Program-made: the position numbers and the translations under genes
In this document: piece after piece, positions 1 through 56,973 of the stretch
Position numbering within the stretch: the first letter of the stretch is position 1
Layout: every line of letters starts with the position of its first letter
IMG/VR virus record: IMGVR_UViG_3300026546_000005
Location: 1-56,973 of that record
Origin: a virus
Taxonomy: Duplodnaviria; Caudoviricetes
DNA: 56,973 nucleotides
Reading direction: 5' to 3' (one strand)
The notes under the pieces: generated by a model
What the model was told of the DNA's origin: nothing
Databases searched by the model: none
What the model saw: the letters and a program-made list of their open reading frames with translations, nothing else

Positions 1-10
1 TGATGTTACA

Positions 11-1948
11 ATGTCAAATGTTGGTGTTGTTTCAATTACTGATGGTGCAGTTGATTCAGATGCAATTGCAGAAAATGCTGTTGGAACATCAGAATTAGAT
101 ACTGCAAATATTCCAATATCTTCATTTGCAACTGCAACTGATAATATTGATATGGGTGGTTATATTATTAATAATGTAGGTACACCTGTTGCAGCAACTG
201 ATGCTGTTAATAAGGAATATGTTGATACAGTATCTGCAGGATTAAGAGCTAAAGCATCAGTTAGATATATTACTGATAATACAATTGGTGATTTTACAAG
301 TAAATCATCAGTTGCAGCAGCTCTTGATGAAGTTGATGGACAAGATCTTGACGATACAGATATTGTTGATGGCGTAAGAATACTTGTAATATGGCAAGGT
401 GGACATTTTAACACTGGACATGTTGATAACGGTATATACGTTTGGGATGACTCTGCAAATAATGGAAATGGCGCATTAGTAAGAGCAGATGATTTTGATG
501 GATCTCCAGATGGTGAAGTTCAATTAGGAGACTTTACATATGTTGCATTTGGTGACGATGGTGGTAACGCGCAATGGGTATTAGTTGGTCCTCAAAATGG
601 TTCTGGTACAAACGGTGGAATAAATGTAGGTACAGACGCATTGCAATTTAGTCCTCTTGCTGGTCCATCAATTGTAAACGCTGGCGCAGGTTTAATGAAA
701 GAAGGTGATATATTACAGATTGATTTAGCTGCTAGCGGCGGTTTAGAATTTAATATGGCGTCAACATCTGGAGCATTATTATATCCTAAAGATGCACAAC
801 TTAAAGTACAAGTTGATAATGCAACAGCAGTTACTGGTGGATTTGCATCAGTTGTAAATATTGGTTCTAATGGATTAAATATTGGTGTTGATGACGCAAC
901 AATAACTCAAAACGGAAGTAATCAATTAATTGTTAAAAATGGCGGAATTGGTACTACACAACTTGCTGATGACGCAGTAAACATTACTAAATTAGATCTT
1001 GGTGAAGGAACTAATGAAATAAATGCAACATCATTTGATTTAACATCTGGATTTGGTACAAGTGGAAATGGAACTGGTGAAATATCTGGTGGAGATTCTA
1101 TTCAAGATGCAATACAAGCATTAGACAATTATGTTAGCGGATTAAGTGACGTTACTGCTCAAACAGGTTCAGGTATTACGGTTCAAAATGATGGTGTAGT
1201 TGATTGGAATGGAGCGTTAACTAAACATGCTAATATAACTGGTAATACTGCTGCATATTCTGTTTCACTTGGTGGCGATGGTTCAACTGCTCAACGTATA
1301 GCTAAATTTAGTGTTTATACTGGTAATGATACAATTGGTTCATCATTAAGTGTTGAAGATGATATTATGGCAACTGCGTATGGAACAGCTGGTGTTTCAG
1401 GAGCAATTGTTGATATATCATCAACAGATAATATGGAAATATCATCTGATGATGGATTAACAATAAAAGGAAAAGTTCCAGTTGTAACTGATACAAGTGA
1501 TAATGGCGGTATTGTATATGATAAAGATTATTCAGGTCATTATACGAATAGATCATTAGTTGATAAAGAATATGTTGATTATGAAATATCAACACATGTT
1601 AAAATTGTTGAAGAAAATGTATTTAATCCATATATTGATGGAGCATCAACACAAGGTGCAGGAACATTAGATAATACAATGATTATTAAAATTACTGCAA
1701 CAACTGATTATACATTTGCATATGATCCTGAAGAAGATATATCATTCTATGTTAATGGTATAATGGAAGAACGTGGAAATGCATGGTATGTTGTTGATCC
1801 TGATAATTCATATAGTACAGTTCCAGAAGGAAGCGAAGATGCTGGACACGCTATAAAATGGAACAATGACATTTATCCATTAGAAAGTGATGATGTAATA
1901 ACTGTTAGATATATCAGATATAATACAACATCTGGCACAAATGGTTAA
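11..1948 (+). CDS. Virion structural / tail-fibre-like protein (probably N-terminally truncated by the window)
   Basis: Gly/Asp/Thr-rich, DAVNKEYVD/LVDKEYVD fibre motifs. C-terminal FYVNG...W...YPLESDDVITVRY domain is shared with the 12159, 52687 and 54189 proteins. Frame is open to the window edge. Confidence 0.6.
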   Translation: MSNVGVVSITDGAVDSDAIAENAVGTSELDTANIPISSFATATDNIDMGGYIINNVGTPVAATDAVNKEYVDTVSAGLRAKASVRYITDNTIGDFTSKSSVAAALDEVDGQDLDDTDIVDGVRILVIWQGGHFNTGHVDNGIYVWDDSANNGNGALVRADDFDGSPDGEVQLGDFTYVAFGDDGGNAQWVLVGPQNGSGTNGGINVGTDALQFSPLAGPSIVNAGAGLMKEGDILQIDLAASGGLEFNMASTSGALLYPKDAQLKVQVDNATAVTGGFASVVNIGSNGLNIGVDDATITQNGSNQLIVKNGGIGTTQLADDAVNITKLDLGEGTNEINATSFDLTSGFGTSGNGTGEISGGDSIQDAIQALDNYVSGLSDVTAQTGSGITVQNDGVVDWNGALTKHANITGNTAAYSVSLGGDGSTAQRIAKFSVYTGNDTIGSSLSVEDDIMATAYGTAGVSGAIVDISSTDNMEISSDDGLTIKGKVPVVTDTSDNGGIVYDKDYSGHYTNRSLVDKEYVDYEISTHVKIVEENVFNPYIDGASTQGAGTLDNTMIIKITATTDYTFAYDPEEDISFYVNGIMEERGNAWYVVDPDNSYSTVPEGSEDAGHAIKWNNDIYPLESDDVITVRYIRYNTTSGTNG

Positions 1949-1968
1949 TTATTAAAATAAATAATTAT

Positions 1969-2005
1969 GAAAAAGGTTCAAAATATTTTGAACCTTTTTC
2001 TTTTT
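1969..2005 (+). terminator. Intrinsic terminator
   Basis: GAAAAAGGTTCAAAA/TTTTGAACCTTTTTC hairpin plus T tract after the CDS. Confidence 0.8.
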
Positions 2006-2036
2006 AAAAATATAACAAAAAAATATACAACTAATT

Positions 2037-2294
2037 ATGTTAATTCATGAATACGTTGAATTAAAAAAACTTGTGTTAGAATTAGAACCAGATATTGAAA
2101 AATTAGAATATAGTAAAATATACGATGCTGGTACTAGAGCTAGACATAAATTACAAGAAATAAGAGCTAAAAGTCTTGAATTAAGAAAAAAAATACAAGC
2201 AACTCGAAAATTAAATAAACTTATTAAAGAACAAAATAAAAAAAATAAATTAAAAAATAAGGTCTCTGACGTAAATAAAAAAAGTGATAAGTAA
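2037..2294 (+). CDS. Histone H1-like (Hc1-type) small basic protein
   Basis: AGTRARxKLxE motif as in Bacteroidota histone-H1-like proteins; Lys-rich tail. Confidence 0.6.
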   Translation: MLIHEYVELKKLVLELEPDIEKLEYSKIYDAGTRARHKLQEIRAKSLELRKKIQATRKLNKLIKEQNKKNKLKNKVSDVNKKSDK

Positions 2295-2466
2295 TTTTAT
2301 TACAAAATGTTTATAAGTGATCTGATGTTATTCAGTGTGTTATAGAGATAGTTATAAATTAATAGAAGTAAATTAAAAAAATATTAAAAAAAATTAAAAA
2401 AAACACTAAACCAATAGCGTTTTTATACTTATATAATATACAGAAAAAATAAATTTAAAAAATAAA

Positions 2467-5007
2467 ATGATAGAGCATACTACAACAAAACCAAAATTTA
2501 AATCTCAAACTACATTTACAAATGAATTAAGCAAAGAGATATTTGAATTAACATATAAATTTGGAAATGAAACAATAAATGACGCCTTTTATAGAGTTGC
2601 GTCATTTTTAGCAAGTGTTGAAGATAATCAAGAATATTGGACAAAACAATTTTATGAAATATTAACAGATTTTAAATTTGTACCAGGTGGTAGAATATTA
2701 AGTAATGCTGGAACAATGTTAAAAGGTACAACAATGATAAATTGTTTTGTATCAGGTTTTGAAGGTGAAGATAGAGATAGTATGATAAGTATATTAGATG
2801 AATTACGTAGACAAGCACTTATTTTAAAATCAGAAGGTGGATATGGCTTTTGTGTTGACACATTAAGACCTCGAGGCGGTTTTATATTAGGCATCGCAAA
2901 TGAAAGTCCTGGAGCAGTTAAAATGTTAGAAATGTGGGATAAACAATCTGATGTTATAACATCTGGAAGTGGTAAAAAAAGTACACATAAAAACGCTAAA
3001 GGTAAAATTAGAAAAGGTGCACAAATGGTAACAATGTCAGTATTTCATCCAGACATTGAAGAATATATCACAGCAAAGCAAACTAAAGGCAGATTACAAA
3101 AATTTAATATGAGTGTTTTAGTAAGTGATGATTTTATGGATGCTGTTAAAAATCATAAAAAATGGGATTTAATATTTCCAGATTATGAAGCAGACATGGA
3201 AACATATAAAAAGGAATGGGATGGTAATATTAATAAGTGGAAAGCTAAAGGTTATCCTATTAAAGTTTATAAAACGCTTGAAGATGCTAATATTTTGTGG
3301 GATTTAATAATGGAATCTACATATAATAGAAATGAACCAGGTGTATTATTTATTGATACTATTAATAGACTTAATAATTTATATTATGAAGAATATATAA
3401 GTGCGACAAACCCATGCGGCGAACAAGTTTTACCAACTGGTGGTGTTTGTTTATTAGGTAGTATTAATTTAACACAATTTATTGATAAAGAGAATTGGAA
3501 TTATAAAAAATTAGAAGAAGTTGTTGAAGTTGCTGTTAGATTAATGGATAACGTAAATGATCTTACAAATGTTCCGTTAGAAATTCAAAAGAAAAATTTA
3601 AAGGAAAAACGTAGAATAGGTTTAGGAATAATGGGATATGGATCTGCATTATTAATGATGAAAAAACGTTATGGTTCTGTAGAAGCTCTTAAGTTAACTG
3701 ATGAATTAATGCATTTTATTGCAAATACTGCATATAAAACAAGTTCTAAATTAGCAGCAGAAAAAGGAGCGTTTTTATTATTTGATGAAGAAAAGTACCT
3801 TAAAAGTAATTTTGTAAAAATATTAGATGATGATACTAAAGAATTAATTAAAAAACATGGAATTAGAAATAGTCATTTATTATCAATTCAACCAACTGGA
3901 AATACATCGTCATTTGCTAATGTTATTTCATCAGGATTAGAACCAATATTTTTACCAGAATATGTAAGAACTGCAATTATTCCACATGTTCCAGATGGTT
4001 TATTATTACCAGAAGGAATAGATTGGTTTGGTGGAACAGCTAAAGAATTACACGGTTGGTCATGGATTAAAGAAGGTGATGAAAATATGTTAACTATTAA
4101 ATTTAAAGGTGAAACATATAAATATGATCATAATAGAGGATTAACTAAAGAGAATTTAGTAATTGATTATGGCGTAAAATATCTTAAGGATAAAAATGAA
4201 TATGAAGAAGATGCAGATTGGAATGTAAACACATCAAAATTGACAATTGACGATCATGTTGAAACAATGAAAGTATTTTCTAAATGGTTAGATTCTGCTA
4301 TGAGTAAAACAATTAATTTGCCAAATGATTATCCATATGAAGATTTTAAAGATGTATATTTAAAATTATATGAAAGTGGAACAATTAAAGGTGGTACAAC
4401 ATATCGTGAAGGTACAATGGCAGCTGTTTTAAGTAGTAAAGATTCTAAGCATAAAAAAGAAACAAGAACAAATAAAATTATTAAAACACACGCACCTAAG
4501 CGGCCAAAAGATTTACAATGTGATATACATTATTTAACTGCTAAAGGATTAAAATGGGTTGTTATCGTTGGATTGTATAATGACGATCCATATGAAATAT
4601 TTGCATTTAGACAAAAACAATTACAACTTCCAAAGCGTTTTAAATCTGGGTATCTTAGAAAAGCTAAAAGTGGTGTTTATAACTTAATGGAAGATTTAGA
4701 AGGAGATGGATTAATAATTGAAGATATTAAAGAATTTTTTGAACGAGATGAAGATGAAGCTTTAACAAGAATTATTTCTACTGCATTGCGTCACGGTGCT
4801 GATGTTAAATTTGTAATTGAACAATTAAATAAAGCTGAAGGAAATATTGTAAGTTTTAGTAAAGCTATTGCAAGAACGCTTAAAAAATATTTAAAGGAAA
4901 ATACAAATATGAGTGGAATAACATGTGATAACTGCGGAAGTACTAACGTTGCAATTGAAGATGGATGTTTTAAATGTTTAGATTGTGGTGCTAGCAAATG
5001 TAGTTAA
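2467..5007 (+). CDS. nrdJ: Class II (adenosylcobalamin-dependent) ribonucleotide reductase
   Basis: PGGRIL, NC, TNPCGEQ active site, SIQPTGNTS, C-terminal CxxC...CxxC; no small subunit nearby. Confidence 0.9.
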   Translation: MIEHTTTKPKFKSQTTFTNELSKEIFELTYKFGNETINDAFYRVASFLASVEDNQEYWTKQFYEILTDFKFVPGGRILSNAGTMLKGTTMINCFVSGFEGEDRDSMISILDELRRQALILKSEGGYGFCVDTLRPRGGFILGIANESPGAVKMLEMWDKQSDVITSGSGKKSTHKNAKGKIRKGAQMVTMSVFHPDIEEYITAKQTKGRLQKFNMSVLVSDDFMDAVKNHKKWDLIFPDYEADMETYKKEWDGNINKWKAKGYPIKVYKTLEDANILWDLIMESTYNRNEPGVLFIDTINRLNNLYYEEYISATNPCGEQVLPTGGVCLLGSINLTQFIDKENWNYKKLEEVVEVAVRLMDNVNDLTNVPLEIQKKNLKEKRRIGLGIMGYGSALLMMKKRYGSVEALKLTDELMHFIANTAYKTSSKLAAEKGAFLLFDEEKYLKSNFVKILDDDTKELIKKHGIRNSHLLSIQPTGNTSSFANVISSGLEPIFLPEYVRTAIIPHVPDGLLLPEGIDWFGGTAKELHGWSWIKEGDENMLTIKFKGETYKYDHNRGLTKENLVIDYGVKYLKDKNEYEEDADWNVNTSKLTIDDHVETMKVFSKWLDSAMSKTINLPNDYPYEDFKDVYLKLYESGTIKGGTTYREGTMAAVLSSKDSKHKKETRTNKIIKTHAPKRPKDLQCDIHYLTAKGLKWVVIVGLYNDDPYEIFAFRQKQLQLPKRFKSGYLRKAKSGVYNLMEDLEGDGLIIEDIKEFFERDEDEALTRIISTALRHGADVKFVIEQLNKAEGNIVSFSKAIARTLKKYLKENTNMSGITCDNCGSTNVAIEDGCFKCLDCGASKCS

Positions 5008-5028
5008 CTCATTAATAATTAATTAGTT

Positions 5029-5319
5029 ATGAATCAATATATATTTATGTTTTATTATATAAATGTTGCAAATATGCCTCGTATTAGATCACAAGAAGTT
5101 ATTGCAAATGTTATTGAACGAACTTATATTAATGATGATAATATAATTCAACAGTATTTTCCAATTACAGTAGGTGAAACGCGCGTTGAAGTTGTATCTG
5201 TTCCAAATATTATAACAAATGATAAAATTGCAAATAGTATAAATAATAAATTACAATATATTGTTGAAGAATTTAAAAATTTAAAGCCAATACAAAATAT
5301 AGACGAAATATATGAATGA
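5029..5319 (+). CDS. Hypothetical protein
   Basis: ORF co-oriented in a tightly packed operon. Confidence 0.6.
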   Translation: MNQYIFMFYYINVANMPRIRSQEVIANVIERTYINDDNIIQQYFPITVGETRVEVVSVPNIITNDKIANSINNKLQYIVEEFKNLKPIQNIDEIYE

Positions 5320-5530
5320 CAAATTATCTGAAGTACAAAGTAAAATTGCATCATTGTGGAGTAAACATTTAAATGCTAATGATTTTAAAAATGATTTAGA
5401 AAAATATTTAAATGAGAGTAATGATTGGCATCATACAAATTTAACAATTGAAAATAATAAAATTCATTTACAACTTTATACATCTGAAGATGATGGTTAT
5501 GATTTTACTGTTAAAATGACAAAAAAATGA
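5312..5530 (+). CDS. Hypothetical protein
   Basis: Start/stop overlaps with both neighbours. Confidence 0.6.
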   Translation: MNDKLSEVQSKIASLWSKHLNANDFKNDLEKYLNESNDWHHTNLTIENNKIHLQLYTSEDDGYDFTVKMTKK

Positions 5531-5814
5531 GTAACTTGTTTGATAATGTACGTGAAGATGATATTAACACATATAAAACTGTTGTGTTTACAGTATTAAA
5601 TTCTATAATTAATAAAAATACATCTGAAGATAATGTAATATATTGTAAAATTTTAAAACATTATACAATACATGAAACTGATTTTTTTAAATTATATTAT
5701 AACATTTTTATAACTATTGTAAATGATGAACATCTTTCAATAGAATTAAGTCATGAAATTAAACAATATATTTATAATAACTATAATAAATACAAAAAAT
5801 TATTAAATGAATAA
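5527..5814 (+). CDS. Hypothetical protein
   Basis: ATGA overlap with the upstream ORF. Confidence 0.55.
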   Translation: MSNLFDNVREDDINTYKTVVFTVLNSIINKNTSEDNVIYCKILKHYTIHETDFFKLYYNIFITIVNDEHLSIELSHEIKQYIYNNYNKYKKLLNE

Positions 5815-5817
5815 AAT

Positions 5818-7284
5818 ATGTTAGTAGATTACGAATATAAAAACAGTAAATTATTAGTTAGTTATATTGCAAAAGACGGTAATATAAAAATGAAATATTA
5901 TAACTGGAGAAGACCTAAAAAATATGTTATCACTGACGATTATGACAAAGAAGCAGATCCAAAATATAAATCATGGACAGGAAAAAAAGTTAAATTAGTT
6001 CCAACATCACAACCAAACAGATATGCAATATATGATTTTTTAGATCATTTACCTCAAGAAGAACAAGATGAAATTTATGAATTTAACAATCCTAATATAT
6101 TTTATATTGATATTGAAACAGAGATTGTTGATTCTGGCTTTGTAGATCCTAAAGACGCAACTTCTAAAGTACAGACAATAGCAATTACAAATGGTAATAA
6201 AGTGTTGTTATTGGGTGTTAAACCATTGTCTAAGGATGATGAATTTTGGATTAAACAAGAAATAAATAAAACATTTGCTAAATTTAATGTTGATTTTTCA
6301 TATGTTAAATATATGTATTTTGGTGCCAGTGATACACCTGAAAAAGATATGTTATATTATTTTTTCACAAAATTAGTTCCTAAAATGCAAGTTTTAACTG
6401 GGTGGAACTTTGTAAATTATGACTGGACATTTTTAGTAAATAGATGTAGAAGATTAGGTATTGATCCATCTGTTGCAAGTTTTACAAGACGTCTTGAAAA
6501 AGTTTGGAAAACTGAAGAAGAATTACCATTTCACAGAGTTGTAGTTGATTATATGGATTTATATAAGAAATGGGATAGTAAAATTAAAGTTAAAGAATCA
6601 AATGCATTAGATTTTGTAGCAGGAAAAATATTAGGTGTAGGAAAAATTGCATATACTGGAAGTTTACAAGATTTATATAACAATGATTTTAGACATTATT
6701 TATTTTATAATGCAGTTGATACTATATTAGTTCAATTTATTCATGAAAAAATGCGTTATATTGATATAATGTTTGCGATTAGTACCCTTGCAAAAATTAG
6801 AATATTGGATGCAGTTAGTACATTAAGAGTAACAGAAGGTGTTTTAAGAAATGATTTTAGAGATAAAAAAAATATTGTATTAGTTAAGGAATTTGAAAAT
6901 GATGTTAACAATGAACGTGTATTAGGTGGATTTGTAAAGGATCCAGTTAAAGGAATGAATAAGTGGGTTGCGTGTTATGATTTTGCGTCTCTATATCCTA
7001 CAACTCAGCGCCAAAATAATATTGGACCAGACACATATAAAGGAATGAAAATAAGTAATAAATTTGCTGAATTTAAAGGTATAAAACATGAAATAACTAA
7101 TAATGATGTTGTATGTGCAAATGGTGCAGTTTTTTCAAAAGATTTTAGTGTTACATGTAATAAATTATCTGAAATTTATTTTGAAAGAAAAAAATATAAA
7201 AAAATGATGTTTGAAAAATTAACTGAAGTTGAAACATTACAAAAAGAACTTAAAAAATTAAAAGATGAATATAATGAAATATAA
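5818..7284 (+). CDS. Family B DNA polymerase, N-terminal subunit (3'-5' exonuclease plus motif A) of a split enzyme
   Basis: ExoI DIET, ExoII GWN..YD, ExoIII YNAVD, motif A YDFASLYP; ends before motifs B and C. Confidence 0.85.
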   Translation: MLVDYEYKNSKLLVSYIAKDGNIKMKYYNWRRPKKYVITDDYDKEADPKYKSWTGKKVKLVPTSQPNRYAIYDFLDHLPQEEQDEIYEFNNPNIFYIDIETEIVDSGFVDPKDATSKVQTIAITNGNKVLLLGVKPLSKDDEFWIKQEINKTFAKFNVDFSYVKYMYFGASDTPEKDMLYYFFTKLVPKMQVLTGWNFVNYDWTFLVNRCRRLGIDPSVASFTRRLEKVWKTEEELPFHRVVVDYMDLYKKWDSKIKVKESNALDFVAGKILGVGKIAYTGSLQDLYNNDFRHYLFYNAVDTILVQFIHEKMRYIDIMFAISTLAKIRILDAVSTLRVTEGVLRNDFRDKKNIVLVKEFENDVNNERVLGGFVKDPVKGMNKWVACYDFASLYPTTQRQNNIGPDTYKGMKISNKFAEFKGIKHEITNNDVVCANGAVFSKDFSVTCNKLSEIYFERKKYKKMMFEKLTEVETLQKELKKLKDEYNEI

Positions 7285-7866
7285 TTATTCATATATTTCA
7301 TAATAACCACGACGTTGATTTGCTGCAAATATTTTTTTAATAAATTTATTTTCAATAATTTCTCTAATTACACTTGCTAAAAACTCAACTTCTATATATG
7401 AGCTAATACTTAATTGAGATTTAGTTGATTTTAAATACCATTTATTATTTTTTTTATAAAATCTGTTACTATAATCATCTTCACCAACAACATTTTTTGT
7501 TTTTATAACAACATAATTATTTAATTTTTTAATTAAGTTTTCAGCTGCTTTTTTATTTTTATAAAATTTAGTATCACTATAATTTAATGTAGTTAAAAAA
7601 ATATATTGTTTAAAGTTATTTTGTAAAAACGCGTATGTATTATAAAAATCAGTTTCAGAAAAACACGTTAAATCTACAACACTATCAAATTTATGATTTA
7701 ACAATAATTTAGTATCATCATTAAATCTATCTCCTTTTATTAAATTAACATTATTTATTGGATTTTTACCTCTATTAAAATGCCAAACTTCATAATTATA
7801 TTTTAATAATTCATATGTTAAATGTTTTCCAATAAACCAGGTTCCACCTAATATTAAAACTTTCAT
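7285..7866 (-). CDS. NAD-dependent epimerase/SDR-like protein (short)
   Basis: MKVLILGGTWFIG Rossmann motif, FNRG, GDR, YxxxK. Confidence 0.75.
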   Translation of the reverse strand: MKVLILGGTWFIGKHLTYELLKYNYEVWHFNRGKNPINNVNLIKGDRFNDDTKLLLNHKFDSVVDLTCFSETDFYNTYAFLQNNFKQYIFLTTLNYSDTKFYKNKKAAENLIKKLNNYVVIKTKNVVGEDDYSNRFYKKNNKWYLKSTKSQLSISSYIEVEFLASVIREIIENKFIKKIFAANQRRGYYEIYE

Positions 7867-10800
7867 TATTTTAAATTTAAAAGTTTTTTAATTTCATTTA
7901 ATTCATTTTTTAAATAATTAATTTCTTGTTCTTGTTCTTTTATTTTATTATTTAATTCTTTAATTGCTGCAGTATTATAAGGAATTATTTCAGTATATCT
8001 AATTCCTTTATACATTTTATTATCTTCTAAACTTTCGTGTTCATTAATAATATGTGGAATAATTTCTTCAACTTCTTGAGCAATGAATCCATTATGTAAT
8101 ACGCCAGGTTTATTAATAAATTCAAATGAAACAGGATTTAATTGTTCAATAATATTTAATGATTCATTTGAATTTATATTTGTGATATTTTTCTTGATTC
8201 GTATATCAGATGATATTGATGACGAATATGCAATTACATCTCCATCTGCATGAAAATCACCATCAGATTCAAATCTAAATTTTTCAGAATTATTAATAGT
8301 AACACCAATATCACTATTATTTATAAAAAAACCTGTATCAGAATTACTATTAAATGCTATAGATGGAGCATTTACAGATCCATCATCAAACTTATTTGTT
8401 CCATGACGGTGTGATGCTAATGCAAAAGCAGATGCATGTTTACCATCAACAGTGTCTGCATCTAAACCAGAATTAGAACCATCATTACCTTGATGCCAAA
8501 CTTTATATTGTGATGATTGTCCACCAGCGTATATTTCACCAGTAGTTATCATACCACCATATTGAATGTTAGTAAGATTTACTGTTGTTTTAGCAGTCAT
8601 ACTAGAATAATTACTAACGTCACCTGGATTTGTAGCGTCAGGTATAAAATTCTTTAATACCCAACCAGATGCTTGAAAATTATCACCTAATAAATATGCT
8701 ATTAAATCATTTGAGCTATCATTAACATATACTTGTAGAACTGCGCCATCATATGTTCCATTATCTTTTATTCTAATACTATTAAATACAGCACCACTAA
8801 ATTTAGAATAAGTAAGAACTGTAATTTCATTACTAGAATCAGTTCCATAGTGATGTGTTGCATAAAATATAGTTGCACTATGTCTACTTCCAGCAGTATC
8901 TCTTATTCCAAATCTTCCTATAGCTCTATCTCCAGTGTTTGTTGCTATTGTATACCAACCAGCATCTAAATTATCTGAAGCTTCAACTTGTATAGCCGTA
9001 TTATTATATAAATCCGATGCATGATAGCCATCAACTGTATCTGCATCTAATCCTGAACCAGAACCATCATTACCTGCATGCCATGCTTTATTTTCGTCAA
9101 TATATAGTCCTTTAGATCTTGTATTTATGTTTAATCTACCTTCACCGTCATTTTGTGCATAAATCATTGCATAATCTGCACCATTGAAATCACCATTCAT
9201 GCCATCAAAATAAATTGCTCCAGAATTATAAGTTGAATCACCTTTATAAATTCTTATTGCACCTTCATTAGTTAATGAACTTGGTATAGTAATATTATTA
9301 TCGACTGTTAAATTATGTAACCATGTACTATCATATGAACCAAATAATGTTTGACTTCCAGTTGGTTCTGTGGACGTTGGCATAGAATTCATAAAAAATT
9401 TATATCCATTTGGAATAGATGTTTTACCGCGAGATAATTCATAAACACTTGCACTTCTATATGAAGAGGTATTTTTTATCCACAATTCAGTTTTATAACT
9501 TGCAGTTCTAATTAATTTTATATCTGTTGCTGGATTTAAACCCCATGATGCTCTATCTGTACTTTTATTTCCAATTGTTTGTAATACAGTAAGATCAACA
9601 TGATTTGTATCCCAAACACCTTGATTATTATATCTTAAACCATAATGAAGCATTACATAACCACCATATGCTTCTCCTGATTGTATTATTAATACTCCAC
9701 CTTGATATGACCAAGCTGAACCGTGAAATTCACCTATTTTAACCCATTTATTAGAATTAGAACCAATATTATAAATATTACCAACATAATTTCCTCTATT
9801 ATATCTTATAACATAACCTCTATTATTATTTGTGTTTGTTAAAGTTCCTCTACTTGTTATAGTTACTGCATTTAAAATTGAAATTTTAGTTTTATATCTA
9901 ACATAATCATTACCTGTTAATGAACTATATTTTAAATAAAACCAATATTTATTAGAATCATTACTATCTGTGTATATATCAAATAAAAATGGATTTTCAT
10001 CTTTGCTATCAGATAAAACTAATACATCACACGTTACTTTACCATTATAATCAACAGTATAATTAATAATATAAGATCCATGTCTTGTATCAAGATGAAT
10101 TGTTTCTGATATAATTCCATTACTTGATTTTATTAAACTACCGCCAGTTAAAACAATAGTATTTGGTGGAGATGAATCTAAACTAATTTCACCTGATATA
10201 TAACTCCATTTTTCTGGATTTGAATTAGCAGAAGTTAAAAATTTAACCCAGCTATCCCAACTATCTGTACCAGTTTTACCTCTCATCCACATATCATTTC
10301 TGCCTGTTGCATAACCTTCAAAATAAAACTGTTTTAATCTAGTATCACCATATCCAACATTCATAATGATTGGAACTCTTGCTGAATAGTGTGATAAAGT
10401 TCCATAAGGTGTATTAGTAACTTCACCTCCTCCGGTATCAGCGCTCCAAAAACCATTTCTTAATAATGCATCATTAACGTTTCTATTTGGTATACTACCT
10501 CTATTTCTTAGTAAATATAAATCATTACCTCGATGCCAAACTTCTTTATAAGATCCATCATAATCAATCATTAATTTCAATTTAGTGTTAGTTGGATTTC
10601 CATTTGAATCTGCTGGATATATTCTATGTTCATTACTAGCAGAATTATAATATGATTTAGACATATTTTTTGTTCCATCTTGTAAATATATAACACTACT
10701 TAAATATAAACTGGATCCTTTTATATTACCATTTACATCTAATTTTTGTGATGGATTATTAATACCGATTCCAACATCTCCGCCTACATACATACCTTTA

Positions 10801-12014
10801 CCAGCTCTTATACCACCATCAACATTAAATCCTGCAGTATCTTTGTTACTATCTAATGACATTATTGAAATATCAGCAGAGCTATTTTCAAGTCTAAATG
10901 TAAATTTACCAGTGTATGTTTCGCCACCAATAGTATATTGTGTTTTCCAATAATCTCCAAATAATAAACCAACACTTGAATCATTTTTAATTCTTGTATT
11001 TCCATCAACATCTAATGAATAAGATGGACTAGATACACCAATACCAACGTTATTTGATGAATCAATTGAAATAGCAGTTGCATTTCCATTCATTAAATAA
11101 AAATTAGATGCCGCACTATTTGTTTGAGTTTTAATATAACATGAATTATTAGATAAATTATAATATAATGACATATTACTTGTTGATGTTTTACCAATTC
11201 GTAAATATCTAGTATTATTTTCATCATATAAAGTTATATCTCCCTTTGTTACATCTAATGCGCCAGTTGGTGATTCAACATTTATTCCAACACTTGATAT
11301 ATTATTTGAATTTAATTCAGTTATATTAGTATATGTTATTGATGTAGATGTATCATATTTTGCAATTTTATTAGCTTCACCTGTACCAATATCTCCATTA
11401 TCAGTATCACCAAGTTTTAAATCTATTTTATTAGTATTTGAATTTGGTGAAATATTTATTGAATTATCACTTGATTCTAATTCTAATGCTCCTGATATAT
11501 TATTTAATTTATATACTAATCCATTATTTTTTAAACGTTTTGTTGTTAAATCGTGTATTGATGAATTTTCAATTATTTCAATTATATCTGATCCACTTAA
11601 TGGTTGAGATGGATTATCAGGATCATTTACATTTGTATCCCAAATTGCACCATACACAATAAATGCGTTTCGTTCTGATTCATCACCATATATTCTAGTT
11701 TCAAATGAATTAGTTCTTTTTATAAATGCTTGTGATAATCCAACAACTGCTTGATTTGATTGAACATATCTAACTTTTCCAGCAAGCCAAACGAATCCAC
11801 TATCACCAATGTTTTCTAAATTGTTAGAATCGCCAGTAAATTCAGATTCAATATTTTTATTTTCTAATATATATGCTTCTTCACCGTCAACAGTGAAATT
11901 ATTATAAATTGTTTCTAAATATTGAATCTTTTTTTGAATTTCAATAAAATCTTTATTATTATATGGACGTCCACCTTCATTAAATAATAATTCTCGGGCA
12001 TTTTTATCTGACAT
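7866..12014 (-). CDS. Tail fibre with C-terminal peptidase S74 intramolecular chaperone
   Basis: VGIG...P...LDV.G repeats, two WH.GNDGS.SGLDADTVDG repeats, SDIRIKKNI...GFIAQEVE chaperone and a coiled coil. Confidence 0.85.
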   Translation of the reverse strand: MSDKNARELLFNEGGRPYNNKDFIEIQKKIQYLETIYNNFTVDGEEAYILENKNIESEFTGDSNNLENIGDSGFVWLAGKVRYVQSNQAVVGLSQAFIKRTNSFETRIYGDESERNAFIVYGAIWDTNVNDPDNPSQPLSGSDIIEIIENSSIHDLTTKRLKNNGLVYKLNNISGALELESSDNSINISPNSNTNKIDLKLGDTDNGDIGTGEANKIAKYDTSTSITYTNITELNSNNISSVGINVESPTGALDVTKGDITLYDENNTRYLRIGKTSTSNMSLYYNLSNNSCYIKTQTNSAASNFYLMNGNATAISIDSSNNVGIGVSSPSYSLDVDGNTRIKNDSSVGLLFGDYWKTQYTIGGETYTGKFTFRLENSSADISIMSLDSNKDTAGFNVDGGIRAGKGMYVGGDVGIGINNPSQKLDVNGNIKGSSLYLSSVIYLQDGTKNMSKSYYNSASNEHRIYPADSNGNPTNTKLKLMIDYDGSYKEVWHRGNDLYLLRNRGSIPNRNVNDALLRNGFWSADTGGGEVTNTPYGTLSHYSARVPIIMNVGYGDTRLKQFYFEGYATGRNDMWMRGKTGTDSWDSWVKFLTSANSNPEKWSYISGEISLDSSPPNTIVLTGGSLIKSSNGIISETIHLDTRHGSYIINYTVDYNGKVTCDVLVLSDSKDENPFLFDIYTDSNDSNKYWFYLKYSSLTGNDYVRYKTKISILNAVTITSRGTLTNTNNNRGYVIRYNRGNYVGNIYNIGSNSNKWVKIGEFHGSAWSYQGGVLIIQSGEAYGGYVMLHYGLRYNNQGVWDTNHVDLTVLQTIGNKSTDRASWGLNPATDIKLIRTASYKTELWIKNTSSYRSASVYELSRGKTSIPNGYKFFMNSMPTSTEPTGSQTLFGSYDSTWLHNLTVDNNITIPSSLTNEGAIRIYKGDSTYNSGAIYFDGMNGDFNGADYAMIYAQNDGEGRLNINTRSKGLYIDENKAWHAGNDGSGSGLDADTVDGYHASDLYNNTAIQVEASDNLDAGWYTIATNTGDRAIGRFGIRDTAGSRHSATIFYATHHYGTDSSNEITVLTYSKFSGAVFNSIRIKDNGTYDGAVLQVYVNDSSNDLIAYLLGDNFQASGWVLKNFIPDATNPGDVSNYSSMTAKTTVNLTNIQYGGMITTGEIYAGGQSSQYKVWHQGNDGSNSGLDADTVDGKHASAFALASHRHGTNKFDDGSVNAPSIAFNSNSDTGFFINNSDIGVTINNSEKFRFESDGDFHADGDVIAYSSSISSDIRIKKNITNINSNESLNIIEQLNPVSFEFINKPGVLHNGFIAQEVEEIIPHIINEHESLEDNKMYKGIRYTEIIPYNTAAIKELNNKIKEQEQEINYLKNELNEIKKLLNLK

Positions 12015-12158
12015 TTAAGTATATTACTTTTCTATTATATATAAAATTTTATAATATAAGACATTTATAACTTATAAAAATTTTATATATAAATCATTAA
12101 TTAAAATATAAACATTTGTATTGTTTTTTAAATATATAATAAAAACTATGACTATATA

Positions 12159-12893
12159 ATGTCTATTAAAGGTAAACAAATTATTGATAGTACTATAACA
12201 CAACATAAACTGAATTTATCAGATCCTGTAAATCCCACTGATGCTGCAACTAAACAATACGTAGATAATAATAATTCAATAGAATATACATCAATTTCAA
12301 ATTTAAAAATGATTGCTAATAACACATCAAATAATGGTGATTTAGCAGTTAATACAGAATTATTACAACAACCAGTTGCTGGATCTGGTGTAGAAGTATA
12401 TGTAAATGGAGTTCAAATTAATGTTGGTAATAGTACTGCTGGAGATGCGTGTTATTTTTCTCCAGATGGATTATATATGCGTTTACCAGGTAATGAGCGA
12501 AAAGGTGATAAATTGTATTGGAATGGTGATGCAGCTGGATTTAATTTAGATACAAATGATGTTATTGATTTTAAATATATTATAAGTGATGTAAATGATA
12601 GAATAATTACATTATATGATGGAGATGTATATATGTATGATTACACATTAAACAAAAATTTATTTTTATTTAATGGTTTAGATGGTGAATCTGCAAATAT
12701 TATAATAGATGGTCAATCATATGAAGTAGGCAATGTCACAGGAACATTCACCTGGGATATTGGAAATGTAAATGGTTCTTTACATTCATTTTATGCAATT
12801 GGCGAAAATATAACTATTACTGTTAATTCAAATAATTATACAATTGTATTAGATTCTACAACTAATATGAGTTTTACATTAACTTTAATATAA
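12159..12893 (+). CDS. Putative virion protein (IKGKQI paralog family)
   Basis: N-terminus MSIKGKQIIDSTITQ and VYVNG...CYFSPD...GDxLYW domain shared with 52687 and 54189. Confidence 0.55.
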   Translation: MSIKGKQIIDSTITQHKLNLSDPVNPTDAATKQYVDNNNSIEYTSISNLKMIANNTSNNGDLAVNTELLQQPVAGSGVEVYVNGVQINVGNSTAGDACYFSPDGLYMRLPGNERKGDKLYWNGDAAGFNLDTNDVIDFKYIISDVNDRIITLYDGDVYMYDYTLNKNLFLFNGLDGESANIIIDGQSYEVGNVTGTFTWDIGNVNGSLHSFYAIGENITITVNSNNYTIVLDSTTNMSFTLTLI

Positions 12894-12916
12894 TTTTTTT
12901 TATAAAACTTTTTTAT

Positions 12917-12924
12917 TATATTTG
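12917..12924 (+). promoter_or_regulatory. Bacteroidota-type sigma70 -7 element TAnnTTTG
   Basis: TATATTTG about 35 nt upstream of the ATG; the same octamer recurs upstream of many genes. Confidence 0.6.
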
Positions 12925-12958
12925 TAAAAAATAATATAAATTATAAAAATATAAAGTT

Positions 12959-13462
12959 ATGGATAAAACTCAACACAGAACAGTTAATGAAACTGATAAA
13001 GATCTTGATTATTTATATTCAATTGAAGTTCATCCTGTTAAAAACCAAGAATTAGGATACAAAGAAACATTAGATGAACTTAAAAAAGTTAAAGGTGTTA
13101 CAATTGTATATAATGATGACGATTTACAACGAATTGTAGCAAAAATTAATACATATGACGCATCATGTAGAATTGGTTCAAAAAATTGGTGTATATCGTC
13201 GGTAATATATGGCGGCAGTTTAGGAAATGCAAATGGAATCATGTATTGGAATATGTATTTAGGTGATCATGATCATCGTCAATATTTTGTTTGGGATTTT
13301 AAGCAACCAAAAGAAGAATGGGTATTAGTTGGTACAACAACTAATGAAAATATGAATTCTTTTTATTGCGCATATAATTATTATAATAGAGCATTTAGCA
13401 TGGAAGATTATATTAAGGACAATGATTGGGATAGATCATTATTTTTTAATAATGATAATTAA
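12959..13462 (+). CDS. Hypothetical phage protein (S...G..WCI motif)
   Basis: ORF with upstream promoter; ASCRIGSKNWCIS motif. Confidence 0.6.
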   Translation: MDKTQHRTVNETDKDLDYLYSIEVHPVKNQELGYKETLDELKKVKGVTIVYNDDDLQRIVAKINTYDASCRIGSKNWCISSVIYGGSLGNANGIMYWNMYLGDHDHRQYFVWDFKQPKEEWVLVGTTTNENMNSFYCAYNYYNRAFSMEDYIKDNDWDRSLFFNNDN

Positions 13463-13528
13463 TTTTATAATAAATTATATTAATAATAACGGCATATAAA
13501 TGATATATAAAATAAAAATATTGTTTAT

Positions 13529-13864
13529 ATGCCGATTTTTTATGACAATAACAATGATATTATTAAATTAAGAAGATCGGTCAAATCTAAACCAACAAAT
13601 ATTGTTTTAAATATAAATAACAAAAATATTAAATTAACTAAAAAATCTAGTTCAAAATCATATACATTGATAATATATGATTTTGATAAAAAATTTAAAA
13701 TTAAATTAATTAAATTAATTAAAATAATAACTAACGCAGATATAAAATTAATTTCAAATGAATTAAATAATTTACCATTAACTATAAATGAAATTGATTA
13801 TAATGACATTTATAAAATTGAACAAATTTTAAAATCATTACAAATTAAATATATTATTACCTAA
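13529..13864 (+). CDS. Divergent ribosomal protein bL12 (L7/L12) C-terminal-domain-like protein
   Basis: YTLII...KIKLIKLIKIIT...LNNLPLTI...IEQILKSLQIKYII follows the bL12 CTD pattern (KIxVIKxVRxITG...LVxxxP...KLxxxG). Confidence 0.45.
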   Translation: MPIFYDNNNDIIKLRRSVKSKPTNIVLNINNKNIKLTKKSSSKSYTLIIYDFDKKFKIKLIKLIKIITNADIKLISNELNNLPLTINEIDYNDIYKIEQILKSLQIKYIIT

Positions 13865-14417
13865 TTAGTAATTCATCTTTTAAATATTCAATACATAAAC
13901 TTGATATTGCATCAGCTGGTTTTAAAGTTTTAAGATGTGAAATATGTATTTTAACATTATCTGCCAATTTTTCAAATTTTGATCCGTCAGTTGGAGCAAC
14001 AACTTCATCATATTCATTATTTATTAAAGGAATATAATACATATGAATTCTCATAATGCTACCTTTATTTGAAAATAATACTCTCCATTTTTTTAATCTT
14101 GAATAATTTGATTTTACAACTATTCCAGTTTCTTCATATAATTCTCTATAAACTGCTTCTTCTGCTGTTTCATTTTCATCTATTAATCCTGCAACACATA
14201 CTAAATGTTTTTCTTCTCCATCTACAAATTTATATGGTGGTATTACTTCTCTACGCATTACGAATTCCATCGTATCTTCAAAATATGGCACACATATTAC
14301 TGAATCTGTAGTTTTATTTACTTCCCAACCATCAATTTTTATAATTTTTTTATAATCACCTTCATATACTACTTCAGGTTCTTCTTGTTCGTAATTTATA
14401 TTTGTAAATTTTTCCAT
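13857..14417 (-). CDS. Nudix hydrolase
   Basis: Nudix box GLIDENETAEEAVYRELYEETG. Confidence 0.9.
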   Translation of the reverse strand: MEKFTNINYEQEEPEVVYEGDYKKIIKIDGWEVNKTTDSVICVPYFEDTMEFVMRREVIPPYKFVDGEEKHLVCVAGLIDENETAEEAVYRELYEETGIVVKSNYSRLKKWRVLFSNKGSIMRIHMYYIPLINNEYDEVVAPTDGSKFEKLADNVKIHISHLKTLKPADAISSLCIEYLKDELLIR

Positions 14418-14461
14418 TTTTTAAATATTTTTTTGTAAATATAACTATTTTTATTTATTTT

Positions 14462-16777
14462 TTAAATGTTTCTAGCTTCTTTTTCTCTATAATTTGTAAT
14501 TGGCAACTTATCTTGTTTATTTACGTTATCAGCTAATATTAATTTTCCACTTTCTCTTATAATAGATTGTGATAATACCATTTGTAAATTATTAAATTCA
14601 ATTAATTCTTTAAATATTCTAATATTAGTCATTTTTAATTCACTTCCAAATATAACAATATTTGTTTGTATATTGTATTCAATTGGTGTTAATTTTCCAT
14701 TATCAGCTTTTACTAATACTAATTCAGGATTCATATAACTTCTAGGATTGATGTCTGATTGACGACGATAAATAAAATATTCCCATTTTTGTTGAACTTG
14801 ATTCATTTGAAGTACAAATGCATACCAATGATTAATTTGTAGTTCAGAAATAGGAATTTCAATTAATTGATTTCCCCATTCAACATCAATTATATTATTT
14901 GAATATGATATTTTATAACCATTCGCTACATTATCTGTTATAACTTGATTTGTTATAATGTTATATACTAAATCAGATTTTTTACTTTTTAAGTTTATCC
15001 AAAAAATAAAAGATCTATTTTCACCTTTATATAAAACATTATCTGTTATATCATATATTATTGCAATACTATCCGGGGAAACATTAGAAAAATCATAATA
15101 ATTATTACTTATAATATTTGGACCATTAAAAATAGGTTCATTTATTATTCTCGTAAACGAATTTATTTCTTTTCTAGTTACATCATGTGTTAATGCTTGA
15201 AGTTGTGGTTTATTTGATATATTTTTAGTTTCTTGTTCTACTTCTTCTTTAAATAAAGCATCTAATGAATTATTTTCAGTTAATTCATCAATAGATTGTT
15301 GAATATCTACAGTAGGTTTAACATGTAAATTATTTTGTGCTTTACTTAATAATACTTCATAGTAAACACTTGTATTTAAAAAATCTTTATGTGCTTGAGC
15401 ATGATCAACCTGATATAATCTATTTGTTTCACATAAAAATAGCATATCCCATTTTCTTGGACGTTCTTCTAAGCCAAATGCGTTTTTAAATTCATCTCTA
15501 GTAATGTGAACAACAAAAGTTTCGAATAAATCTAAATCAAATGGTGTAAATGAAATTTCATTTTTAGGAAATTTATTATTATCAACTAAAATTTTTATTC
15601 GTTTTTCTTCAATAACATGCGATATTGAATATTCATGTAATACTACATCTCTACCACGTTGATCAGGGTCAGTTTTATAATATACAACTTCCCATCCAAA
15701 CATTTTATTTATATCATTAGTAATTTTATTATATAAATCTGTTGCCTTTAAATCATATGGATTCCATTTATTTTTAGTAAATCTATCATCACATTTTTCA
15801 TATTGTTCAAATTCTGGTGGTGGATATACTTGTGTCGTAATTTCACACGTTCCAGCAGTGTCATCATACTGACAATCATTTCTAAATCCCATTTTACCCA
15901 TTTTTTTATAATTTTGAGTAACATTTTGAAGATCACCAATAATTTCTAAATCCCATATTTTTATTTCACCTGATGGATCATCCCCCTTTCTACAAAATTG
16001 AACTTCAATATACCAAAATCTTAACGGATCAATTTTTAATGATTTTAAATTATCTTTATTTAGTGGCATCCATTCTGACCATAGCCTATTATGTGTATGC
16101 GTTACTCTAAATCTAATATCTAAATATCTATTTTCTGTTATACCTCCAGCAATTAAATTATAATCATATAATTTAAAAACTTTCCATTTATCATATGGTG
16201 ATAATATCATACATTGATCAGGATCTGTTAATGTAACACGTTCAGTTGTTCTATTAATTTCAATCTCACCATTTAAATCAACATAATATAAAAATAATGA
16301 GTATCCATCTTCAGGTGTAATGGTGTCTTGTGGCGCATCTAATCGTTCAAGAGCAATGTATTTTATTTCAACATATAAATCATCTAGCCAATTCCAATTT
16401 TCAGGCATTGTTTTAAAATCTGCCCAACTTGACCACGTTTTATTATCTATTGACCATCTCCATTTTTTAATAAAATATAAATAATCAATGTCACCACCAA
16501 TTTTATCAATTATCTCACAAAATGATGCAACATATTTTATTGGTTTATCATGTCGAATTAATAATGTTTCGTCTGCTTTAAATTCCCATGCATTATTTAT
16601 TAGTTCTTTATTATTTGTTCCAGATTCTATTAATTCTTCACCTGGTAAAATAGGTTTATCTTGACCATTTGTGCCAAAATTTAATAATTCAGATTGTTCA
16701 TCTAATAATGTCCATATAGCATGAAATGGTCCTTCTACATTTGATATTACATTAGGATTTAATTTAATTACAGCCAC
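14462..16777 (-). CDS. Neck protein (T4 gp14-like core) with added N-terminal and LamG-like C-terminal domains
   Basis: NPY...FGWEVVYY...DVVLHE...RPRKWDMLF...LYQV pattern resembles gp14; next to tail genes. Confidence 0.55.
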   Translation of the reverse strand: MAVIKLNPNVISNVEGPFHAIWTLLDEQSELLNFGTNGQDKPILPGEELIESGTNNKELINNAWEFKADETLLIRHDKPIKYVASFCEIIDKIGGDIDYLYFIKKWRWSIDNKTWSSWADFKTMPENWNWLDDLYVEIKYIALERLDAPQDTITPEDGYSLFLYYVDLNGEIEINRTTERVTLTDPDQCMILSPYDKWKVFKLYDYNLIAGGITENRYLDIRFRVTHTHNRLWSEWMPLNKDNLKSLKIDPLRFWYIEVQFCRKGDDPSGEIKIWDLEIIGDLQNVTQNYKKMGKMGFRNDCQYDDTAGTCEITTQVYPPPEFEQYEKCDDRFTKNKWNPYDLKATDLYNKITNDINKMFGWEVVYYKTDPDQRGRDVVLHEYSISHVIEEKRIKILVDNNKFPKNEISFTPFDLDLFETFVVHITRDEFKNAFGLEERPRKWDMLFLCETNRLYQVDHAQAHKDFLNTSVYYEVLLSKAQNNLHVKPTVDIQQSIDELTENNSLDALFKEEVEQETKNISNKPQLQALTHDVTRKEINSFTRIINEPIFNGPNIISNNYYDFSNVSPDSIAIIYDITDNVLYKGENRSFIFWINLKSKKSDLVYNIITNQVITDNVANGYKISYSNNIIDVEWGNQLIEIPISELQINHWYAFVLQMNQVQQKWEYFIYRRQSDINPRSYMNPELVLVKADNGKLTPIEYNIQTNIVIFGSELKMTNIRIFKELIEFNNLQMVLSQSIIRESGKLILADNVNKQDKLPITNYREKEARNI

Positions 16778-16863
16778 TTAAAAAATACTATTTTCTTTAT
16801 ATATTAATTTTGAATATGTTGATATTAAACTTAATATATAATATAAATTAAGTATTTAAATTA

Positions 16864-18708
16864 ATGGGATGCTGTGGACAATCAATAGGACAACCTTTAA
16901 AAAATGATTTTTTAGGAACAGAAAATAACAAAGAAATTCGACTTTCAAATAATTCTGTCGTTGTAACAGAAGGACCAAATACGTTAGCAAAAATAGATTT
17001 ATGTGAATTAATAATTCCATATGAAGAATTTACAAGAACATCTATAACATTAAAACCAAACGCTTCTAACGTACCATTACAATACGCAGGGTTACTTGGA
17101 AATAATATTACATATTTATTATTAGTTGCAACATATGAAGCAGCTAGTATCACTAGACCAACTTCTGATGATATGGATCCAAATAATAGATATGTTGATT
17201 ATTTTTTCAAAACTGAGCCTGAAATTATTAGACATTTTGCACAAATGATGGTTTTAACTGGAACAGAATATACACCTATACCTGAAGTGTTACTTAACAA
17301 TCCAAGTCCAAATAGATCAGTTAAAATAGATATTATTGCAGCGACTACTAGTACAAATATAGAAGATTCAACAACTAGTATTAATTCAGATTATAAAATT
17401 GTTGATGCATTATGGACAGACATTTTATCAGATCCAGTATCAGGAGATTTTATTATTTATTCTAAAGGATCTCCAGTTGCATATATCGATAGAAATAAAA
17501 TATCTAATATTGAAGTAAATGGTAAAATATTATCTTTTGATGATGTTGCAGTTGGTCAAATTGATATAACATTTATTGATGATTTTAATGCTAATCAAGC
17601 AAATTCAATTATAACGTGGGCAATGAAAGATCTATCTAATATAATTAGAGCAGGAATGTCTGCTGATTTAACACCGCCTGAAATATATTATAAAGATACT
17701 TTCACAACTGATATAATATTAAATTTCACTAGAGTAGATTCAACAAATGGTTTTAATGATATAATAACTAAACAAGATTTATATGATTTATGGATTGATT
17801 ATGTTGAAGATGATAGAGATGGTCGTATTATTTTAGATGATACAAATATTACAATAATTGAATTAGAAACTGGAAATAAAATTAATGCAATAACGCGACA
17901 TGGAAAATATGATATAACAATACAAGTATCTGACGTTGCACAAAACATTAAAAAAGATACATTCTTAATAAATGTAAAAGATACTAATGCTGCAAAACAA
18001 ATTGTTAAAACATGGGTTGTTACATATATTAAAAATATAACTGAACAACCACCAATTTATTTACAAGATTATCCTACTAATATAATAAATAAACAAGATT
18101 TAATTGATTTAGTATTAGATAGATTAGCTGATGAACGAGATGGTAATATACCATTAAATGTTAACAATGTAAATGTAACTATATTACAAAATAATATAAA
18201 TAAAGATTTTATATCTGAAGAAGATGTATATTATATTCAATTTGAAGTAATTGATAGCGATAAAAATACATCTACATTATTATGGGAAAATGAATCTACA
18301 ATATTAACTGATAATTTAAATAATCAAGTTGATCATATAATATTAGAAATAAAAGAAAATCAACCAGCTGAAGTAATATGGAAAGAACCATCAGAAGATG
18401 AAACAGATGATATGTACAAATTAAGTTTATATCAATTTAATGTAAATGGTATAATATCTAAAAGTCAGTTATATTCATATTATGTTATAGATGTTACAGA
18501 TGATAGAACGTTAAGACAAAACATATATTTAATTAATAGTAAAATAATTAAAACACACGAATTTAATGAAGAACTTAATGAATATGTTGAAATAGATCCC
18601 GTTGAATTATATTATATTGATTCTAAAGGAATATACATATATGAAGTTCAACATATTGATTCTGACGCAGCAATAAGCACTGAATTAAAAAATATAACTG
18701 TAATATAA
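16864..18708 (+). CDS. Putative virion protein with repeated Ig-like domains
   Basis: Three repeats of I.KQDL..L..D.V.D.RDG.I. Confidence 0.5.
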   Translation: MGCCGQSIGQPLKNDFLGTENNKEIRLSNNSVVVTEGPNTLAKIDLCELIIPYEEFTRTSITLKPNASNVPLQYAGLLGNNITYLLLVATYEAASITRPTSDDMDPNNRYVDYFFKTEPEIIRHFAQMMVLTGTEYTPIPEVLLNNPSPNRSVKIDIIAATTSTNIEDSTTSINSDYKIVDALWTDILSDPVSGDFIIYSKGSPVAYIDRNKISNIEVNGKILSFDDVAVGQIDITFIDDFNANQANSIITWAMKDLSNIIRAGMSADLTPPEIYYKDTFTTDIILNFTRVDSTNGFNDIITKQDLYDLWIDYVEDDRDGRIILDDTNITIIELETGNKINAITRHGKYDITIQVSDVAQNIKKDTFLINVKDTNAAKQIVKTWVVTYIKNITEQPPIYLQDYPTNIINKQDLIDLVLDRLADERDGNIPLNVNNVNVTILQNNINKDFISEEDVYYIQFEVIDSDKNTSTLLWENESTILTDNLNNQVDHIILEIKENQPAEVIWKEPSEDETDDMYKLSLYQFNVNGIISKSQLYSYYVIDVTDDRTLRQNIYLINSKIIKTHEFNEELNEYVEIDPVELYYIDSKGIYIYEVQHIDSDAAISTELKNITVI

Positions 18709-19034
18709 TGACAACATCATGTAGTAATATAAATTCAACAAATAATAGTATAAATGTATCTAACACACCAGTAGATTGTATTATATATGATCCTAAAAGT
18801 TTTTTACCACCATATAATGGTGAAAATTATGTTCAAATAAGAGACATAAATGGTATAATTAGATATAAAATTTACAATAATACTTTAACTGCTAGATATG
18901 TTAATAAAAATATTTTATTTTTAAAAACCGCATCAGAAAATAAAATTATTAGAATAGAATTTAAAACAAATGAAGATGCATCAAATGCATTAGTGTTATT
19001 TTCAGATATGTATAATAATATTCGAGATTTATAA
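18708..19034 (+). CDS. Hypothetical protein
   Basis: TAATG-coupled ORF. Confidence 0.6.
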   Translation: MTTSCSNINSTNNSINVSNTPVDCIIYDPKSFLPPYNGENYVQIRDINGIIRYKIYNNTLTARYVNKNILFLKTASENKIIRIEFKTNEDASNALVLFSDMYNNIRDL

Positions 19035-19091
19035 AAAATAATTTATAATAATAAATTAATATATATAATTAAAATAGATGTATTTAAAAAT

Positions 19092-19673
19092 ATGTTACCA
19101 CATTTTACAAATATAATAACAGCTAATTCATTAAAGGAACCAATATATCAAAATTTATTTGAAATAACTGTTACATTACCACCAGTTATTTCAGCTAATT
19201 CTACGCATGAAACTAGAATATTATTAGAAAATGCAACAAATATAGATTTAAAATTAACTGAAGAAATTAAAACAGTTGAACAAAAATTTAAGTATTCAGC
19301 TAGAGCATATGCAACAACGCCAGATCAAAATGTTGTATCACCAACATTTAGTATTACATTTAATATGAATCAAAATGAAGCTAAATCAGTTGAAACATGG
19401 GCAATACTTAAACGTTGGTATGATTTAGAATGGAATAGTCAAACTGGTGAATTACATTATAAAAATGAAATGATTGGTCAAATAACAGCAAATATTCATG
19501 ATCGTAAAGGTGAAATTATTAGACGTGTTGATTTTGTAAATTGTCAAATTACAAAACTTGATGGCGGATGGGATTTAAACTGGGCAAGTAATAGTGAAAT
19601 ACAATCGTTTACTGCAAATTGGATTGCAGATTATTGGATCGACACTTATTTCGATTTAACAGATTCAAATTAA
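19092..19673 (+). CDS. Tail tube protein (T4 gp19-like), copy 1
   Basis: NLFEIT..LP, F.ITFN, W...W...TG...K, I.DRKG..IR; size and context fit. Confidence 0.7.
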   Translation: MLPHFTNIITANSLKEPIYQNLFEITVTLPPVISANSTHETRILLENATNIDLKLTEEIKTVEQKFKYSARAYATTPDQNVVSPTFSITFNMNQNEAKSVETWAILKRWYDLEWNSQTGELHYKNEMIGQITANIHDRKGEIIRRVDFVNCQITKLDGGWDLNWASNSEIQSFTANWIADYWIDTYFDLTDSN

Positions 19674-19694
19674 AAAAAATAATTAATTATAAAT

Positions 19695-20258
19695 ATGTTA
19701 CCACATTTTGTAAATTTAATATCAACAAATACTAAATATGAACCAATATATAAAAATTTATTTGAAGTTATTGTTACATTACCTCCAATTATTGAAACAA
19801 CAGATTCAAGTAGATTAATATTAGAAAATGTAAATCAATTTACTGGATTAAATGATGTGTTTAAATCATTAGAACCAACAAACCAACAATTTAAATATTC
19901 TTTCAGGAATTACCTTAAAACTCCTGCAACGACAACAATTGATTTTTCAATAAATTTAAATATAAATCAATCTGATAAAAAAGTAATGGAAACGTGGGTT
20001 TTAATGAAACGTTGGTATGATTTAATTTGGAATAGTCAAACTGGTGAATTACATTATAAAAATGATTATATTGGTAATGTAACGATTCAAGTGCATGATA
20101 GAACTGGAGAAGTAATTCGCAGAGTTGATTTTGTAAATGCATTTATAAAATCAATTAGTGGTTTCACTTTTTCTTGGGGAAATTCGGATATAATTAAAGA
20201 TGTAAAAGTTGATTTTAAAGCTGACTATTGGATTGATACATATTTTGATGCAATATAA
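19695..20258 (+). CDS. Tail tube protein (T4 gp19-like), copy 2
   Basis: Clear tandem paralog (KRWYDL.WNSQTGELHYKN, ADYWIDTYFD). Confidence 0.7.
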   Translation: MLPHFVNLISTNTKYEPIYKNLFEVIVTLPPIIETTDSSRLILENVNQFTGLNDVFKSLEPTNQQFKYSFRNYLKTPATTTIDFSINLNINQSDKKVMETWVLMKRWYDLIWNSQTGELHYKNDYIGNVTIQVHDRTGEVIRRVDFVNAFIKSISGFTFSWGNSDIIKDVKVDFKADYWIDTYFDAI

Positions 20259-20288
20259 TTTTAGTATTAAACAATAATATATTATATT

Positions 20289-20319
20289 TGCCATTATAAA
20301 TTTTTATAATGGCATTTTT
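20289..20319 (+). terminator. Intrinsic terminator
   Basis: TGCCATTATAAA/TTTATAATGGCA hairpin plus T5. Confidence 0.6.
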
Positions 20320-20322
20320 ATT

Positions 20323-20592
20323 ATGAATGTATTTGATGAATATTTTAATAAATATGATAATGAACCAATATACACTAATTATAAATTTATTAGAGAACTT
20401 TATAATTATTTAAAAAATTATCATTATAATACAGAATTAACTATAAAACATGCATTATATGATGCTAGAAATTATATTAATAATGGACATGATTTAACGA
20501 ATATTCAAATTTTACTTGTAAATAAAATTATTGAACGTCATAATATAAAAAGTTTTAATAAATATTTAAATTTATTATCACTTGCATGCTGA
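20323..20592 (+). CDS. Hypothetical protein
   Basis: ORF downstream of a TATATTTG motif. Confidence 0.5.
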   Translation: MNVFDEYFNKYDNEPIYTNYKFIRELYNYLKNYHYNTELTIKHALYDARNYINNGHDLTNIQILLVNKIIERHNIKSFNKYLNLLSLAC

Positions 20593-20621
20593 AAAGGTCC
20601 ATTTCAAATATATAATTTACT

Positions 20622-21560
20622 ATGGCAAAAAAGAATATTATTGACGAAAAAGTAGCTGAAGAATTTATTAAAAGCTATTTACAACCAGAACAAGAAGAAG
20701 TAAATCAAGCTGAAACAAAGGAATTTAAAGATACTAAATGGCATGATTTACCATTAATTTCATTACCTTTAGGTAAATTATATCATCCAGGATATAGATT
20801 TGAATTTAGAGCAGCTGAATTAGCTGAAATACAACATTATTCAACAATTGATAATAATAATATTTTAGATATTAGAAACAAATTAAATGATATTTTAAAA
20901 GCATGTTTAAAAGTAACATTACCAAATAATAAACCTGGGTCATTTAGAGATTTAAAATTAGGTGATAGATTATATGTAATATACACAATTAGAGAAATAA
21001 CATTTCAAAAAGGAAAAGTATTATCAATGCCTGTTACATGCACAAATGAAAAATGTAAACATGAATTTGATATTGAATTAATACGAATGAATATTGAAAT
21101 ATATGATAATAATGAAGAAATTTGGAATTTTTATCGTCCAGAATATCAGGCGTTTGTATTTGAAACTACTATAAGTGATGATCCTGTTATAATATCATTA
21201 CCAACAATTGGAATCCAAGAATCTTTTAATGATTGGATATTAGATAAAGAATATAAAAATGAAGAAATAGATGAATCATTTGTTAAAATTGCACCATATT
21301 TAATTAATAAAAATGATTTAACAACTGAAGAAATTGATGAATTTAAAGAAAGAATGACAAACTTAACAATAGAAGAATTTGAATTTATAAATGATGTAGT
21401 TGATCGTTTTAAAAATAAAGATTTTAAAATAGGAATAAAAGGATTAGTTAAAAAATGTCCAAAGTGTGGCCAGGAGGTCCGCACATCTGCCGTGTTTCCC
21501 GAACGAGCATCAGATATATTCATTATTCCAAATGCCTTTGAACAATATCTTAAAAAATAA
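20622..21560 (+). CDS. Baseplate hub assembly / tail assembly chaperone (T4 gp26-like)
   Basis: L...DR.Y....IR..T, CxxxxC and CxxC motifs; downstream of the tail tubes. Confidence 0.6.
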   Translation: MAKKNIIDEKVAEEFIKSYLQPEQEEVNQAETKEFKDTKWHDLPLISLPLGKLYHPGYRFEFRAAELAEIQHYSTIDNNNILDIRNKLNDILKACLKVTLPNNKPGSFRDLKLGDRLYVIYTIREITFQKGKVLSMPVTCTNEKCKHEFDIELIRMNIEIYDNNEEIWNFYRPEYQAFVFETTISDDPVIISLPTIGIQESFNDWILDKEYKNEEIDESFVKIAPYLINKNDLTTEEIDEFKERMTNLTIEEFEFINDVVDRFKNKDFKIGIKGLVKKCPKCGQEVRTSAVFPERASDIFIIPNAFEQYLKK

Positions 21561-21567
21561 AATTTTA

Positions 21568-21729
21568 ATGTATAGGGATCCATGGAATTTATCAGATGAA
21601 ACAATAAATAAATGGCCATACTGGTTATTTGAAGAAAATATTAAAATAATTAATTCTTTAAATGAAGAAGGTGATTCTATTAATTTAGCAGATCCAAATT
21701 TACAGGGTCCATTACAAAATTATACATAA
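21568..21729 (+). CDS. Small baseplate/tail assembly chaperone partner (gp51-like)
   Basis: ATG 7 nt after the upstream stop; W.LS...I..WP.W pattern. Confidence 0.45.
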   Translation: MYRDPWNLSDETINKWPYWLFEENIKIINSLNEEGDSINLADPNLQGPLQNYT

Positions 21730-21731
21730 GT

Positions 21732-22151
21732 TTACATACCAGGTATTTTATCAATATGATTAATTACAAATAATTTACCTAATCCAATTGTGAAAAAATA
21801 GTCTACTTCGTGAACATAACTTGATTCATAATCATAACGATATAGTGGAAGATTAAAATATATTGTAAACGATTTATCTAAATTATCCAATAAATATTTA
21901 AATCTTTTTTCATTAAAATTATGCCCAAATGAATTATAAAAATCTTTATAATGATCAACTAGTTTCAAGTATAAAGAATCTAGTTCATCATATAAATTTA
22001 ATATGATACTAGATTCTTCACCTTGGATTGATATTTGATTTAAGGTTATGAGATACTTTTCCCAAACATTATAAATACTATTTTTATACACTTGCTTCAT
22101 ATCCGCATATTTCACATACATAATAATCTTTATGACTGTCGTGTCCTTCAT
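21732..22151 (-). CDS. Hypothetical protein
   Basis: ORF in a minus-strand operon; true start is probably a downstream Met. Confidence 0.5.
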   Translation of the reverse strand: MKDTTVIKIIMYVKYADMKQVYKNSIYNVWEKYLITLNQISIQGEESSIILNLYDELDSLYLKLVDHYKDFYNSFGHNFNEKRFKYLLDNLDKSFTIYFNLPLYRYDYESSYVHEVDYFFTIGLGKLFVINHIDKIPGM

Positions 22152-22401
22152 ATTTTAATGCATCACTTCCATCTTCATGTTTATGTGAACATTTTTGTTG
22201 TATTTCATTCACAACACGTTGTAATGCATGATAATGTCTTGAATATATTTTTTCTTTTTGTTTTAACACCTTTTTAATTTTTTTATATTCTTTATCAGAT
22301 AATACATTGTTAACATGTAATAATCTAACGCTTTCATATGCTCTTGATATAAGCACTGAATTATTATGTAAATCTTTTAATTCTTGAATTTCTTGAATCA
22401 T
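22084..22401 (-). CDS. Hypothetical protein with C-terminal Zn finger
   Basis: CxH...CxxC. Confidence 0.55.
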   Translation of the reverse strand: MIQEIQELKDLHNNSVLISRAYESVRLLHVNNVLSDKEYKKIKKVLKQKEKIYSRHYHALQRVVNEIQQKCSHKHEDGSDALKYEGHDSHKDYYVCEICGYEASV

Positions 22402-22406
22402 AATAT

Positions 22407-23459
22407 TTAATATTTAAGATCTTTTTCTAATTTATTACTTATTAATACACTATAAATTAATTTTATAGCTGCTTTAACATCTTTTTTATGAACATGTTCA
22501 GTTGTCGTATGCATATATCTAACAGGAGCACTAAATAAAGCAGATGGAATTCCTAACGGATACGCATAACTATCAGTGTTTGTTCCTGTTCCTCTGCCAC
22601 TAGTTTCAAGTTGGTATTTAATTTTCTTTTCTTTTGCAACTTCTTTAATAATTTTAAAAAGTTTTTTATGCACAGACGGCGCATTAGTAATTGCAATTCC
22701 TTTACCAGCTTCAGTAGAACCTAATTTATTAGAATCATATGCAGGGCTTTTTGTGCAATGTGTAACATCAAATGCTAATGCAATATCTGGTTTAATTTTA
22801 TTTAAAGCCATTTTAGCGCCATATAATCCAACTTCTTCCTGAACACTATTTACAATTACTAATTTAAATGGCAATTGAACTTTATTTTCATATAATTTGC
22901 GTAATACCATTGCATTAATATATCCACCAATTTTATCATCCAATGATTTACCAACATAGTAATTTCCATTTATGCTAAATTGAGCATTCATAGTTATTGG
23001 ATTACCAATTTCAATGCCTGCTTTAATTACATCTTCTTTTGAATCTAATCCAATATCAATAAATAATTTATCTAATTCAACTTTAAAATTCTCTTGAATA
23101 TGTATTGCAGGATGTCCAAACACACCTTCAATTGCACTAGTTTCAGTCCATATTGTTACCCTTGCTGCAGGCGTTATATTAATATCACTACCACCAAGAC
23201 AACTTACTTTTATAAATCCATTTGAATCAATATCATTAACAACAAATCCAATTTCATCTGCGTGTGCATCTAATAATACAACAAAATCTGAATCTTCTTT
23301 TCCAAAATACGCATATGCATTTCCATATGAATCTACTTCAACTGAATTTGCGTATTCTTTAACGTAATTAATCCATGTTTTTTGTCCACCTAATTCCATT
23401 TCATATCCTGACGGTGAAATATCATTAAGATATCTTGTTAAAAAATCTAAATCTTTCAT
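22407..23459 (-). CDS. M42-family (M20/M25/M40 clan) metallo-aminopeptidase
   Basis: SPSGYE, DAHADEIG, LDDK, VQEEVGL, DVTH, RYMHT motifs. Confidence 0.9.
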   Translation of the reverse strand: MKDLDFLTRYLNDISPSGYEMELGGQKTWINYVKEYANSVEVDSYGNAYAYFGKEDSDFVVLLDAHADEIGFVVNDIDSNGFIKVSCLGGSDINITPAARVTIWTETSAIEGVFGHPAIHIQENFKVELDKLFIDIGLDSKEDVIKAGIEIGNPITMNAQFSINGNYYVGKSLDDKIGGYINAMVLRKLYENKVQLPFKLVIVNSVQEEVGLYGAKMALNKIKPDIALAFDVTHCTKSPAYDSNKLGSTEAGKGIAITNAPSVHKKLFKIIKEVAKEKKIKYQLETSGRGTGTNTDSYAYPLGIPSALFSAPVRYMHTTTEHVHKKDVKAAIKLIYSVLISNKLEKDLKY

Positions 23460-24035
23460 TTATTTTATATTTAAAAAATTAATAATTTCACTTAATATTA
23501 AATTTATATCAACTAAAGATGAATTTTTAATGTAATAGTTATTTAAATTAATTTTTAATTTATTTGATATTGTAGATTTATCCACTTCAGTTGAAAATTT
23601 ATTTACTATATTATAATATGTTTTTTCTGTCATTTCACCAAGTCCTTTTTTATCATCTCTTAATTTCCACATATTATAATTAGTATCATACAAATATATC
23701 AAAAATAATTTAATATTAAAATCTTTAAAAACACTTAAATATCTTTTTTCAATTTCCCAAATATTATTATTATAATAATTTCTATACAATGGACCCCAAA
23801 CATTCTCGCCAATGTGAGATCTATCAATTATATAATTTTTATTTGATAATAATATATTCTGAAACATTTCAACAAATGTTTCTTGTTGAAATGTTTCAGC
23901 TGAATTTTTTAAATTTTTAGGTGGTTTTCCATAATGTAAAACATGAAATATTAAATCATAGTTATCTATTATTTTTTCTACTAACGTAGATTTAAGAACT
24001 TTATCAGGACCTTCTAATATAATTACATAACTCAT
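23460..24035 (-). CDS. Thymidylate/dNMP kinase-like protein
   Basis: IILEGPDKVLKST P-loop, IIDRSHIGE.V.G. Confidence 0.75.
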   Translation of the reverse strand: MSYVIILEGPDKVLKSTLVEKIIDNYDLIFHVLHYGKPPKNLKNSAETFQQETFVEMFQNILLSNKNYIIDRSHIGENVWGPLYRNYYNNNIWEIEKRYLSVFKDFNIKLFLIYLYDTNYNMWKLRDDKKGLGEMTEKTYYNIVNKFSTEVDKSTISNKLKINLNNYYIKNSSLVDINLILSEIINFLNIK

Positions 24036-25447
24036 TTAACAACTAACTCATTATTTTTATTATACTTATATTTTTTAACTGGAACTTGTTTACCAGTTTC
24101 GCTTAAATATTCAATTGTTTTATTTTCTAATTCTCCAATTCCTAATGCTGGTATTTTTCCTTCTTCTTCTAATTTTACAAGATCTCTTGCATATTCTTCA
24201 CTTACTAATTCGGTATAAATATCATATATTGATTTTTGATTAGGATTTTTACCTACATTAAATATTAATTCAATTGTTTCAGGAATAATTTTATCTGCAT
24301 TAAATTCATTTTGAATTAATTCATATGATGTATCTAAATACTTCTGCATTTCAGATTTATTATTAGATAAATCAATTAAATATTTTGCTAATTCTGGAAT
24401 ATCACTTCCATCTGTATAAATTGCAGAATATGGAATATCAACATATTTTGTACCATCAGTAATTGTATTATATTGTGCCCAATGTAAATCAAATATTGGA
24501 ATTGTACCTGCTCCAATTATTTCAATTTGTGTGTATTCCATTCTATTTCCATAATTTTCAGGTTTTTTAGGTAAACTAAAAAATGACGATGCAAACATGT
24601 GTGATGCAACTAAATCAATACCAACATTTCTTGCAACTGGACCATATACACATACTTCACCTTGTTCTTCATTCACCTTTGTTCCATTAGTATTAACATA
24701 TATTGCTTTTTCATAGTCTAAAATATCAACCTTTGCACCAATAGAACGTTCAATGCCATAAACTTCATTATGCCAAGTATTATCTAATTGTTTTGTTGCA
24801 GCCATTAAATCAATTGATCTACGAACATTCTTTAACGAAGACCATCTCGTAACGCTTATAATTCCCTTTGTTTTATTGTCTTTATATTTTAAACGCCAAG
24901 TATTTAAATCATCTAAATTTATCCATAAAATATATTTAAATAATCGTTTATTTATTTTTTGAATATTTAATTTATCAATTGTTTTTGAAAACCATGTATC
25001 AGTATCAAAATGAAATACTATATCAGCATTATATAAAACTGGAATTAAATATGTAAGTTTATCAATATTAACTTTATGTATTTCATGTATATAAATAGCT
25101 TTTATTGGCTTTTGTATTTTCATATAAAAGTTATGATAAAAATCATATTGAACTTTGTGTGGAAATTTAAAATTTGGATAATTGTTAAATATTACAATGT
25201 CATATTTTTCATTAATTTTTTTTGCTGTTTCTAAAAATTCATCTTCTGAAAAATAAAATAAATTTTTAATTTCGTGAGATTTAGATCGTGCATATTTTTT
25301 AAAACTTAATGCATACATGTCAACTGTTGCACCTGTTTTATCTGCCCATAATTCTAATTCTACGCCACCGCGTGTAACTCCGCAACCTTCTATTCCTTGT
25401 CCATATATAGTTGCAATTTTTAAATTTTTAAAATCTTTCATAATCAT
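24032..25447 (-). CDS. DNA glycosyltransferase, T4 alpha-glucosyltransferase-like
   Basis: GIEGCGVT N-terminus and EYTxxE..xGTIPxF C-terminal motif match my recollection of T4 Agt. Confidence 0.75.
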   Translation of the reverse strand: MIMKDFKNLKIATIYGQGIEGCGVTRGGVELELWADKTGATVDMYALSFKKYARSKSHEIKNLFYFSEDEFLETAKKINEKYDIVIFNNYPNFKFPHKVQYDFYHNFYMKIQKPIKAIYIHEIHKVNIDKLTYLIPVLYNADIVFHFDTDTWFSKTIDKLNIQKINKRLFKYILWINLDDLNTWRLKYKDNKTKGIISVTRWSSLKNVRRSIDLMAATKQLDNTWHNEVYGIERSIGAKVDILDYEKAIYVNTNGTKVNEEQGEVCVYGPVARNVGIDLVASHMFASSFFSLPKKPENYGNRMEYTQIEIIGAGTIPIFDLHWAQYNTITDGTKYVDIPYSAIYTDGSDIPELAKYLIDLSNNKSEMQKYLDTSYELIQNEFNADKIIPETIELIFNVGKNPNQKSIYDIYTELVSEEYARDLVKLEEEGKIPALGIGELENKTIEYLSETGKQVPVKKYKYNKNNELVVK

Positions 25448-25965
25448 TATATTTTTATTTTTTCAGTTTTTTCTTTATTTTTATTATTTTCAAATATTAT
25501 TTTATCTTCAACACTAATATTATTGTTTTTTGAATTCATTATTCTATTTCTTAAACGTGTCGTACTATAATTATGATCACGTTTATTATAAATTATTTTA
25601 ACACCTTCAATATCCCATCCAGTATGTTTAGTTCCTTTATATTCTTCACCAACAAATCTAATATCAGGTTTTATTATTTTAATCATATTTTCTAAATCTT
25701 CTTCAGTTGAAAAAGGAATTATCATATCAATATACTTAACTGATGACATTCTAATCCATCTTTCAAACAATGATTCAACTGGTTTATTTTTAATTTCTGG
25801 ACGATCAATTGTTGGATCTGATAATAATCCAAATACAACAAAATCGCATGAAGATTTTAATTCTTCAAGCATTATTAATAATCCACTATGACCTAAATCT
25901 GCTGTACTTGCAGTAAAACCAATAATTTTACCTTCTTCTTTTAATTTTTTAATTTTATCTAACAT
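25447..25965 (-). CDS. Cytidylyltransferase (TagD/glycerol-3-P CTase-like)
   Basis: GFTAS.ADL.H.G, DPTIDRP..KNKPV.S..ER, R.HNYSTT.LR. Confidence 0.8.
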   Translation of the reverse strand: MLDKIKKLKEEGKIIGFTASTADLGHSGLLIMLEELKSSCDFVVFGLLSDPTIDRPEIKNKPVESLFERWIRMSSVKYIDMIIPFSTEEDLENMIKIIKPDIRFVGEEYKGTKHTGWDIEGVKIIYNKRDHNYSTTRLRNRIMNSKNNNISVEDKIIFENNKNKEKTEKIKI

Positions 25966-25990
25966 TGTAATATTTTATTTTTTTATAACA

Positions 25991-27052
25991 TTAAACGAAT
26001 TCTTGTTTAAATTTTGATATTAAATTTTTAGTAATTTCAATATATTCATTTTTTATATTTTTATCTGGAATATATTTTATAACTCTAATCCATTGCGTAA
26101 TTTCTAATAATTTTAAAATTAAAGCATCTTCTCCACTTTTTATCCATCCATTTAAAAACACTTCGTATTCAAACATTCTATTATATTTTCTGTATGAATG
26201 CAACATTTTAGTTATATCTAATAAATATGATGACCAACTATCTTTTTTATAAATTGGATCAATAAAGAACAATCCATTATCTGTTTGAATTAAATTTTCT
26301 ATTGACATGTCACCATGCATAAACGTACATCTATCATTACAATAATCAACAATGTATTGTTTTGATAACATTGTAATTATTTCATCAAACATTTTATTAT
26401 AATCAACATGCACTTGCATTCTATCTATATATGTTTCAAACTTTACATTAGTTTTATATAATGAAAATTTTTCAATTGCGCTATTAACTTCATCTATTTT
26501 AAAATAATGACCATTATCAACTAAATATTCTAAACATAGTGTTTTACCTACTAGTGAATGTACAATTGGTGTATTCACTAAAGGTGATGCCATTTTATAC
26601 CATTCAGCAACACTAAATGAATCATGATGTGTTTTATAAATTCTATCTCCACGTTTTTCAACTTTTGCGCCAGACCAACCAGTTTTTATTTCTTTTATTT
26701 CTAATTCCATAAAATCTTCAGGTGTAATAGATTTATCATCTAAATACATTGCAGCTAAATATTTATTAAACGATAATTTATGATATTTAACATGATATTT
26801 ACTTAACCATGTTTCAATTAATTTTCTATATTTTTTATCAGCTGCGTCAGTATCACCATCACATGATAATTGACCACGTGCAGTTATAATTAAAATTTGC
26901 CATCCTTTATCATATAAATTATTAATTTTATTAATAATTTGCCAATTTGGCTCTGCATTTTCCCAATCACGAACTGTAGTTAAACTTAATGTATCATCAA
27001 AATCAACTGCAATAGTTTTATAACTTAATGATGTATTATAATCTAGTTTCAT
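25991..27052 (-). CDS. HAD phosphatase fused to an APH/choline-kinase-like phosphotransferase
   Basis: DFDDT, TARG, YLDDK (HAD); GWSGA, HGDMSIEN, FIDP (kinase). Confidence 0.8.
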   Translation of the reverse strand: MKLDYNTSLSYKTIAVDFDDTLSLTTVRDWENAEPNWQIINKINNLYDKGWQILIITARGQLSCDGDTDAADKKYRKLIETWLSKYHVKYHKLSFNKYLAAMYLDDKSITPEDFMELEIKEIKTGWSGAKVEKRGDRIYKTHHDSFSVAEWYKMASPLVNTPIVHSLVGKTLCLEYLVDNGHYFKIDEVNSAIEKFSLYKTNVKFETYIDRMQVHVDYNKMFDEIITMLSKQYIVDYCNDRCTFMHGDMSIENLIQTDNGLFFIDPIYKKDSWSSYLLDITKMLHSYRKYNRMFEYEVFLNGWIKSGEDALILKLLEITQWIRVIKYIPDKNIKNEYIEITKNLISKFKQEFV

Positions 27053-27618
27053 AATAAATATTTTATTTTTTGTAATTCAATCAATTGATTTTCTTTTAAT
27101 TGTTTATTTCTGCCATATCTTAAATAGGATGGATGATAAAAATTAATTATTTTTATATTTTCAAATAATTCTGTATTTTTATATTCATTTATTACTTTTT
27201 TTGCAACTGAACTAAATGTTATTATTAAAGATGGTTTAATTAATTCAATTTGTTGTATTAAATATGGAGAACAATTTTTTATTTCATCATTTAATAATGC
27301 TGAATTTTTAGGAGAACTACATTTACATAAGTTTGTAAAAAACATATATTTTTTTATTATATCATTTCCTATATGTTCTCTTATATATGTTCCAAATCTA
27401 CTTTTCCACCACAATTCCCTATATTTTAAAATATATTCATCTTTACTTTCAATTGTGTTTTTATATTCTAAACCTGGATTTTGTCCAATTATAAATAATT
27501 TTAATTTATCAATATTATTATAATAAACGTGCGGCGCTGGATATAACATTAATGATCTTAATCTTGAACACTTATTACATTGTAATATATTATTTTCTAA
27601 TATTTTAAAATTATCCAT
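27049..27618 (-). CDS. Uracil-DNA glycosylase family 4/5-like
   Basis: CxxC, GQNPG, TNLCKC, C.PYL..QI, YHPSY. Confidence 0.8.
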   Translation of the reverse strand: MDNFKILENNILQCNKCSRLRSLMLYPAPHVYYNNIDKLKLFIIGQNPGLEYKNTIESKDEYILKYRELWWKSRFGTYIREHIGNDIIKKYMFFTNLCKCSSPKNSALLNDEIKNCSPYLIQQIELIKPSLIITFSSVAKKVINEYKNTELFENIKIINFYHPSYLRYGRNKQLKENQLIELQKIKYLL

Positions 27619-27679
27619 GTATAAAAATTAATATTAATTCAATAGTTATATGAAAGTTATATAATTTGTTTTGATTTGT

Positions 27680-28783
27680 TTAATATTTAATTGTAGTTCC
27701 AAATGGTGCTTCTTTATTTGATACACTTATCCATAAGGTTTTAAATGGAGGTTCTTCATTAGGAAATGTTGCATGTAAATCACTAAAAAATACTAATCCA
27801 TTACAATCACCTTGATCAATTAAATACTTAAAAGTATCTCTAAAATCAGTTCCACCTCCTCCTTTTAATTCAAAATCTAATGCATCTTGTAAAGTATGAA
27901 CTTTTTTAACATTTTGTAATCTAGCATCTACAGCTAATAATGTCATATCAACTCGATCAAAATTAGATAATATTGCATATGTTTCTGTCATAAATGCAGT
28001 TAATATTTTTTTACCAATACTTCCAGACGTATCAATTGCAACATAAATTTTAACAATATCACCAGCGAATTGTGGTAAAAAAAATGGAGTTTGTAAAAAT
28101 CGTCTATCCCTATTTGTAAAATCCCAATCAGATGGAAATGATTGAACAAATTCTTTTAATAATAAACGCCAATCAACCTTTGGATATAATAAATCATGTA
28201 TTTCACGTCTTAACCCTGCTGGCATGTCACCTTTAGACTCAGCAATACTTGTTGCATATGTAATTATTTCATTTATTCTATCTACATCTTCAGCAGTTAA
28301 TACTTCATCATCTTGAAGTAAATCAAATAATATTGAATCTTCTTGACTACTTGAATTATAATTATCTGATGGTAATTTATTATAAACTTGTTCAACTGAC
28401 ATATTATTATATTGAGTATCAGTTTTTATAAATGATGGTAATCTAAGTTTACCATTAGATTTACGTGATTCTTCTCTAATTATTAAATTAATGACATAAT
28501 CACAAGCTTCATTCCATCTGTGTTTATCTCTGCCTTGCATACGTTTTTTGTGCAATAATGCAACATGTAAAATTTCATGCATTAATATTGCAGTAAATTC
28601 TTCTCTAGATAATTTTTTAACAAAATTTTGTTCAAAAAATATTTCTTTTCCATTAGTCCAAACATTTCTATTTGGATAATCTCGTTCTTGTATATTTAAA
28701 CTCATTGTGAGTGATCCAAAAAATGGAGACCACAATAACATATATGTTCTAGCGTATTCTAATTTACTATTAAAATCTGACAT
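27680..28783 (-). CDS. Metallopeptidase-like (HExxH) plus VWA domain protein (DUF2201-type)
   Basis: HEILH, DTSGSI MIDAS, GGGGTDF. Confidence 0.85.
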   Translation of the reverse strand: MSDFNSKLEYARTYMLLWSPFFGSLTMSLNIQERDYPNRNVWTNGKEIFFEQNFVKKLSREEFTAILMHEILHVALLHKKRMQGRDKHRWNEACDYVINLIIREESRKSNGKLRLPSFIKTDTQYNNMSVEQVYNKLPSDNYNSSSQEDSILFDLLQDDEVLTAEDVDRINEIITYATSIAESKGDMPAGLRREIHDLLYPKVDWRLLLKEFVQSFPSDWDFTNRDRRFLQTPFFLPQFAGDIVKIYVAIDTSGSIGKKILTAFMTETYAILSNFDRVDMTLLAVDARLQNVKKVHTLQDALDFELKGGGGTDFRDTFKYLIDQGDCNGLVFFSDLHATFPNEEPPFKTLWISVSNKEAPFGTTIKY

Positions 28784-29994
28784 TATTTTAAGACTTTTCT
28801 AATACTATTCATTAACTTTCTATTTTTACCCATATATAACATCATTTTTTTATCACTAATGACGCAATTTATTGCAAGTGCTTGCATTTCAGAACTTAAT
28901 TCATCTACTGCATTAATATAATTATCAATTTTTTCAGTATACTTATCTTTTAATTTATCATTATTTATCATTTTTAATAATCTACTTGATAATGTAATAA
29001 CATAAAAATATAATATATCTTGTCTATCATGTGTCCATGATTCACCAGTGTTTAAAACTTTATCTAAATCTGGTAATTCTTCTTTTAGTGTTAAAAATGC
29101 AAATAATTCTGCTGTTGCACCTGAACCAATTATAGAACTAACAAGTTTTTTAGTATCATTCACATTTAAATTATGTTCATCAGCATCATTTAATATAATA
29201 CTTGTCATTTCCCATGTTCTTGGTGTAGGAAATGCCCAATTACCAGCAGATGGAGCAACTTCTAACATATCTGGTTTAGTTTTAAGAAAAGCTAATACAC
29301 CTTCATGAAAATTATGTTCCATTCCATATTCAATATATTGATCTATTTCTGCTGTAACTTCAACATGTATTAATCTATTAGATAACGGCATTGGCATTTC
29401 ATATGTTGCACCTCTATCTTTCATTCTATTTCCAGCCATAATAACAGCAGTTCCTTCTGGTAATGGATGACCACCCATTTTTCTATCAAGCGCTATTTCA
29501 TATGCAACAACTTGATTTGACGCAACTGCAGTATTTATTTCATCAAAAAATAATAATACAGGTTTTTCTTCAGTACCTGTTGGCATAAATTCAGGAGGTA
29601 TAAATCTAAATCTTGATTCTAATGTAGTTCCTTCTAATTCAGATTTTAACGATTGTAATTTATTTTTTAATGATTCAGTATTTGGTATTGATAATGTTCC
29701 ATTCGATCTTGTACTAATATCATATAATTTTGTAATTAATTTATTTACAGTTTCTAATGTATCAATAGATATTTTATTATCATCTACATATGGAACACCT
29801 CTAACATCAACAGGGCTTAATGTACTTAAACGTATTTCTCTAACTTCATATCCTAATTCTTCACCAACTTCCTTTACAATTGATGATTTACCAACACCTG
29901 CACCACCCCATAACATAGGTGTTAAGTGTAAATTACTTTTTACATCTAATTCTAATGTTTTTTTAACAATTTTGATTGCTTCTTTTGGATTCAT
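28783..29994 (-). CDS. MoxR-like AAA+ ATPase
   Basis: GGAGVGKS, LFFDE, AGNR, NRLIH, PTPRTWE; coupled to the VWA gene. Confidence 0.85.
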   Translation of the reverse strand: MNPKEAIKIVKKTLELDVKSNLHLTPMLWGGAGVGKSSIVKEVGEELGYEVREIRLSTLSPVDVRGVPYVDDNKISIDTLETVNKLITKLYDISTRSNGTLSIPNTESLKNKLQSLKSELEGTTLESRFRFIPPEFMPTGTEEKPVLLFFDEINTAVASNQVVAYEIALDRKMGGHPLPEGTAVIMAGNRMKDRGATYEMPMPLSNRLIHVEVTAEIDQYIEYGMEHNFHEGVLAFLKTKPDMLEVAPSAGNWAFPTPRTWEMTSIILNDADEHNLNVNDTKKLVSSIIGSGATAELFAFLTLKEELPDLDKVLNTGESWTHDRQDILYFYVITLSSRLLKMINNDKLKDKYTEKIDNYINAVDELSSEMQALAINCVISDKKMMLYMGKNRKLMNSIRKVLK

Positions 29995-30061
29995 ATAAAT
30001 AAGTATTTAAAATTATCATTTACTTTTTATCAATACTTATATATGATTAAATTTATAATGT

Positions 30062-30646
30062 TTAATAAATAATTAATTTTTTAACAGCTTCTTCATTATT
30101 AGTATTAACAACAATAAATATAATTCCAGTAATTGAATTAAAATTTGTTTCTGTTGTGTTTGGATATAGTATTAATAATAATCGACCTGTTACATCATAC
30201 ATTTTTACTTCATTTATAATATCATCTGCTGTAACATATATTACTCTATTATTTTCTCTAACATTTATTTTAGATATAGGTGTTTTATAATCTTGCGTTG
30301 GTATATATATTCGTCCATAATAAATTGTATTTGCAACTAATTCTTCATTTCCTGCTGAATCAACCCAGTATGAAAAACGTTCATTTTCATAATGTTCAAC
30401 TCTATATGTTAAATACTCATTATTTAAACTATCATAGGAATAAAAATATATTTCTGTTTCTGTTTCAAACCATTTTCCATATAATTCCCAATTATTTAGA
30501 CTGTCTTTTTTATAAAAAAACGTATTTTGACCATTATACACAGCTTTAAGCGTAGCAGTATCATTAACATATGTTACTAAACTATCTAATTGTGCTGTAA
30601 CGTTATATGTTATAAATAATAATAAAAAAGTAATTAAATATTTCAT
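30062..30646 (-). CDS. Secreted protein with T9SS type A C-terminal sorting domain
   Basis: Sec signal ending TA-Q; C-terminal MYDVTGRLL...GIIFIVV...KKLII. Confidence 0.65.
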   Translation of the reverse strand: MKYLITFLLLFITYNVTAQLDSLVTYVNDTATLKAVYNGQNTFFYKKDSLNNWELYGKWFETETEIYFYSYDSLNNEYLTYRVEHYENERFSYWVDSAGNEELVANTIYYGRIYIPTQDYKTPISKINVRENNRVIYVTADDIINEVKMYDVTGRLLLILYPNTTETNFNSITGIIFIVVNTNNEEAVKKLIIY

Positions 30647-30694
30647 ATCATATATATTTTATTTAAAAATATTTTTTTATTTAAAAAAATGTAT

Positions 30695-30702
30695 TATATT
30701 TG
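30695..30702 (+). promoter_or_regulatory. TAnnTTTG promoter of tRNA operon 1
   Basis: TATATTTGTAAAAC, also found upstream of operon 2. Confidence 0.7.
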
Positions 30703-30739
30703 TAAAACAAACATAAAAAACTTTATATATATTATTGAT

Positions 30740-30817
30740 ATGAAAAATATAATTGTCCATATGAGTTCAAGTAGTTCGCACGTAAGTGTAGGCTATGATT
30801 ATGTGTTACTCATATAA
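30740..30817 (+). CDS. Attenuator leader peptide 1 MKNIIVHMSSSSSHVSVGYDYVLLI
   Basis: Ser/His/Val codon run matches the downstream tRNAs; lies between promoter and terminator. Confidence 0.85.
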   Translation: MKNIIVHMSSSSSHVSVGYDYVLLI

Positions 30818-30837
30818 GGATAATATAAAAATAATTT

Positions 30838-30878
30838 AAAAATCCCTTGGGTAACACACTCAAGGGATTTTTTATTTT
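30838..30878 (+). terminator. Attenuator terminator (3:4) of tRNA operon 1
   Basis: AAAATCCCTTGGGT/ACTCAAGGGATTTT hairpin plus T tract directly before the first tRNA. Confidence 0.85.
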
Positions 30879-30883
30879 AATAA

Positions 30884-30978
30884 GGATGGGTTATCCGAAA
30901 GATTGCAGGGTACCGGAAACGGTCTTGAAAACCGTTACCGCCTCGTCGGCGGTGTGGGTTCGAATCCCACCTCATCCG
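30884..30978 (+). tRNA. tRNA-Ser(UGA), enlarged D loop
   Basis: GGATGGG/CTCATCC acceptor, ACGGT-CTTGAAA-ACCGT, long variable arm, TTCGAAT. Confidence 0.85.
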
Positions 30979-30983
30979 CAAAT

Positions 30984-31068
30984 GGAGAGTTGGCCGAGTT
31001 GGTAAGGCACCAGATTGCTAATCTGAGATGAGGTAATACTTGCGCGAGTTCGAGTCTCGCACTCTCCG
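30984..31068 (+). tRNA. tRNA-Ser(GCU)
   Basis: GGAGAGT/ACTCTCC, anticodon loop TTGCTAA, long variable arm. Confidence 0.9.
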
Positions 31069-31075
31069 CTAACAT

Positions 31076-31150
31076 ACCCCTATAGCTCAGTTGATTTAGA
31101 GCACCTGACTTACATTCAGGAGGTCGTAAGTTTGAATCTTACTAGGGGTA
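31076..31150 (+). tRNA. tRNA-Val(UAC)
   Basis: ACCCCTA/TAGGGGT, CCTGA-CTTACAT-TCAGG. Confidence 0.9.
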
Positions 31151-31160
31151 CTTTTAATAT

Positions 31161-31249
31161 GGGACGTGTAACCGGTAATTGGTGTCCGACCTGATTGTGG
31201 CTCAGGAATCTCTAAAGAGACTATGGGAGTTCGAATCTCCTCACGCCCC
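31161..31249 (+). tRNA. tRNA-His(GUG), atypical (long variable arm)
   Basis: G-1:C73, CCTGA-TTGTGGC-TCAGG, TTCGAAT T loop, extra TCTC-TAAA-GAGA arm. Confidence 0.75.
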
Positions 31250-31253
31250 CATT

Positions 31254-31841
31254 TTATTTAATAGACCATGACCAACCACATTTACCCACACTTGTAATTT
31301 TACCAGTTCTATCTAGTTCAAACATATTTATTTCTTCATCAGTAAAACTTTCATCCATATTTACAAATCCCAATTTTCGATCTTTTAATTCTTTTAAAAC
31401 TGAACCAATTAAACCATTTATTGATAATAACGTTTCAGGTAATTTTAACCACGGATTCGTAACACCTAAAGCAGATGTTAAAGTTTCAATACTTTTGTTA
31501 ACGTTATCTTTTTTAAAAACTCTTGTAATGTGTTTCATAACTTCACCCGTATTTCTAGTTGTTTCTCTTGACTGAACAACCCACATTCTAACTCTAACTG
31601 AATTATGTTTAGGCATATTTTTTTCAAGTAATATTAAACCGTTTGTGTCACCGTCACCATCAGCTTCAAAATCAATTCTATTATCATCCATTTTTCTTAA
31701 TTTTATTGGTTCACTTGGAATAACAGATATTAATGTTTTATCTTTATCTGATGGATCATCTGTTGCAAGTATCATATATAAATTCCAACGTTTACGTTTA
31801 CGTAATATTTCTATAAAATCTAATTCTAATCTAACTTTCAT
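31254..31841 (-). CDS. Hypothetical protein
   Basis: 195-aa ORF with normal composition. Confidence 0.65.
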   Translation of the reverse strand: MKVRLELDFIEILRKRKRWNLYMILATDDPSDKDKTLISVIPSEPIKLRKMDDNRIDFEADGDGDTNGLILLEKNMPKHNSVRVRMWVVQSRETTRNTGEVMKHITRVFKKDNVNKSIETLTSALGVTNPWLKLPETLLSINGLIGSVLKELKDRKLGFVNMDESFTDEEINMFELDRTGKITSVGKCGWSWSIK

Positions 31842-31910
31842 AAACTTTTATTTTTATTTTATTTATACATATTGTATATTTGTATATAATTTTAAAATGT
31901 TTATACTAAA

Positions 31911-32084
31911 ATGAGTTTAATTAATAAAATTAAAAAGATTACAATACCATTAAAACATTTATTTCATAAAAAATGCTCAAAATGTTCTATTGGTTATATT
32001 ATTATTGATCACGAAGAATATATTAATAATAGTTTTGTAATAACTGTATATAAATGTAATTATTGTAATGAAAAATACATATAA
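31911..32084 (+). CDS. Small Zn-ribbon protein (not in the ORF track)
   Basis: 57 aa, CSKC...CNYC; TATATTTG at 31875-31882. Confidence 0.55.
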   Translation: MSLINKIKKITIPLKHLFHKKCSKCSIGYIIIDHEEYINNSFVITVYKCNYCNEKYI

Positions 32085-32141
32085 AATTTAAAACAATTTT
32101 AATTAACATATTATATTAATTAAATATATTTTAATATAATT

Positions 32142-32690
32142 TTGAGTTATATAAAATTATGTGTAGTAAATAAAAAACATTTAGAAGGAATAATACAATA
32201 CGCAAATAAAGCAGCTAAATATTATCAATCAAATAATAGAACATTAGATCAAAAAATAAATCATATTATAATTGGTAAAATCGCTGAATATTTAATATAT
32301 CAAACATATATTGATGAGTTCACTAAACCAAATTTTAATATAACAACTGAACCTGATCCAGGTTGGGACATGATACATATTCCAACTAAATTAAAACTAG
32401 ACGTAAAAAAACAAGTTGACATTAAACATCTAAATTTAAAAACAAACGAATTAAAAGCTGATGTATATTGTTCATTCGTTGAAATAAAATATGATTTAAA
32501 TGTAGGAACAATGGAAGGTTTATTTGAAGGATTTGTTTCAGCAAAAGATTTAATGTTTAATTTAAAAGAATCAACAAATCCTTATTATCGTAAAAAAGGA
32601 TATAAATTTTATGTATTTAAAAATAATATAAATTGGACGTTTAATATAAATGATATAAAAATAAACGAATTAAATTATGGAAATAAGTAA
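32142..32690 (+). CDS. Putative PD-(D/E)XK-fold nuclease-like protein
   Basis: GKIAE...PD.GWD...LDVK pattern. Confidence 0.45.
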   Translation: MSYIKLCVVNKKHLEGIIQYANKAAKYYQSNNRTLDQKINHIIIGKIAEYLIYQTYIDEFTKPNFNITTEPDPGWDMIHIPTKLKLDVKKQVDIKHLNLKTNELKADVYCSFVEIKYDLNVGTMEGLFEGFVSAKDLMFNLKESTNPYYRKKGYKFYVFKNNINWTFNINDIKINELNYGNK

Positions 32691-32847
32691 AGAAAAATTA
32701 CAAATATTAGTAGATTACTTTTTTAAAACCGCGATGTATTGCGATGAATTAAATATTTATGAACGTGAACAAGCAGATGACGATTTGTCAAATATGAAAG
32801 AGTGGGTAGAAGACACTTTTGGACGAGATTTGGAAGAAATTAGTTAA
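32677..32847 (+). CDS. Small acidic hypothetical protein (not in the ORF track)
   Basis: 56-aa ORF MEISKEKLQ...LEEIS overlapping the upstream stop. Confidence 0.5.
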   Translation: MEISKEKLQILVDYFFKTAMYCDELNIYEREQADDDLSNMKEWVEDTFGRDLEEIS

Positions 32848-32885
32848 TTTTTTGTAAAATATTTTTTTTATTTAAAAAAATATTT

Positions 32886-32893
32886 TATATTTG
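32886..32893 (+). promoter_or_regulatory. TAnnTTTG promoter of tRNA operon 2
   Basis: TATATTTGTAAAAC. Confidence 0.7.
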
Positions 32894-32929
32894 TAAAACA
32901 AAGAAGAAAAACTGTATATATAATTAACG

Positions 32930-33010
32930 ATGAGAACAAATTATTTACATATTAACGACATATTTAGTTTTCCCTTCCCACAGGAATGGATTGCTCTATT
33001 TGTGACTTAA
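32930..33010 (+). CDS. Attenuator leader peptide 2 MRTNYLHINDIFSFPFPQEWIALFVT
   Basis: F-S-F-P-F-P run matches downstream tRNA-Pro and tRNA-Phe. Confidence 0.8.
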   Translation: MRTNYLHINDIFSFPFPQEWIALFVT

Positions 33011-33035
33011 TATGTAAGTAAATTATAAAATTTTT

Positions 33036-33077
33036 AAAAGTCCCAAGTAGAGCTAAAATTCAACTTGGGACTTTTTT
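33036..33077 (+). terminator. Attenuator terminator (3:4) of tRNA operon 2
   Basis: AAAAGTCCCAAGT/ACTTGGGACTTTT hairpin plus T tract, 5 nt before tRNA-Pro. Confidence 0.85.
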
Positions 33078-33082
33078 ATTAT

Positions 33083-33156
33083 CGAGTAGTAGTTCAGTCA
33101 GGTAGAATACGTGCTTTGGGAGCACGGGGTCGGGGGTTCAAGTCCCTCCTACTCGA
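33083..33156 (+). tRNA. tRNA-Pro(UGG)
   Basis: CGAGTAG/CTACTCG, CGTGC-TTTGGGA-GCACG. Confidence 0.92.
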
Positions 33157-33163
33157 CATATTC

Positions 33164-33237
33164 GGAGATATAGCTCAGTAGCGTAGAGCAATGGACTGAA
33201 AATCCATGTGTCCCTGGTTCAATTCCAGGTATCTCCA
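33164..33237 (+). tRNA. tRNA-Phe(GAA)
   Basis: GGAGATA/TATCTCC, ATGGA-CTGAAAA-TCCAT. Confidence 0.92.
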
Positions 33238-33290
33238 CTAAGAATTAAAAAAAATATAAACTTTTATTTTTTTATTATAATAAAATGTAT

Positions 33291-33298
33291 TATATTTG
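33291..33298 (+). promoter_or_regulatory. TAnnTTTG promoter upstream of the Ro60/TROVE gene
   Basis: TATATTTG 50 nt before the ATG. Confidence 0.6.
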
Positions 33299-33347
33299 TA
33301 ATTCTTAAAGTTTAATAGTAATAATTTAAAAACAAAAATCTTTAAAC

Positions 33348-34931
33348 ATGGCTAAATTTAACAAAAAAACAGAAAAAGAGACTCTTATTAATGACATGGG
33401 TCAAAAAGCATTCAAACTTTCTCCAAAGGAAGAGTTAATATCAACTGTATTAACTACATTTGTTACTAATTCATTTTATGAATCAGAAAACGAAATATTG
33501 GATAGAATTCGTAAAGCCATGTCAAAATGCGATACTGAATTTGTCGCAAAGACTGCTTTATACACAAGACGTGATGCAAATATGCGTAGTTCATCACACG
33601 TGTTAGCTGGCGAATTAGCACAACGTGCAGCAGGAAAGGAATGGGCTAAAAGATTCTACAAAAATATTTGTGTTCGTCCTGATGATATGGCAGAAATTTT
33701 GGGTTATTACTTAAATGTAATTCGTGAAGGTTCTGATGGTAAAAAAATACCTAATTCAATGAAAAAAGGATTTAAAGCTAAACTTGAATCTTTAGATCCA
33801 TATTTAATTGACAAATATAAAATGAAAAGACGCGCAATTAAGTTAATTGATTTAGTTAATTTATTTCATCCAAAACCAAATGAAAAAAATGCTGAAGCAT
33901 TTAAACGTTTACGTGATGGTATGCCTTTAGATGATCTTTATACTTCTAAAATTCTTGAAAAAGAAATGTCTAAAGCCGGACAAAACACAGAAGATAAAAA
34001 AGAAGCTAAAGCAACTGCTATTCGTGAAACATTAACTGCGAATGAAAGTAAGTCACCAATTTTTAACTTAGTTAGAAATTTACGTAACATACTTGAAAGC
34101 ACACCAGATATGGTTGATGATGTAGTAACAAACATTACAAATCGTGATAAAATTTTAAAATCACGCATGTTACCATTTAGATTTGCAACTGCATATGCTG
34201 AAGTTGAAAAACTTAATGCAGTTGATAGAGACGCAAAAACTAAAGTTTTAAATGCACTTGAAACTGCAATTAATTACTCATGTGAAAATATTCCTGAGTT
34301 ATTTGGTAATACTGCTATATTAATTGACCATTCAGGTTCAATGAGAGGTAGTAACGGTAGTGGATCATCAAAAGTATCTGCATTTTCAGATGTAACAACA
34401 TCTATTATTGCTAATTTATTTGGAGTAATGCTAATGCAATCTCAAGATAATGTATACATGGGATTATTTGGTGACAGACTTGTAACAGTAAAAGACATTG
34501 ATCGTTCAAAAGGTGTTTTAAAAACACATAAAGAAGTTCATAAATTAGGTTCAACATGTGGCCTTAGTTCAGAACATGGTTTATTCGAGTTTTTTGCTGA
34601 CGTTGTTAGACATAGAGTTAGAGTTGATAATGTTATCATATTTTCAGATATGGTAATTGGTTCTAACAGCTGGTATGGTCGCGGATCAATTGGGGACATT
34701 AGAACAGGTTCTGGATCGTTTAATTCATTGTTTAAACGCTTTAAAGAACTAAATCCTTTAGCAAATATAGTATCAGTAAACTTACATGATACTAAAGGAA
34801 CAACAGTCTTTAATAAAAAACTTGGTGTTACTCAAATTTCTGGATGGTCTGAAAAGATTTTTGATGTATTGAAAAATATGTCTAAAGGTTATGAAGATAT
34901 AATTGCAGAAATTGAAGCAATTAAACTTTAA
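33348..34931 (+). CDS. Ro60/Rsr-like TROVE-domain RNA-binding protein
   Basis: G..AF.LSP..EL, FYE, ALY.R....MR, RPDD, KY, L.DL..L.HPKP, LVRNLRN, SR.LPFRF, vWA DHSGSM. Confidence 0.9.
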   Translation: MAKFNKKTEKETLINDMGQKAFKLSPKEELISTVLTTFVTNSFYESENEILDRIRKAMSKCDTEFVAKTALYTRRDANMRSSSHVLAGELAQRAAGKEWAKRFYKNICVRPDDMAEILGYYLNVIREGSDGKKIPNSMKKGFKAKLESLDPYLIDKYKMKRRAIKLIDLVNLFHPKPNEKNAEAFKRLRDGMPLDDLYTSKILEKEMSKAGQNTEDKKEAKATAIRETLTANESKSPIFNLVRNLRNILESTPDMVDDVVTNITNRDKILKSRMLPFRFATAYAEVEKLNAVDRDAKTKVLNALETAINYSCENIPELFGNTAILIDHSGSMRGSNGSGSSKVSAFSDVTTSIIANLFGVMLMQSQDNVYMGLFGDRLVTVKDIDRSKGVLKTHKEVHKLGSTCGLSSEHGLFEFFADVVRHRVRVDNVIIFSDMVIGSNSWYGRGSIGDIRTGSGSFNSLFKRFKELNPLANIVSVNLHDTKGTTVFNKKLGVTQISGWSEKIFDVLKNMSKGYEDIIAEIEAIKL

Positions 34932-34933
34932 AA

Positions 34934-34963
34934 AAGGAGAGGAATTTTATATTCCTCTCTCTT
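34934..34963 (+). terminator. Hairpin / probable terminator after TROVE
   Basis: GGAGAGGAAT/ATTCCTCTCT; weak U tract. Confidence 0.55.
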
Positions 34964-35005
34964 AAAAAAATAAAACAAATATTTTTATTTTAATGTAAAA
35001 TATAT

Positions 35006-35013
35006 TATATTTG
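35006..35013 (+). promoter_or_regulatory. TAnnTTTG promoter of the Y-RNA-like cluster
   Basis: TATATTTG 7 nt before the first stem. Confidence 0.7.
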
Positions 35014-35020
35014 TAAAAAC

Positions 35021-35103
35021 AAACTAAAGATAGTAAGTTTAAAAGTTACATCGTTTATAGGGGAAATAACAATTCACTTTTAACATTAAATCTTCTTTAG
35101 TTT
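35021..35103 (+). ncRNA. Y-RNA-like element 1 (no tRNA domain)
   Basis: AAACTAAAGA/TCTTTAGTTT outer stem, TAGT, TTAAAAGT/ACTTTTAA inner stem, TACATCG motif; downstream of Ro60. Confidence 0.65.
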
Positions 35104-35131
35104 AAAAAACGATCTTTAATATAAATGACAT

Positions 35132-35272
35132 AAATAAGATAGTGAGTAATTTTATTACATCGAGAACAATTAGCTTAGTTGGTTGAGCACTGCCCTTTCA
35201 CGGTAGAGGTCGTCGGTTCGATCCCGACATTATTCTATAAATACATATAAAATTACAGCATTCTTCTTATTT
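35132..35272 (+). ncRNA. Y-RNA-like element 2 enclosing a complete tRNA-Glu(UUC)-like cloverleaf (35164-35236)
   Basis: AAATAAGA/TCTTATTT, GTAATTTTAT/ATAAAATTAC, TACATCG; CTGCC-CTTTCAC-GGTAG; GTCGG-TTCGATC-CCGAC. Confidence 0.7.
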
Positions 35273-35281
35273 TTTCAACTT

Positions 35282-35419
35282 GGCGAGGACAGACAACACA
35301 TTAATATTAAACGTTCTCTGTTCATAGTAGTAATAATATTAATTACATCGATTAGCGATATTGGTTTCGCACCTTGGTTTTGGTCCAAGTCTATGCGGGT
35401 TCGATTCCCGCCCTCGCCG
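35282..35419 (+). ncRNA. Element 3: tRNA-Gln(UUG)-like RNA with the Y domain inserted between the acceptor 5' strand and the D arm
   Basis: GGCGAGG(35282-88)/CCTCGCC(35412-18); insert with ATTAATATTA/TAATATTAAT, TAGT, TACATCG; CTTGG-TTTTGGT-CCAAG. Confidence 0.7.
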
Positions 35420-35426
35420 CGAATTT

Positions 35427-35570
35427 TAAAGTTGGATAGTGATAAAAAACGTTACTTCGTAGCTCAGATGGGTAGAGCAATTGACTGCAGATCAATGGGT
35501 CGTTGGTTCAACTCCAACCGAAAACGTTAATTCGTTTTCTTCACGTTTTTTAAACGTACTTCCAACTTTA
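35427..35570 (+). ncRNA. Y-RNA-like element 4 with tRNA-Cys(GCA)-like D, anticodon and T arms and a loop-closed acceptor-like hairpin
   Basis: TAAAGTTGGA/TCCAACTTTA, TAAAAAACGT/ACGTTTTTTA, TACTTCG; ATTGA-CTGCAGA-TCAAT; GAAAACG/CGTTTTC. Confidence 0.7.
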
Positions 35571-35588
35571 TTTTTTAAACCTGTTATA

Positions 35589-36338
35589 ATGAAAGTTAAA
35601 AAACAAACAGAGCAAACATTTAAATTTGTAAAATCTATAAAATTTGGTAGAACTGACTTACCAACACTTGTTTTTATATTTGGTTATCCGTTTAAAATAA
35701 AGGAACATTTTAATTATGACGGAAATTTTTATTATATTGATAGTCATTATAATAAAGCATTAGTTTATCCGTCTCCTTTTTTAAATATAAAAGATTTATC
35801 ACGTGTAATTGCTAAAGAATTATTATCTAAATTAAAAACTTCAGATGTAGTTTTAGTTGGTTACTCTCTTGGTGCAGTATATTCATTAGAAATATCTAAA
35901 ATATTAGAAGAAAATAATATTAATGTAAAATTACAATTATTAATTGATCCAATTGATACAATATATAATTTTAATACTAAATTATACAATAAATTAAGAT
36001 ATTCTTTTTGTTTTACTGCTTTATTTAGTCGATATTTAATATTTAGTTTTTTAGTAAAATTGCAAAACATATTTAATTTTAAAATTATTACTAGATCAAT
36101 TTATATTAATTCAGTGTATAGAATACATTTATTACGCTATAATTTTTCTTATAATAATATAAATACAATTTTAATTAAAAACTCTACTAATTGTAATAAA
36201 ACTAAATATAGTTGGATTGATATTTTTAAAAAAGATAATATTGATTTAAAAGTGTTTAATGCTAAAAAACATTCTGATTTTTTCTTTAATGAAAGTATAT
36301 TAAAAAAATGGATTAATATACTAAAATTAAATATATAA
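35589..36338 (+). CDS. Stand-alone thioesterase (alpha/beta hydrolase), paralog of the NRPS TE domain; start revised to ATG 35589
   Basis: GYSLG, LIDP, KKHSDFF; NYDG.FYYIDSHYN shared with the 55357 protein. Confidence 0.75.
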   Translation: MKVKKQTEQTFKFVKSIKFGRTDLPTLVFIFGYPFKIKEHFNYDGNFYYIDSHYNKALVYPSPFLNIKDLSRVIAKELLSKLKTSDVVLVGYSLGAVYSLEISKILEENNINVKLQLLIDPIDTIYNFNTKLYNKLRYSFCFTALFSRYLIFSFLVKLQNIFNFKIITRSIYINSVYRIHLLRYNFSYNNINTILIKNSTNCNKTKYSWIDIFKKDNIDLKVFNAKKHSDFFFNESILKKWINILKLNI

Positions 36339-36359
36339 CTGAAAATAAAATTATTATAT

Positions 36360-36665
36360 ATGGCAACATTAGGAAGTAATTTAGATAAGGTTAAAATAAT
36401 TAAACAAAATAATTCAATTATAATAATTGAAACATTTAGTAATCAACAATACTCTGGATTAGGTAGAGGTGAATATGCGTCATTAAGTGCTGAAGAAAGT
36501 ATTACTGTACATAATATTCAAAATATTGTAGTATCTATTAAAAATGAAATAGTTGTTATAAAATCTGCAATGGGAGTTATGCATTCATTTAACATAAATA
36601 TAGTTGAAACTGAAGGATTTAAATTTAAAACTGAATTAGAATTTATTCAAAATTTAATAAAATAA
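36360..36665 (+). CDS. Hypothetical protein
   Basis: ORF in operon. Confidence 0.6.
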   Translation: MATLGSNLDKVKIIKQNNSIIIIETFSNQQYSGLGRGEYASLSAEESITVHNIQNIVVSIKNEIVVIKSAMGVMHSFNINIVETEGFKFKTELEFIQNLIK

Positions 36666-36671
36666 AATATT

Positions 36672-36977
36672 ATGAAATCACAAAATAAAACGAGTTCAGA
36701 ATATTTAAATGATTTGTTAAATACATTAACAAATTCAACTGTTATTAGTGATAAATTTATAAATTATATTTTACAAATAGCAAATAAATCTATTGCTGAT
36801 AATTTTAAATCTGGAAAAAATAATGATGACGAAATATTTGATCATTATAAAAAATTAGTAAAAGAATTTCATTATATAACAATATTTAGTACACATTTTC
36901 AAAATTTAGTATTAGGTATTATACACGATTGTATAACTACAGCATATGAAGAAGGACAAAAAGAAAGGGCTAATTAA
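36672..36977 (+). CDS. Hypothetical protein
   Basis: ORF in operon. Confidence 0.6.
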   Translation: MKSQNKTSSEYLNDLLNTLTNSTVISDKFINYILQIANKSIADNFKSGKNNDDEIFDHYKKLVKEFHYITIFSTHFQNLVLGIIHDCITTAYEEGQKERAN

Positions 36978-36997
36978 AATAATTAGCCCTTTCTTTT
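36958..36997. terminator. Bidirectional intrinsic terminator
   Basis: AAAAGAAAGGGCTAATTA/TAATTAGCCCTTTCTTTT between convergent genes. Confidence 0.8.
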
Positions 36998-37011
36998 ATT
37001 GTTTATTAAAA

Positions 37012-37461
37012 TTATTGAATTTCAATTTTTTTAACTTCTTTAGCTTCTTCAATTTCTTTAACATTCTTTTTCAATGTTACAGTTAAAATACCTTTATCAA
37101 AAGATGCATTTATATCATCTTCTTGAACATCTTCAGGTAATGTAAAGCTTCTTTCAAACATATTATATTTAAATTCTCTACGGATGTAATTTTTATCTTC
37201 TACTTTCTTTTCACTTTCATTTTTAGATTTAATAGTTAACATATTATCCTTAATAAATACATCCACATCTTCTTTTCCTGCACCTGGCAATGAAACTTCT
37301 AATTGATAGTTATCATCATTTTCAATAACGTTTACTTTTCCAAAATCATTGCCAGATAACGATTGCAATGGACGATAAAATAAATCATCCATAAAATTAT
37401 TACCAAAAAAGTCATCTAATAGACTTGGTAAATATCCTGGAGTTCTTTTCATTAACATCAT
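37012..37461 (-). CDS. Small heat-shock protein Hsp20/alpha-crystallin
   Basis: VNV.E, LPG..KEDV, YIRREF.Y..FERSFTLPE, ASFDKGILTV, IEI tail. Confidence 0.92.
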   Translation of the reverse strand: MMLMKRTPGYLPSLLDDFFGNNFMDDLFYRPLQSLSGNDFGKVNVIENDDNYQLEVSLPGAGKEDVDVFIKDNMLTIKSKNESEKKVEDKNYIRREFKYNMFERSFTLPEDVQEDDINASFDKGILTVTLKKNVKEIEEAKEVKKIEIQ

Positions 37462-37490
37462 AGCTTTATTATTTTTTTATTAAATATAGT

Positions 37491-37531
37491 ACAAAAACTA
37501 TGCCAAATTAAAAATTATGACAATTTGTCAT
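37491..37531 (-). promoter_or_regulatory. Sigma54-like -24/-12 element plus inverted repeat upstream of hsp20
   Basis: Minus strand TGGCATAGTTTTTGT (consensus TGGCACGN4TTGC); ATGACAA-T-TTGTCAT at 37517-37531. Confidence 0.45.
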
Positions 37532-38148
37532 TTATTTATGACATTTTTGATATAAAAATTAAGTATTCGTAAACGTTCTTGATCTTTAACTGCAATTAGC
37601 CATTGATATGCTAAATTTTTTTCTATAAAATCAGATTTTTCTTCCATTTTTTCAATTTGAGTTTCAACTTGTTCAATAACATTTTCATCAATTGTAACTT
37701 CTATATCTAATTCAATTGCAGTTTTATATAATGTTATTATATCATGTGAACTATATGCATCTGATGCTTCTGAATACAATTCAAGTTGTTTTTGTGTTGG
37801 ATTTTTTAATTTATCTGGATGAATTTGTTTTGATATTTCATGAAAAATTTTTTGTTCAAATTCACTAGAAGGTGTTTTTTCTGTTATATTTTGCGTATTA
37901 TTATTTTCATCATTAAATCCATTTGTACCATTTTGATTTTTAAATTTAACATCAATTTTCTGTGGATTTATTATATTATTAAATTTTTTTAATAAATCAG
38001 GTTTATCTTTTAATAATTTATTTACTTCACTTAAAAACTTTGGTTCTGCTTCATGCACAATTTCAGTTTTATATTCTATTTCATTAGAATAATAATTATA
38101 TTTAGATAATAAAGTTTTTAATTTTAATTGTAATAATGCATTATTCAT
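37528..38148 (-). CDS. J-domain-like protein
   Basis: IFHEISKQIHPDKL...LYSEA..AY; adjacent to hsp20. Confidence 0.65.
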   Translation of the reverse strand: MNNALLQLKLKTLLSKYNYYSNEIEYKTEIVHEAEPKFLSEVNKLLKDKPDLLKKFNNIINPQKIDVKFKNQNGTNGFNDENNNTQNITEKTPSSEFEQKIFHEISKQIHPDKLKNPTQKQLELYSEASDAYSSHDIITLYKTAIELDIEVTIDENVIEQVETQIEKMEEKSDFIEKNLAYQWLIAVKDQERLRILNFYIKNVINK

Positions 38149-38199
38149 ATTTAATTATAATATTAAATGTAAAATTGTTTAAGTAATATATATTTTAAA

Positions 38200-38433
38200 A
38201 TGATACACATCATGAAAGTAAAAATTATAAATATTCCAAAATATTCATATGAATATTTAGTTACTAATTTTAAACATAAAGTTGAAGATGACATTACTCG
38301 TGATGAGTATCGATTAGGCATTAAAAAAAGATTAATATTAATTAAAAAAAACGATATTGTTGAACGTGCAATATTTTTTAATGGTCAAAAATCTATTGAT
38401 TTGCCTTTAAATTGGTACTCAATTATCGATTAA
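38200..38433 (+). CDS. Hypothetical protein
   Basis: Short ORF. Confidence 0.45.
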   Translation: MIHIMKVKIINIPKYSYEYLVTNFKHKVEDDITRDEYRLGIKKRLILIKKNDIVERAIFFNGQKSIDLPLNWYSIID

Positions 38434-38975
38434 TAAATATCATTAATATTATTTAATGGTATATTATTTTTATAAGTTGACGCAAGTTTTAATAACTTAT
38501 TTCCAATTTGATACGCAGATGTAACTATTTCTCCGTCAATCCATATATCACCATTTTTATCTATTGTTAATAAATTTTCATTATTTATTTGTTCATTTAA
38601 ACATGGTTCATCTACTATATTGCCATATTCATCTTTAACTGGATTTGAATAATATTGATGTGCTATATATTCAAAAAAATTAACAGGTATACTTACAGAA
38701 ATATTTTTAGTTATAAATGACGAAATGTAATTTAAATATTGTTTAATATCATATAAATCATTACTAAATTCATCTATTTTATTTAATCCAGTATGAATAT
38801 TTAAATACTCTTCAACAACATTTAATCTTGAATTTGTATTAACTTCTAAGGTATAAAATGAATTTTGTAAATCATTTATATCATTTTTTACATTTATAAT
38901 ATTCAATTCAGTTTTTAACAACTCAATTTCAGTTTTAAGTTCATTTAATTTATTTTCAATTTCAGTTATATCCAT
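38430..38975 (-). CDS. Hypothetical coiled-coil protein
   Basis: N-terminal heptad pattern. Confidence 0.55.
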   Translation of the reverse strand: MDITEIENKLNELKTEIELLKTELNIINVKNDINDLQNSFYTLEVNTNSRLNVVEEYLNIHTGLNKIDEFSNDLYDIKQYLNYISSFITKNISVSIPVNFFEYIAHQYYSNPVKDEYGNIVDEPCLNEQINNENLLTIDKNGDIWIDGEIVTSAYQIGNKLLKLASTYKNNIPLNNINDIY

Positions 38976-39073
38976 CTAAATATTAGTGTTTAATTATTAT
39001 ATTTAATATATTTTAATAGTTTAAGTAAGTATTATTAAAAAAATATATATACAATAAATATAATATTTTAATT

Positions 39074-40519
39074 GTGGCTGATAATACAAGACGCACATTA
39101 CATTTTGAAGATGGTGGAAGACCATACAATAATACTGATTTTAATGCAATACAAAATTCTATAAATGATGCACAAACTTTTTTAAATAGCATTATTAATA
39201 AAAATGGAGTATTAAAAAATAATACAACATTATATAATAAATCAGTATGGATTTTAGATGGATTTAAAAATAATAGTGGTGATTACACTTTAGGAGAATC
39301 TGGTTTAATATGGTTAGATGGAAAAATAAGATATGTCGAATATCGAGATTTTTCTAATATAAATGAAGATGCATATATTGAAGCAATAAATTCTGAAGAA
39401 AGTAGATTATATAAAGATGGTAATGTTAAAAAAGTTTTTAATGTTTATTCTGCAAAATGGTTATTATTATCAGAACTAGATACTAATAATGTGCATGCAA
39501 AATTTTCTTCTACATCTGATATAGCAAATTCAGTTTTAGATGAAAGTGCATATCTTAAATCAATAATTGCTAGACAATCTAGTACAAGTACATCTGTAAT
39601 ACCTTTAACTGGTAATATTACATTTGAAGGGAGAAATGGATTTAAAGTATATAGAGATGATAATAATGTTAAAAAATTAGTTTTAGAACAAGCAGATCCG
39701 GAAGAATTTGTACATCCACCAATTCAAAATTATTGGCAACCATTTACAGTAACAGTAAGTGCAGGTAAAATTATATCAAGTATTAGTGTAACACCTGATG
39801 ATAGATGTGCACCTAATTGTGGTCAAGGACACATTGAATCATTTAGTGTATCAACAGACAATTTTAAATTATCTAATTCTAATAGAGCTGTAACAACTGG
39901 TTCAGATGGATCACTAACAACTAGTGCTGTAACTGCAACTGAATTAGGATATTTAGATGGAGTAACTAGTTCAATACAAGATCAACTTGACGATAAACTA
40001 AATTTAACTGGTGGTAAAATTAATGGTGATTTAGTTGTCACTGGAGATTTATTTGTTGATGGTACTATTAAATCTAACGATGATATTATTGCGTTTGCTG
40101 GTGAATCAATTCCATCATTAATAAATAATAATACACAAACAGCACAAGTTCAAACAAACTGGGAAAATTTAACTGGATTTACATCTGAATACGAATCAGA
40201 TCAATACAATGTTGCTCAATATCGAATTGATTCAAGTGGTAATGTTCATTTAAAAGGAATAGTTAAACGAAAAGTTGGTAAAATAATATCCGATGAATTA
40301 TTTATAGTATTTCCTAATGAATTAAATCCATCGACAAATATTGATAGTGTTTTTAATGTTGCAAGCGTAGAATTAAAAGAATTCACATATATTAATATAA
40401 AATTTGATGGTACTAATTTTACAGGTGCTATTAAAATAATGAATAAAAATACAAATGAAGAATCTGATTATACCACAGCAATTTATTTAGATGGTATAAT
40501 ATATAATAAAATAATATAA
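39074..40519 (+). CDS. Tail-fibre-related protein
   Basis: N-terminus (L.F..GGRPYNN.DF..IQ; G..WL.GK.RYV) homologous to the 7866-12014 fibre; ELGYLDGVTSSIQ.QL fibre motif. Confidence 0.7.
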   Translation: MADNTRRTLHFEDGGRPYNNTDFNAIQNSINDAQTFLNSIINKNGVLKNNTTLYNKSVWILDGFKNNSGDYTLGESGLIWLDGKIRYVEYRDFSNINEDAYIEAINSEESRLYKDGNVKKVFNVYSAKWLLLSELDTNNVHAKFSSTSDIANSVLDESAYLKSIIARQSSTSTSVIPLTGNITFEGRNGFKVYRDDNNVKKLVLEQADPEEFVHPPIQNYWQPFTVTVSAGKIISSISVTPDDRCAPNCGQGHIESFSVSTDNFKLSNSNRAVTTGSDGSLTTSAVTATELGYLDGVTSSIQDQLDDKLNLTGGKINGDLVVTGDLFVDGTIKSNDDIIAFAGESIPSLINNNTQTAQVQTNWENLTGFTSEYESDQYNVAQYRIDSSGNVHLKGIVKRKVGKIISDELFIVFPNELNPSTNIDSVFNVASVELKEFTYINIKFDGTNFTGAIKIMNKNTNEESDYTTAIYLDGIIYNKII

Positions 40520-40531
40520 AATAAGATTGCA

Positions 40532-41023
40532 ATGAAACATTTATTAAACATACATAATATATTAGAAAATAATTCAGATGATATTTTAAACAAAATTCTT
40601 GATAAAATATCTGAAAATGATATTGATTCATTAACAGATAAAGAAAAATGGTTATTAAAAAATTACGGTAAAACAGAAAGAGATTATGATATTGAGCATG
40701 GATTAATAAATCCTGAAGATGAAGAAAAAAATAATTATCATAATGATTCAGATTCTAATGTTATAGAAGAAATTGATTGGCAATTTAGAAATGATTTATT
40801 AAATTTATGCGAGTACAATCAAATTTACGATTTAAAAAAAATGCCACAAAATTATTGGATATTATCTTTTGAATCAGATTCAAATGTTGCACAAGATGTA
40901 AGACAATTATTATTTAAATATCATAATAAAATAAGAGTTCAGCAAACTAAAAAAGATTACATAAATTTAATTGAAATAATTATTCCAGAAGAAGATGGTG
41001 AATGGTTAAATAGTAGAATTTAA
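40532..41023 (+). CDS. Hypothetical protein (DUF6576-like ILDKIS...SLT..EK motif)
   Basis: LNKILDKISENDIDSLTDKEK. Confidence 0.55.
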   Translation: MKHLLNIHNILENNSDDILNKILDKISENDIDSLTDKEKWLLKNYGKTERDYDIEHGLINPEDEEKNNYHNDSDSNVIEEIDWQFRNDLLNLCEYNQIYDLKKMPQNYWILSFESDSNVAQDVRQLLFKYHNKIRVQQTKKDYINLIEIIIPEEDGEWLNSRI

Positions 41024-41341
41024 TGTATCTATTTTTTCGCACCTAGACAACGCTTCGTTTGTTGTATTACGAATTGTATTTTCCCAATTTACATTAACTG
41101 CATCTTTATTAACACACATATTTTGTCCCTTATATTTAAATTTAATAAGAGTTGTTTTTACTTTTTCACCTGGATCATACATGTAAAAGAATCCATTAAA
41201 CATTTCACCTGATTTAATTATAAGAATAACTTCTTCAATCTCTGCTCCTTTATCTTGTAAATATTGCATATATTGTTTAGTCATATATTTAATATTTTCA
41301 GAGCCATTCCAGCCTTCATATGTAATTGGATATTCATTCAT
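41006..41341 (-). CDS. Hypothetical protein (start revised to MNEYPI)
   Basis: The longer ORF-track start runs through a terminator and tRNA-Thr. Confidence 0.55.
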   Translation of the reverse strand: MNEYPITYEGWNGSENIKYMTKQYMQYLQDKGAEIEEVILIIKSGEMFNGFFYMYDPGEKVKTTLIKFKYKGQNMCVNKDAVNVNWENTIRNTTNEALSRCEKIDTLNSTI

Positions 41342-41361
41342 ATAGTATATATTTAAAAAAT

Positions 41362-41393
41362 AAAGCACTTTAGTAAATACTAAAGTGCTTTTT
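41362..41393 (-). terminator. Terminator closing tRNA operon 3
   Basis: AAAGCACTTTAGTA/TACTAAAGTGCTTT. Confidence 0.75.
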
Positions 41394-41394
41394 G

Positions 41395-41467
41395 AGCCTC
41401 CAGGCAGACTCAAACTGCCGACCTACGGGTTACAAAGCCGTTGCTCTATCAACTGAGCTATGGAGGC
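41395..41467 (-). tRNA. tRNA-Thr(UGU)
   Basis: GCCTCCA/TGGAGGC, loop TTTGTAA. Confidence 0.9.
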
Positions 41468-41472
41468 ATTTG

Positions 41473-41546
41473 TGGGCCTTGTAAGGCTTGAACTTACGAC
41501 CCCCTGATTATGAGTCAGGTGCTCTAACCAACTGAGCTAAAGGCCC
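41473..41546 (-). tRNA. tRNA-Ile2(CAU, lysidine type)
   Basis: GGGCCTT/AAGGCCC, CCTGA-CTCATAA-TCAGG; the leader of this operon is rich in AUA and has no internal AUG. Confidence 0.85.
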
Positions 41547-41553
41547 TTAATTG

Positions 41554-41626
41554 TGGCCCGTGTGGGATTTAAACCCACGACCTATTCATTAAAAGTGAAT
41601 GGCTCTATCAACTGAGCTAACGGACC
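41554..41626 (-). tRNA. tRNA-Lys(UUU)
   Basis: GGTCCGT/ACGGGCC, ATTCA-CTTTTAA-TGAAT. Confidence 0.9.
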
Positions 41627-41668
41627 AATTATATAACATCTTTAAATAAATATTTCCAAAGATCGTTG

Positions 41669-41742
41669 TGGAGAAGGCGGGGCTCAAACCCGCGGCCTCC
41701 GCAGTGCAAGTGCGGTGCTCTAGTCAACTGAGCTACGTCCCC
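41669..41742 (-). tRNA. tRNA-Ala(UGC)
   Basis: G3:U70, CCGCA-CTTGCAC-TGCGG. Confidence 0.9.
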
Positions 41743-41748
41743 ATGTAT

Positions 41749-41781
41749 AAAAAAACCGGGTAACTTTTTGTTACCCGGTTT
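41749..41781 (-). terminator. Attenuator terminator (3:4) of tRNA operon 3
   Basis: Minus strand AAACCGGGTAAC-AAAAA-GTTACCCGGTTTTTTT, 6 nt before tRNA-Ala. Confidence 0.88.
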
Positions 41782-41804
41782 CATTGGTATTAACCACTAA
41801 AAAT

Positions 41805-41879
41805 TTAAATGAGAACACGAGTAACATGACGATATTTTATCGCCTTTTTTATTGTTGTTATTATCGTTATTGTTCTCAT
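41805..41879 (-). CDS. Attenuator leader peptide 3 MRTITIITTIKKAIKYRHVTRVLI
   Basis: 13 consecutive Thr/Ile(AUA)/Lys/Ala codons match the four downstream tRNAs. Confidence 0.9.
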   Translation of the reverse strand: MRTITIITTIKKAIKYRHVTRVLI

Positions 41880-41925
41880 ATCTTTATTATATATAGAGTT
41901 TTTTGTTTCTGTTTTATTATATATG

Positions 41926-41933
41926 CAAATATA
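41926..41933 (-). promoter_or_regulatory. TAnnTTTG promoter of tRNA operon 3
   Basis: TATATTTG on the minus strand about 46 nt before the leader ATG. Confidence 0.7.
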
Positions 41934-41957
41934 AATAAAAGTTTTAAATAAAAAAAA

Positions 41958-42650
41958 TTATTTATAAAAAAAATCATAATTTTTTTCTCCAAGCATTTGC
42001 CTATAGTATGTTATTTCTTTTTTATTTGTATTAATATTATTAAATAATATTTGTTTGTATTCGTCACGCATTTCAATATACAACACATTTGAATTAGCAA
42101 CTACACCAATAATATCATCAACAGATTCTTTTAATGATATATTATTATTTAATTTATTGTTAATTTTTTCAATAAATGTGTCATTAGTTAAATTTAGTTG
42201 TTTATCAATAAAATGTATATAAGCATCACCAGTTAATATATGTTGATAATATTCATATATGTTTGTTATTGTATTATATTCCCACGGAAAAATATTATAT
42301 GTGCATATTTTATTATTTACTCTAATTTCTTGTTCAACTTTTAAATTATATTTATTAATTAATTGAATAAATTCTTCTTTTAATGGTTCAATTGCATTTA
42401 ATATAAACCCATCTTTATTATAAATAAAAACACAATATTTAAATACATCACTTAAAATATGAAGTTTACGCGTTAATTTTGAAATTTCAACAGCAATATT
42501 AGAGTTATTCCAACTATATAATTGCTCATTTTCATAAAACAATCGTCCAGTTGGAAATGCGTATAAAATAGTTAAAGGATCAATTGGAATGTTAGAAGGT
42601 AATACCTTATTAACAATAATCCATGATCCTTTATCTGGTATTATATTCAT
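41958..42650 (-). CDS. Hypothetical protein
   Basis: 230-aa ORF, TATATTTG at 42672-42679 (minus). Confidence 0.6.
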   Translation of the reverse strand: MNIIPDKGSWIIVNKVLPSNIPIDPLTILYAFPTGRLFYENEQLYSWNNSNIAVEISKLTRKLHILSDVFKYCVFIYNKDGFILNAIEPLKEEFIQLINKYNLKVEQEIRVNNKICTYNIFPWEYNTITNIYEYYQHILTGDAYIHFIDKQLNLTNDTFIEKINNKLNNNISLKESVDDIIGVVANSNVLYIEMRDEYKQILFNNINTNKKEITYYRQMLGEKNYDFFYK

Positions 42651-42703
42651 AGTGTAATATTATTTATACTACAAATATAATAATATATTATTAAACTTAA
42701 AAA

Positions 42704-43579
42704 TTACGCACTATATTTTTCTTTTAATTTTTGAAGTTCGTTTTTAGCTTGTTCAATTTTTTTCTCATATTCTTCTTTTATTGAATTACTTCCTTTTGAT
42801 GATTTAAACATTAATAAATTAGATTGCCAATTTTTTATTTGAGATTCTAAATTTATTATTTTTTTATAAAGATTTTTATCTTCTTTATGCGCTCTATATT
42901 GTGTAAAAAAATAATCGCATGCTTCCTTAAATTGTTGGTATTGTTCATCTCTTACTTTTTTTGGCACTTCACCAATTTCTTTCCATCGTTTTTGAATATC
43001 TTTAATTTTATTAGCTATTTTTACCCAATCAGTATTATCTTTTAATTGTTCAACTTCTTCAATTAATAATTTTTTTAAATTGTAATTTGCTTGACGTGAT
43101 TCATCTAAACGTTTAAAGAAATTTTTCTTATTTTTAAAAAACTGCTTATATTTTTGCCAAAATTTTTTATTTAATTCTTTTTGTTCTTCTCTTGACATAT
43201 TTTTAACACGAACATTTTTCCAATCATTTTCAAGTGATTTTATTTCATCAGTTTTTTTATTCCAATCATCTATTCTATCAGAATCAAAAGATAAAAACTC
43301 ATCAAGTTTATTATATAATTGTATTTTTTTATTTTTATTTAATTCATTTAATGAATGATGAATACGATTTCTATTATTATAATAAATTTTCAATAACGCG
43401 CTAAAATTGTGATTTATATTTTCAACATTTGGAATTTCTCCTAAATCATACCATTTTTTTCGTATATCTTGAAATTCTTTATATTTTGAAATATTTTCAT
43501 CATTGTTTACAAATTCTCTAAGTTCATTCAAAATTTGTTTTTTAAGATTGATAATTTCTTCAACGTTTTTTACTTTCAT
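42704..43579 (-). CDS. DUF349-domain protein
   Basis: Repeats of K.IQ..WK.IG.VP......W..F...CD.FF. Confidence 0.8.
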   Translation of the reverse strand: MKVKNVEEIINLKKQILNELREFVNNDENISKYKEFQDIRKKWYDLGEIPNVENINHNFSALLKIYYNNRNRIHHSLNELNKNKKIQLYNKLDEFLSFDSDRIDDWNKKTDEIKSLENDWKNVRVKNMSREEQKELNKKFWQKYKQFFKNKKNFFKRLDESRQANYNLKKLLIEEVEQLKDNTDWVKIANKIKDIQKRWKEIGEVPKKVRDEQYQQFKEACDYFFTQYRAHKEDKNLYKKIINLESQIKNWQSNLLMFKSSKGSNSIKEEYEKKIEQAKNELQKLKEKYSA

Positions 43580-43639
43580 AGCGTTATTATTTTATATGTT
43601 ATTTTTATATTAATATTATTAATTAAAAATTAAATTTGT

Positions 43640-45154
43640 TTAAAATTGTTTGAATATATTTAAAAATTCTGATTTATTAAAATTATATTTAATATTTTTT
43701 TCATCTGTGAAACTTGATGGTGCAACAATTTTATTTACTGCATCTATATAACAAGTTGTTTTACCTTCACTTGATACTAAATATTTACCATGTACACCAG
43801 CATGTTCTAATTCACTTTTATACTTATGAACTAAAACACTATCAATTCCAAAATTTAAATAGTATGGGCTTTTTGAATATTTTTTTAATATATCATACCA
43901 TTTATAATATGGTTCATATACAGTATAATTTACACCTCTTCCTTTATTTTTAAATCCCAAAAATGTAACATTTTCAATGCGAGATTTATTAATAATATCT
44001 AAGTGTAGTGGTAAATCAGTTATTAATTCTAAAATACTTTGAATATAAATAGTTGCACTGTTGTAAATTGTTAACATTAATTTATTTACATGTGCAATTA
44101 CTAATTGTAATTCTTCTTCAGTATTTGCAGAAAATGCTAATGCGTGTATATTTTCTAAAACTCGTTGTTCCTTTTTAGTACTTCCAATATTATAATTTTT
44201 TGTTGTTAAACTAATTTTAAATTTATGCTTTTTAAATGCTGCAACAATTCTATCTAATTCAGGATGTGCTGTAGGCTCACCACCACCAATTACAACTTCA
44301 AAAACATTAGATGCTTTTAATTCAGGAATAATATTATTAATTATAAAATTAGCATCAGCATGTTGTCCATGTAAAGTTGAATTTTGATAACAATAATTAC
44401 AATTATATGAACATTTATCTGTTATTTTTAAATCTACTAAATAAGGATATGTTGATTTTTCAGGTATTAAATATGATATTGTATCATCATTTATATCATC
44501 AAATATATTATGTTGTTTATTTTTTAATTCATTTAAATCATGATTAAATATTAATTTGAACAATATTCCTTTTGTTGTAGATGAAATTGTCCATTCTTTA
44601 GTTATTGGATCTTTAATACAATACGTTTCATCAAGATATGTTAATTGATATAAAATACGTATTATTTTATCAGTATCATCATTTTTAATATGTAAAATTT
44701 TTAATGGATGTTCATGATCATCATTATCATTACCTCCTAATATAACATAGCTATTTTCAACTAATTCTTTATATAAATCTATAAAAAAATCAATTGATGG
44801 ATATTCTGGATTAGAATAATCATGTGGAATTCGTATAACACTTTGATGATCAACATATCCATCCTTAATTTTATTTAAAACTCTATTTATATTTGGTATA
44901 AATTCAGATAATTTAGATGTATTTGCACGAATAAATGCATCTTTTTCATTATATGATACATTTGCCATTAAAGTTAATAATAAATATCTTGTTTTACATA
45001 TTTTAGTTTTACATGTAAAAAAATTCCAACCAAATTCATCATAGTCATTATATTCATCAAAATAATCTATTATTGAATTATTATTAGAAAAAATAATACT
45101 ATGTGAACTTGAAGAATTACTTGCAAATCCATATCTTATAAACGTAATTATCAT
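43640..45154 (-). CDS. Radical SAM protein with N-terminal RxGFxxNSSSSHS domain
   Basis: CSYNCNYC, GGGEPT.HP, YIDAV. Confidence 0.85.
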   Translation of the reverse strand: MIITFIRYGFASNSSSSHSIIFSNNNSIIDYFDEYNDYDEFGWNFFTCKTKICKTRYLLLTLMANVSYNEKDAFIRANTSKLSEFIPNINRVLNKIKDGYVDHQSVIRIPHDYSNPEYPSIDFFIDLYKELVENSYVILGGNDNDDHEHPLKILHIKNDDTDKIIRILYQLTYLDETYCIKDPITKEWTISSTTKGILFKLIFNHDLNELKNKQHNIFDDINDDTISYLIPEKSTYPYLVDLKITDKCSYNCNYCYQNSTLHGQHADANFIINNIIPELKASNVFEVVIGGGEPTAHPELDRIVAAFKKHKFKISLTTKNYNIGSTKKEQRVLENIHALAFSANTEEELQLVIAHVNKLMLTIYNSATIYIQSILELITDLPLHLDIINKSRIENVTFLGFKNKGRGVNYTVYEPYYKWYDILKKYSKSPYYLNFGIDSVLVHKYKSELEHAGVHGKYLVSSEGKTTCYIDAVNKIVAPSSFTDEKNIKYNFNKSEFLNIFKQF

Positions 45155-45214
45155 TGTATTTTTACTTTTTGTAAATATACAATATTTTGTAATAATAAAA
45201 AAATTTTAAATGAA

Positions 45215-45469
45215 TTATTTATTTAAATATAACACTATATAATTTTTGATTATATTAATTATAGGTTGAACTCGTTTATGTTTTAACCAATCAAAACGCA
45301 AAAGATCTGACATTATGTTGTTAAAACCAGTATTTTTAATTGAAAAATATAATAATAATTCTTGTTTATTGAAATGTTTTTTTTCTTTTTCAACATGTTG
45401 TTGAACAACATGTTCTATGTCAGTAAACATTGTCATTTTAATAAAAAATTTCAGATTTTTTAACTTCAA
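45215..45469 (-). CDS. Hypothetical protein
   Basis: ORF; true start probably MTMF. Confidence 0.4.
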   Translation of the reverse strand: MKLKNLKFFIKMTMFTDIEHVVQQHVEKEKKHFNKQELLLYFSIKNTGFNNIMSDLLRFDWLKHKRVQPIINIIKNYIVLYLNK

Positions 45470-45842
45470 AATATCTAGCTAAACGTTCAATATCATGTTT
45501 TCGTTGATCTAATATTAAATTACTATTTAATTTTATTTTATCTTCATCAACAGCCCAATAACTTTGATTATTATTTAAAAAACTTAATACTACTTCATTT
45601 TCTTCAGCAGTTCCTTTATATGTAGTTAACATTAAAAAACCAATATCTAATTTTCTAGTTCTTATAACTTTAATTTTTATGCCATCTTTATATAATATTT
45701 CTTCAGTTCTATTATCCATAAAAAATAACATATTAACAAACGCTAATCTATGATTAAATTCCATATTTAACCAAAGATTTATGTCAACATTGGTTTGTTC
45801 ATTTTCAAATAAATATTTTGTAGTAAATTTCTTTAATGACAT
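45438..45842 (-). CDS. Hypothetical protein
   Basis: ORF with upstream TATATAAT. Confidence 0.6.
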   Translation of the reverse strand: MSLKKFTTKYLFENEQTNVDINLWLNMEFNHRLAFVNMLFFMDNRTEEILYKDGIKIKVIRTRKLDIGFLMLTTYKGTAEENEVVLSFLNNNQSYWAVDEDKIKLNSNLILDQRKHDIERLARYFEVKKSEIFY

Positions 45843-45955
45843 TTTATATTATATTTTTACTATTTTATTATATATAAAACTTTTGTTATAAAAAATCAAA
45901 TATTTTTTTTATTTAATTTTTTTGTATATATTTGTACTATAAAATTAATAACATT

Positions 45956-46216
45956 ATGAAATACAATAAAGAAAAATACATTAATTTTTTAATTAAATCT
46001 GTAACAAGCAAAACAGCGCACAAATATGCTAGATTATTAAAAAATTTAAATCAAAGACTTAAATTTGATTTAAATTGTAATGTTAATGATGCTAAAGAAA
46101 AATTAAAAATTATTAATGAATTAATTTCACTTAACGCATTATTACCAGTATATGCAACAGCGTGGAGAAAATTAATTGAATTTAAAATTAAACAAAAAGA
46201 AAATGATAATTCGTAA
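45956..46216 (+). CDS. Hypothetical protein (start revised to MKYNKEK)
   Basis: TATATTTG at 45927-45934 overlaps the TTG start in the ORF track. Confidence 0.55.
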   Translation: MKYNKEKYINFLIKSVTSKTAHKYARLLKNLNQRLKFDLNCNVNDAKEKLKIINELISLNALLPVYATAWRKLIEFKIKQKENDNS

Positions 46217-46412
46217 ACGATCAGATTTTTCTTCTACATTAGAATTACAATTACAGAATAAAAATAATTCTACTGACAAAAAATTATTAATTGATAATTT
46301 ACGCGAATTAGCTGATATACTTGAATCTGAAAATCCAACCATTTTAAATATTGGATTTCAAATGTCATATAAACATAACGTGCCATTTTTAATACTTGAA
46401 ATAGATGAATAA
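46203..46412 (+). CDS. Hypothetical protein
   Basis: ATG overlapping the upstream ORF end. Confidence 0.5.
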   Translation: MIIRKRSDFSSTLELQLQNKNNSTDKKLLIDNLRELADILESENPTILNIGFQMSYKHNVPFLILEIDE

Positions 46413-46701
46413 TATTATAATATTTTTACCATTTTTAATATTATATGTTACACTTTTTTATTATATTTACTATTATAATAAAAAATATAGCAACATTATG
46501 TTAAATATCATTAAAACAAGACAACGTATGCGTGAAACAAAAATAGATTTTAATAAAATTATAACATATGAAAATAACACGTTTTATGTTAAAAATAAAG
46601 AATGTAAAGATTTTACAACATTAACACTAGCGTTACAGCAAGAAATAGGATCAATTAAAGAAGACAATGTTATTATTAAATCCGTTAACGATATATTATG
46701 A
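46405..46701 (+). CDS. Hypothetical membrane-anchored protein
   Basis: N-terminal hydrophobic helix. Confidence 0.55.
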   Translation: MNNIIIFLPFLILYVTLFYYIYYYNKKYSNIMLNIIKTRQRMRETKIDFNKIITYENNTFYVKNKECKDFTTLTLALQQEIGSIKEDNVIIKSVNDIL

Positions 46702-47189
46702 TAAATGAATATTTCATATTATTAGGTGATTCAATTAATGTTGCATTAAATTGGTTAATAGTATTAACATCTATTTTTGCATTAACTGCAATAATTGTTT
46801 CTGCATCATATTTAAAAGTGTTTTCTGACTATGCAACTCCAGATAGTGCGGATGAAATAACTGGTTATAAATCATTTAAATGGTTTGTAAAATCAACAAT
46901 TGTATTATTAATTATTATATTTGTTAAAACACTAACACCAAATACTGAAGAAATGATTACGTTAAATGGTTTACATAATATTAAAATTAATAAACCATAT
47001 TTAGAATTACCAGTGCCATTAAAATATTTAAAATCTGAATTTCCAAATATTTATGGAAAAATAGATTATAATGAATCTAAAGTTGTAAATAAATTAAATG
47101 AAAAAATAAAATATCAAAATCAAATAATAGATTCATTAAAAATAGAATTAGATTCATTAAAACATTTTCAATTAACAAACTATAAATAA
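46698..47189 (+). CDS. Hypothetical membrane protein (2 TM)
   Basis: Two hydrophobic segments and a C-terminal coiled coil. Confidence 0.6.
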   Translation: MINEYFILLGDSINVALNWLIVLTSIFALTAIIVSASYLKVFSDYATPDSADEITGYKSFKWFVKSTIVLLIIIFVKTLTPNTEEMITLNGLHNIKINKPYLELPVPLKYLKSEFPNIYGKIDYNESKVVNKLNEKIKYQNQIIDSLKIELDSLKHFQLTNYK

Positions 47190-47462
47190 TACGCGCGTAT
47201 AAATAATTAAAATTAAATAGTATGAATAAAGGTCCGCCCATATAACGTATAATAATATGATATAAAATAATAATTAACTAGATAAATGAAACGTATCATT
47301 ATAATTACATTTATAGTGTTACAATATAGAATTAGATCTAAATATTTAGTAAACATATATAAAATATAGATTAATAGATTAAATATATTATAAATTAGAT
47401 ATAATAAATAAACTGTCATACTAACATGTATGATGATATATAACACTAAATATTTATACTTT

Positions 47463-47494
47463 AAGCGGATAATTGCTAGCATTATCCGCTTTTT
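47463..47494 (+). terminator. Intrinsic terminator
   Basis: AAGCGGATAAT/ATTATCCGCTT plus T tract. Confidence 0.75.
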
Positions 47495-47540
47495 ATTTAA
47501 ACATATTTAAGTATATTTTTTATAATAAAAAACACAACAT

Positions 47541-48500
47541 ATGAGTTCATATATACCAAAATCAATTACATATATTTATGGACATAGTAAGTTAACAATG
47601 TATGATACTAAAGCATTAAATGATTTTAATTTTGTTATAAGTGCAAATTACGCTGAAGCATCTGATTCATTAAATATTAATTCATTAACAAAAATAAAAG
47701 ATTATTTTAATGCAGTTGATGGTAAATATTATGAATTTACAACTGATAATAAACCATTTACTGAATTATACATCACAAATAGTATTTATTTTAATAATAA
47801 TATTGATGTAATTATTCTTGGACGTTTTGTAATTGGAACAAATATTAATTTTATTACAGATATAATCAAAAATTGTAATATTCGTAAGGGCACGGTTTAT
47901 GGTTCTGAATTTATATGGGTTGTTTATAATTCAAATATAAAATTAGTTAGAGTTGGATCTGAAATTTATAATGAAGTAATTAAAAAACAAAACTTATATA
48001 CTAAAAAAAATAAAGTTTCAAGTAAAAATTTAAAAATTGGTCATTTTTATAGTAATAGTAGAGGTTTATATTTATATTGTGGTAAAATAAATACAGCAAA
48101 TATTACAGTATTTAAGTATTCATTATTTAATACAATTAGAGATGATATAACATATATAAATAAGTGTACAAAAATAACAACATCTAGGTTATGGTTAAAA
48201 GTTAATGATAATTTAGATTATATTTATAAAAATGGAGTAATAAAATTTATACATGAAAAATGTTTAACGTGTAATGTTGAAATTGTAAATAATAAAATTG
48301 CATATGATCCTAAATATAAACCTATTAAAATTCCAAATAATATTGTAGATATTATTAGAGAAGAATTTATTGAAATATATGAAAATTCTGATGCATTATT
48401 AAATCATGCAAATTATGTAGATTTAAAATATGTTGTAATGGTTAAATATCCTGAAAAAATTAAATTAGATGAAATACTTAGATCAATTTGGAACTTATAA
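47541..48500 (+). CDS. Hypothetical protein
   Basis: 319-aa ORF. Confidence 0.65.
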   Translation: MSSYIPKSITYIYGHSKLTMYDTKALNDFNFVISANYAEASDSLNINSLTKIKDYFNAVDGKYYEFTTDNKPFTELYITNSIYFNNNIDVIILGRFVIGTNINFITDIIKNCNIRKGTVYGSEFIWVVYNSNIKLVRVGSEIYNEVIKKQNLYTKKNKVSSKNLKIGHFYSNSRGLYLYCGKINTANITVFKYSLFNTIRDDITYINKCTKITTSRLWLKVNDNLDYIYKNGVIKFIHEKCLTCNVEIVNNKIAYDPKYKPIKIPNNIVDIIREEFIEIYENSDALLNHANYVDLKYVVMVKYPEKIKLDEILRSIWNL

Positions 48501-48547
48501 CTTATTATTTTTTTATTAAAATATATAAACAAATGTATTTTTAATAA

Positions 48548-49012
48548 ATGACAGACATTTTTGATGAATATCCAGAATATACATTGGATGATATAGATAA
48601 AAAAATTGACACTTTAGAAGAATTAATTAGTGATTTTTCAGAATATATTGAATCTTCTAAAGATGCATTAGATGATATTGAAAATGAATTAATAAATTTA
48701 AACAATAATATTGAAGAAAAAGAAAATAAAATAAACAATTTAATTGATGATTTAAAATCAATTGAAAAAGAAATTAATTTAATAGAACATATATTATCAT
48801 TAAATGCATCGTCAGAAAATATCAACGATAAACAAATAGAATTAAACACATTATATAATGAAAAGGAATATTATAATAATGAATTAACAACATTGTTAAA
48901 AAATAAAAATCGATTAGATATAACAAAAAAGAAGCTAATTCAATCAGCTTCTAATTTATTAAGATCTTTAGATATTAAATTAAATCATATACGCAATTAT
49001 AAATTATATTAA
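48548..49012 (+). CDS. Coiled-coil hypothetical protein
   Basis: Heptad-rich, acidic. Confidence 0.6.
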   Translation: MTDIFDEYPEYTLDDIDKKIDTLEELISDFSEYIESSKDALDDIENELINLNNNIEEKENKINNLIDDLKSIEKEINLIEHILSLNASSENINDKQIELNTLYNEKEYYNNELTTLLKNKNRLDITKKKLIQSASNLLRSLDIKLNHIRNYKLY

Positions 49013-49371
49013 TCAAATTTTAATAAAAATAATACTTTAGTCCCAGATTCACTCATATCATCAAGTATATTTAGTACAGCAGAACATTTAAATTGTGTAT
49101 GCAATTCTTCTAAATATCCTAAATATTGTTTAAACGCAGCTCTAACTAATTCAATATCATAATTAGCAAATTCTGGTATTTCTATTTCTTCAGCATTTAT
49201 TTGCATATTATTTGCAAGAAGTGCTTCAACTAATCTATCTAATTCATCAATTAATCCTTCATAAAAATCTCCTAATACAACATGTATATTATGTTTTCTA
49301 GTTTGCCAATGCCAAATATGAACTTGATCTCTAAAATGAAAAACGTTTAATATTAATTCATTAATATCCAT
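49009..49371 (-). CDS. Ferritin/Dps-like protein (DUF5856-type)
   Basis: HIWHWQT...H..LG.FYE.L....D.LVE. Confidence 0.7.
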   Translation of the reverse strand: MDINELILNVFHFRDQVHIWHWQTRKHNIHVVLGDFYEGLIDELDRLVEALLANNMQINAEEIEIPEFANYDIELVRAAFKQYLGYLEELHTQFKCSAVLNILDDMSESGTKVLFLLKFD

Positions 49372-49462
49372 ATTAATTATTTTTTTTATTTTATTTAAAT
49401 TATATATTAAAAGTTATTTTATAAAAAAAATATATAAAATAATAAAAATGTATAATATTTAA

Positions 49463-50659
49463 ATGCAACGTAAAATAAACATAACTAAATTTGAACGAAA
49501 TAACTTACCTTTATTCAGAGTTTATAGTGGACAAGGTAGAACTGAAATTAATTTTAATGAAACTGCAGCAAAAATGTTTAAAATTAATTTAGATGATAAA
49601 TTAGCAGTTGATTATGATAAACAAATGTTTACTATATTAAGAAAAAATCAAGAATTAAAAGGTACTACTACGTTTTATTTTAGTAGAGCAGTTAAACCTA
49701 ACACATATTATAGAACACACTCAAAATATAAATTAAAATCGGGTATCTATGAAATAGATACTAATGTTGTTAAAATTTCAAACATAAATTGGGTTAAATT
49801 TAAATGGATAGAACCATTACAAAGTAGAAAAACATTTAAAATTAAAACGCCAGAAAAAAATGTTAGTGGAGCAAAAGAAGTATTTAATTTTGTTGTTAAT
49901 TCTTATAAAACTAAACGTGGTGATAAAAAATATATGATTACATTAAAAGCTGAAGATGGATATAAAATTGGTATGAGTAAAAACAAACGTTTAGTAATTG
50001 ATCCTGATACAAGTTCATTAGCAGTTGCACAACGTCCTGATGATCCAGATAGTGAATTTGTAAAATATAAAAGTTATGTAATTAAAAAACAAGATGATAT
50101 TTTTAAAATAGTAAATATACATGAAAAATCGTTTAATAAAACTGGTATATACACATTAATATATGATAATAATTTTGAAAATAATCAAAAATTCTATAAA
50201 TATTATATTAATAAAGTAGAAACTAAAGAAGAAAATAGTGTAAAAAGAAGTAGAAAAAATAAAGAAGAAATATTACAAGATAGACCAACTGAAAAAGATA
50301 GTTTTAAATATTCTGAAACGCCAATGGTTAAAATGTATATTGCTAAAAATAAAAAACAAAAACAAATGGTTGTTTTATTTAATTATGAATTAGCAAAAAG
50401 AATTGGTATTAAAGATGATCATTATATAAGATTTATTAATTCTAATGTAATAATTCATTCAACTAAAAGAAAACATGAAGGTAGATGGTATAAAATTTCT
50501 AAAGTTAATAATGAATATGAAACAAGAGTGAATTTACAAAAAGTTAAATTAAAAGAAGGAGATTATAAAGCAAAAGTATCTGGTAAAAAAATTACATTAT
50601 CTAAAGCTGTAAAAGAATCATTTACATATTTAAAATCTTTCAATGATTTTAATTCATAA
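49463..50659 (+). CDS. Basic hypothetical protein
   Basis: 398-aa Lys-rich ORF. Confidence 0.65.
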   Translation: MQRKINITKFERNNLPLFRVYSGQGRTEINFNETAAKMFKINLDDKLAVDYDKQMFTILRKNQELKGTTTFYFSRAVKPNTYYRTHSKYKLKSGIYEIDTNVVKISNINWVKFKWIEPLQSRKTFKIKTPEKNVSGAKEVFNFVVNSYKTKRGDKKYMITLKAEDGYKIGMSKNKRLVIDPDTSSLAVAQRPDDPDSEFVKYKSYVIKKQDDIFKIVNIHEKSFNKTGIYTLIYDNNFENNQKFYKYYINKVETKEENSVKRSRKNKEEILQDRPTEKDSFKYSETPMVKMYIAKNKKQKQMVVLFNYELAKRIGIKDDHYIRFINSNVIIHSTKRKHEGRWYKISKVNNEYETRVNLQKVKLKEGDYKAKVSGKKITLSKAVKESFTYLKSFNDFNS

Positions 50660-50718
50660 TTAATTTTTATAATTAGTTTTATTTTATTATATTTGTATTT
50701 ATACAAAACTTAATAATC

Positions 50719-51165
50719 ATGTGGGATAAATACGGAAATAACCAAGATTTATATGCTGTTATGACAAAATATCTGTCATACGACAAAAATGACGAAATAA
50801 TTATTGATTCATATTTAATCGACGTAATTGAAAAATTAATCACAGAAAGAGAAGAAACTAATATTAATTCCAGAGAAAAATCATATGATGAATATATTTC
50901 TAGATTAAAACTTCAAATAGAAGAAATGAAAAAAACTGTTGCTGAAGCAAATGCAGAAAAAGAAAAAATGAAAAGAAAACTTCAAATATTTTTAAAAGTT
51001 GCTGCAAAAACAGGTATGATATCTAAACTAAAAGAAGAAACTGAAAAAGTAATACAAGAAGAAAAAGATTATAAAACTCTTAATGTATTTTTTAGAAATA
51101 AAATAACATCTCTTGATAATTACGAAAAAGATATATCAGAATTAGATAAATTATTTGATAAATAA
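50719..51165 (+). CDS. Hypothetical coiled-coil protein
   Basis: ORF with TATATTTG at 50688-50695. Confidence 0.6.
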   Translation: MWDKYGNNQDLYAVMTKYLSYDKNDEIIIDSYLIDVIEKLITEREETNINSREKSYDEYISRLKLQIEEMKKTVAEANAEKEKMKRKLQIFLKVAAKTGMISKLKEETEKVIQEEKDYKTLNVFFRNKITSLDNYEKDISELDKLFDK

Positions 51166-51180
51166 AAATATTAAAAATAA

Positions 51181-51209
51181 AAAAAGCTTGTTAATTAACA
51201 AGCTTTTTT
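51181..51209. terminator. Bidirectional terminator
   Basis: AAAAAGCTTGTT/AACAAGCTTTTT between convergent genes. Confidence 0.7.
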
Positions 51210-52582
51210 ATTTCATTATTATTAATCATATATTCAAATAAAATTTCCTTTTTATTTTCTAATTCGCCATTAATTACTTTATCATAAATAATCTTTTTTA
51301 TATCTCCTACAACTTTAGAAGGTTTTAAATTATAATAATTCATTATATCATCACCAGTTAATTCAATTCTAAAATTACGCAAATCATCTTCTTCACGAAC
51401 TTTTTGAATATGATCATATAATTTATTAAGATCTTTTATCATTTTATCTTTTTTGTCTTGATATTTAGTTGTCATATCACAACTAGCAAATAATAATAAA
51501 TCTTCTAAATTATCACCTAATTCGACGATTAAACGTCTAACAGCTGAATCTGTTACACCTTCTTTTACGAGTTCTTTAGGTCTTCCATGATACTTTATTA
51601 ACAAATAAAGTTTATTAGTAAATTGACGACCAAATTTAATTCTATTAGTAACATGTTTTAATAAATACGCTCCAACTTTTTCATGGTTGTGAAAAGTCCA
51701 ACCTCGTTGTTTGTCAAATCTTTTTGTTTTATATTTACCAATGTCATGTAATAAAGCAGTCCACAGTAAAACTAAATCATCAGTTTTTTCTCTAGTTTGA
51801 TCTAGTACTTGTAAACTGTGATAATAGTTATTCTTATGTTTTTGTTCTGCAATTTCTTCAACTTCATTAAGTTTAACAACTTCAGGTAATAAATAATCTA
51901 ATATTCCAACCTTTCTCATTAATTCTATTGCAATTGATGGTTTATCTAATAACATTATTTTATTAAGTTCATTAAGTAATCTTGAATTACTAACAACACT
52001 TAATAAATTTATATTATTAATTATACTATTTAATGTATTTTTTTCAATATTTAAATTGTATTTTGCTGCTAATCTAATTGCTCGAATTATACGAATTGAA
52101 TCATCAATAAATGTATCATCTGCTTTTATAGGTGTTTTTAAAATTTTATTATTAATATCATTTAAACCATTAAAATAATCTATAACATTTCCAGTTTTAA
52201 TATCTAATGCTAAAGTGTTAATAGTAAAATCTCTACGTTTAAGATCATCTATTAATTGTATATCGTTTTTAGATTTTTTATATGATTTAACTTTAGCCTT
52301 TACTATTTCAATATTAATATCATTATATTGAAGACTTACTGTTCCATATCGTTTAAAAATATGAACATATTTTTTATCTATGTTCAATTTTTCACAAATA
52401 TTGAACATCAATTTTTCTTCAGAATAATTTAAAACAACAATGTCAATATCTTTAGATTTTTTACCTAATATTAAATCTCTAACATATCCACCAACAATAT
52501 ATGCATCAATATTATTTTGATTACATATACTTTTTATTTCATTTAGTGCGTTACTGTTATTAATAATATTTAAATAATTCAT
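51191..52582 (-). CDS. cca: tRNA nucleotidyltransferase (class II CCA-type) with HD domain
   Basis: VGGYVRD...DID, RRDFTIN, DD.IR.IRA.R, LLHDIGK. Confidence 0.85.
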   Translation of the reverse strand: MNYLNIINNSNALNEIKSICNQNNIDAYIVGGYVRDLILGKKSKDIDIVVLNYSEEKLMFNICEKLNIDKKYVHIFKRYGTVSLQYNDINIEIVKAKVKSYKKSKNDIQLIDDLKRRDFTINTLALDIKTGNVIDYFNGLNDINNKILKTPIKADDTFIDDSIRIIRAIRLAAKYNLNIEKNTLNSIINNINLLSVVSNSRLLNELNKIMLLDKPSIAIELMRKVGILDYLLPEVVKLNEVEEIAEQKHKNNYYHSLQVLDQTREKTDDLVLLWTALLHDIGKYKTKRFDKQRGWTFHNHEKVGAYLLKHVTNRIKFGRQFTNKLYLLIKYHGRPKELVKEGVTDSAVRRLIVELGDNLEDLLLFASCDMTTKYQDKKDKMIKDLNKLYDHIQKVREEDDLRNFRIELTGDDIMNYYNLKPSKVVGDIKKIIYDKVINGELENKKEILFEYMINNNEIKKLVN

Positions 52583-52686
52583 CGTAATTAATTTTAAAAT
52601 ACAAATATAACAAAAAATATATTATAACTACAACTTTATGAATATATTTTTTAAATATATACAATAAGAAAAATATAATAATTGAT

Positions 52687-54075
52687 ATGCCGATCAAAGG
52701 AAAACAAATAGTAGATAACACAATTACACAAAAACAACTTGGTGTCGTAACTGAATCAATTGCACAACCAACTGATGTTACAACAAAAAAATATGTTGAT
52801 AGTACTGTTGATAGTGCTGTTACTGGATTAACATACACAGATATTGATTATAATATATCAGCGACTGATACAACTGGAGAATCACCAGTATTAGCAACAG
52901 ATCATCAAATTAGTAAAATACCAGTTGGTGGTGTTAGAGTATATGTAAATGGTTTAGAAATAAACGTTGGACCGGGTCTTATGTCGTTTTTTGCTCCAGA
53001 AAGTAGTGGAACACCAACTCCTAGAGAGTTCGAAGAAGAACAACAAGGTGATTATTTATGGTGGGATCCATCTATTGCTAAATATCAACTGGAAAGCACT
53101 GATGATATAGATTTTGTATATAGAACATATACTGAAGAATATCCAATAATTTCTAATCCAATTAATATTGCAAATGACGCAAAAAACGTTGACGCTTCTG
53201 CACAAACAGGTATTTCTGAGTCTATTACAATAACAGGCATTGATTCAACAGATTTATCTACTAGTGTAACTGACACAGGATTAATTCAATCTATATTTGT
53301 ATCTAATGTTCAATTAGTAATTAATGGATCTGGTGATATAACATCATTTACATTTGATGTTTCTGAAAATACTAGTTCATCACCAAGAACAAATACAATT
53401 AAAATATATCAAACTTCTAATCCAGATGTATTTGATACTATTGATATTATTCAAGCTGGATCTAATATTACATATTATATCACATTTGATAATGATGAAG
53501 GTGAATATACTAATGGCGCACAAACAGGTTTATCAGAAAGTATATCTTCAAATGTTCCAGCATTAAATGCTACTGCAACTGTAGTTGAAACAAATCCGTT
53601 TGTTAGTGACTTAAATGTTACATCAGGAGCTGATGATACTGTAATAGGAGTGTCGTTTAATATAACTGAAAATACTGGATCTACATATAGAACAAATACA
53701 ATTAAAGTCGAACATGATGAAGATTCATCAATTTATGACACAATAATTATTAAACAATATCCATCTCCATCTATAACAATTGATCCAACAAGTCTCACAT
53801 TAGATTTATTAGATGAGTCATTTACTGTAGATGTTACATCTAATGTACCTTGGACAGCAAGTGTGTCATTTGTATCTGGACAAAATTTTATTACTGGAAT
53901 AAGTCCAAATAATGGCGATGGTGGCAGTAGTACAGTTACAATAACATGTACAGTTGATGATCCACCTGCATCTGGTGAACCTGATAACGTATCAGATATA
54001 AAAATTAATTCAGCTTCACCATTTAGTTCTACAACATATGCAACATGCCGTGTCACTCAACCTGCGTCACATTAA
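52687..54075 (+). CDS. Putative virion protein (IKGKQI family) with BACON-like Ig repeats
   Basis: Family N-terminus; F.V.EN....RT.TI and VTSNVPWT repeats. Confidence 0.6.
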   Translation: MPIKGKQIVDNTITQKQLGVVTESIAQPTDVTTKKYVDSTVDSAVTGLTYTDIDYNISATDTTGESPVLATDHQISKIPVGGVRVYVNGLEINVGPGLMSFFAPESSGTPTPREFEEEQQGDYLWWDPSIAKYQLESTDDIDFVYRTYTEEYPIISNPINIANDAKNVDASAQTGISESITITGIDSTDLSTSVTDTGLIQSIFVSNVQLVINGSGDITSFTFDVSENTSSSPRTNTIKIYQTSNPDVFDTIDIIQAGSNITYYITFDNDEGEYTNGAQTGLSESISSNVPALNATATVVETNPFVSDLNVTSGADDTVIGVSFNITENTGSTYRTNTIKVEHDEDSSIYDTIIIKQYPSPSITIDPTSLTLDLLDESFTVDVTSNVPWTASVSFVSGQNFITGISPNNGDGGSSTVTITCTVDDPPASGEPDNVSDIKINSASPFSSTTYATCRVTQPASH

Positions 54076-54091
54076 TGTATCATATTAATAT

Positions 54092-54130
54092 AAAAAAGAA
54101 ACTACATAAAATTTTATGTAGTTTCTTTTT
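54092..54130 (+). terminator. Intrinsic terminator
   Basis: AAAAAGAAACTACATAAA/TTTATGTAGTTTCTTTTT. Confidence 0.8.
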
Positions 54131-54188
54131 GTTTTATCATATTATAGAAAAATAAAATAATATATAATAAAAATATGTCTTTTTTAAA

Positions 54189-54920
54189 ATGCCTATAAAA
54201 GGAAAACAAATTATAGATAAAACTATTAATCAACAAAAAGTTTTAGTAGAAACTAGTTCGATTGTATATAATGACGATGTAAATAATAAAGAATATTTAT
54301 TTTCTAGATTACAAGATCGTATTAGTGAAATGCATTATTCATTATTAAATGAAAATATGCCCGCATATAACGCATCAAATGGACAAAAAGCAACTAAAGA
54401 TGCAGTTATTGAATTTCCATATTCTGATGTTAGAGTATTTGTAAATGGTGAACAAGTTAATGTTGGTCAAGGAACAAACATGGATTGTTATTTTTCACCT
54501 GATGACGGCGTCACAATTAGAGATGGTGGTAATGCAGAAAAAGGTGATTATTTATATTGGACATCAAATAAATATGATTTGGATTCATCTGATTTAATAG
54601 ATTTTGTTTATGTTGTTGGTTATGTATATTTAGTTAAAGAACCAAATTCTACTGTAACATTAGTTCCTGGATATAATCATGTTGTAGTAGAATATACAGG
54701 TGGAGAAGGAACAACAATGACAGTTACATTAGGAAACTCAAATATAACAGTTGGAAATGTTAGCGGTAATTTTGTTTGGGATATTGGTGGATCACAAGAA
54801 CATACATTTAATGTTAATAATAATAATGAATCTATTATTGTAACATATGATGGAGAAGATTACACGGTCTGGTATGATGGAATAGGAAGTTTATTATATA
54901 GTATAAAATTAAATATATAA
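54189..54920 (+). CDS. Putative virion protein (IKGKQI family), full-length paralog of 12159-12893
   Basis: CYFSPD, KGD.LYW, VGNV.G.F.WDIG shared. Confidence 0.6.
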   Translation: MPIKGKQIIDKTINQQKVLVETSSIVYNDDVNNKEYLFSRLQDRISEMHYSLLNENMPAYNASNGQKATKDAVIEFPYSDVRVFVNGEQVNVGQGTNMDCYFSPDDGVTIRDGGNAEKGDYLYWTSNKYDLDSSDLIDFVYVVGYVYLVKEPNSTVTLVPGYNHVVVEYTGGEGTTMTVTLGNSNITVGNVSGNFVWDIGGSQEHTFNVNNNNESIIVTYDGEDYTVWYDGIGSLLYSIKLNI

Positions 54921-54929
54921 GCTAGACCA

Positions 54930-55353
54930 TAATTATCAACAAATAATGGTAAATTTAAAATGACAATAAATGTTACAAATGCTGATGATTCATTTACAAT
55001 ACACAAGCTAATGAAACAAATAATTTTATTGTTAATTTGAACAAGAATAATTTTGGCATTTTTACATATAACTGTTCATCATTAACTGATATTGGTAATT
55101 TATGTAATTAAGACTTTAGTTCTACGGCTGACACAACAAAATGTGTTTATAAATTATGTAACGTTAATAACATATAAGTCTGTAGATTTATTTTAAAATA
55201 ACTTAAACATTACAAATTATAATTACATTTTTATAGATACAACTAATATAAATAATTATTGTTAAACATCATCTAGTTGAGTAGTGTTGGAAGTTATAGT
55301 CCTAGAACAATACTAGATCAACACACTGGAACAAATGAAACAAAATATGTATA
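54930..55353 (+). pseudogene. Possible decayed BspA/DUF285-like gene
   Basis: Fragments FKMTINVTNADDSFTI and NCSSLTDIGNLCN*DFSS in shifted frames with stops. Confidence 0.35.
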
Positions 55354-55356
55354 ATA

Positions 55357-56973
55357 TTAATTTAAATGGCTGTTTAAATAATTATTAAATAAACTCATCC
55401 ATTCTTTTATAACACTCTGATTATTAAAAAAATCAGAGTGTTTTTTTACATTTAATATATGGTAAATTCTATGTAAAAACAAATGTTTAAAATTATTTTT
55501 AGACGAGCTATTATTGTTATTGCGTTGTATTAAAATCGTTAAGTCATTTGTATAATTGAAATTATATTTTAATCTATGAAATGCATATATTGAATGAATA
55601 TATTTAAAACGTTTTAATATTTTTAAATTAAAAATTTTTTGTATATTCCAAATTAAATAATAAATAATAAATCTAATATAATTAAATATTAACTGAGAAT
55701 AATATTTATACTTATTAACTATTTTATTATTTAATATATTTATCGAATCTCGTGGATCAAGTAAAAATAAAAATTTAATATTTTTATCTTTTTCTTTTAA
55801 TTGTTTTGATAATTCTAAAGCGTATACTGATCCTATTGAATAACCAGCTAAAATTATATCTTTATTATCAATAAGTTCTAATATTTCATTAACTCTAACT
55901 TTACAATAATCTTCTATATTATCGTAAATACTAGGAATTGTTGCATAACTATTATAATGACTATCAATATAATAAAAATCTCCATCATAATTTAAATCTT
56001 TTCTAATTACATTTGGATATCCAGTTGCCCAAAATATAGGTGGTAATTTTTTATCACCTTTAATAATATGTTTAATATATTTAAAATAATGATTAGGACG
56101 TTTATTTAATTCTGTTGCTAAATCATATATTGTTGAATGTTCATAAATTATATTATCAGTTAATGTAACACTTAATTCATTTTCTATTTCATTTGTTATT
56201 AATTGCGCAGTTAAAGAATCACCACCTAATTCATCAAAAAAATTATCAAAGACAGAAATTTCATCAACAGATAGATATGTTTTCCATATATTTAATAATT
56301 TTATTTCTAATTCTGTTAATTCTTTATCTTGTTTTTTAATATTAATTAAATTAGTTATTGTATTTTCTATAAATATTCTATCTATTTTTCCATTTTCTTT
56401 TTGAGGGATTTCATCTAATTTTATACATCTAGCAGGAACCATATAAAATTCTAAATTATTCATTAAATAATGCTTAACTTGTAATTCAGATAAATTTTCA
56501 TTTGATTCATAAAATAAATATAAATTTTTATATTTTTTAGAATACATACAATACGCGTCATCAACAATATTAGATGCAATAGATGCAATATAATCTGGAT
56601 TTACTCTGGCGCCACTTATTTTAACATGCGATTCTGCGCGTCCTTCAAAATACAATTCGTCATTTATTTTTTTAACATAATCATTTGATATAAATGTTTT
56701 AATTCCATTTTCAATTGTTAATACTTTATTTGTTTCTTCTTCGTTGTTAATATATCCATTAAATAAATATTTTGATTTAATTAACAATCTTCCAACATTT
56801 TTGTCATTATTTTGATCATCATGTATTAATTCAATATTAATTTTATTTATAGGTTTACCTAATGAAATAGTTTGTGTGTTAACAATAGAATTATGATTTA
56901 ATACATTATGTAAAATTATGCCTGTTTCTGAACTTGCTAATAATATGTAATATTTTGCATTTGGAAAATATTT
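55357..56973 (-). CDS. NRPS-like adenylation-thiolation-thioesterase protein (5' end outside the window)
   Basis: Frame open to the window end; LASSETG (A5), GRLLIKS.YLF.GY (A6), GR...VKISG.RV (A8), YMVP (A9), NGKIDR (A10), DNFF.LGGDSL (PCP), GYSIG (TE). Confidence 0.88.
   Translation of the reverse strand, partial: KYFPNAKYYILLASSETGIILHNVLNHNSIVNTQTISLGKPINKINIELIHDDQNNDKNVGRLLIKSKYLFNGYINNEEETNKVLTIENGIKTFISNDYVKKINDELYFEGRAESHVKISGARVNPDYIASIASNIVDDAYCMYSKKYKNLYLFYESNENLSELQVKHYLMNNLEFYMVPARCIKLDEIPQKENGKIDRIFIENTITNLINIKKQDKELTELEIKLLNIWKTYLSVDEISVFDNFFDELGGDSLTAQLITNEIENELSVTLTDNIIYEHSTIYDLATELNKRPNHYFKYIKHIIKGDKKLPPIFWATGYPNVIRKDLNYDGDFYYIDSHYNSYATIPSIYDNIEDYCKVRVNEILELIDNKDIILAGYSIGSVYALELSKQLKEKDKNIKFLFLLDPRDSINILNNKIVNKYKYYSQLIFNYIRFIIYYLIWNIQKIFNLKILKRFKYIHSIYAFHRLKYNFNYTNDLTILIQRNNNNSSSKNNFKHLFLHRIYHILNVKKHSDFFNNQSVIKEWMSLFNNYLNSHLN

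Follow-up and report, generated by a model that had tools for sequence, protein, structure and literature searches.

Three tRNA operons in a very AT-rich giant-phage fragment (GC 24.6%; IMG/VR record IMGVR_UViG_3300026546_000005, 56,973 nucleotides, the whole of which is called the window here) are each preceded by what is probably a ribosome-mediated transcription attenuator of the trp/his type, feeding decoding speed back onto tRNA transcription. We infer that the leader is translated, that termination is controlled by ribosome stalling, and that the signal is aminoacyl-tRNA supply. The units, termed A, B and C, have in common the order TAnnTTTG promoter, 24-26 aa ORF, strong terminator and tRNAs, and every element of the three-locus layout listed in a first-pass annotation is present:

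30677-31250, plus strand: unit A (promoter, leader ORF, terminator, tRNAs)
30677-30702, plus strand: promoter-like site A, TTATTTAAA...TATATTTG (pattern count, unit alignment)
30716-30733, plus strand: shared 5' box A, between promoter and ATG
30740-30817, plus strand: leader ORF A, 25 aa, MKNIIVHMSSSSSHVSVGYDYVLLI
30755-30790, plus strand: run of leader A, codons 6-17, Val/His/Ser-rich
30838-30872, plus strand: terminator A hairpin (15-pair stem, 5-nt loop), with T tract to 30880
30884-30977, plus strand: operon A tRNA Ser(UGA)-like (Rfam Sec model, anticodon loop CUUGAAA)
30984-31069, plus strand: operon A tRNA Ser(GCU) (tRNA gene prediction)
31076-31151, plus strand: operon A tRNA Val(UAC) (tRNA gene prediction)
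31162-31250, plus strand: operon A tRNA His(GUG) (tRNA gene prediction)
32868-33238, plus strand: unit B (promoter, leader ORF, terminator, tRNAs)
32868-32893, plus strand: promoter-like site B (pattern count, unit alignment)
32907-32924, plus strand: shared 5' box B (18-nt pattern match)
32930-33010, plus strand: leader ORF B, 26 aa, ...FSFPFP...
32963-32980, plus strand: run of leader B, codons 12-17, TTT AGT TTT CCC TTC CCA
33036-33075, plus strand: terminator B hairpin (minimum-energy fold), with T tract to 33082
33083-33238, plus strand: operon B tRNAs Pro(UGG) and Phe(GAA), Pro first, from 33083
41951-41394, minus strand: unit C (promoter, leader ORF, terminator, tRNAs)
41951-41926, minus strand: promoter-like site C (pattern count, unit alignment)
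41886-41903, minus strand: shared 5' box C (18-nt pattern match)
41879-41805, minus strand: leader ORF C, 24 aa, MRTITIITTIKKAIK...
41873-41835, minus strand: run of leader C, codons 3-15, an unbroken stretch of 13 Thr(ACR), Ile(ATA), Lys(AAR) or Ala(GCG) codons
41782-41752, minus strand: terminator C hairpin (minimum-energy fold; 41781-41753 in the terminator scan), with T tract to 41743
41742-41394, minus strand: operon C tRNAs Ala(UGC), Lys(UUU), CAU (Met or Ile2) and Thr(UGU), Ala first, from 41742
41391-41362, minus strand: operon C end terminator (terminator scan)

The promoter pattern, which we take to be the Bacteroidota-type consensus, occurs 4 times in the window (0.05 expected), and the promoter-like site is conserved across the aligned units. 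Exactly 3 copies of the 18-nt box (AAAAACTnTATATATAWT) are found in the record, with 0 for a reversed-pattern control; the box may act in the 5' UTR or in translation initiation, or may be a second promoter. With promoter and box in common, the three loci are not unrelated, as the first-pass annotation had called them. Terminator-like sites number 8 between 30000 and 43000 (1.9±1.5 expected), and the first tRNA begins 3-6 nt past the T tract in units A, B and C, so transcription of the tRNAs requires terminator readthrough, with no alternative route. The element at 30884-30977 was missed by ARAGORN, scores 47.7 bits with the Rfam Sec model (cut-off 47) and lies in a region (30877-30983) with 75-80% identity to tRNA-Ser-annotated regions in several Vibrio phage records; judged by its sequence, it is the fourth operon A tRNA, with a loop, CUUGAAA, predicted to present anticodon UGA, i.e. 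Ser. The first-pass annotation's 'all three' tRNA operons leave out a fourth tRNA-bearing cluster, for which neither leader nor terminator was found (35163-35522):

35163-35237 and 35456-35522: fourth tRNA-bearing cluster, Glu and Cys respectively, with its own promoter

In the proposed mechanism, transcription would begin at the TAnnTTTG promoter and a ribosome would translate the 24-26 codon leader as RNA polymerase approaches the terminator. Fast decoding of the run would bring the ribosome to the 3' end or stop codon of the ORF, where it would cover region 2, leaving the 3:4 terminator to fold and the tRNAs off. Scarcity of any tRNA encoded by the operon would instead stall the ribosome within the run and leave region 2 free to pair with the 5' arm of the terminator, and this 2:3 helix would let the polymerase read through into the tRNA genes. 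The newly made tRNAs would then speed leader translation and close the gate, such that each unit would act as a multi-input negative-feedback controller that any single input can open. Stalling reports charged tRNA, and by itself does not tell tRNA shortage from amino-acid shortage. The link to tRNA-destroying host defences (PrrC, PARIS, retrons) raised in the first-pass annotation is speculative.

Each leader run had been read as spelling the decoding set of its own operon. Codon matches were counted under strict wobble and compared with same-length windows from the phage's own ORFs. In leader A, 11/24 codons are read by its operon's four tRNAs, a count reached by 0/14,710 background windows, while its other reading frames give 3 and 1 matches; it ranks top of the 212 small ORFs in the window (runner-up 7). 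Leader C matches at 13/23 codons (3/14,755 background windows as high), falling to 8/23 with the CAU tRNA taken as Met instead of Ile2, and is top among small ORFs by a narrow margin (13 vs 12). The codon evidence for leader B is weak taken alone: 5/25 codons match (378/14,665 background windows, p=0.026; 6 matches and p=0.017 under wide wobble), and at least 4 other small ORFs outscore it against operon B, the best with 9. Scored against the operons of the other two units, leader A has 0-4 matches, B 2-3 and C 0-1.

Covariation of leader codons with tRNA content in relatives had been set beforehand as a test of the idea, and it was found. A rule-based pipeline yielded 30 units in the window together with 9 distant huge-phage relatives (~50% PolB identity), where the layout recurs with other tRNA groupings and the leaders differ accordingly. 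Over these units, 270/867 codons match their own operon, against 115.9±15.2 when permuted (highest 189; 0/10,000 as high), and the match is specific to the true frame (31%, vs 12.8% and 11.6% in frames +1 and +2). It persists when permutation is restricted within genomes (229 vs 111.6±19.0; 0/20,000 as high), with CAU reading ATG only (259), for the relatives without the window (243 vs 104.6) and with similar leaders collapsed to 27 (252 vs 108.3). For 18/19 amino acids, the residue is enriched in the leader if the operon carries its tRNA. Among the relatives, leaders picked out by eye, with the tRNAs that follow them, include FWHFHF (His, Phe), IAIVEIAVIGGAEEGV (Glu, Ala, Ile, Val, Gly), QQQQQ (Gln, Gln), QQPQDQD (Asp, Asp, Pro, Gln), SSSSSR (Arg, Ser, Ser) and NLTLNVVNITLCNIR (Arg, Asn, Val, Ile, Cys, Thr, Ile, Leu). 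Three of the 30 pipeline units have no more than 2 matched codons (L202 1/30, L223 1/24, L231 2/17), and of the remainder at least one, the second L202 unit (4/22), looks spurious. No terminator was found within 130 nt upstream in 44/75 tRNA 'operons', so leader control is not universal.

The alternative 1:2, 2:3 and 3:4 helices described in the first-pass annotation were recovered. Leader folds have z-scores of -6.4, -7.9 and -6.3 (A, B and C; 0/200 shuffles as stable), the minimum-energy folds contain the 1:2 and 3:4 helices, and the 2:3 duplex beats shuffles in all three units, with region 2 placed as follows:

30802-30822, plus strand: region 2 of A, -13 to +7 around the stop codon, with region 1 (30752-30766) or the terminator 5' arm as partner
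32992-33009, plus strand: region 2 of B (antiterminator arm), -16 to +1 around the stop codon
41813-41827, minus strand: region 2 of C, like the terminator's 3' arm, -20 to -6 around the stop codon

The duplex energies are -15.8 vs -7.4 kcal/mol in shuffles for A (z -4.3), -20.6 vs -8.3 for B (z -5.2) and -13.1 vs -6.9 for C (z -3.5), each with 0/200 shuffles as stable. Across the 30 units, 2:3 pairing has a mean z of -3.14, with p≤0.05 in 21/30 and p>0.05 in 9/30. Duplexes with the own terminator average -14.2 kcal/mol, vs -8.9 with foreign ones (0/20,000 permutations), and A, B and C each rank first; the best binder is the own leader for only 12/30 terminators. Region 2 begins past the run in 26/30 units (median gap 11 nt) and ends within the ORF or at most 10 nt beyond its stop codon in 28/30, and the stop codon lies a median of 24.5 nt from the terminator stem. 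In equilibrium folds, kinetics not being modelled, masking a ribosome at the stop codon abolishes 2:3 in 3/3 window units (5'-arm nucleotides paired upstream: 0/25 in A, 0/17 in B and 4/13 in C, the last with other partners), and masking it within the run lets 2:3 form at 5/6, 3/3 and 6/7 tested positions in A, B and C. The 5' arm of terminator B has 14/17 nt paired with region 2 unless a ribosome occupies the stop codon, and that of terminator C has 13/13 nt paired when the ribosome stalls at codons 3-13. Covariation, helices and geometry together favour the reading in which stalling would cause readthrough.

Truncated folds without a ribosome bear on a different reading, in which the units sense global translation through ribosome loading on the leader (infection stage or ribosome availability), with codon bias secondary. 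The antiterminator forms in B and C in these folds, so an untranslated leader would also open the gate there, and a 'default off' state is predicted for A only; the promoter and 5' box in common suggest that A, B and C are co-regulated. Unit A behaves in the opposite way, forming 1:2 and leaving the terminator free, and such a sensor would explain neither the own-operon codons of each leader nor the change of leader with tRNA grouping, for which reasons we consider it unlikely.

A classical amino-acid-starvation sensor, reading tRNA charging and setting tRNA output by amino-acid supply rather than tRNA abundance, seems less likely still. A missing and an uncharged tRNA are indistinguishable to a stalled ribosome, and third bases in four-fold boxes across units show no significant tRNA-specific bias (A/G-ending 61% vs 52%, p=0.18). 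Yet extra tRNA cannot relieve starvation, so the output of such a loop would be useless; Ile is written as ATA in 14/17 cases if the operon has only a UAU or CAU tRNA, vs 20/56 if it has none (p=0.0009); and, post hoc, T-ending codons make up 0/17 of the four-fold-box and Ile codons in the window runs, vs 28-58% usage in phage genes. Given the null third-base test, tuning at the codon over the amino-acid level is supported only for Ile-ATA and, post hoc, the window.

We hold it very improbable that the leaders are accidental ORFs of 24.6% GC DNA and the hairpins leaky terminators or processing/stability elements. Small ORFs rich in Lys, Ile and Phe are common in AT-rich DNA, and other small ORFs match or nearly match the leader score for B and C, but chance does not account for the permutation, frame and within-genome tests (0/10,000-20,000), the unit-specific leader-terminator complementarity, or a geometry constant over distant phages; in a control from a different phage lineage, 88 tRNA operons gave 7 spurious units with only 23/201 codons (11.4%) matched. 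Least probable of all is T-box-like direct contact of leader RNA with tRNA anticodons without translation: codon runs are complementary to anticodons by definition, but the match is specific to the frame of the ATG-to-stop ORF, the runs, 6-24 codons long and mixing codons of as many as 8 tRNAs, are unlike a single specifier loop, and no T-box or other riboswitch family is found at Rfam cut-offs in the window.

The attenuator reading places the units beside several known systems. Enterobacterial leaders include trpL, hisL and pheL and the multivalent thrL (Thr, Ile) and ilvL/ivbL (Ile, Val, Leu); like the phage units, these attenuators have a promoter, a short ORF with a regulatory codon run, 1:2, 2:3 and 3:4 helices and an intrinsic terminator directly before the regulated genes, and one leader samples several amino acids. 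The phage units differ in lying in a phage behind Bacteroidota-type promoters, and fall below Rfam cut-offs for His_leader (29 bits, cut-off 49) and the trpB motif (29, cut-off 59), both hits via the terminator only. The E. coli pheST (phenylalanyl-tRNA synthetase) operon is attenuated via the pheM leader, which is likewise rich in cognate codons and controls a translation-apparatus gene; there the target is the synthetase protein, charged tRNA-Phe is the signal, and what is restored is charging, not tRNA copy number. T-box riboswitches also turn tRNA status into a terminator/antiterminator choice before translation-related genes, but bind uncharged tRNA directly via one specifier codon and the T-box sequence, with no ORF, whereas the phage signal is frame-specific within an ORF. 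In the Anabaena sp. PCC 7120 trn operon, as described in two reports, a supernumerary tRNA array is silent until translation is impaired and is controlled at the promoter by direct repeats and the repressor TrcR (PMC8421152, PMC10272220); the array is, like the phage units, a tRNA gene set held silent and turned on under impaired translation, but cellular and globally induced rather than codon-specific. The strings 'leader', 'attenuat' and 'terminator' are absent from PMC8421152, and 'leader' and 'attenuat' from PMC10272220. We found no description in the literature of leader-peptide attenuators controlling tRNA operons. Enterobacterial attenuators target biosynthetic enzymes whereas the phage units target tRNAs, so that in these units the product would act back directly on the sensor, and production of a tRNA set by the phage is probably confined to times when its codons are read slowly.

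The window is an entire linear IMG/VR virus record (56,973 bases, GC content 24.6%) with a CheckV completeness estimate of 26%, and is thus a fragment of a roughly 200-kb phage. No near relative was found among GenBank phages, distant blastn matches to GenBank phages are confined to tRNA genes, and the family-B DNA polymerase (5818-7284) has ~50% identical relatives on huge-phage records of 100-676 kb. ARAGORN detects 10 tRNAs and Rfam contributes 2 more (35456-35522 and 30884-30977). The tRNA at 30884-30977 (+), missed by ARAGORN, is 94 nt long with a 16-nt D-region insertion and a long variable arm. It scores 47.7 bits against the Rfam Sec model (cut-off 47), is read as tRNA-Ser with anticodon UGA from its anticodon loop CUUGAAA, and shares 75-80% identity with tRNA-Ser-annotated regions of several Vibrio phages. 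Three loci, here called units A, B and C, share the layout described in the first-pass annotation (promoter, short ORF, terminator, tRNAs), which was confirmed with the following coordinates.

Attenuator-like units of the window
Unit A, + strand: promoter 30677-30702, leader ORF 30740-30817, terminator 30838-30872
Operon A, + strand, from 30884: Ser(UGA), Ser(GCU), Val(UAC), His(GUG)
Unit B, + strand: promoter 32868-32893, leader ORF 32930-33010, terminator 33036-33075
Operon B, + strand, from 33083: Pro(UGG), Phe(GAA)
Unit C, - strand: promoter 41951-41926, leader ORF 41879-41805, terminator 41782-41752
Operon C, - strand, from 41742: Ala(UGC), Lys(UUU), a CAU tRNA, Thr(UGU)

The leader ORFs of A, B and C encode 25, 26 and 24 aa, all begin with ATG and end in TAA, and lie 38-47 nt 3' of the promoter motif. 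The terminators have 13-15-pair stems followed by T tracts that end 3-6 nt before the first tRNA, and this gap is too short for a promoter, so the tRNAs must come from readthrough. The promoter pattern matches four times in the window (0.05 expected); the fourth match (44871-44895) lies inside a minus-strand gene with no leader downstream and was rejected as a further unit. The layout described for all three tRNA operons is present in A-C, and a fourth tRNA-bearing cluster lacks both leader and terminator. The three loci had also been called unrelated, which is incorrect, as a promoter and an 18-nt 5' box are common to all of them.

This 5' box, AAAAACTnTATATATAWT, occurs exactly three times in the record (30716-30733, 32907-32924 and 41903-41886), each time between promoter and leader ATG. 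An exact scan of viral contigs returned at least 114 stretches; among the matches listed, a tRNA lies within 700 nt downstream only in the window's three copies and in one unrelated stretch, so the exact box appears private to this phage. In relatives, TTTTAATATATA-like boxes lie 5-15 nt 5' of leader ATGs, among them leaders in regions L210 and L214 that directly follow another tRNA and have no TAnnTTTG promoter. The 5' box may act either in translation initiation or as a second promoter specific to the phage.

Codons read by each operon's own tRNAs were counted under strict wobble, with same-length windows of the phage's own long ORFs as background. In leader A, 11 of 24 codons match the operon's own tRNAs (0 and 4 match the other two operons; 3 and 1 match in the other two reading frames), a count equalled by 0 of 14,710 background windows. 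Leader C has 13 of 23, consecutive (1 and 0 by the other operons; 2 and 4 in the other frames), equalled by 3 of 14,755; its count is 8/23 if the CAU tRNA is Met instead of Ile2. Leader B has 5 of 25 (3 and 2 by the other operons; 1 and 2 in the other frames), equalled by 378 of 14,665 (p=0.026). Ranked among the 212 small ATG ORFs in the window, leader A is top (11 matches; runner-up 7), C is top by a narrow margin (13 vs 12), and B is not (5 vs 9). The proposal that each leader's codon run spells the tRNA set of its own operon is therefore sustained for A and C, while the codon evidence for B, with its p value and the other small ORFs that outscore it, is insufficient alone.

Whether leader codons covary with tRNA content in related phages was set as a test beforehand. 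Twenty-five related records were screened for tRNAs, 17 were positive, and 38 regions from 14 of these were compared. By eye, relatives show the layout again: a strong terminator with its T tract separates a short ORF from the tRNAs.

Leaders of relatives and the tRNAs that follow them, matched by eye
FWHFHF: His, Phe
IAIVEIAVIGGAEEGV: Glu, Ala, Ile(UAU), Val, Gly
TTTTNRWHRRTRT: His, Arg, Arg, Thr
QQQQQ: Gln, Gln
QQPQDQD: Asp, Asp, Pro, Gln
FKHFSKKSFWF: Lys, Phe, His, Trp
SSSSSR: Arg, Ser, Ser
YYYEAE: Glu, Tyr
NLTLNVVNITLCNIR: Arg, Asn, Val, Ile, Cys, Thr, Ile, Leu

The partners of tRNA-His differ between phages and leader composition shifts along with them; the window's operon A combines His with Ser and Val, and leader A contains HMSSSSSHVSV. 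A pipeline with rules blind to tRNA identity took terminators lying no more than 130 nt 5' of an ARAGORN tRNA run and, as leader, the ORF of at least 15 aa with its stop closest to the terminator, from its longest ATG. It reduced 75 tRNA runs to 31 with a terminator and 30 with an ORF. Over these 30 units, 270 of 867 leader codons match the leader's own operon, compared with 115.9±15.2 (maximum 189) when operons are permuted among leaders; 0 of 10,000 permutations reach 270, and the predicted covariation thus survives. The +1 and +2 frames match at 12.8% and 11.6%. The excess persists when permutation is restricted to within genomes (229 vs 111.6±19.0; 0/20,000), when CAU tRNAs read ATG only (259; 0/10,000), without the window units (243 vs 104.6), and after similar leaders are collapsed (252 vs 108.3; 27 kept). 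A residue is commoner in the leader when the operon holds its tRNA for 18 of 19 amino acids, Ile being the exception.

Three of the 30 pipeline units have at most two matched codons (1/30, 1/24 and 2/17), and one or two of the 30 are clearly spurious. For unit A the pipeline chose an ATG inside the promoter, which diluted the count to 9/41. The count is conservative, since a real-looking unit seen by eye was skipped: in region L216 (G016), at ~760-1010 (+), a Gln-/Pro-rich frame (QQWQQQQLPQQQ) precedes a terminator, behind which come a tRNA-like sequence and tRNA-Pro(UGG). Loci surrounding the TROVE genes of a different lineage served as a negative control: their 88 tRNA runs produced 7 units, with 23 of 201 codons (11.4%) matched; all seven look spurious, several being translations of tRNA T-arms, and were rejected as real units. 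The architecture is thus typical of the clade and not universal. The pipeline detects it in 9 of the 14 distant relatives with tRNA regions compared, which makes it a clade-wide strategy beyond one contig. In one relative (L210 of G009, upstream of Glu/Tyr), the YYYEAE leader and its terminator are followed by another TAnnTTTG-like promoter and then, ahead of the tRNAs, a small hairpin, so that some units may combine attenuated and unattenuated transcription. Two others (L205 of G004 and L200 of G001) have a tRNA whose CUA anticodon would make it a TAG suppressor, and a tRNA for which an odd four-letter anticodon was called, hinting at stop-codon recoding in parts of the clade.

The alternative helices proposed for each unit (1:2, the leader hairpin; 2:3, the antiterminator formed by region 2 and the terminator 5' arm; 3:4, the terminator) were examined in predicted folds and duplexes. 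Full-length folds of A-C consist of a long 1:2 hairpin closing the ORF and the terminator (z-scores -6.4, -7.9 and -6.3; 0 of 200 shuffles as stable). In all three, the leader segment that pairs best with the terminator 5' arm is the 3' end of the ORF, and thermodynamic predictions place 0 of 200 shuffles at the stability of the 2:3 duplexes.

Predicted 2:3 duplexes (energy, mean of shuffled leaders, z-score, position relative to the stop codon)
A: -15.8 kcal/mol, shuffled -7.4, z -4.3, -13 to +7
B: -20.6 kcal/mol, shuffled -8.3, z -5.2, -16 to +1
C: -13.1 kcal/mol, shuffled -6.9, z -3.5, -20 to -6

Across the 30 units the 2:3 duplex has a mean z of -3.14, with p≤0.05 in 21. Leaders pair with their own terminators at -14.2 kcal/mol vs -8.9 with foreign ones, and 0 of 20,000 permutations match the observed own-pairing sum. 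Of the 30 terminators, 12 are bound most strongly by their own leader and 18 have it among their three best binders; in A, B and C it ranks first. The geometry is constant across units: region 2 begins 3' of the codon run in 26 of 30 (median gap 11 nt) and, in 28 of 30, ends within the ORF or up to 10 nt beyond the stop, with a median of 24.5 nt from stop codon to terminator stem. A pyrBI-type mechanism, with the ribosome blocking the terminator, was rejected, since 20-27 nt separate the ORF ends from the stem. Ribosome positions were modeled as equilibrium predictions, with the leader truncated before the terminator 3' arm and a 30-nt footprint masked. A ribosome at the stop codon would abolish 2:3 in A, B and C (upstream pairing of the 5' arm: A 0/25 nt, B 0/17, and C 4/13 with other, weak partners), and one stalled in the run would allow 2:3 to form at 5 of 6 positions tested in A, at all 3 in B and at 6 of 7 in C. 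With no ribosome, A keeps 1:2, and B and C form 2:3, so a state in which absent translation leads to termination is predicted for A only.

The computational tests run support attenuation, a model that predicts leader translation and stalling-dependent readthrough. The units are probably trp/his-type attenuators with tRNA genes as their output, placed under negative feedback on decoding speed: a shortage in decoding would slow reading of the leader and permit tRNA transcription, and the resulting tRNAs would then feed back negatively. A sensor of global translation is an unlikely account of these units.

A sensor of amino-acid charging is slightly less likely again, and here the codon choice within the runs is relevant. 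Phage genes prefer codons read by the phage's own tRNAs (shares: TCA 39%, AGT 26%, GTA 36%, CCA 63%, GCA 63%, ACA 56%, AAA 93%, ATA 44%). For most tRNAs, the window runs (30755-30790, 32963-32980 and 41873-41835) use both wobble partners, and they avoid frequent T-ending synonyms; T-ending codons of four-fold boxes and Ile make up 0 of 17, with a post hoc probability of 2.8e-5 under phage usage. The runs also contain codons that are rare in phage genes (TCG 3%, CAC 14%, CCC 1%, TTC 6%, ACG 5%, AAG 7%, GCG 6%), and this overall choice of codons may sharpen the sensor. Over all units, Ile codons are ATA in 14 of 17 cases when the operon holds a UAU or CAU tRNA only, vs 20 of 56 where the operon lacks an Ile-reading tRNA (p=0.0009). 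Across units, four-fold boxes show no significant bias at the third base (61% vs 52%, p=0.18), so the evidence for codon-level tuning is mixed. For the CAU tRNA of operon C, the best match among 215 tRNAs of relatives is another CAU tRNA (79%), closely followed by Lys and Asn tRNAs; the attenuation model predicts Ile2. A chance arrangement or a set of processing hairpins is very improbable, and T-box-like direct tRNA binding still more so, as no T-box Rfam model matches anywhere in the window at gathering thresholds.

Returning to attenuation, a bolder reading, possible if doubtful, is that the units are tRNA-loss alarms: when a tRNA is destroyed in infection, ribosomes would stall on the matching codons and that tRNA set would be re-supplied. 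The loss could come from anticodon nucleases of defence systems or from phage-driven decay of the host translation apparatus. If this is true, a giant phage has closed-loop, codon-resolved control of its own decoding capacity, used as counter-defence. A link between leaders and anticodon nucleases is possible; the relatives' leaders jointly cover nearly all amino acids, a range that fits general codon-supply control at least as well.

The leaderless tRNA-bearing cluster follows a TROVE/Ro60-like gene and has its own promoter.

TROVE/Ro60-like gene and leaderless cluster
33348-34931, + strand: TROVE/Ro60-like protein (Pfam PF05731, 53.5 bits; PHROG 'RNA-binding protein')
35000-35560, + strand: tRNA-bearing cluster without leader or terminator
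35163-35237, + strand: tRNA-Glu
Also in the cluster: tRNA-like or YrlA-like element, with a sub-threshold YrlA match at 35367-35506
35456-35522, + strand: tRNA-Cys (Rfam)

The YrlA (Y RNA-like) match reaches 28 bits (cut-off 69; E=7.7e-4), and the octamer TTACATCG is repeated ahead of the cluster's elements. Together, gene and cluster look like a phage Ro60/Y-RNA module. The TROVE protein as sole query had no match in viral contigs; one relative (30%) was found in metagenome contigs, and relatives in the protein database (93%, 81% and 75% identity) lie on 2-4 kb contigs. In leader B, CAG GAA TGG (Gln, Glu, Trp; 32981-32989, +) directly follows the Phe/Pro run, and ~2 kb downstream of this leader the cluster holds tRNA-Glu(UUC) and a tRNA-like element with anticodon loop UUG (Gln, by eye).

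The units belong to no Rfam leader family: His_leader (RF00514) reaches 29 bits against a gathering cut-off of 49 and the trpB motif (RF04312) 29 bits against 59, and both alignments cover the terminator only. In function, the pheST leader and the multivalent attenuators of enterobacteria come closest. Attenuation by a leader peptide is a textbook mechanism, known to us only upstream of protein-coding genes (amino-acid biosynthesis, synthetases, resistance genes), whereas here the regulated product is the molecule that the sensor measures. We know of no earlier codon-specific control of tRNA gene transcription, and this would be the first. A full-text literature search (main texts, mostly outside subscription journals) returned no description of an attenuator-controlled tRNA operon, and the available portion of a 2026 jumbo-phage review has 0 occurrences of the search terms attenuat, leader and terminator. 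The nearest published inducible supernumerary tRNAs are those of the Anabaena trn operon, reported to be controlled by promoter repeats and the repressor TrcR (PMC8421152, PMC10272220).

In synthetic biology, the small promoter-leader-terminator modules could serve as reporters of how available chosen tRNAs are. Attenuation of this kind would also allow prediction, from sequence alone, of which tRNAs share one transcription unit and which CAU tRNAs read ATA. If true, no more direct feedback on decoding capacity is conceivable, and attenuation would explain how huge, extremely AT-rich phages match tRNA supply to codon demand and the cell is not flooded.

What the first reader, a model, noticed from the sequence alone, without database searches (positions are those of the whole stretch)
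30695..30883. Attenuator 1: Ser/His/Val leader ahead of the Ser-Ser-Val-His tRNAs
Codons 6-17 are GTC CAT ATG AGT TCA AGT AGT TCG CAC GTA AGT GTA; 11 of 12 are Val, His or Ser. The Ser codons split between AGT (read by GCU) and TCR (read by UGA), so both isoacceptors are sampled. Helices: 1:2 ATATGAGT/ACTCATAT (30759-66 with 30808-15, extended by ATTGTCC/GGATAAT); 2:3 TGTGTTACTCA/TGGGTAACACA (30802-12 with 30848-58); 3:4 terminator.
Basis: partly seen in the sequence, partly recalled or inferred. Interest (0 to 1): 0.88.

Follow-up and report, generated by a model that had tools for sequence, protein, structure and literature searches.

The report
Codon-matched attenuator before phage tRNA genes
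A large uncultured phage places a tiny test gene, written mostly in serine, histidine and valine codons, plus a switchable transcription stop directly in front of its serine, valine and histidine tRNA genes, so it probably makes these tRNAs only when ribosomes read those codons slowly.

Summary
A Bacteroidota-type promoter box (30695) precedes a 25-codon ORF (30740-30817). Codons 6-17 are 11/12 Val/His/Ser. A strong intrinsic terminator (30838-30872) ends 11 nt before four tRNA genes: Ser-UGA, Ser-GCU, Val-UAC, His-GUG.

- 11 of 24 leader codons are read by exactly these anticodons (background 0.087, P=2e-6). It is the single outlier among 362 small ORFs of the window.
The 2:3 antiterminator beats 1000/1000 shuffles.
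- In a ribosome-masked nascent-transcript model, 2:3 probability is 0.83-0.92 while the A site is on codons 1-17. It drops to about 0 from codon 18, just after the last cognate codon.
- Two paralogous cassettes in the window behave the same way (FSFPFP before Pro/Phe; TITIITTIKKAIK before Ala/Lys/CAU/Thr).
- Unrelated leaders in another phage contig (L201) match their tRNA sets as well.

Best reading: a trp-type, multivalent leader-peptide attenuator that gates a phage tRNA operon by decoding speed. There are no expression data and no orthologue.

Ten literature searches found no paper describing this control for tRNA genes. This scan has already noted the same phenomenon on other phage DNA.

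The parts
30695..30702 (+). Promoter-like -7 box TATATTTG (Bacteroidota TAnnTTTG type). It is preceded by a T/A-rich block shared by all three cassettes.
   Evidence: TATATTTGTAA has 7 exact copies in the window. With up to 1 mismatch there are 31 matches against 18.9 expected, and 0 of 100 shuffles reach 31. The three cassettes align almost perfectly here. The TAnnTTTG motif in flavobacteria comes from passages of PMC9723704.
30716..30733 (+). Conserved 18-mer AAAAACTNTATATATAWT of unknown role. It ends 5-6 nt before the ATG in all three cassettes.
   Evidence: Exact matches occur only at the three cassettes (30716, 32907, 41903-41886).
30740..30817 (+). Leader ORF of 25 codons plus TAA: MKNIIVHMSSSSSHVSVGYDYVLLI.
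30755..30790 (+). Regulatory run, codons 6-17; 11 of 12 are Val/His/Ser.
   Evidence: In the ribosome-mask model the antiterminator stays open for A-site codons 1-17 and closes from codon 18.
30752..30824 (+). Helix 1:2 (30752-30766 with 30808-30824). It encloses an inner hairpin, and its 3' arm covers the stop codon.
30803..30857 (+). Antiterminator 2:3 (30803-30826 with 30838-30857; core 30803-12 with 30848-57).
30838..30879 (+). Intrinsic terminator 3:4: stem 30838-30852 with 30858-30872, loop of 5, T-rich tail.
30884..30978 (+). tRNA-Ser (anticodon UGA), with a long variable arm, a 16-nt D loop and a 6-bp anticodon stem.
   Evidence: ARAGORN does not find it.
30984..31069 (+). tRNA-Ser (GCU).
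31076..31151 (+). tRNA-Val (UAC).
31161..31250 (+). tRNA-His (GUG) with an encoded G-1 and an unusual long variable arm.
32886..33082 (+). Paralogous attenuator 2: ORF 32930-33010 (MRTNYLHINDIFSFPFPQEWIALFVT) and terminator 33036-33075, before tRNA-Pro and tRNA-Phe.
41743..41933 (-). Paralogous attenuator 3: ORF 41879-41805 (MRTITIITTIKKAIKYRHVTRVLI) and terminator 41781-41753, before tRNA-Ala, -Lys, -CAU and -Thr.

Best explanation
This is a ribosome-mediated (trp-type), multivalent leader-peptide transcription attenuator. It gates the phage's Ser(UGA)-Ser(GCU)-Val(UAC)-His(GUG) tRNA operon.

Proposed mechanism:
1. Host RNA polymerase starts at the TAnnTTTG-type promoter (inferred).
2. A ribosome translates the 25-codon leader close behind the polymerase (inferred).
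3. If Ser-, His- or Val-tRNA is short, the ribosome lingers somewhere in codons 6-17. This holds arm 1 and leaves region 2 (30803-30826) free. Region 2 pairs with the rising 5' arm and loop of the terminator (30838-30857). The terminator then cannot form and the polymerase reads into the tRNA genes.
4. If decoding is fast, the ribosome passes codon 17 and sits over region 2 and the stop codon. The 3:4 hairpin forms and transcription stops at the T-run, 11 nt before the first tRNA.

The result is negative feedback on tRNA supply: the phage makes this tRNA set when, and only when, its codons are read slowly.

Shown by sequence and computation: the ORF, the codon match, the three alternative helices, and the position of the switch point. 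Inferred: the transcription start, translation of the leader, transcription-translation coupling, and the in vivo response.
For: 1. Codon match. 11 of 24 leader codons are read by the four downstream anticodons under strict wobble (background 0.087, P=1.9e-6). The run of 9 Ser/His/Val is unique among 362 small ORFs; the next best is 5.

2. Specificity. The cross-matrix of the three window leaders against the three tRNA sets is [11,0,3], [3,5,2], [1,0,13].

3. Structure.
- Folding z-scores are -5.4, -6.3 and -7.6 for the three cassettes.
- 2:3 complementarity beats 1000 of 1000 shuffles in each of the three.
- The helix sequences of cassette 2 differ from those of cassettes 1 and 3, yet stay complementary.

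4. Switch point. In transcripts truncated at the terminator loop, with a 30-nt ribosome mask, P(2:3) behaves as follows:
- attenuator 1: 0.83-0.92 for A-site codons 1-17, and 0.00-0.11 from codon 18;
- attenuator 2: 0.98, falling to about 0 at codon 18;
- attenuator 3: 0.97, falling to 0 at codon 15.
In each case this lies at the end of the cognate run (att1 and att2: directly after its last codon; att3: on its last two codons, 0.48 at codon 14 and 0 at codon 15).

5. Necessity. The upstream gene is divergent. The terminator is strong (15 pairs). No TAnnTTTG box lies between the leader and the tRNA. The tRNAs can therefore only be made by reading through the terminator.

6. Recurrence elsewhere. 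In contig L201, leader MKRFSCTYSSKTGKGKTLVVQDLYT precedes Thr, Lys, Arg, Phe, Gly, Tyr, Cys, Ser, Arg and Ser tRNAs (run of 16; next best 9 of 153 small ORFs). Leader MLIVVINIWNQVADQRSGRGFLYL precedes Val, Ala, Asn, CAU, Trp, Asp, Ile and Gln tRNAs (run of 13; next best 9). Each has a terminator 6-7 nt before the first tRNA and a 2:3 duplex with P=0.008 and P=0.02.

7. Rare codons. Rare G/C-ending synonymous codons are enriched among the regulatory codons: 9 of 33, against a background of at most 0.071 (P=4e-4). Most of the anticodons are thus probed with both wobble partners (TCA/TCG, CAT/CAC, GTA/GTG in this leader; Ser-GCU by AGT only).

8. Host lineage. Flavobacteria use TAnnTTTG promoters, lack Shine-Dalgarno sites, and show signs of leader-peptide attenuation at amino-acid operons (passages of PMC9723704).
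Against: - No RNA data.
- No orthologue of this leader was found, so there is no covariation test across species. The only comparisons are with paralogues and analogues.
- At equilibrium the full-length terminator wins at every ribosome position (P of at least 0.90 in all six elements; 0.96 for attenuator 1). The switch must therefore be kinetic, which folding programs cannot show.
- Without a ribosome the truncated transcript already favours 2:3 (P=0.69 for attenuator 1). Helix 1:2 is thus not a clearly dominant anti-antiterminator.
- The switch-point result depends on my assumed footprint (A-site first base -15 to +14).
- Codon 6 (GTC) needs U34 to read C, and codon 8 is Met.
- My unbiased whole-ORF scan took the first in-frame ATG, which lies in the promoter, and a 3-kb tRNA set. 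On that basis attenuator 1 reached only P=0.075.
- The leader in L204 is not significant (run of 4, reached by 26 of 114 small ORFs; 2:3 duplex P=0.37).
- The candidates in L199 and L077 lead their loci only narrowly (9 against 8; 7 against 6).
- Most TROVE-linked phage loci examined show no such element.
- The host and its transcription-translation coupling are unknown.
Confidence: 0.72

Rival explanations
1. The element is a translation-independent leaky terminator or a processing/stability structure. The promoter cassette was simply duplicated three times, the small ORF is not translated, the tRNAs are made by constitutive partial readthrough, and the codon match is chance.
For: - The first ~80 nt of the three cassettes are near-identical, which points to recent duplication.
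- At equilibrium the terminator always forms.
- There is no evidence that the ORF is translated.
Against: - The duplicated part ends at the ATG. Beyond it, the ORFs differ and each matches its own tRNA set (diagonal 11, 5, 13 of the cross-matrix).
- Unrelated leaders in L201 match their own sets.
- The end of each cognate run coincides with the modelled switch point.
Confidence: 0.08
2. The leader is translated and matters, but the control is not transcription termination. For example, ribosome position might govern RNase P/E processing or the stability of the precursor. Alternatively, the peptide gene could be a separate small gene whose terminator happens to leak into the tRNAs.
For: - The terminator lies only 11 nt from the tRNA 5' end, so its hairpin is part of the RNase P substrate.
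- The kinetics cannot be modelled here.
Against: - The hairpin plus U-run is a canonical intrinsic terminator.
- The 2:3 pairing targets specifically its 5' arm and loop.
- The peptide sequences are not conserved between the paralogues beyond what the helices impose.
Confidence: 0.1
3. It is a T-box-like riboswitch: uncharged tRNA binds the leader RNA directly through codon-anticodon pairing and stabilises the antiterminator, with no ribosome involved.
For: It also uses a terminator/antiterminator pair, and the signal concerns tRNA.
Against: - Rfam gives no T-box match at the gathering threshold in the window or at E up to 1 in 30600-31300.
- The cognate codons number a dozen, are in one frame, and lie between a start and a stop codon.
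- Three amino acids and four anticodons are represented, which a single specifier loop cannot do.
Confidence: 0.02

Closest known systems
Multivalent leader-peptide attenuators of enterobacterial amino-acid operons (thrL for Thr+Ile; ilvL/ivbL for Ile/Leu/Val; also trpL, hisL, pheL, leuL). These names and features are recalled from established knowledge, not from a call.
   Same: - A short translated leader with a run of regulatory codons for more than one amino acid.
- Three overlapping helices (1:2, 2:3, 3:4).
- An intrinsic terminator just before the regulated genes.
- A stop codon inside region 2.
   Different: - The regulated genes are the tRNAs themselves, not biosynthetic enzymes, so the loop feeds back on tRNA supply rather than on amino-acid supply.
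- The element is phage-borne.
- It has a Bacteroidota-type promoter and no Shine-Dalgarno site.
- There is no sequence homology: His_leader RF00514 scores 29 bits against a cut-off of 49.
The pheST (pheM) leader-peptide attenuator controlling phenylalanyl-tRNA synthetase (recalled).
   Same: It is a leader-peptide attenuator that adjusts a component of the decoding apparatus according to the availability of the cognate aminoacyl-tRNA.
   Different: The product is an enzyme, the leader is monovalent (Phe only), and the element is chromosomal in enterobacteria.
T-box riboswitches (Rfam RF00230).
   Same: A terminator/antiterminator decision is taken according to tRNA status.
   Different: T-boxes bind uncharged tRNA directly and have no ORF. 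No T-box match was found here.
'Leader-peptide attenuators gating phage tRNA clusters', noted earlier by this scan on at least seven other phage genomes. These are unchecked AI notes.
   Same: The same architecture and the same reading: a codon-matched test ORF plus a switchable terminator before each tRNA block.
   Different: They lie on other DNA, and no sequence similarity to this leader was reported. I did not examine those loci myself.

Membership tests
Ribosome-mediated (leader-peptide) transcription attenuator | A short ORF with start and stop codons in the 5' leader of the regulated genes | tested here: met
   ORF 30740-30817, 25 codons, lying 66 nt upstream of the first tRNA.
Ribosome-mediated (leader-peptide) transcription attenuator | A cluster of regulatory codons cognate to what the operon supplies | tested here: met
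   11 of 24 strictly cognate codons, P=1.9e-6. It is the unique outlier among 362 small ORFs. The cross-matrix is diagonal.
Ribosome-mediated (leader-peptide) transcription attenuator | An intrinsic terminator between the leader ORF and the regulated genes | tested here: met
   30838-30872 with a T-run. No promoter box lies downstream of it.
Ribosome-mediated (leader-peptide) transcription attenuator | An antiterminator mutually exclusive with the terminator, and blocked by a ribosome that has passed the regulatory codons | tested here: met
   The 2:3 duplex is -15.8 kcal/mol and 0 of 1000 shuffles reach it. P(2:3) is 0.83-0.92 for codons 1-17 and about 0 from codon 18. This is a model result, dependent on the assumed footprint.
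Ribosome-mediated (leader-peptide) transcription attenuator | A 1:2 hairpin competing with the antiterminator | tested here: inconclusive
   1:2 is in the full-length minimum-free-energy fold. In the truncated ensemble without a ribosome, however, 2:3 already has P=0.69.
Ribosome-mediated (leader-peptide) transcription attenuator | Readthrough rises in vivo when the cognate aminoacyl-tRNA is limiting, and depends on leader translation | not testable with these tools
Ribosome-mediated (leader-peptide) transcription attenuator | Conservation or covariation in orthologous loci | tested here: inconclusive
   No orthologue was found in viral, metagenome or genome collections. Paralogues and analogues do support the design.
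Rfam His_leader (RF00514) and other curated leader families | A score at or above the family's gathering threshold | tested here: not met
   29 bits against a cut-off of 49 at 30793-30875. Nothing was found at the gathering threshold.
T-box riboswitch (RF00230) | Stem I with a specifier loop and the conserved T-box sequence | tested here: not met
   No match at the gathering threshold or at E up to 1 in 30600-31300.

The most novel reading that the evidence does not exclude
The three cassettes act as on-demand 'test strips' for the tRNA pool of the infected cell. Each leader probes most anticodons of its own operon with both wobble partners, including codons that are rare in the phage. Each switches on its own replacement tRNA set when those host tRNAs are depleted. 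Depletion could come from host anticodon nucleases, from the phage's own host shut-off, or from the codon demand of a 24%-GC genome. This would be a cis-acting feedback regulator of tRNA genes driven by decoding speed, and a sensor arm of the phage-host conflict over tRNAs.
Probability: 0.4. Interest if true: 0.9.

Novelty: new variant of a known kind. Interest (0 to 1): 0.82.

Why it matters
Leader-peptide attenuation is a textbook mechanism, but it is known for amino-acid biosynthesis and a synthetase operon. I found no paper applying it to tRNA genes.

If the reading is right:
- tRNA supply can be regulated gene-set by gene-set through the ribosome's own reading speed.
- Phages carry tRNA sets that are induced on demand rather than made constitutively.
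- This bears on the open question of why phages carry tRNAs. The candidates are codon compensation and escape from tRNA-cleaving defences. The latter is the thesis of PMC10264068, of which I saw only the search listing and the start of the abstract.
- It gives a sequence-only way to read which codons a phage expects to become limiting.
- It offers compact, modular tRNA-level biosensors.
- It shows that ribosome-coupled attenuation is used by phages of hosts that lack Shine-Dalgarno sites.

Tried and rejected
Orthologue hunt (all negative for this leader):
- Single-protein scans of IMG/VR with both flanking ORFs and the TROVE protein found no relative.
No related leader lay behind any hit. One of these contigs (L077) later gave a weak attenuator candidate elsewhere in the locus.
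- The stricter 31-nt cassette pattern gave 0 hits in viral contigs and 0 in genome contigs.
- The cultured-phage collection matched only tRNA genes, at up to 74% identity among the 20 best-listed records (19 of the 111 records fall in the 80-90% identity band).
- TROVE-alignment scans gave 80 viral, 80 metagenome and 2 genome loci, all at 72% identity or less.
- The 72% locus (L198) has tRNA-Phe but no leader.
- G001/L278, the head of the L119 tRNA array, has a 51-codon ORF, a terminator and about 100 nt before the first tRNA. It is not the same design.

Detector scans:
- My detector looks for a terminator within 45 nt upstream of a tRNA, plus a small ORF. In one search it was run on only 11 of the 81 sources then held. 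In one search it was run on all 80 metagenome loci.
- It misses attenuator 1 itself, because ARAGORN misses the first tRNA.
- The whole-ORF binomial scan covered 289 cluster starts and 316 ORFs, with L001-L003 dropped as copies of the window. It is weak because it starts at the first ATG and uses broad tRNA sets.

Other negative or weak results:
- Equilibrium folding of the full leader with a ribosome mask showed no switch, so I replaced it with the truncated-transcript model.
- L204 was rejected as statistically unsupported.
- No RNA holder was listed for this DNA.
- I did not test whether tRNA-CAU (41472-41546) is a lysidine Ile2 tRNA. That idea rests only on the five ATA codons of leader 3.

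Papers:
- PMC4810235: passages read, nothing relevant.
- PMC9723704: passages only. Its Table S7 and SI Appendix D9 list structured 5' regions and might bear on host tRNA leaders. Supplements were closed and I did not open them.

Full report
WHAT THE WINDOW IS

The window is the whole of an IMG/VR virus record of 56,973 bases. CheckV rates it 26% complete, so it is a fragment of a phage of roughly 200 kb. It has about 24% G+C. It encodes ribonucleotide reductase, a tail fibre with an endosialidase-chaperone domain, a radical-SAM protein and a TROVE/Ro60 protein.

The motif TATATTTGTAA has 7 exact copies. With up to one mismatch there are 31 matches against 18.9 expected, and 0 of 100 shuffles reach 31. 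It contains TAnnTTTG, the main promoter motif of flavobacteria. These bacteria also lack Shine-Dalgarno sites and show signs of leader-peptide attenuation at amino-acid operons (passages of PMC9723704). A Bacteroidota host is therefore likely but not shown. The cultured-phage collection holds no relative beyond tRNA matches.

THE OBSERVATION

- The ORF runs from ATG 30740 to TAA 30815-30817 and encodes MKNIIVHMSSSSSHVSVGYDYVLLI.
- Codons 6-17 (30755-30790) are 11/12 Val, His or Ser.
- Serine is split into AGT x4, and TCA plus TCG.

The minimum-free-energy fold of 30710-30883 contains helix 1:2 (30752-30766 with 30808-30824) and a 15-pair terminator (30838-30872). Its z-score is -5.4, and 0 of 200 shuffles fold as well.

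The terminator is followed by a T-rich tail and, 11 nt later, by four tRNA genes:
- The first is missed by ARAGORN. It scores just over the Rfam tRNA-Sec cut-off (47.7 against 47 bits). Its anticodon loop reads UGA where the Sec model has UCA, so it is a long-arm tRNA-Ser(UGA).
- Then come Ser(GCU), Val(UAC) and His(GUG).

IS IT MORE THAN CHANCE?

- Under strict wobble, 11 of the 24 codons after the ATG are read by these four anticodons. Such codons make up 8.7% of 14,096 codons in the window's 40 long ORFs (binomial P=1.9e-6).
- Among the 362 ATG-ORFs of 15-50 codons in the window, this leader has the longest Ser/His/Val run (9; next best 5).
- The 2:3 duplex between the last third of the ORF and the terminator's 5' arm plus loop is -15.8 kcal/mol. 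Dinucleotide shuffles average -6.5 with sd 2.1, and 0 of 1000 reach the observed value.

TWO MORE CASSETTES IN THE WINDOW

The same promoter block, and an 18-mer found only at these three places, precede two further leaders.
- MRTNYLHINDIFSFPFPQEWIALFVT (32930-33010) lies before tRNA-Pro(UGG) and tRNA-Phe(GAA).
- MRTITIITTIKKAIKYRHVTRVLI (41879-41805, minus strand) lies before tRNA-Ala(UGC), Lys(UUU), CAU and Thr(UGU).

Strict cognate counts are 5 of 25 (P=0.016) and 13 of 23 (P=8e-5). The second figure counts ATA as read by the CAU tRNA, which I did not test. The leader-by-tRNA-set matrix is [11,0,3], [3,5,2], [1,0,13].

The three sequences are nearly identical up to the ATG and diverge after it. 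Even so, each keeps a large hairpin over its ORF, a strong terminator (z=-6.3 and -7.6), and a 2:3 duplex that beats 1000 of 1000 shuffles (-23.4 and -13.7 kcal/mol). Cassette 2 uses helix sequences unrelated to those of cassettes 1 and 3.

THE SWITCH

With the complete leader at equilibrium, the terminator forms with probability of at least 0.90 wherever a ribosome is placed. So, as in the classical systems, the decision would have to be kinetic.

I therefore folded the nascent transcript cut at the end of the terminator loop. I masked 30 nt around each possible A-site codon, from the first base -15 to +14.
- Attenuator 1: the probability of the 2:3 helix is 0.83-0.92 for codons 1-17, and 0.00-0.11 from codon 18 on. 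Codon 17 is the last cognate codon.
- Attenuator 2: the drop (0.98 to 0.02) also falls at codon 18, after the final CCA.
- Attenuator 3: the probability falls from 0.83 (codon 13) through 0.48 (codon 14) to 0 (codon 15), at the end of the T/I/K/A run.

A ribosome delayed anywhere in the run thus leaves the antiterminator free. A ribosome that has cleared the run covers it.

Two cautions apply. The exact codon depends on the assumed footprint. Without a ribosome the truncated ensemble already favours 2:3 (0.69 in attenuator 1), so 1:2 is not clearly dominant.

NECESSITY OF READTHROUGH

The gene upstream (30062-30646) is on the other strand. No TAnnTTTG box lies between the leader start and the tRNA in any of the three cassettes. 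The tRNAs can therefore only be transcribed through the terminator.

RARE CODONS

Of the 33 regulatory codons in the three leaders, 9 end in G or C (GTC, TCG, CAC, GTG; CCC, TTC; ACG, AAG, GCG). The background for the same amino acids is at most 7.1% (P=4e-4). Most anticodons are therefore probed with both of their wobble partners.

RELATED SEQUENCES

No orthologue of this leader could be found.

Using a TROVE alignment, I fetched 80 viral, 80 metagenome and 2 genome loci. I scanned them for a terminator just upstream of a tRNA together with a small ORF.

Contig L201 (99.8 kb, 36% G+C, TROVE 55% identical) carries two clear cases with unrelated leaders.
- MKRFSCTYSSKTGKGKTLVVQDLYT precedes Thr, Lys, Arg, Phe, Gly, Tyr, Cys, Ser, Arg and Ser tRNAs. 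Codons 2-17 use exactly these eight amino acids.
- MLIVVINIWNQVADQRSGRGFLYL precedes Val, Ala, Asn, CAU, Trp, Asp, Ile and Gln tRNAs.
- Their runs of 16 and 13 are unique among the 153 small ORFs of that locus (next best 9 in each case).
- Their terminators sit 6-7 nt before the first tRNA, and their 2:3 duplexes have P=0.008 and 0.02.
- The modelled switch falls at the end of each run.

Weaker candidates:
- L199 at 20705 scores 9 of 12 against a next best of 8.
- L077 at 6236 scores 7 of 9 against a next best of 6.
- L204 is not significant.

Most other loci show nothing of the kind, among them the many crAss-like ones with Tyr/Lys tRNAs beside TROVE.

COMPARISON WITH WHAT IS KNOWN

The element works like the multivalent leader-peptide attenuators of enterobacterial amino-acid operons, and in logic like the pheST leader. 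Both comparisons are recalled from established knowledge. It is not a member of any curated Rfam leader family (His_leader 29 bits against a cut-off of 49) and it is not a T-box.

What is different is the regulated product, the tRNAs themselves. That difference turns the device into a feedback sensor of decoding capacity.

Ten full-text searches found no paper describing leader-peptide attenuation of tRNA genes, in phages or elsewhere. Subscription-only literature is not covered.

This scan has, however, already noted the same phenomenon on at least seven other phage genomes and one archaeal genome. Those are unchecked AI notes and I did not re-examine them. My evidence is independent of them.

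VERDICT

The attenuator reading is supported at the level that sequence analysis allows (confidence 0.72). I class it as a new variant of a known kind of regulator. It is of high interest because it would be a so-far undescribed way to control tRNA genes, and a possible sensor in the phage-host conflict over tRNAs.

Noticed in passing
31161-31250; also L199:13569 and L204:4686: The tRNA-His(GUG) is 87-90 nt long. It has a 4-bp extra (variable) arm and an encoded G-1. This type-II-like shape is unusual for tRNA-His and recurs in three TROVE-carrying phage contigs, while four other tRNA-His genes in the loci have the normal 73-75 nt (fold).
   Followed up: partly
30884-30978: The tRNA-Ser(UGA) has a 16-nt D loop and a 6-bp anticodon stem. 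ARAGORN misses it. Rfam scores it as tRNA-Sec, 0.7 bits over the cut-off, although its anticodon is UGA and not UCA.
   Followed up: partly
30716-30733, 32907-32924, 41903-41886; L077:5411-5428: An 18-mer (AAAAACTNTATATATAWT) occurs exactly only in the three attenuator cassettes and ends 5-6 nt before each leader ATG. In an unrelated viral contig (L077) the same 18-mer sits 11 nt before a tRNA-Glu. It could be a second promoter element (which would make the leader mRNA leaderless) or a translation-initiation region. Its role is unexplained.
   Followed up: partly
33348-35522: A TROVE/Ro60 gene (Pfam TROVE, E=2.9e-14; phrog_850) is followed by its own promoter box (35006) and a run of tRNA and tRNA-like elements: Glu-UUC at 35163, an interrupted tRNA-like element around 35280-35420, and an Rfam tRNA at 35456-35522. 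No leader ORF precedes this cluster.
   Followed up: no
30708-30715 (minus strand): CAAACATA is the reverse complement of a TAnnTTTG box. The divergent gene 30062-30646 may therefore be driven by a promoter that overlaps the 5' end of the attenuator-1 transcript.
   Followed up: no
41472-41546 (minus strand): The tRNA with anticodon CAU follows a leader carrying five ATA codons and no internal ATG. In L201 the leader before a CAU tRNA likewise has ATA codons. This suggests a lysidine-type tRNA-Ile2 rather than tRNA-Met; I did not test it.
   Followed up: no
L204:7786, L205:5798, L206:4362, L209:3911, L121:3750: Several TROVE-carrying phage contigs carry a tRNA with anticodon CUA, an amber-suppressor type that ARAGORN labels 'Pyl'. 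This hints at stop-codon recoding in relatives.
   Followed up: no
30793-30875: There is a sub-threshold Rfam match to His_leader (29 bits, cut-off 49, E=0.012). It probably reflects the hairpin plus U-run.
   Followed up: yes

Follow-up and report, generated by a model that had tools for sequence, protein, structure and literature searches.

Results

The Rsr gene and the array downstream

The stretch of DNA analysed here, hereafter referred to as the window, is a virus record of 56973 bases with a G+C content of 24.6%, in which ARAGORN detects 10 tRNAs, none of them for Gln or Cys. At gathering thresholds, Rfam yields matches of the tRNA clan only over the whole window (10 with the tRNA model and 1 with tRNA-Sec). 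Upstream of the region of interest lies a gene coding for a homologue of Ro60/Rsr (Table 1), the product of which matches the Pfam TROVE domain with an E-value of 2.9e-14 (53.5 bits) and VWA_2 with 23.3 bits, that is, under the cut-off of 27. Scoring of 8000 candidates yielded 1209 homologues of the window Rsr at E <= 0.001 with a top identity of 93%, and the closest Rsr proteins (P0001-P0022) share 57-93% identity with it. With the window Rsr as the sole query, the viral contig collection returned no match, and blastn against the phage collection gave short matches only, to 4 records.

Four non-coding elements follow 3' of the Rsr gene on the same strand (+), the first one beginning 93 nt downstream, and the spacers between the elements of this array measure 9-10 nt. 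No ORF of at least 50 aa is present between the Rsr stop codon and position 35480 (34932-35480), and a Pfam survey of 17 neighbouring ORFs revealed no RNA-repair, ligase or nuclease gene adjoining the array. Element 1 carries the box and the motif of the family described below. Element 2 encloses a tRNA-Glu, scoring 57.7 bits against the Rfam tRNA model, within a Y module whose inner stem (35146-35154 / 35248-35256) forms 8/8 pairs.

Table 1. Coordinates of the Rsr gene and of the parts of the four non-coding elements in the window.
Feature	Position	Strand	Description
Ro60/Rsr homologue	33348-34931	+	527 aa; TROVE and vWA-like domain; presumed protein partner
Element 1	35024-35100	+	Simple Y RNA; plain stem-loop of outer stem, box, inner stem and motif, without tRNA body
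Element 2	35133-35271	+	Terminal Y module around a whole tRNA-Glu(UUC); tRNA at 35163-35237 (ARAGORN)
Element 3	35282-35419	+	tRNA-Gln(UUG)-like RNA ending on the acceptor stem, capped Y module inside
Element 3, insert (Y module)	35289-35352	+	Exactly 64 nt, between tRNA positions 7 and 8
Element 3, inner-stem strands	35301-35309 (3' strand), 35334-35342 (5' strand)	+	9/9 pairs
Element 3, cap hairpin CTG-TTCA-TAG	35318-35327	+	3 bp, 4-nt loop
Element 3, box	35328-35333	+	
Element 3, motif	35343-35350	+	
Element 3, tRNA body	35355-35370 (D arm), 35373-35389 (anticodon arm, UUG), 35395-35411 (T arm)	+	ARAGORN cloverleaf
Element 4	35429-35568	+	tRNA-Cys(GCA)-like body with a terminal Y module attached at nt 7/8
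Element 4, outer stem	35429-35436 / 35561-35568	+	8 bp
Element 4, box	35437-35442	+	
Element 4, inner stem	35444-35452 / 35543-35551	+	9 bp
Element 4, motif	35452-35459	+	Followed by T-A, then directly by the D arm
Element 4, arms	35462-35478 (D), 35480-35496 (anticodon, GCA), 35502-35518 (T)	+	
Element 4, closed acceptor hairpin	35520-35526 / 35533-35539	+	7 bp; 6-nt loop 35527-35532

A bipartite Y module linked to Rsr

Elements 1-4 have a bipartite Y module in common, which consists of the box TAGTRR, 8-10 variable bases and the motif TTACNTCG. When the window is taken together with a comparison set of 160 loci encoding Rsr relatives (80 viral and 80 metagenomic), the pattern of box plus motif occurs in 134 of the 161 sources, and every time on the strand of the Rsr gene. 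An additional match at position 10508 of the window is read as chance. For 49 elements with distinct 8-nt strands, a perfect 8/8 downstream inner-stem partner (Watson-Crick, within 230 nt) was found in 11 cases, compared with 14 of 980 shuffled-strand controls; with at least 7/8 pairs the corresponding counts are 25/49 and 151/980. Since the variable bases have a pairing strand that changes along with them, the module consists of outer stem, internal loop, inner stem and motif, and the box faces a short, T/C-rich 3' loop across the internal loop. Ro-binding motifs are given as GGUCCGA in animals and as GNCGAAN0-1G or CGAA in bacteria and phages in PMC4201824 and PMC12135203; the motif TTACNTCG shares only a UCG core with these and does not match the published Rsr motif GNCGAAN0-1G.

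Element 3: a capped Y module within an acceptor-ended tRNA-like RNA

The initial annotation of this locus had element 3 open at a true acceptor stem, and nucleotides 35282-35288 and 35412-35418 do form 7/7 Watson-Crick pairs; they are followed by a G at 35419, 3' of which no CCA is encoded. The same annotation described the Y domain as a 64-nt insert after nt 7, with its halves in reversed order and closed by a cap hairpin. This description proved accurate to the nucleotide in length, with the complete inner stem and the cap both in place: the 3' strand of the inner stem precedes its 5' strand, and the insert is an ordinary Y module whose opening lies at the inner stem, the outer stem being closed.

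In its native form, element 3 is called as a tRNA neither by ARAGORN at default settings nor by the Rfam tRNA model, which gives no match. Once the 64-nt insert is removed in silico, ARAGORN reports a tRNA-Gln(ttg) of 75 nt that folds into a normal cloverleaf. The match to tmRNA (RF00023) covers the T arm only (35360-35412) and scores 18.3 bits, below the gathering score of 47. Element 3 has a folding z-score of -4.22, none of 200 shuffles being equally stable, and its 9/9 upstream partner was attained by 65 of 20000 shuffles. Among the 49 elements, it alone possesses a perfect 8/8 partner upstream (control 3/980). The inner stem is made up of A and U only and is nearly palindromic, and the nearest-neighbour model places the minimum-energy structure, with local hairpins, at -41.7 kcal/mol versus -37.9 kcal/mol for the Y fold. 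The initial annotation held that element 3, with its open acceptor end, could be CCA-tailed and charged; it might be, the YrlA of M. smegmatis being the only precedent (PMC4201824).

Capped elements in other phages

A covariance model, R1, was built from 8 capped modules of 7 other loci (L082, L083 with two, L084, L091, L094, L103 and L104), with the window left out. In the underlying alignment, 85.4% of the cells are paired, and sliding the partner by 1-3 columns lowers this value to 41-52%; both sides vary in 8 of the 12 pairs, and the covariation score was attained by 0/500 shuffles. A MAFFT alignment of the 5' parts including the window (A2) had the inner stem out of register and was excluded from the counts. 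The top match of R1 in the window is the insert of element 3 (35298-35350; 32.1 bits, rough E-value 4.1e-5), which is matched over the full model, positions 1-52, with no non-standard pair. Element 3 combines the R1 match, the 7/7 acceptor and the T arm by which the class of capped-Y, acceptor-ended RNAs is defined here, and the class is represented in 7 of the 160 related Rsr loci.

Acceptor-ended capped-Y RNAs with G/C-rich acceptor stems are present in L082, L083 (two), L084, L091 and L094. The acceptor reaches 7/7 pairs by script in four of these six elements; those of the second L083 element and of L094 show fewer pairs in the register used by the script, their full pairing being read by eye. 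A naive acceptor-partner search with G-U pairs allowed proved too noisy for A/T-rich 7-mers, with most elements tying at 6/7 in several places, and was set aside. The single-element shuffle tests of the upstream inner-stem partner are weak for some relatives (for example, 17370/20000 and 9835/20000 for the two L083 elements). In most of the six, one hairpin, followed by the T arm, stands where a tRNA has its D and anticodon arms, and the only complete tRNA body within the capped class is that of element 3 in the window. In L103 and L104, the capped module replaces the anticodon loop of an acceptor-ended tRNA-like RNA.

A scan of the 160 loci with R1 gave no further clean capped example. Four lower matches (L006, L099, L082:4370-4463 and L112:2248-2318) span 71-94 nt, compared with 50-75 nt in the training set, and were read as junction artefacts. 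For L082 and L112 this follows from the coordinates, which take in the 3' half of one ordinary element and the 5' half of the one after it; the matches in L006 and L099 were judged from span and score alone.

Element 4: a terminal Y module and a closed acceptor

For element 4, a loop-closed hairpin had been proposed at the acceptor position. The hairpin, which is separated by 3 nt from the 3' strand of the inner stem, is found with 7 bp and is retained in both minimum-energy folds, i.e., the unconstrained one (-40.5 kcal/mol) and the one constrained to the Y stems and arms (-36.7 kcal/mol). A 7-bp hairpin straight after the T arm arises in 125 of 200000 shuffles of the 33-nt stretch, and the folding z-score of the entire element is -4.37 (0/200 shuffles equally stable). 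The core scores 51.9 bits against the Rfam tRNA model (35456-35522, model positions 4-67). ARAGORN makes no tRNA call on the native sequence and reports a tRNA-Cys(gca) once the downstream strand of the hairpin is moved in silico to a place before the D arm. Element 4 carries G both at the discriminator position and at position 37, which, judged by the identity rules of E. coli, is atypical for tRNA-Cys; charging of element 4 is doubtful. All in all, every sequence feature named in the initial annotation for elements 3 and 4 is present, at most one base away from where it had been placed.

An alternative fold, in which a bulged acceptor stem would form with the conserved motif, had also been put forward as a possible switch. 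As a pairing it is indeed possible on paper (two runs of 4 bp around a 2-nt bulge), but as a switch it fares poorly: explicit folds with the Y stems and cloverleaf arms yield -33.2 kcal/mol with the acceptor hairpin, -25.0 kcal/mol without acceptor pairing, and -20.4 to -23.8 kcal/mol with the bulged acceptor.

In a second sequencing run, a 235-nt contig covers 35393-35626 with 98% identity (4 other letters and 1 gap). Element 4 is retained in this near relative, and the contig provides no informative covariation. The arrangement of element 4 is found in none of the 160 other Rsr loci, and the acceptor hairpin is therefore without covariation support. We also attached a synthetic acceptor strand 0-3 nt 3' of the motif in 181 motif contexts (552 constructs), counting those for which a tRNA call used the synthetic strand and no call came from the native strand. 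A D arm straight after the motif was found in elements 3 and 4 of the window and in L083:4644 only. Some gut-phage elements gave a tRNA call with the synthetic strand at offset 3, yet with a native call too.

In the viral contigs, a motif abutting a D arm was found at at least 118 loci; 9 matches passed the box filter, with none of the element 4 kind among the matches listed. One of the nine, L266, appears Y module-like by eye. A fixed-spacing pattern gave 0 matches in the same contigs, and a scan for box, gap and motif gave at least 116 matches in at least 115 loci, of which the one passing the partner filter was rejected as chance-like. In L084, L091 and L094, the next element after the capped acceptor-ended one is Y-ended and has a closed acceptor hairpin of 7-8 bp, its parts being ordered T arm, acceptor, D arm and anticodon arm. 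Element 4 therefore occupies the place that a YrlA-like element has in these relatives, with a different junction.

One topology in two circular permutations

Read as circles, elements 3 and 4 have the same order of parts, as had been proposed: the 5' strand of the acceptor, the 3' strand of the inner stem, the 3' loop and the outer stem or cap are followed by the box, the 5' strand of the inner stem, the motif, the D, anticodon and T arms and the 3' strand of the acceptor. The 3' loops of the two elements are one letter apart. The motif-bearing stem is terminal, formed by the chain ends, in element 4, and internal and capped in element 3, where it is recognised by the model built from other phages. 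These features support the view that elements 3 and 4 represent a single Y-module/tRNA topology in two circular permutations. Alignment of element 4 onto element 3 scores 70.5 after permutation and 57.5 in native order, which is only weakly above shuffles (51.4 +/- 7.9, maximum 77); the exact offset ranks 17 of 140, and the best 8 offsets lie at 88-102.

Discussion

The evidence collected here suggests that elements 3 and 4 are probably phage Y RNAs with tRNA-mimic domains, which are encoded in a four-gene array and act as partners of the Ro60/Rsr protein encoded upstream. Our best reading is to consider them YrlA-type RNAs in a topological variant that appears not to have been described before, with the case for element 4 resting on one lineage. 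The Y module, comprising the outer stem, the box TAGTRR, the covarying inner stem, the motif TTACNTCG and the 3' loop, would then be the presumed binding site for Rsr, and the tRNA-shaped body would presumably act as effector or mimic. Y module and tRNA body meet between tRNA positions 7 and 8 in either element, such that the point at which the chain is opened is all that differs. With spacers of 9-10 nt, the array may be transcribed as one precursor, from which element 3 would be freed in the fashion of a tRNA by RNase P and RNase Z acting at the minihelix of acceptor stem and T arm, with addition of CCA being possible. In element 4, an acceptor end would become free only through a cut of RNase P in the loop, as is the case for the YrlA RNA of M. 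smegmatis discussed below. It is tempting to speculate that the tRNA-shaped body connects Rsr with a partner that binds tRNA or degrades RNA, for instance PNPase, or that it protects the RNA.

The tRNA-like parts might alternatively serve mainly as processing punctuation, with RNase P and RNase Z cutting the minihelix of element 3 and the tRNA of element 2 so that the single Y RNAs are freed from a common precursor, and have no further role. Acceptor stem and T arm constitute the minimal substrate of these two enzymes, and it is precisely these parts alone that most of the six other capped elements have kept, their D and anticodon arms having given way to one hairpin. Moreover, the elements are separated by 9-10 nt with no ORF in between, and the Y RNAs of D. 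radiodurans are described in PMC4201824 as arising from a polycistronic precursor together with a tRNA. Such a role leaves unexplained, however, why elements 3 and 4 have complete D and anticodon arms with 7-nt loops and why the acceptor of element 4 is closed. As the sole role of the tRNA-like parts we judge punctuation unlikely, and it is compatible with, rather than exclusive of, their being Y RNAs with a mimic domain. That elements 3 and 4 are working decoding tRNAs for Gln and Cys, to which the Y module is attached as a removable or tolerated handle (serving, for example, Rsr-assisted folding, quality control or protection), would fit the absence of these two specificities from the 10 tRNAs of the window, the normal cloverleaves obtained with the Y module set aside, and the complete, releasable tRNA-Glu inside element 2. 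We nonetheless consider decoding very unlikely: we know of no bacterial splicing system that would remove an insert between nt 7 and 8, element 4 would remain in two pieces, its discriminator G and G37 are atypical for a tRNA-Cys, and most of the six other capped elements are devoid of the D and anticodon arms.

The confinement of the element 4 arrangement to one phage lineage, together with the duplication and rearrangement that tandem arrays favour, could also be taken to indicate that elements 3 and 4 are functionless, decaying tRNA genes broken by insertion or duplication of a Y element. Every helix is intact, however, with strong folding z-scores, 7 other loci conserve the capped class, with covariation, and element 4 is nearly unchanged in the second sequencing run, and decay is hence highly improbable. 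A conformational switch of element 4, in which the closed hairpin would alternate with a bulged acceptor stem involving the conserved motif, has in its favour the pairing described above. The bulged fold is less stable than the hairpin fold by 9.4-12.8 kcal/mol and less stable even than the fold without acceptor pairing, its full form costs 3 bp of the inner Y stem, and among the 181 motif contexts the arrangement of element 4 has no relatives that could provide covariation. With a penalty of 9-13 kcal/mol and part of the inner Y stem opened, the model does not favour a switch, which we regard as extremely improbable.

If elements 3 and 4 are indeed Y RNAs with tRNA-mimic domains, the acceptor-ended capped-Y RNAs, i.e., element 3 and its relatives, might even be matured like tRNAs, CCA-tailed and perhaps aminoacylated, which we consider quite unlikely. 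A phage Ro60 particle would then possess a live tRNA end, which could link Ro60 to aminoacyl-tRNA synthetases, EF-Tu or the ribosome, or could serve as bait or as a repair handle against host anticodon nucleases, an idea with which the intact anticodon loops for Glu, Gln and Cys would agree. The adjacent permutations with open and closed acceptor could in that case be regarded as 'on' and 'off' versions of one adaptor.

It was known before that Y RNAs can be tRNA-like, and that YrlA can be likened to a permuted tRNA; in all forms described so far, the Ro-binding stem is located at the chain ends and the acceptor is closed. What our analysis appears to add is (i) a conserved phage family in which a Ro-type module is found at several different points of the tRNA body, (ii) the existence of two forms of this module, a terminal stem and an internal arm closed by a cap, and (iii) two permutations of one junction (nt 7/8) adjoining each other in the window. 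With the acceptor-ended class, nature would provide a Y RNA that is in one piece and has a free end like that of a tRNA, and the long-open role of the tRNA mimic in bacterial Y RNAs, for which protection, processing and recruitment of tRNA-binding factors are candidates, should thereby become directly testable with defined RNAs. In the literature, we found neither an acceptor-ended Y RNA with an internal capped Ro-type module nor a description of two Y RNA permutations side by side; the list of YrlA-like RNAs from 22 phages in PMC4201824 may bear on this novelty.

Comparison with known systems

The phage family is missed by the current Rfam model of YrlA (RF02553), the match of which in the window scores 28.0 bits, compared with a gathering score of 69. 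Extending over the T arm of element 3 as far as the D arm of element 4, this match is a by-product of two adjacent tRNA-like bodies; in the relative L084, Rfam gives no YrlA match at E <= 1. Elements 3 and 4 lack the order of parts that characterises YrlA, in which T arm, closed acceptor and D arm follow each other between the two Y strands and the Y stem stands where a tRNA has its anticodon stem, and according to ARAGORN and Rfam neither of them is, in its native form, a tRNA in the sense of a contiguous cloverleaf with an acceptor formed by the chain ends.

As described by Chen et al. (2014, PMC4201824), YrlA RNAs adjoin Rsr in 254 bacterial species and 22 phages and mimic tRNA by means of a tRNA-like T arm, a closed acceptor, a D arm and the GNCGAAN0-1G motif, and a preprint (bioRxiv 10.1101/312249) likens most YrlAs to circularly permuted tRNAs. 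Like the elements of the window, YrlA, as portrayed there, is adjacent to Rsr on the same strand and modular, with an Rsr-binding stem and a tRNA-like domain, and like element 4 it has a closed acceptor hairpin and ends on the Y stem. However, its Y stem is at the position of the anticodon stem, its parts run from T arm through acceptor to D arm, and an anticodon loop is lacking, whereas elements 3 and 4 are joined at nt 7/8, run from D through anticodon to T arm, have a full anticodon arm and carry another motif. The YrlA of M. smegmatis, according to PMC4201824, has an acceptor stem of 7 bp, as have elements 3 and 4, is cleaved by RNase P and gains CCA. It shares with element 3 a free, tRNA-like acceptor end, which, however, results there from a cut in a closed loop that leaves two pieces; in element 3 the open acceptor is encoded directly, and the RNA remains in one piece because its Y stem is capped. 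Thermus phage phiLo likewise encodes a Ro60 with adjacent Y-like RNAs, and this Ro60 binds the Yrl1 and Yrl2 RNAs as well as host PNPase (2025, PMC12135203). Unlike in the window, the Yrl RNAs are located upstream of the gene, and the available text of that study mentions neither a tRNA-like domain nor a permutation.

Looking beyond Y RNAs, one and the same tRNA-like fold with different chain ends, as seen in elements 3 and 4, has parallels elsewhere. Permuted tRNA genes in a red alga give rise to a tRNA fold whose chain ends are placed differently, and the two-piece tmRNA (Rfam RF04321) provides a second example. In both cases the permutations are those of a single functional RNA across species, whereas in the window one array contains two permutations as neighbours, which are each combined with an additional, predicted protein-binding module.

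Enclosed tRNAs and tRNA-like bodies

Element 2 of the window's Y array (35133-35271) encloses a complete tRNA-Glu, which processing by RNase P and RNase Z would set free while leaving the Y module in two pieces; folded as a whole, the element is no more stable than its shuffles (z -0.39). Just ahead of a tRNA-Ser, positions 30884-30977 of the window match the Rfam tRNA-Sec model with 47.7 bits (gathering score 47), and ARAGORN called no tRNA there; this stretch may be a long-variable-arm tRNA.

Among the 160 loci encoding relatives of Rsr, the Ro60/TROVE homologue, there is a large group (L010-L080 and L116-L160, with many records from human-gut metagenomes) in which three Y elements lie close upstream of Rsr (e.g., L013:2495-2915). 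One of the three is YrlA-like, and the other two enclose tRNA-like bodies whose acceptor 5' strand begins within the motif of the Y module and whose anticodons are, according to ARAGORN, GTA or GTT, and TTT. In one gut-phage locus, a HEARO RNA (RF02033, 104.9 bits; L020:1485-1698) is located between the Y elements and Rsr, which points to an insertion of IS200/605 type within the array.

Flanks of the window array

A TAnnTTTG-like sequence (35008-35015), resembling the Bacteroidota -7 promoter element, lies a few bases ahead of the first Y element and recurs at the corresponding place in L084 and L094. It would be consistent with a host from the Bacteroidota and with a promoter of the array's own. 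For the ORF behind element 4, labelled thioesterase-like in the initial annotation, Pfam gave no match at E <= 0.01; it is curious that this ORF directly follows RNAs that might bear an acyl-acceptor end.

Y-ended and acceptor-ended relatives

Features of the window and of related loci
Feature	Locus	Position	Context
tRNA-like RNA	L103	438-565	directly upstream of Rsr
tRNA-like RNA	L104	962-1101	directly upstream of Rsr
Y-ended element, YrlA order	L084	4470-4625
Y-ended element, YrlA order	L091	2890-3050
Y-ended element, YrlA order	L094	3525-3690
Y-ended element, YrlA order	L083	3935-4075
Y-ended element, YrlA order	L112	2290-2445
ORF	window	35589-36338	start 20 nt past element 4

In the tabulated Y-ended elements, whose chain ends lie on the Y stem, the motif is followed by the T arm, a closed acceptor hairpin of 7-8 bp and the D arm, and several possess an extra anticodon-like hairpin ahead of the Y 3' strand. 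The L084 element does not match the Rfam YrlA model (RF02553) at E <= 1.

The RNAs of L103 and L104 have an open acceptor stem and both D and T arms, with a capped Y module replacing the anticodon loop. They are the exact circular permutation of canonical YrlA: in both arrangements the Y stem is placed on the anticodon stem, but the ends of the L103 and L104 RNAs lie on the acceptor.

What the first reader, a model, noticed from the sequence alone, without database searches (positions are those of the whole stretch)
41749..41933. Attenuator 3: 13 consecutive codons read by the four downstream tRNAs
Leader codons 3-15 are ACA ATA ACG ATA ATA ACA ACA ATA AAA AAG GCG ATA AAA. All are Thr(ACR), Ile(AUA), Lys(AAR) or Ala(GCG), matching tRNA-Thr(UGU), tRNA(CAU), Lys(UUU) and Ala(UGC). 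The match is at codon level: every Ile in the run is AUA, which supports the CAU tRNA being Ile2. Helices: 1:2 ATGAGAACA/TGTTCTCAT (9 bp, 41871-79 with 41809-17); 2:3 GTTACTCG/CGGGTAAC (41818-25 with 41770-77); 3:4 terminator.
Basis: partly seen in the sequence, partly recalled or inferred. Interest (0 to 1): 0.92.

Follow-up and report, generated by a model that had tools for sequence, protein, structure and literature searches.

The report
Leader-peptide attenuator gating phage tRNAs
A tiny test gene, spelled almost entirely in the codons that the four following phage tRNAs read, sits in front of a switchable transcription stop, so this large phage probably makes those tRNAs only when ribosomes decode those codons slowly.

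Summary
On the minus strand, a Bacteroidetes-type promoter box (41933-41926) precedes a 24-codon ORF (41879-41805). A hairpin plus T7 terminator follows, ending 6 nt before tRNA-Ala(UGC), Lys(UUU), CAU and Thr(UGU). Codons 3-15 all belong to the ACR/AUA/AAR/GCR set. That set is 19.4% of the window's codons. The run of 13 is the longest in all six frames; the next is 8. Folding shows a classical three-way switch.

The same layout recurs before tRNA blocks in six related huge phages, including a Lak phage. Across 24 attenuators, leaders match their own operon's anticodons 0.333 against 0.120 for shuffled pairings, 0 of 10,000. The match also holds at the level of synonymous codons.

Best reading, about 0.78: ribosome-mediated attenuation acting as feedback on tRNA supply. 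No RNA or bench data exist. The Ile2 identity of the CAU tRNA is inferred, not shown. Nine literature searches found no description. The scan has noted the same kind of element on other phage DNA. I class it as a new variant of a known kind.

The parts
41926..41933 (-). Promoter -7 box TATATTTG, matching the Bacteroidetes sigma-A consensus TAnnTTTG.
   Evidence: Seen. The consensus is quoted in passages of PMC7366714 and PMC9723704. The same box precedes attenuators 1 and 2 at 30695 and 32886.
41888..41902 (-). 5'-UTR motif AAAACTCTATATATA, ending 8 nt before the ATG. Its role is unknown; it could be an initiation enhancer or a second promoter.
   Evidence: The pattern AAAACTNTATATATA has exact matches only at the three attenuators (30717, 32908, 41902). 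All other hits carry 1-2 mismatches.
41805..41879 (-). Leader ORF of 24 codons plus stop: MRTITIITTIKKAIKYRHVTRVLI*.
41835..41873 (-). Regulatory run, codons 3-15. All are Thr ACR, Ile AUA, Lys AAR or Ala GCG.
   Evidence: it is the longest run of this codon set in six frames (13, next 8), with p^13 = 5.5e-10.
41856..41886 (-). Region 1: UAAAGAU-AUGAGAAC...ACGA...UAACA. It pairs with region 2 when no ribosome is on it.
   Evidence: MFE structure.
41828..41844 (-). Inner hairpin GGCGAUA-AAA-UAUCGUC, at codons 13-17. It may be a polymerase pause hairpin; this is inference.
   Evidence: It is present in the MFE fold and in most folds, and absent where the ribosome mask covers it (stalls at codons 10, 12 and 15).
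41809..41826 (-). Region 2: UGUUACUCGUGUUCUCAU. It pairs either with region 1 or with region 3.
41769..41784 (-). Region 3: AUGAAACCGGGUAACA. It is the 5' arm of the terminator and the partner of region 2 in a 16-pair antiterminator.
   Evidence: folds of the transcript cut before the 3' arm; 9 of 9 arm bases are paired upstream, z = -4.35, 0 of 200 shuffles.
41749..41781 (-). Intrinsic terminator: a 12-pair stem with 6 G-C pairs and loop AAAAA, followed by a T7 run at 41755-41749.
   Evidence: One search lists the hairpin under the + strand; the T7 run on the minus strand is read directly.
41668..41742 (-). tRNA-Ala(UGC). It starts 6 nt after the T-run.
41553..41626 (-). tRNA-Lys(UUU).
41472..41546 (-). 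Elongator tRNA with anticodon CAU. I infer it is Ile2 (AUA-reading after lysidine modification); it is not proven to be other than Met.
41394..41467 (-). tRNA-Thr(UGU).
41362..41391 (-). Terminator that closes the tRNA operon.
   Evidence: 13 pairs followed by ATTTTTT.

Best explanation
This is a ribosome-mediated (leader-peptide) transcription attenuator that gates a phage tRNA operon. The steps below are inferred from sequence and folding; none has been shown at the bench.

1. Transcription starts at the TAnnTTTG promoter. A ribosome loads on the 24-codon leader while the polymerase moves on.
2. If codons 3 to about 13 (Thr ACR, Ile AUA, Lys AAR, Ala GCG) are decoded quickly, the ribosome reaches the stop codon and covers region 2. 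Region 3 then pairs with region 4, and the terminator stops transcription 6 nt before tRNA-Ala.
3. If no ribosome loads, region 1 pairs with region 2 and the terminator again forms.
4. If any of the four matching aminoacyl-tRNAs is scarce, the ribosome stalls on region 1. Region 2 is left free to form the 16-pair antiterminator with region 3 before region 4 is made, and the polymerase reads on into Ala-Lys-CAU-Thr.

The products relieve the stall, so the loop is a direct negative feedback on the supply of exactly these decoders. All four read A-ending codons, which are the ones this 25% G+C phage prefers. The same design gates the window's two other tRNA operons and many tRNA blocks in related Bacteroidetes huge phages.
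For: Anatomy at the locus:
- Promoter box, ORF, T7 terminator and tRNAs lie in order, with no room for another promoter before the tRNA.
- The codon run is far beyond chance.
- The leader folds with z = -7.0.

Switch:
- The transcript cut before the terminator's 3' arm folds into the 16-pair antiterminator. This is so with no ribosome and with a ribosome mask at codons 4, 6, 8, 10 and 12, but not at codon 15.
- A ribosome mask at the stop codon leaves only the terminator.

Generality:
- 23 of 24 terminator hairpins that lie within 130 nt upstream of a tRNA in the window plus loci L005-L031 have a short ORF whose stop lies 22-36 nt before the stem.
- Leader codons are decoded by their own operon at 0.333, against 0.120 +/- 0.020 for permuted pairings. 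The highest permuted value was 0.206, and 0 of 10,000 reached the observed value. All eight variants of the test gave 0 of 10,000.
- Synonymous-codon choice follows the anticodon: 56 of 86, with 2 of 5,000 permutations as high; Arg 15 of 16, Ile 22 of 27. Fisher p = 0.008 for ATA versus ATY.
- In 21 of 24 attenuators the leader 3' part plus the terminator 5' arm folds better than shuffles at p <= 0.05.
- More distant phages show it too. Three leaders in LR756500 and one in Lak-B5 match their own operons at 0.43-0.71, against a mean of 0.09-0.12 for unrelated operons.

Host plausibility: a passage in PMC9723704 reports strong clues for leader-peptide attenuation upstream of amino-acid operons in a flavobacterium.
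Against: - There is no expression or termination data. No RNA run holds the sequence.
- At equilibrium the full-length RNA prefers the terminator even with a stalled-ribosome mask ('to end' folds). The antiterminator must therefore act kinetically, which was not modelled.
- A stall at codons 14-15 would put the ribosome on region 2, so the last codons of the run may not signal.
- Codon 2 (AGA) and codons 16-24 are not matched by the operon.
- The CAU tRNA could be an elongator Met. In that case the five AUA codons, the largest class in the run, would report on a host tRNA instead.
- No orthologue of this particular leader was found, so its helices lack covariation support.
- A stall cannot tell a shortage of tRNA from a shortage of amino acid.
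- The related attenuators are partly homologous between phages, so the counts are not fully independent.
Confidence: 0.78

Rival explanations
1. The mechanism is the same, but the physiological signal is general translational stress or amino-acid starvation in the infected cell, not the size of the tRNA pool. The operon would be switched on whenever ribosomes slow down, for example during host shut-off or a starvation response.
For: A stalled ribosome cannot distinguish a missing tRNA from an uncharged one; this is established for trp- and his-type attenuators (recalled). The nearest case in print, the Anabaena trn operon, is induced by translational stress (passages of PMC8421152).
Against: Each leader samples only the codons of its own operon, down to the codon box. 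That precision is not needed for a general stress sensor. Making more tRNA does not relieve amino-acid starvation.
Confidence: 0.12
2. Chance plus an ordinary terminator. The AT-rich spacer happens to contain a short ORF, and the hairpin merely ends the upstream gene (41958-42650) or damps tRNA transcription at a constant level.
For: ATA and AAA are common triplets in a 25% G+C genome: the codon set is 15.6% of all trinucleotides. The hairpin is symmetric, and scores it on the + strand.
Against: The run of 13 has p of about 5e-10 per start and is the longest in six frames. A promoter box lies between the upstream gene and the leader. The leader-operon match is specific across 24 cases, 0 of 10,000. 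Alternative pairing is far better than in shuffles.
Confidence: 0.03
3. The switch works without translation. The leader RNA would bind tRNA or a protein directly, like a T-box or a protein-dependent antiterminator, and the ORF would be incidental.
For: The targets are tRNAs, and T-box RNAs sense tRNAs (recalled). The phage also carries Ro60 and a CCA-adding enzyme.
Against: No T-box or any other Rfam family reaches its gathering score. The signal lies in an in-frame codon run with a start and a stop at a fixed distance from the terminator, 22-36 nt in 23 cases. Leaders share no RNA motif other than the start region.
Confidence: 0.04
4. The short ORF encodes a functional small peptide, and its composition is unrelated to regulation.
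For: The leaders share N-terminal MKT/MRT/MTT residues.
Against: Beyond the first three residues the peptides differ completely between operons, in step with the tRNA content.
Confidence: 0.02

Closest known systems
Multivalent leader-peptide attenuators of enterobacterial amino-acid operons (thrL sensing Thr/Ile, ilvL sensing Ile/Val/Leu; also trpL, hisL, pheL, leuL)
   Same: The layout is the same: a promoter, a short translated ORF with a run of regulatory codons, mutually exclusive 1:2, 2:3 and 3:4 helices, and an intrinsic terminator just before the regulated genes. More than one amino acid is sensed by one leader. This comparison is recalled textbook knowledge; the anatomy here was tested.
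   Different: The regulated genes are tRNAs, not biosynthetic enzymes, so the product itself closes the loop. The match is to anticodons and codon boxes. The element is carried by a phage and uses a Bacteroidetes-type promoter. No Rfam leader family matches.
pheM leader attenuator of the E. coli pheST (Phe-tRNA synthetase) operon
   Same: It is a leader-peptide attenuator that controls a component of the translation apparatus in response to decoding of its cognate codons (recalled, not checked in a paper here).
   Different: It controls a synthetase rather than tRNA genes, senses a single amino acid, and is chromosomal.
T-box riboswitches
   Same: They use a terminator/antiterminator switch that reports on the state of a specific tRNA (recalled).
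   Different: A T-box binds uncharged tRNA directly through a specifier codon and needs no translation. Here the signal is an in-frame ORF, and no T-box model matches.
Stress-induced tRNA array (trn operon) of Anabaena sp. PCC 7120
   Same: An accessory tRNA operon is kept silent and induced when translation is impaired (passages of PMC8421152; search-listing abstract of PMC10272220).
   Different: [quoted passage not shown] The words 'attenuat' and 'leader' occur 0 times in both papers. No codon-matched ORF is involved.
Candidate leader-peptide attenuators of amino-acid operons in Flavobacterium psychrophilum
   Same: They suggest that this kind of attenuation operates in the presumed host phylum (passage of PMC9723704).
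   Different: They regulate amino-acid biosynthesis operons of the bacterium, not phage tRNAs.

Membership tests
Leader-peptide (ribosome-mediated) transcription attenuators | A promoter lies upstream and no other promoter lies between the terminator and the regulated genes. | tested here: met
   TATATTTG lies at 41933-41926. Only 6 nt separate the T-run from tRNA-Ala. Promoter activity itself was not tested.
Leader-peptide (ribosome-mediated) transcription attenuators | A short ORF with a start and a stop, carrying a run of codons for the regulated commodity. | tested here: met
   The ORF has 24 codons. It holds 13 consecutive codons of the operon's decoding set, p^13 = 5.5e-10, the longest run in six frames.
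Leader-peptide (ribosome-mediated) transcription attenuators | Mutually exclusive 1:2, 2:3 and 3:4 pairings. The stop codon is placed so that a terminating ribosome covers region 2. | tested here: met
   Region 2 (41826-41809) ends 2 nt before the stop codon (41807-41805). The antiterminator has 16 pairs. One search gives z = -4.35.
Leader-peptide (ribosome-mediated) transcription attenuators | An intrinsic terminator (hairpin plus U-tract) lies directly upstream of the regulated genes. | tested here: met
Leader-peptide (ribosome-mediated) transcription attenuators | The leader is translated, and read-through rises when the cognate aminoacyl-tRNA is limiting. | not testable with these tools
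   No RNA run was listed. A reporter or a coupled in-vitro system is needed.
Leader-peptide (ribosome-mediated) transcription attenuators | The design is conserved in related genomes, with leader content tracking the regulated genes. | tested here: met
   These are analogous attenuators in six related phages; no orthologue of this exact leader was found.
T-box riboswitch | Match to the T-box covariance model (specifier loop and T-box sequence). | tested here: not met
   There is no T-box hit at the gathering threshold in the window, nor at E <= 10 in 41700-41960.
Known Rfam leader families (His, Leu, Thr, Trp leaders and others) | Score at or above the family's gathering threshold. | tested here: not met
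   The only leader-type hits are L20_leader (21.8 against a threshold of 58.7 bits) and Leu_leader on the opposite strand (12.2 against 50 bits).
tRNA-Ile2 (CAU, lysidine) for the tRNA at 41546-41472 | An elongator CAU tRNA that reads AUA after modification by TilS. | tested here: inconclusive
   The sequence printed shows a fully paired acceptor end and no run of three G-C pairs in the anticodon stem. I take that to mean an elongator; this rests on recalled initiator features. Leader logic points to AUA. The nearest relatives are other CAU tRNAs of unknown identity, at 80% and 75%. No TilS-type domain is present in the window, which is only about 26% of a genome.

The most novel reading that the evidence does not exclude
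Huge phages of Bacteroidetes (the Mahaphage clade, including Lak) run a distributed tRNA homeostat. Each tRNA block is gated by its own codon-matched test ORF, so the phage measures codon by codon how well the host pool decodes, and replaces only what is missing. The pool could be naturally mismatched to an AT-rich genome, or depleted by anticodon nucleases and host shut-off. A corollary is that leaders are natural decoding tables. They can assign function to ambiguous or odd phage tRNAs, as here, where the CAU tRNA is read as Ile2 for AUA.
Probability: 0.35. Interest if true: 0.92.

Novelty: new variant of a known kind. Interest (0 to 1): 0.85.

Why it matters
How phages control their tRNA genes is largely unknown. 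Their tRNAs are usually discussed only in terms of codon usage or escape from host nucleases.

A leader-peptide attenuator in front of tRNA genes would be the most direct feedback imaginable on a tRNA pool, because the ribosome tests the product itself. It would extend a textbook mechanism to a new class of targets.

It would also explain how genomes with dozens of tRNA genes avoid making them all the time. It gives a sequence-only way to predict which codons a phage tRNA really reads. And it offers compact, codon-specific, portable sensors of decoding speed for Bacteroidetes.

The design recurs in at least seven huge-phage genomes (the window plus six records), so it can be tested in many versions.

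Tried and rejected
Close relatives of this phage. I searched for them to look for compensatory changes in this particular leader.
- Two single-protein scans of viral contigs found no confirmed relative: the upstream ORF and Ro60.
- An exact 28-nt tRNA-Ala pattern found nothing.
- The UTR-motif pattern gave 7 loci, all without tRNAs. They are chance hits inside long ORFs.
- One metagenome scan with the upstream ORF found nothing.
- blastn of the leader region against cultured phages gave only 3 hits at E = 9.
- blastn of the whole operon matched only tRNA genes.

Expression. No RNA holder is listed for window 32001-42000. Two DNA holders are listed, one of them possibly the source sample.

Identity of the CAU tRNA by similarity to Ile(UAU), Ile(GAU) and Met(CAU) tRNAs of the related phages. 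This was inconclusive. The best matches are other CAU tRNAs of unknown identity.

TilS domain. None is found in the window. The window is about 26% of a genome, so this says nothing.

Chryseobacterium phage MA9V-1, the only cultured relative by DNA polymerase at 29.7% identity, has no tRNA genes. It is therefore no model for this element.

Flaws in my own scripts.
- In one search the leader of attenuator 1 was taken as the longest ORF, starting at 30689. This is probably too long and only lowers the observed match.
- In some searches I entered the terminator of attenuator 2 by hand with wrong coordinates. Its row (stem 0) is invalid, so that count is really 21 of 23 valid rows.
- ARAGORN misses some tRNAs, for example the Ser(UGA)-like gene at 30884-30977 and a Trp-like gene in L010. 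This depresses the Ser score (15 of 38).
- L028, which has both Ile(GAU) and Ile(UAU), was left out of the Fisher table.
- L031 was dropped from the test because it has a terminator but no ORF at the right distance.

Literature. Nine searches turned up no account of leader-peptide attenuation of tRNA genes. Subscription-only papers, old scans (for example the 1980s work on the phage T5 tRNA region) and supplementary files were not searchable, and supplements are closed. A prior description there cannot be excluded.

Full report
WHAT THE WINDOW IS. The window is a virus record. IMG/VR classes it as linear, and CheckV estimates it at about 26% complete. It has about 25% G+C. It encodes ribonucleotide reductase, tail fibre and structural proteins, a radical-SAM enzyme and a Ro60-like RNA-binding protein. 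It also encodes a DNA polymerase, a glucosyltransferase and a CCA-adding enzyme.

Its DNA polymerase is closest to four uncultured phage records of 634-735 kb, at 48-51% identity. It is more distant from a 462-kb record, Chryseobacterium phage MA9V and the Lak phages of Prevotella. Al-Shayeb et al. 2020 (PMC7162821, passages read) state that the genomes above 634 kb are predicted to replicate in Bacteroidetes and fall, with Lak, in the Mahaphage clade. That the LR records are those genomes is my inference from their lengths.

The window's intergenic regions carry TATATTTG boxes: 29 found against 18.5 +/- 4.9 expected. These fit the TAnnTTTG -7 consensus of Bacteroidetes sigma-A (passages of PMC7366714 and PMC9723704).

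THE OBSERVATION. On the minus strand the order is as follows:
- TATATTTG at 41933-41926
- the motif AAAACTCTATATATA at 41902-41888
- ATG at 41879
- a 24-codon ORF, MRTITIITTIKKAIKYRHVTRVLI, with its stop at 41807-41805
- 23 nt of spacer (41804-41782)
- a 12-pair hairpin at 41781-41753 with a T7 run
- 6 nt
- tRNA-Ala(UGC), Lys(UUU), a CAU tRNA and Thr(UGU)
- a second terminator at 41391-41362

The decoding set of the four tRNAs accounts for 19.4% of codons in the window's 40 long ORFs, which gives p^13 = 5.5e-10. The run is the longest of its kind in any frame of the window, 13 against a next best of 8.

THE SWITCH. The full leader RNA folds at -42.8 kcal/mol, with z = -7.0 and 0 of 200 shuffles as good. 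That fold has two parts.
- A long interrupted 1:2 helix: UAAAGAU-AUGAGAAC, ACGA and UAACA pair with UGUUA, UCGU, GUUCUCAU and AUUUUUA.
- The terminator.

I cut the RNA before the terminator's 3' arm, which is the state when the polymerase decides. The minimum-energy fold then becomes a 16-pair antiterminator, in which 41826-41809 pairs with 41784-41769. This holds with no mask and with a 30-nt ribosome mask centred on codons 4, 6, 8, 10 or 12. At codon 15 the mask reaches region 2 and the antiterminator is lost. A mask at the stop codon leaves only the terminator.

Regions 1 and 3 resemble each other because both complement region 2, which is the hallmark of a three-way switch. At equilibrium the full-length RNA still prefers the terminator, so the antiterminator must win kinetically, as in classical attenuators. 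I did not model this.

WHY I BELIEVE THE CODON MATCH MEANS SOMETHING. The window's two other canonical tRNA operons have the same layout.
- MKNIIVHMSSSSSHVSV... lies before Ser-Ser-Val-His.
- ...IFSFPFP... lies before Pro-Phe.

The motif AAAACTNTATATATA has exact matches only at these three places, 7-8 nt before each ATG.

I then fetched the tRNA regions of the four closest huge phages and scanned them together with the window. The tRNA genes fell into 106 groups, split at gaps above 60 nt. My scan found 24 terminator hairpins within 130 nt upstream of a tRNA. Of these, 23 have a short ORF whose stop lies 22-36 nt before the stem. Examples:
- MKTIAMIIRMRIIRPKMLG before Arg(UCU)-Ile(GAU)-Met
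- MTTTQQIQQQQINQTD before three Gln tRNAs
- MRTILIIKKKKR... before four Lys tRNAs
- ...FWHFHF... before His-Phe

Taking the whole ORF minus its start codon, the fraction of leader codons decoded by the leader's own operon averages 0.333. For 10,000 random re-pairings of leaders and operons it averages 0.120 +/- 0.020, with a maximum of 0.206, and none reaches the observed value. The same holds in all eight variants of the test.

The match extends to synonymous codons. For Arg, Ser, Leu and Ile, 56 of 86 leader codons fall in a box served by the operon's anticodons, against 0.493 +/- 0.049 permuted, with 2 of 5,000 as high. Arg scores 15 of 16 and Ile 22 of 27. CGN appears where Arg(ACG) follows, and AGA where Arg(UCU) follows.

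In 21 of 24 attenuators (one row invalid through my own error), the leader's 3' part plus the terminator's 5' arm folds better than shuffles at p <= 0.05.

The design also appears further away. LR756500 has three such leaders, for example MKTLSTYPLGQAQTLGTPPITG before Ala-Leu-Pro-Tyr-Gln-Gly-Thr-Gly. Lak-B5 has ...CMHPVCGMIHMFPCGGGR... before His-Pro-Arg-Arg-Gly-Gly-Cys-Met.

Many of these attenuators are homologous between phages, so the counts overstate independence. The window's three leaders have no obvious counterpart among them and still obey the rule.

THE CAU tRNA. In the related phages, leaders in front of Ile(UAU) use ATA (12 ATA to 4 ATY). Leaders in front of Ile(GAU) use ATT/ATC (1 to 7). 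Fisher p = 0.008, with L028 left out because it has both. Where a Met(CAU) follows, as in L005, ATG codons appear in the run.

Here all five Ile codons of the run are ATA, although ATA is only 43% of Ile codons in the window (p = 0.015), and the run contains no ATG. The only candidate decoder in the operon is the CAU tRNA. Reading the sequence printed by eye, its acceptor stem is fully paired, unlike the mismatched end I recall for initiators. The Ile2 reading is therefore well motivated but remains an inference. Similarity to relatives' tRNAs did not decide it. The enzyme needed, TilS, is not in the window; since the window is a fragment, that carries no weight.

MECHANISM AND RIVALS. The best-supported reading is ribosome-mediated attenuation that closes a negative feedback loop on the supply of four A-ending-codon decoders. 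The codon shares in the window are AAA 8.0%, ATA 4.1%, ACA 3.6% and GCA 2.5%.
- Shown: the anatomy, the statistics and the comparative rule.
- Inferred: translation of the leader, kinetic competition between the helices, and the physiological trigger.

Rivals:
- The same switch reporting general translational stress or amino-acid starvation. This is plausible but does not explain the codon-box precision.
- Chance plus a plain terminator. reject this.
- A translation-independent RNA switch. No Rfam family matches, and the signal is in frame.
- A functional peptide. The peptides differ in step with the tRNA content.

COMPARISON WITH WHAT IS KNOWN. The element works like the multivalent thr and ilv leaders and the pheST leader (recalled). 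It meets every sequence-testable criterion of that class. It matches no curated leader family and differs in target (tRNA genes), carrier (a phage) and host phylum.

The closest printed case of regulated accessory tRNA genes that I found is the Anabaena trn operon. It is controlled at the promoter by repeats and TrcR. The words 'attenuat' and 'leader' do not occur in either paper. The huge-phage paper does not contain 'attenuat', 'leader' or 'terminator'.

Nine full-text searches found no description of such attenuators. Old scans, subscription journals and supplements were out of reach.

Earlier notes of this scan report the same kind of element on other phage DNA: phiCbK-like, crAss-like and other giant phages. 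I did not test those notes. One of them gave me the lead to the Anabaena papers, which I then read.

VERDICT. It is a new variant of a known kind, of high interest, and needs a reporter or in-vitro test.

Noticed in passing
window 30740-30880 and 32930-33080 (+): Two more attenuators have the same layout. Leader MKNIIVHMSSSSSHVSVGYDYVLLI lies before Ser(UGA)-like, Ser(GCU), Val(UAC) and His(GUG). Leader MRTNYLHINDIFSFPFPQEWIALFVT lies before Pro(UGG) and Phe(GAA). For the second, the RNA cut before the terminator's 3' arm folds into a long antiterminator.
   Followed up: partly
window 30717-30731, 32908-32922 (+) and 41888-41902 (-): The motif AAAACTNTATATATA has exact matches only at the three attenuators, 7-8 nt before each leader ATG. 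Related phages carry a similar TTTAATATATA element before their leaders. It could be an initiation enhancer for ribosomes that do not use Shine-Dalgarno sequences, or a second, phage-specific promoter that gives a near-leaderless mRNA.
   Followed up: partly
window 30884-30977 (+): A long-arm tRNA was missed by ARAGORN. Rfam scores it as tRNA-Sec exactly at threshold, 47.7 against 47 bits. Reading the anticodon loop by eye suggests UGA, that is Ser reading UCA/UCG. That would fit the TCA and TCG codons in leader 1.
   Followed up: partly
window 33348-35560 (+): A Ro60-like gene (phrog_850) is followed by its own promoter box. After it come tRNA-Glu(UUC), an unusual long tRNA-like element at about 35270-35410, and a tRNA with a GCA anticodon that only Rfam calls, at 35456-35522. 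None of these has a leader ORF.
   Followed up: no
window 51191-52582 (-): A tRNA nucleotidyltransferase (CCA-adding enzyme) matches phrog_2244 at E = 2e-65. It is another tRNA-maintenance function in the same phage.
   Followed up: no
L005, L007, L024 (LR756504, LR756502): Several tRNA-like genes are reported by ARAGORN with a two-letter anticodon '(tt)'. They share a ...CTTTTCAG... anticodon region and may be Glu-like tRNAs with an altered anticodon loop.
   Followed up: no
L017 (LR756501) and L038 (LR756500): tRNAs with anticodon CUA, which ARAGORN labels 'Pyl', are amber-reading suppressor-type tRNAs. There are two in tandem in L017 and one in L038. This hints at TAG recoding in those relatives.
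   Followed up: no
leaders in the window and L005-L040: Nearly all leaders begin ATG-A(A/G/C)A-AC(A/T) or ATG-AAA-AAT, giving MKT, MRT, MTT or MKN, whatever the operon. This may be a shared initiation context, or part of region 1.
   Followed up: no
L005 and L007 (LR756504), L026 and L029 (LR745206): Attenuators are nested. A first leader lists the amino acids of a long array; for example MTTIIRNMNNNINRTRTT... precedes Thr, Asn, Thr, Arg, Arg, Ile and Met. Further attenuators inside the array then gate sub-blocks.
   Followed up: partly
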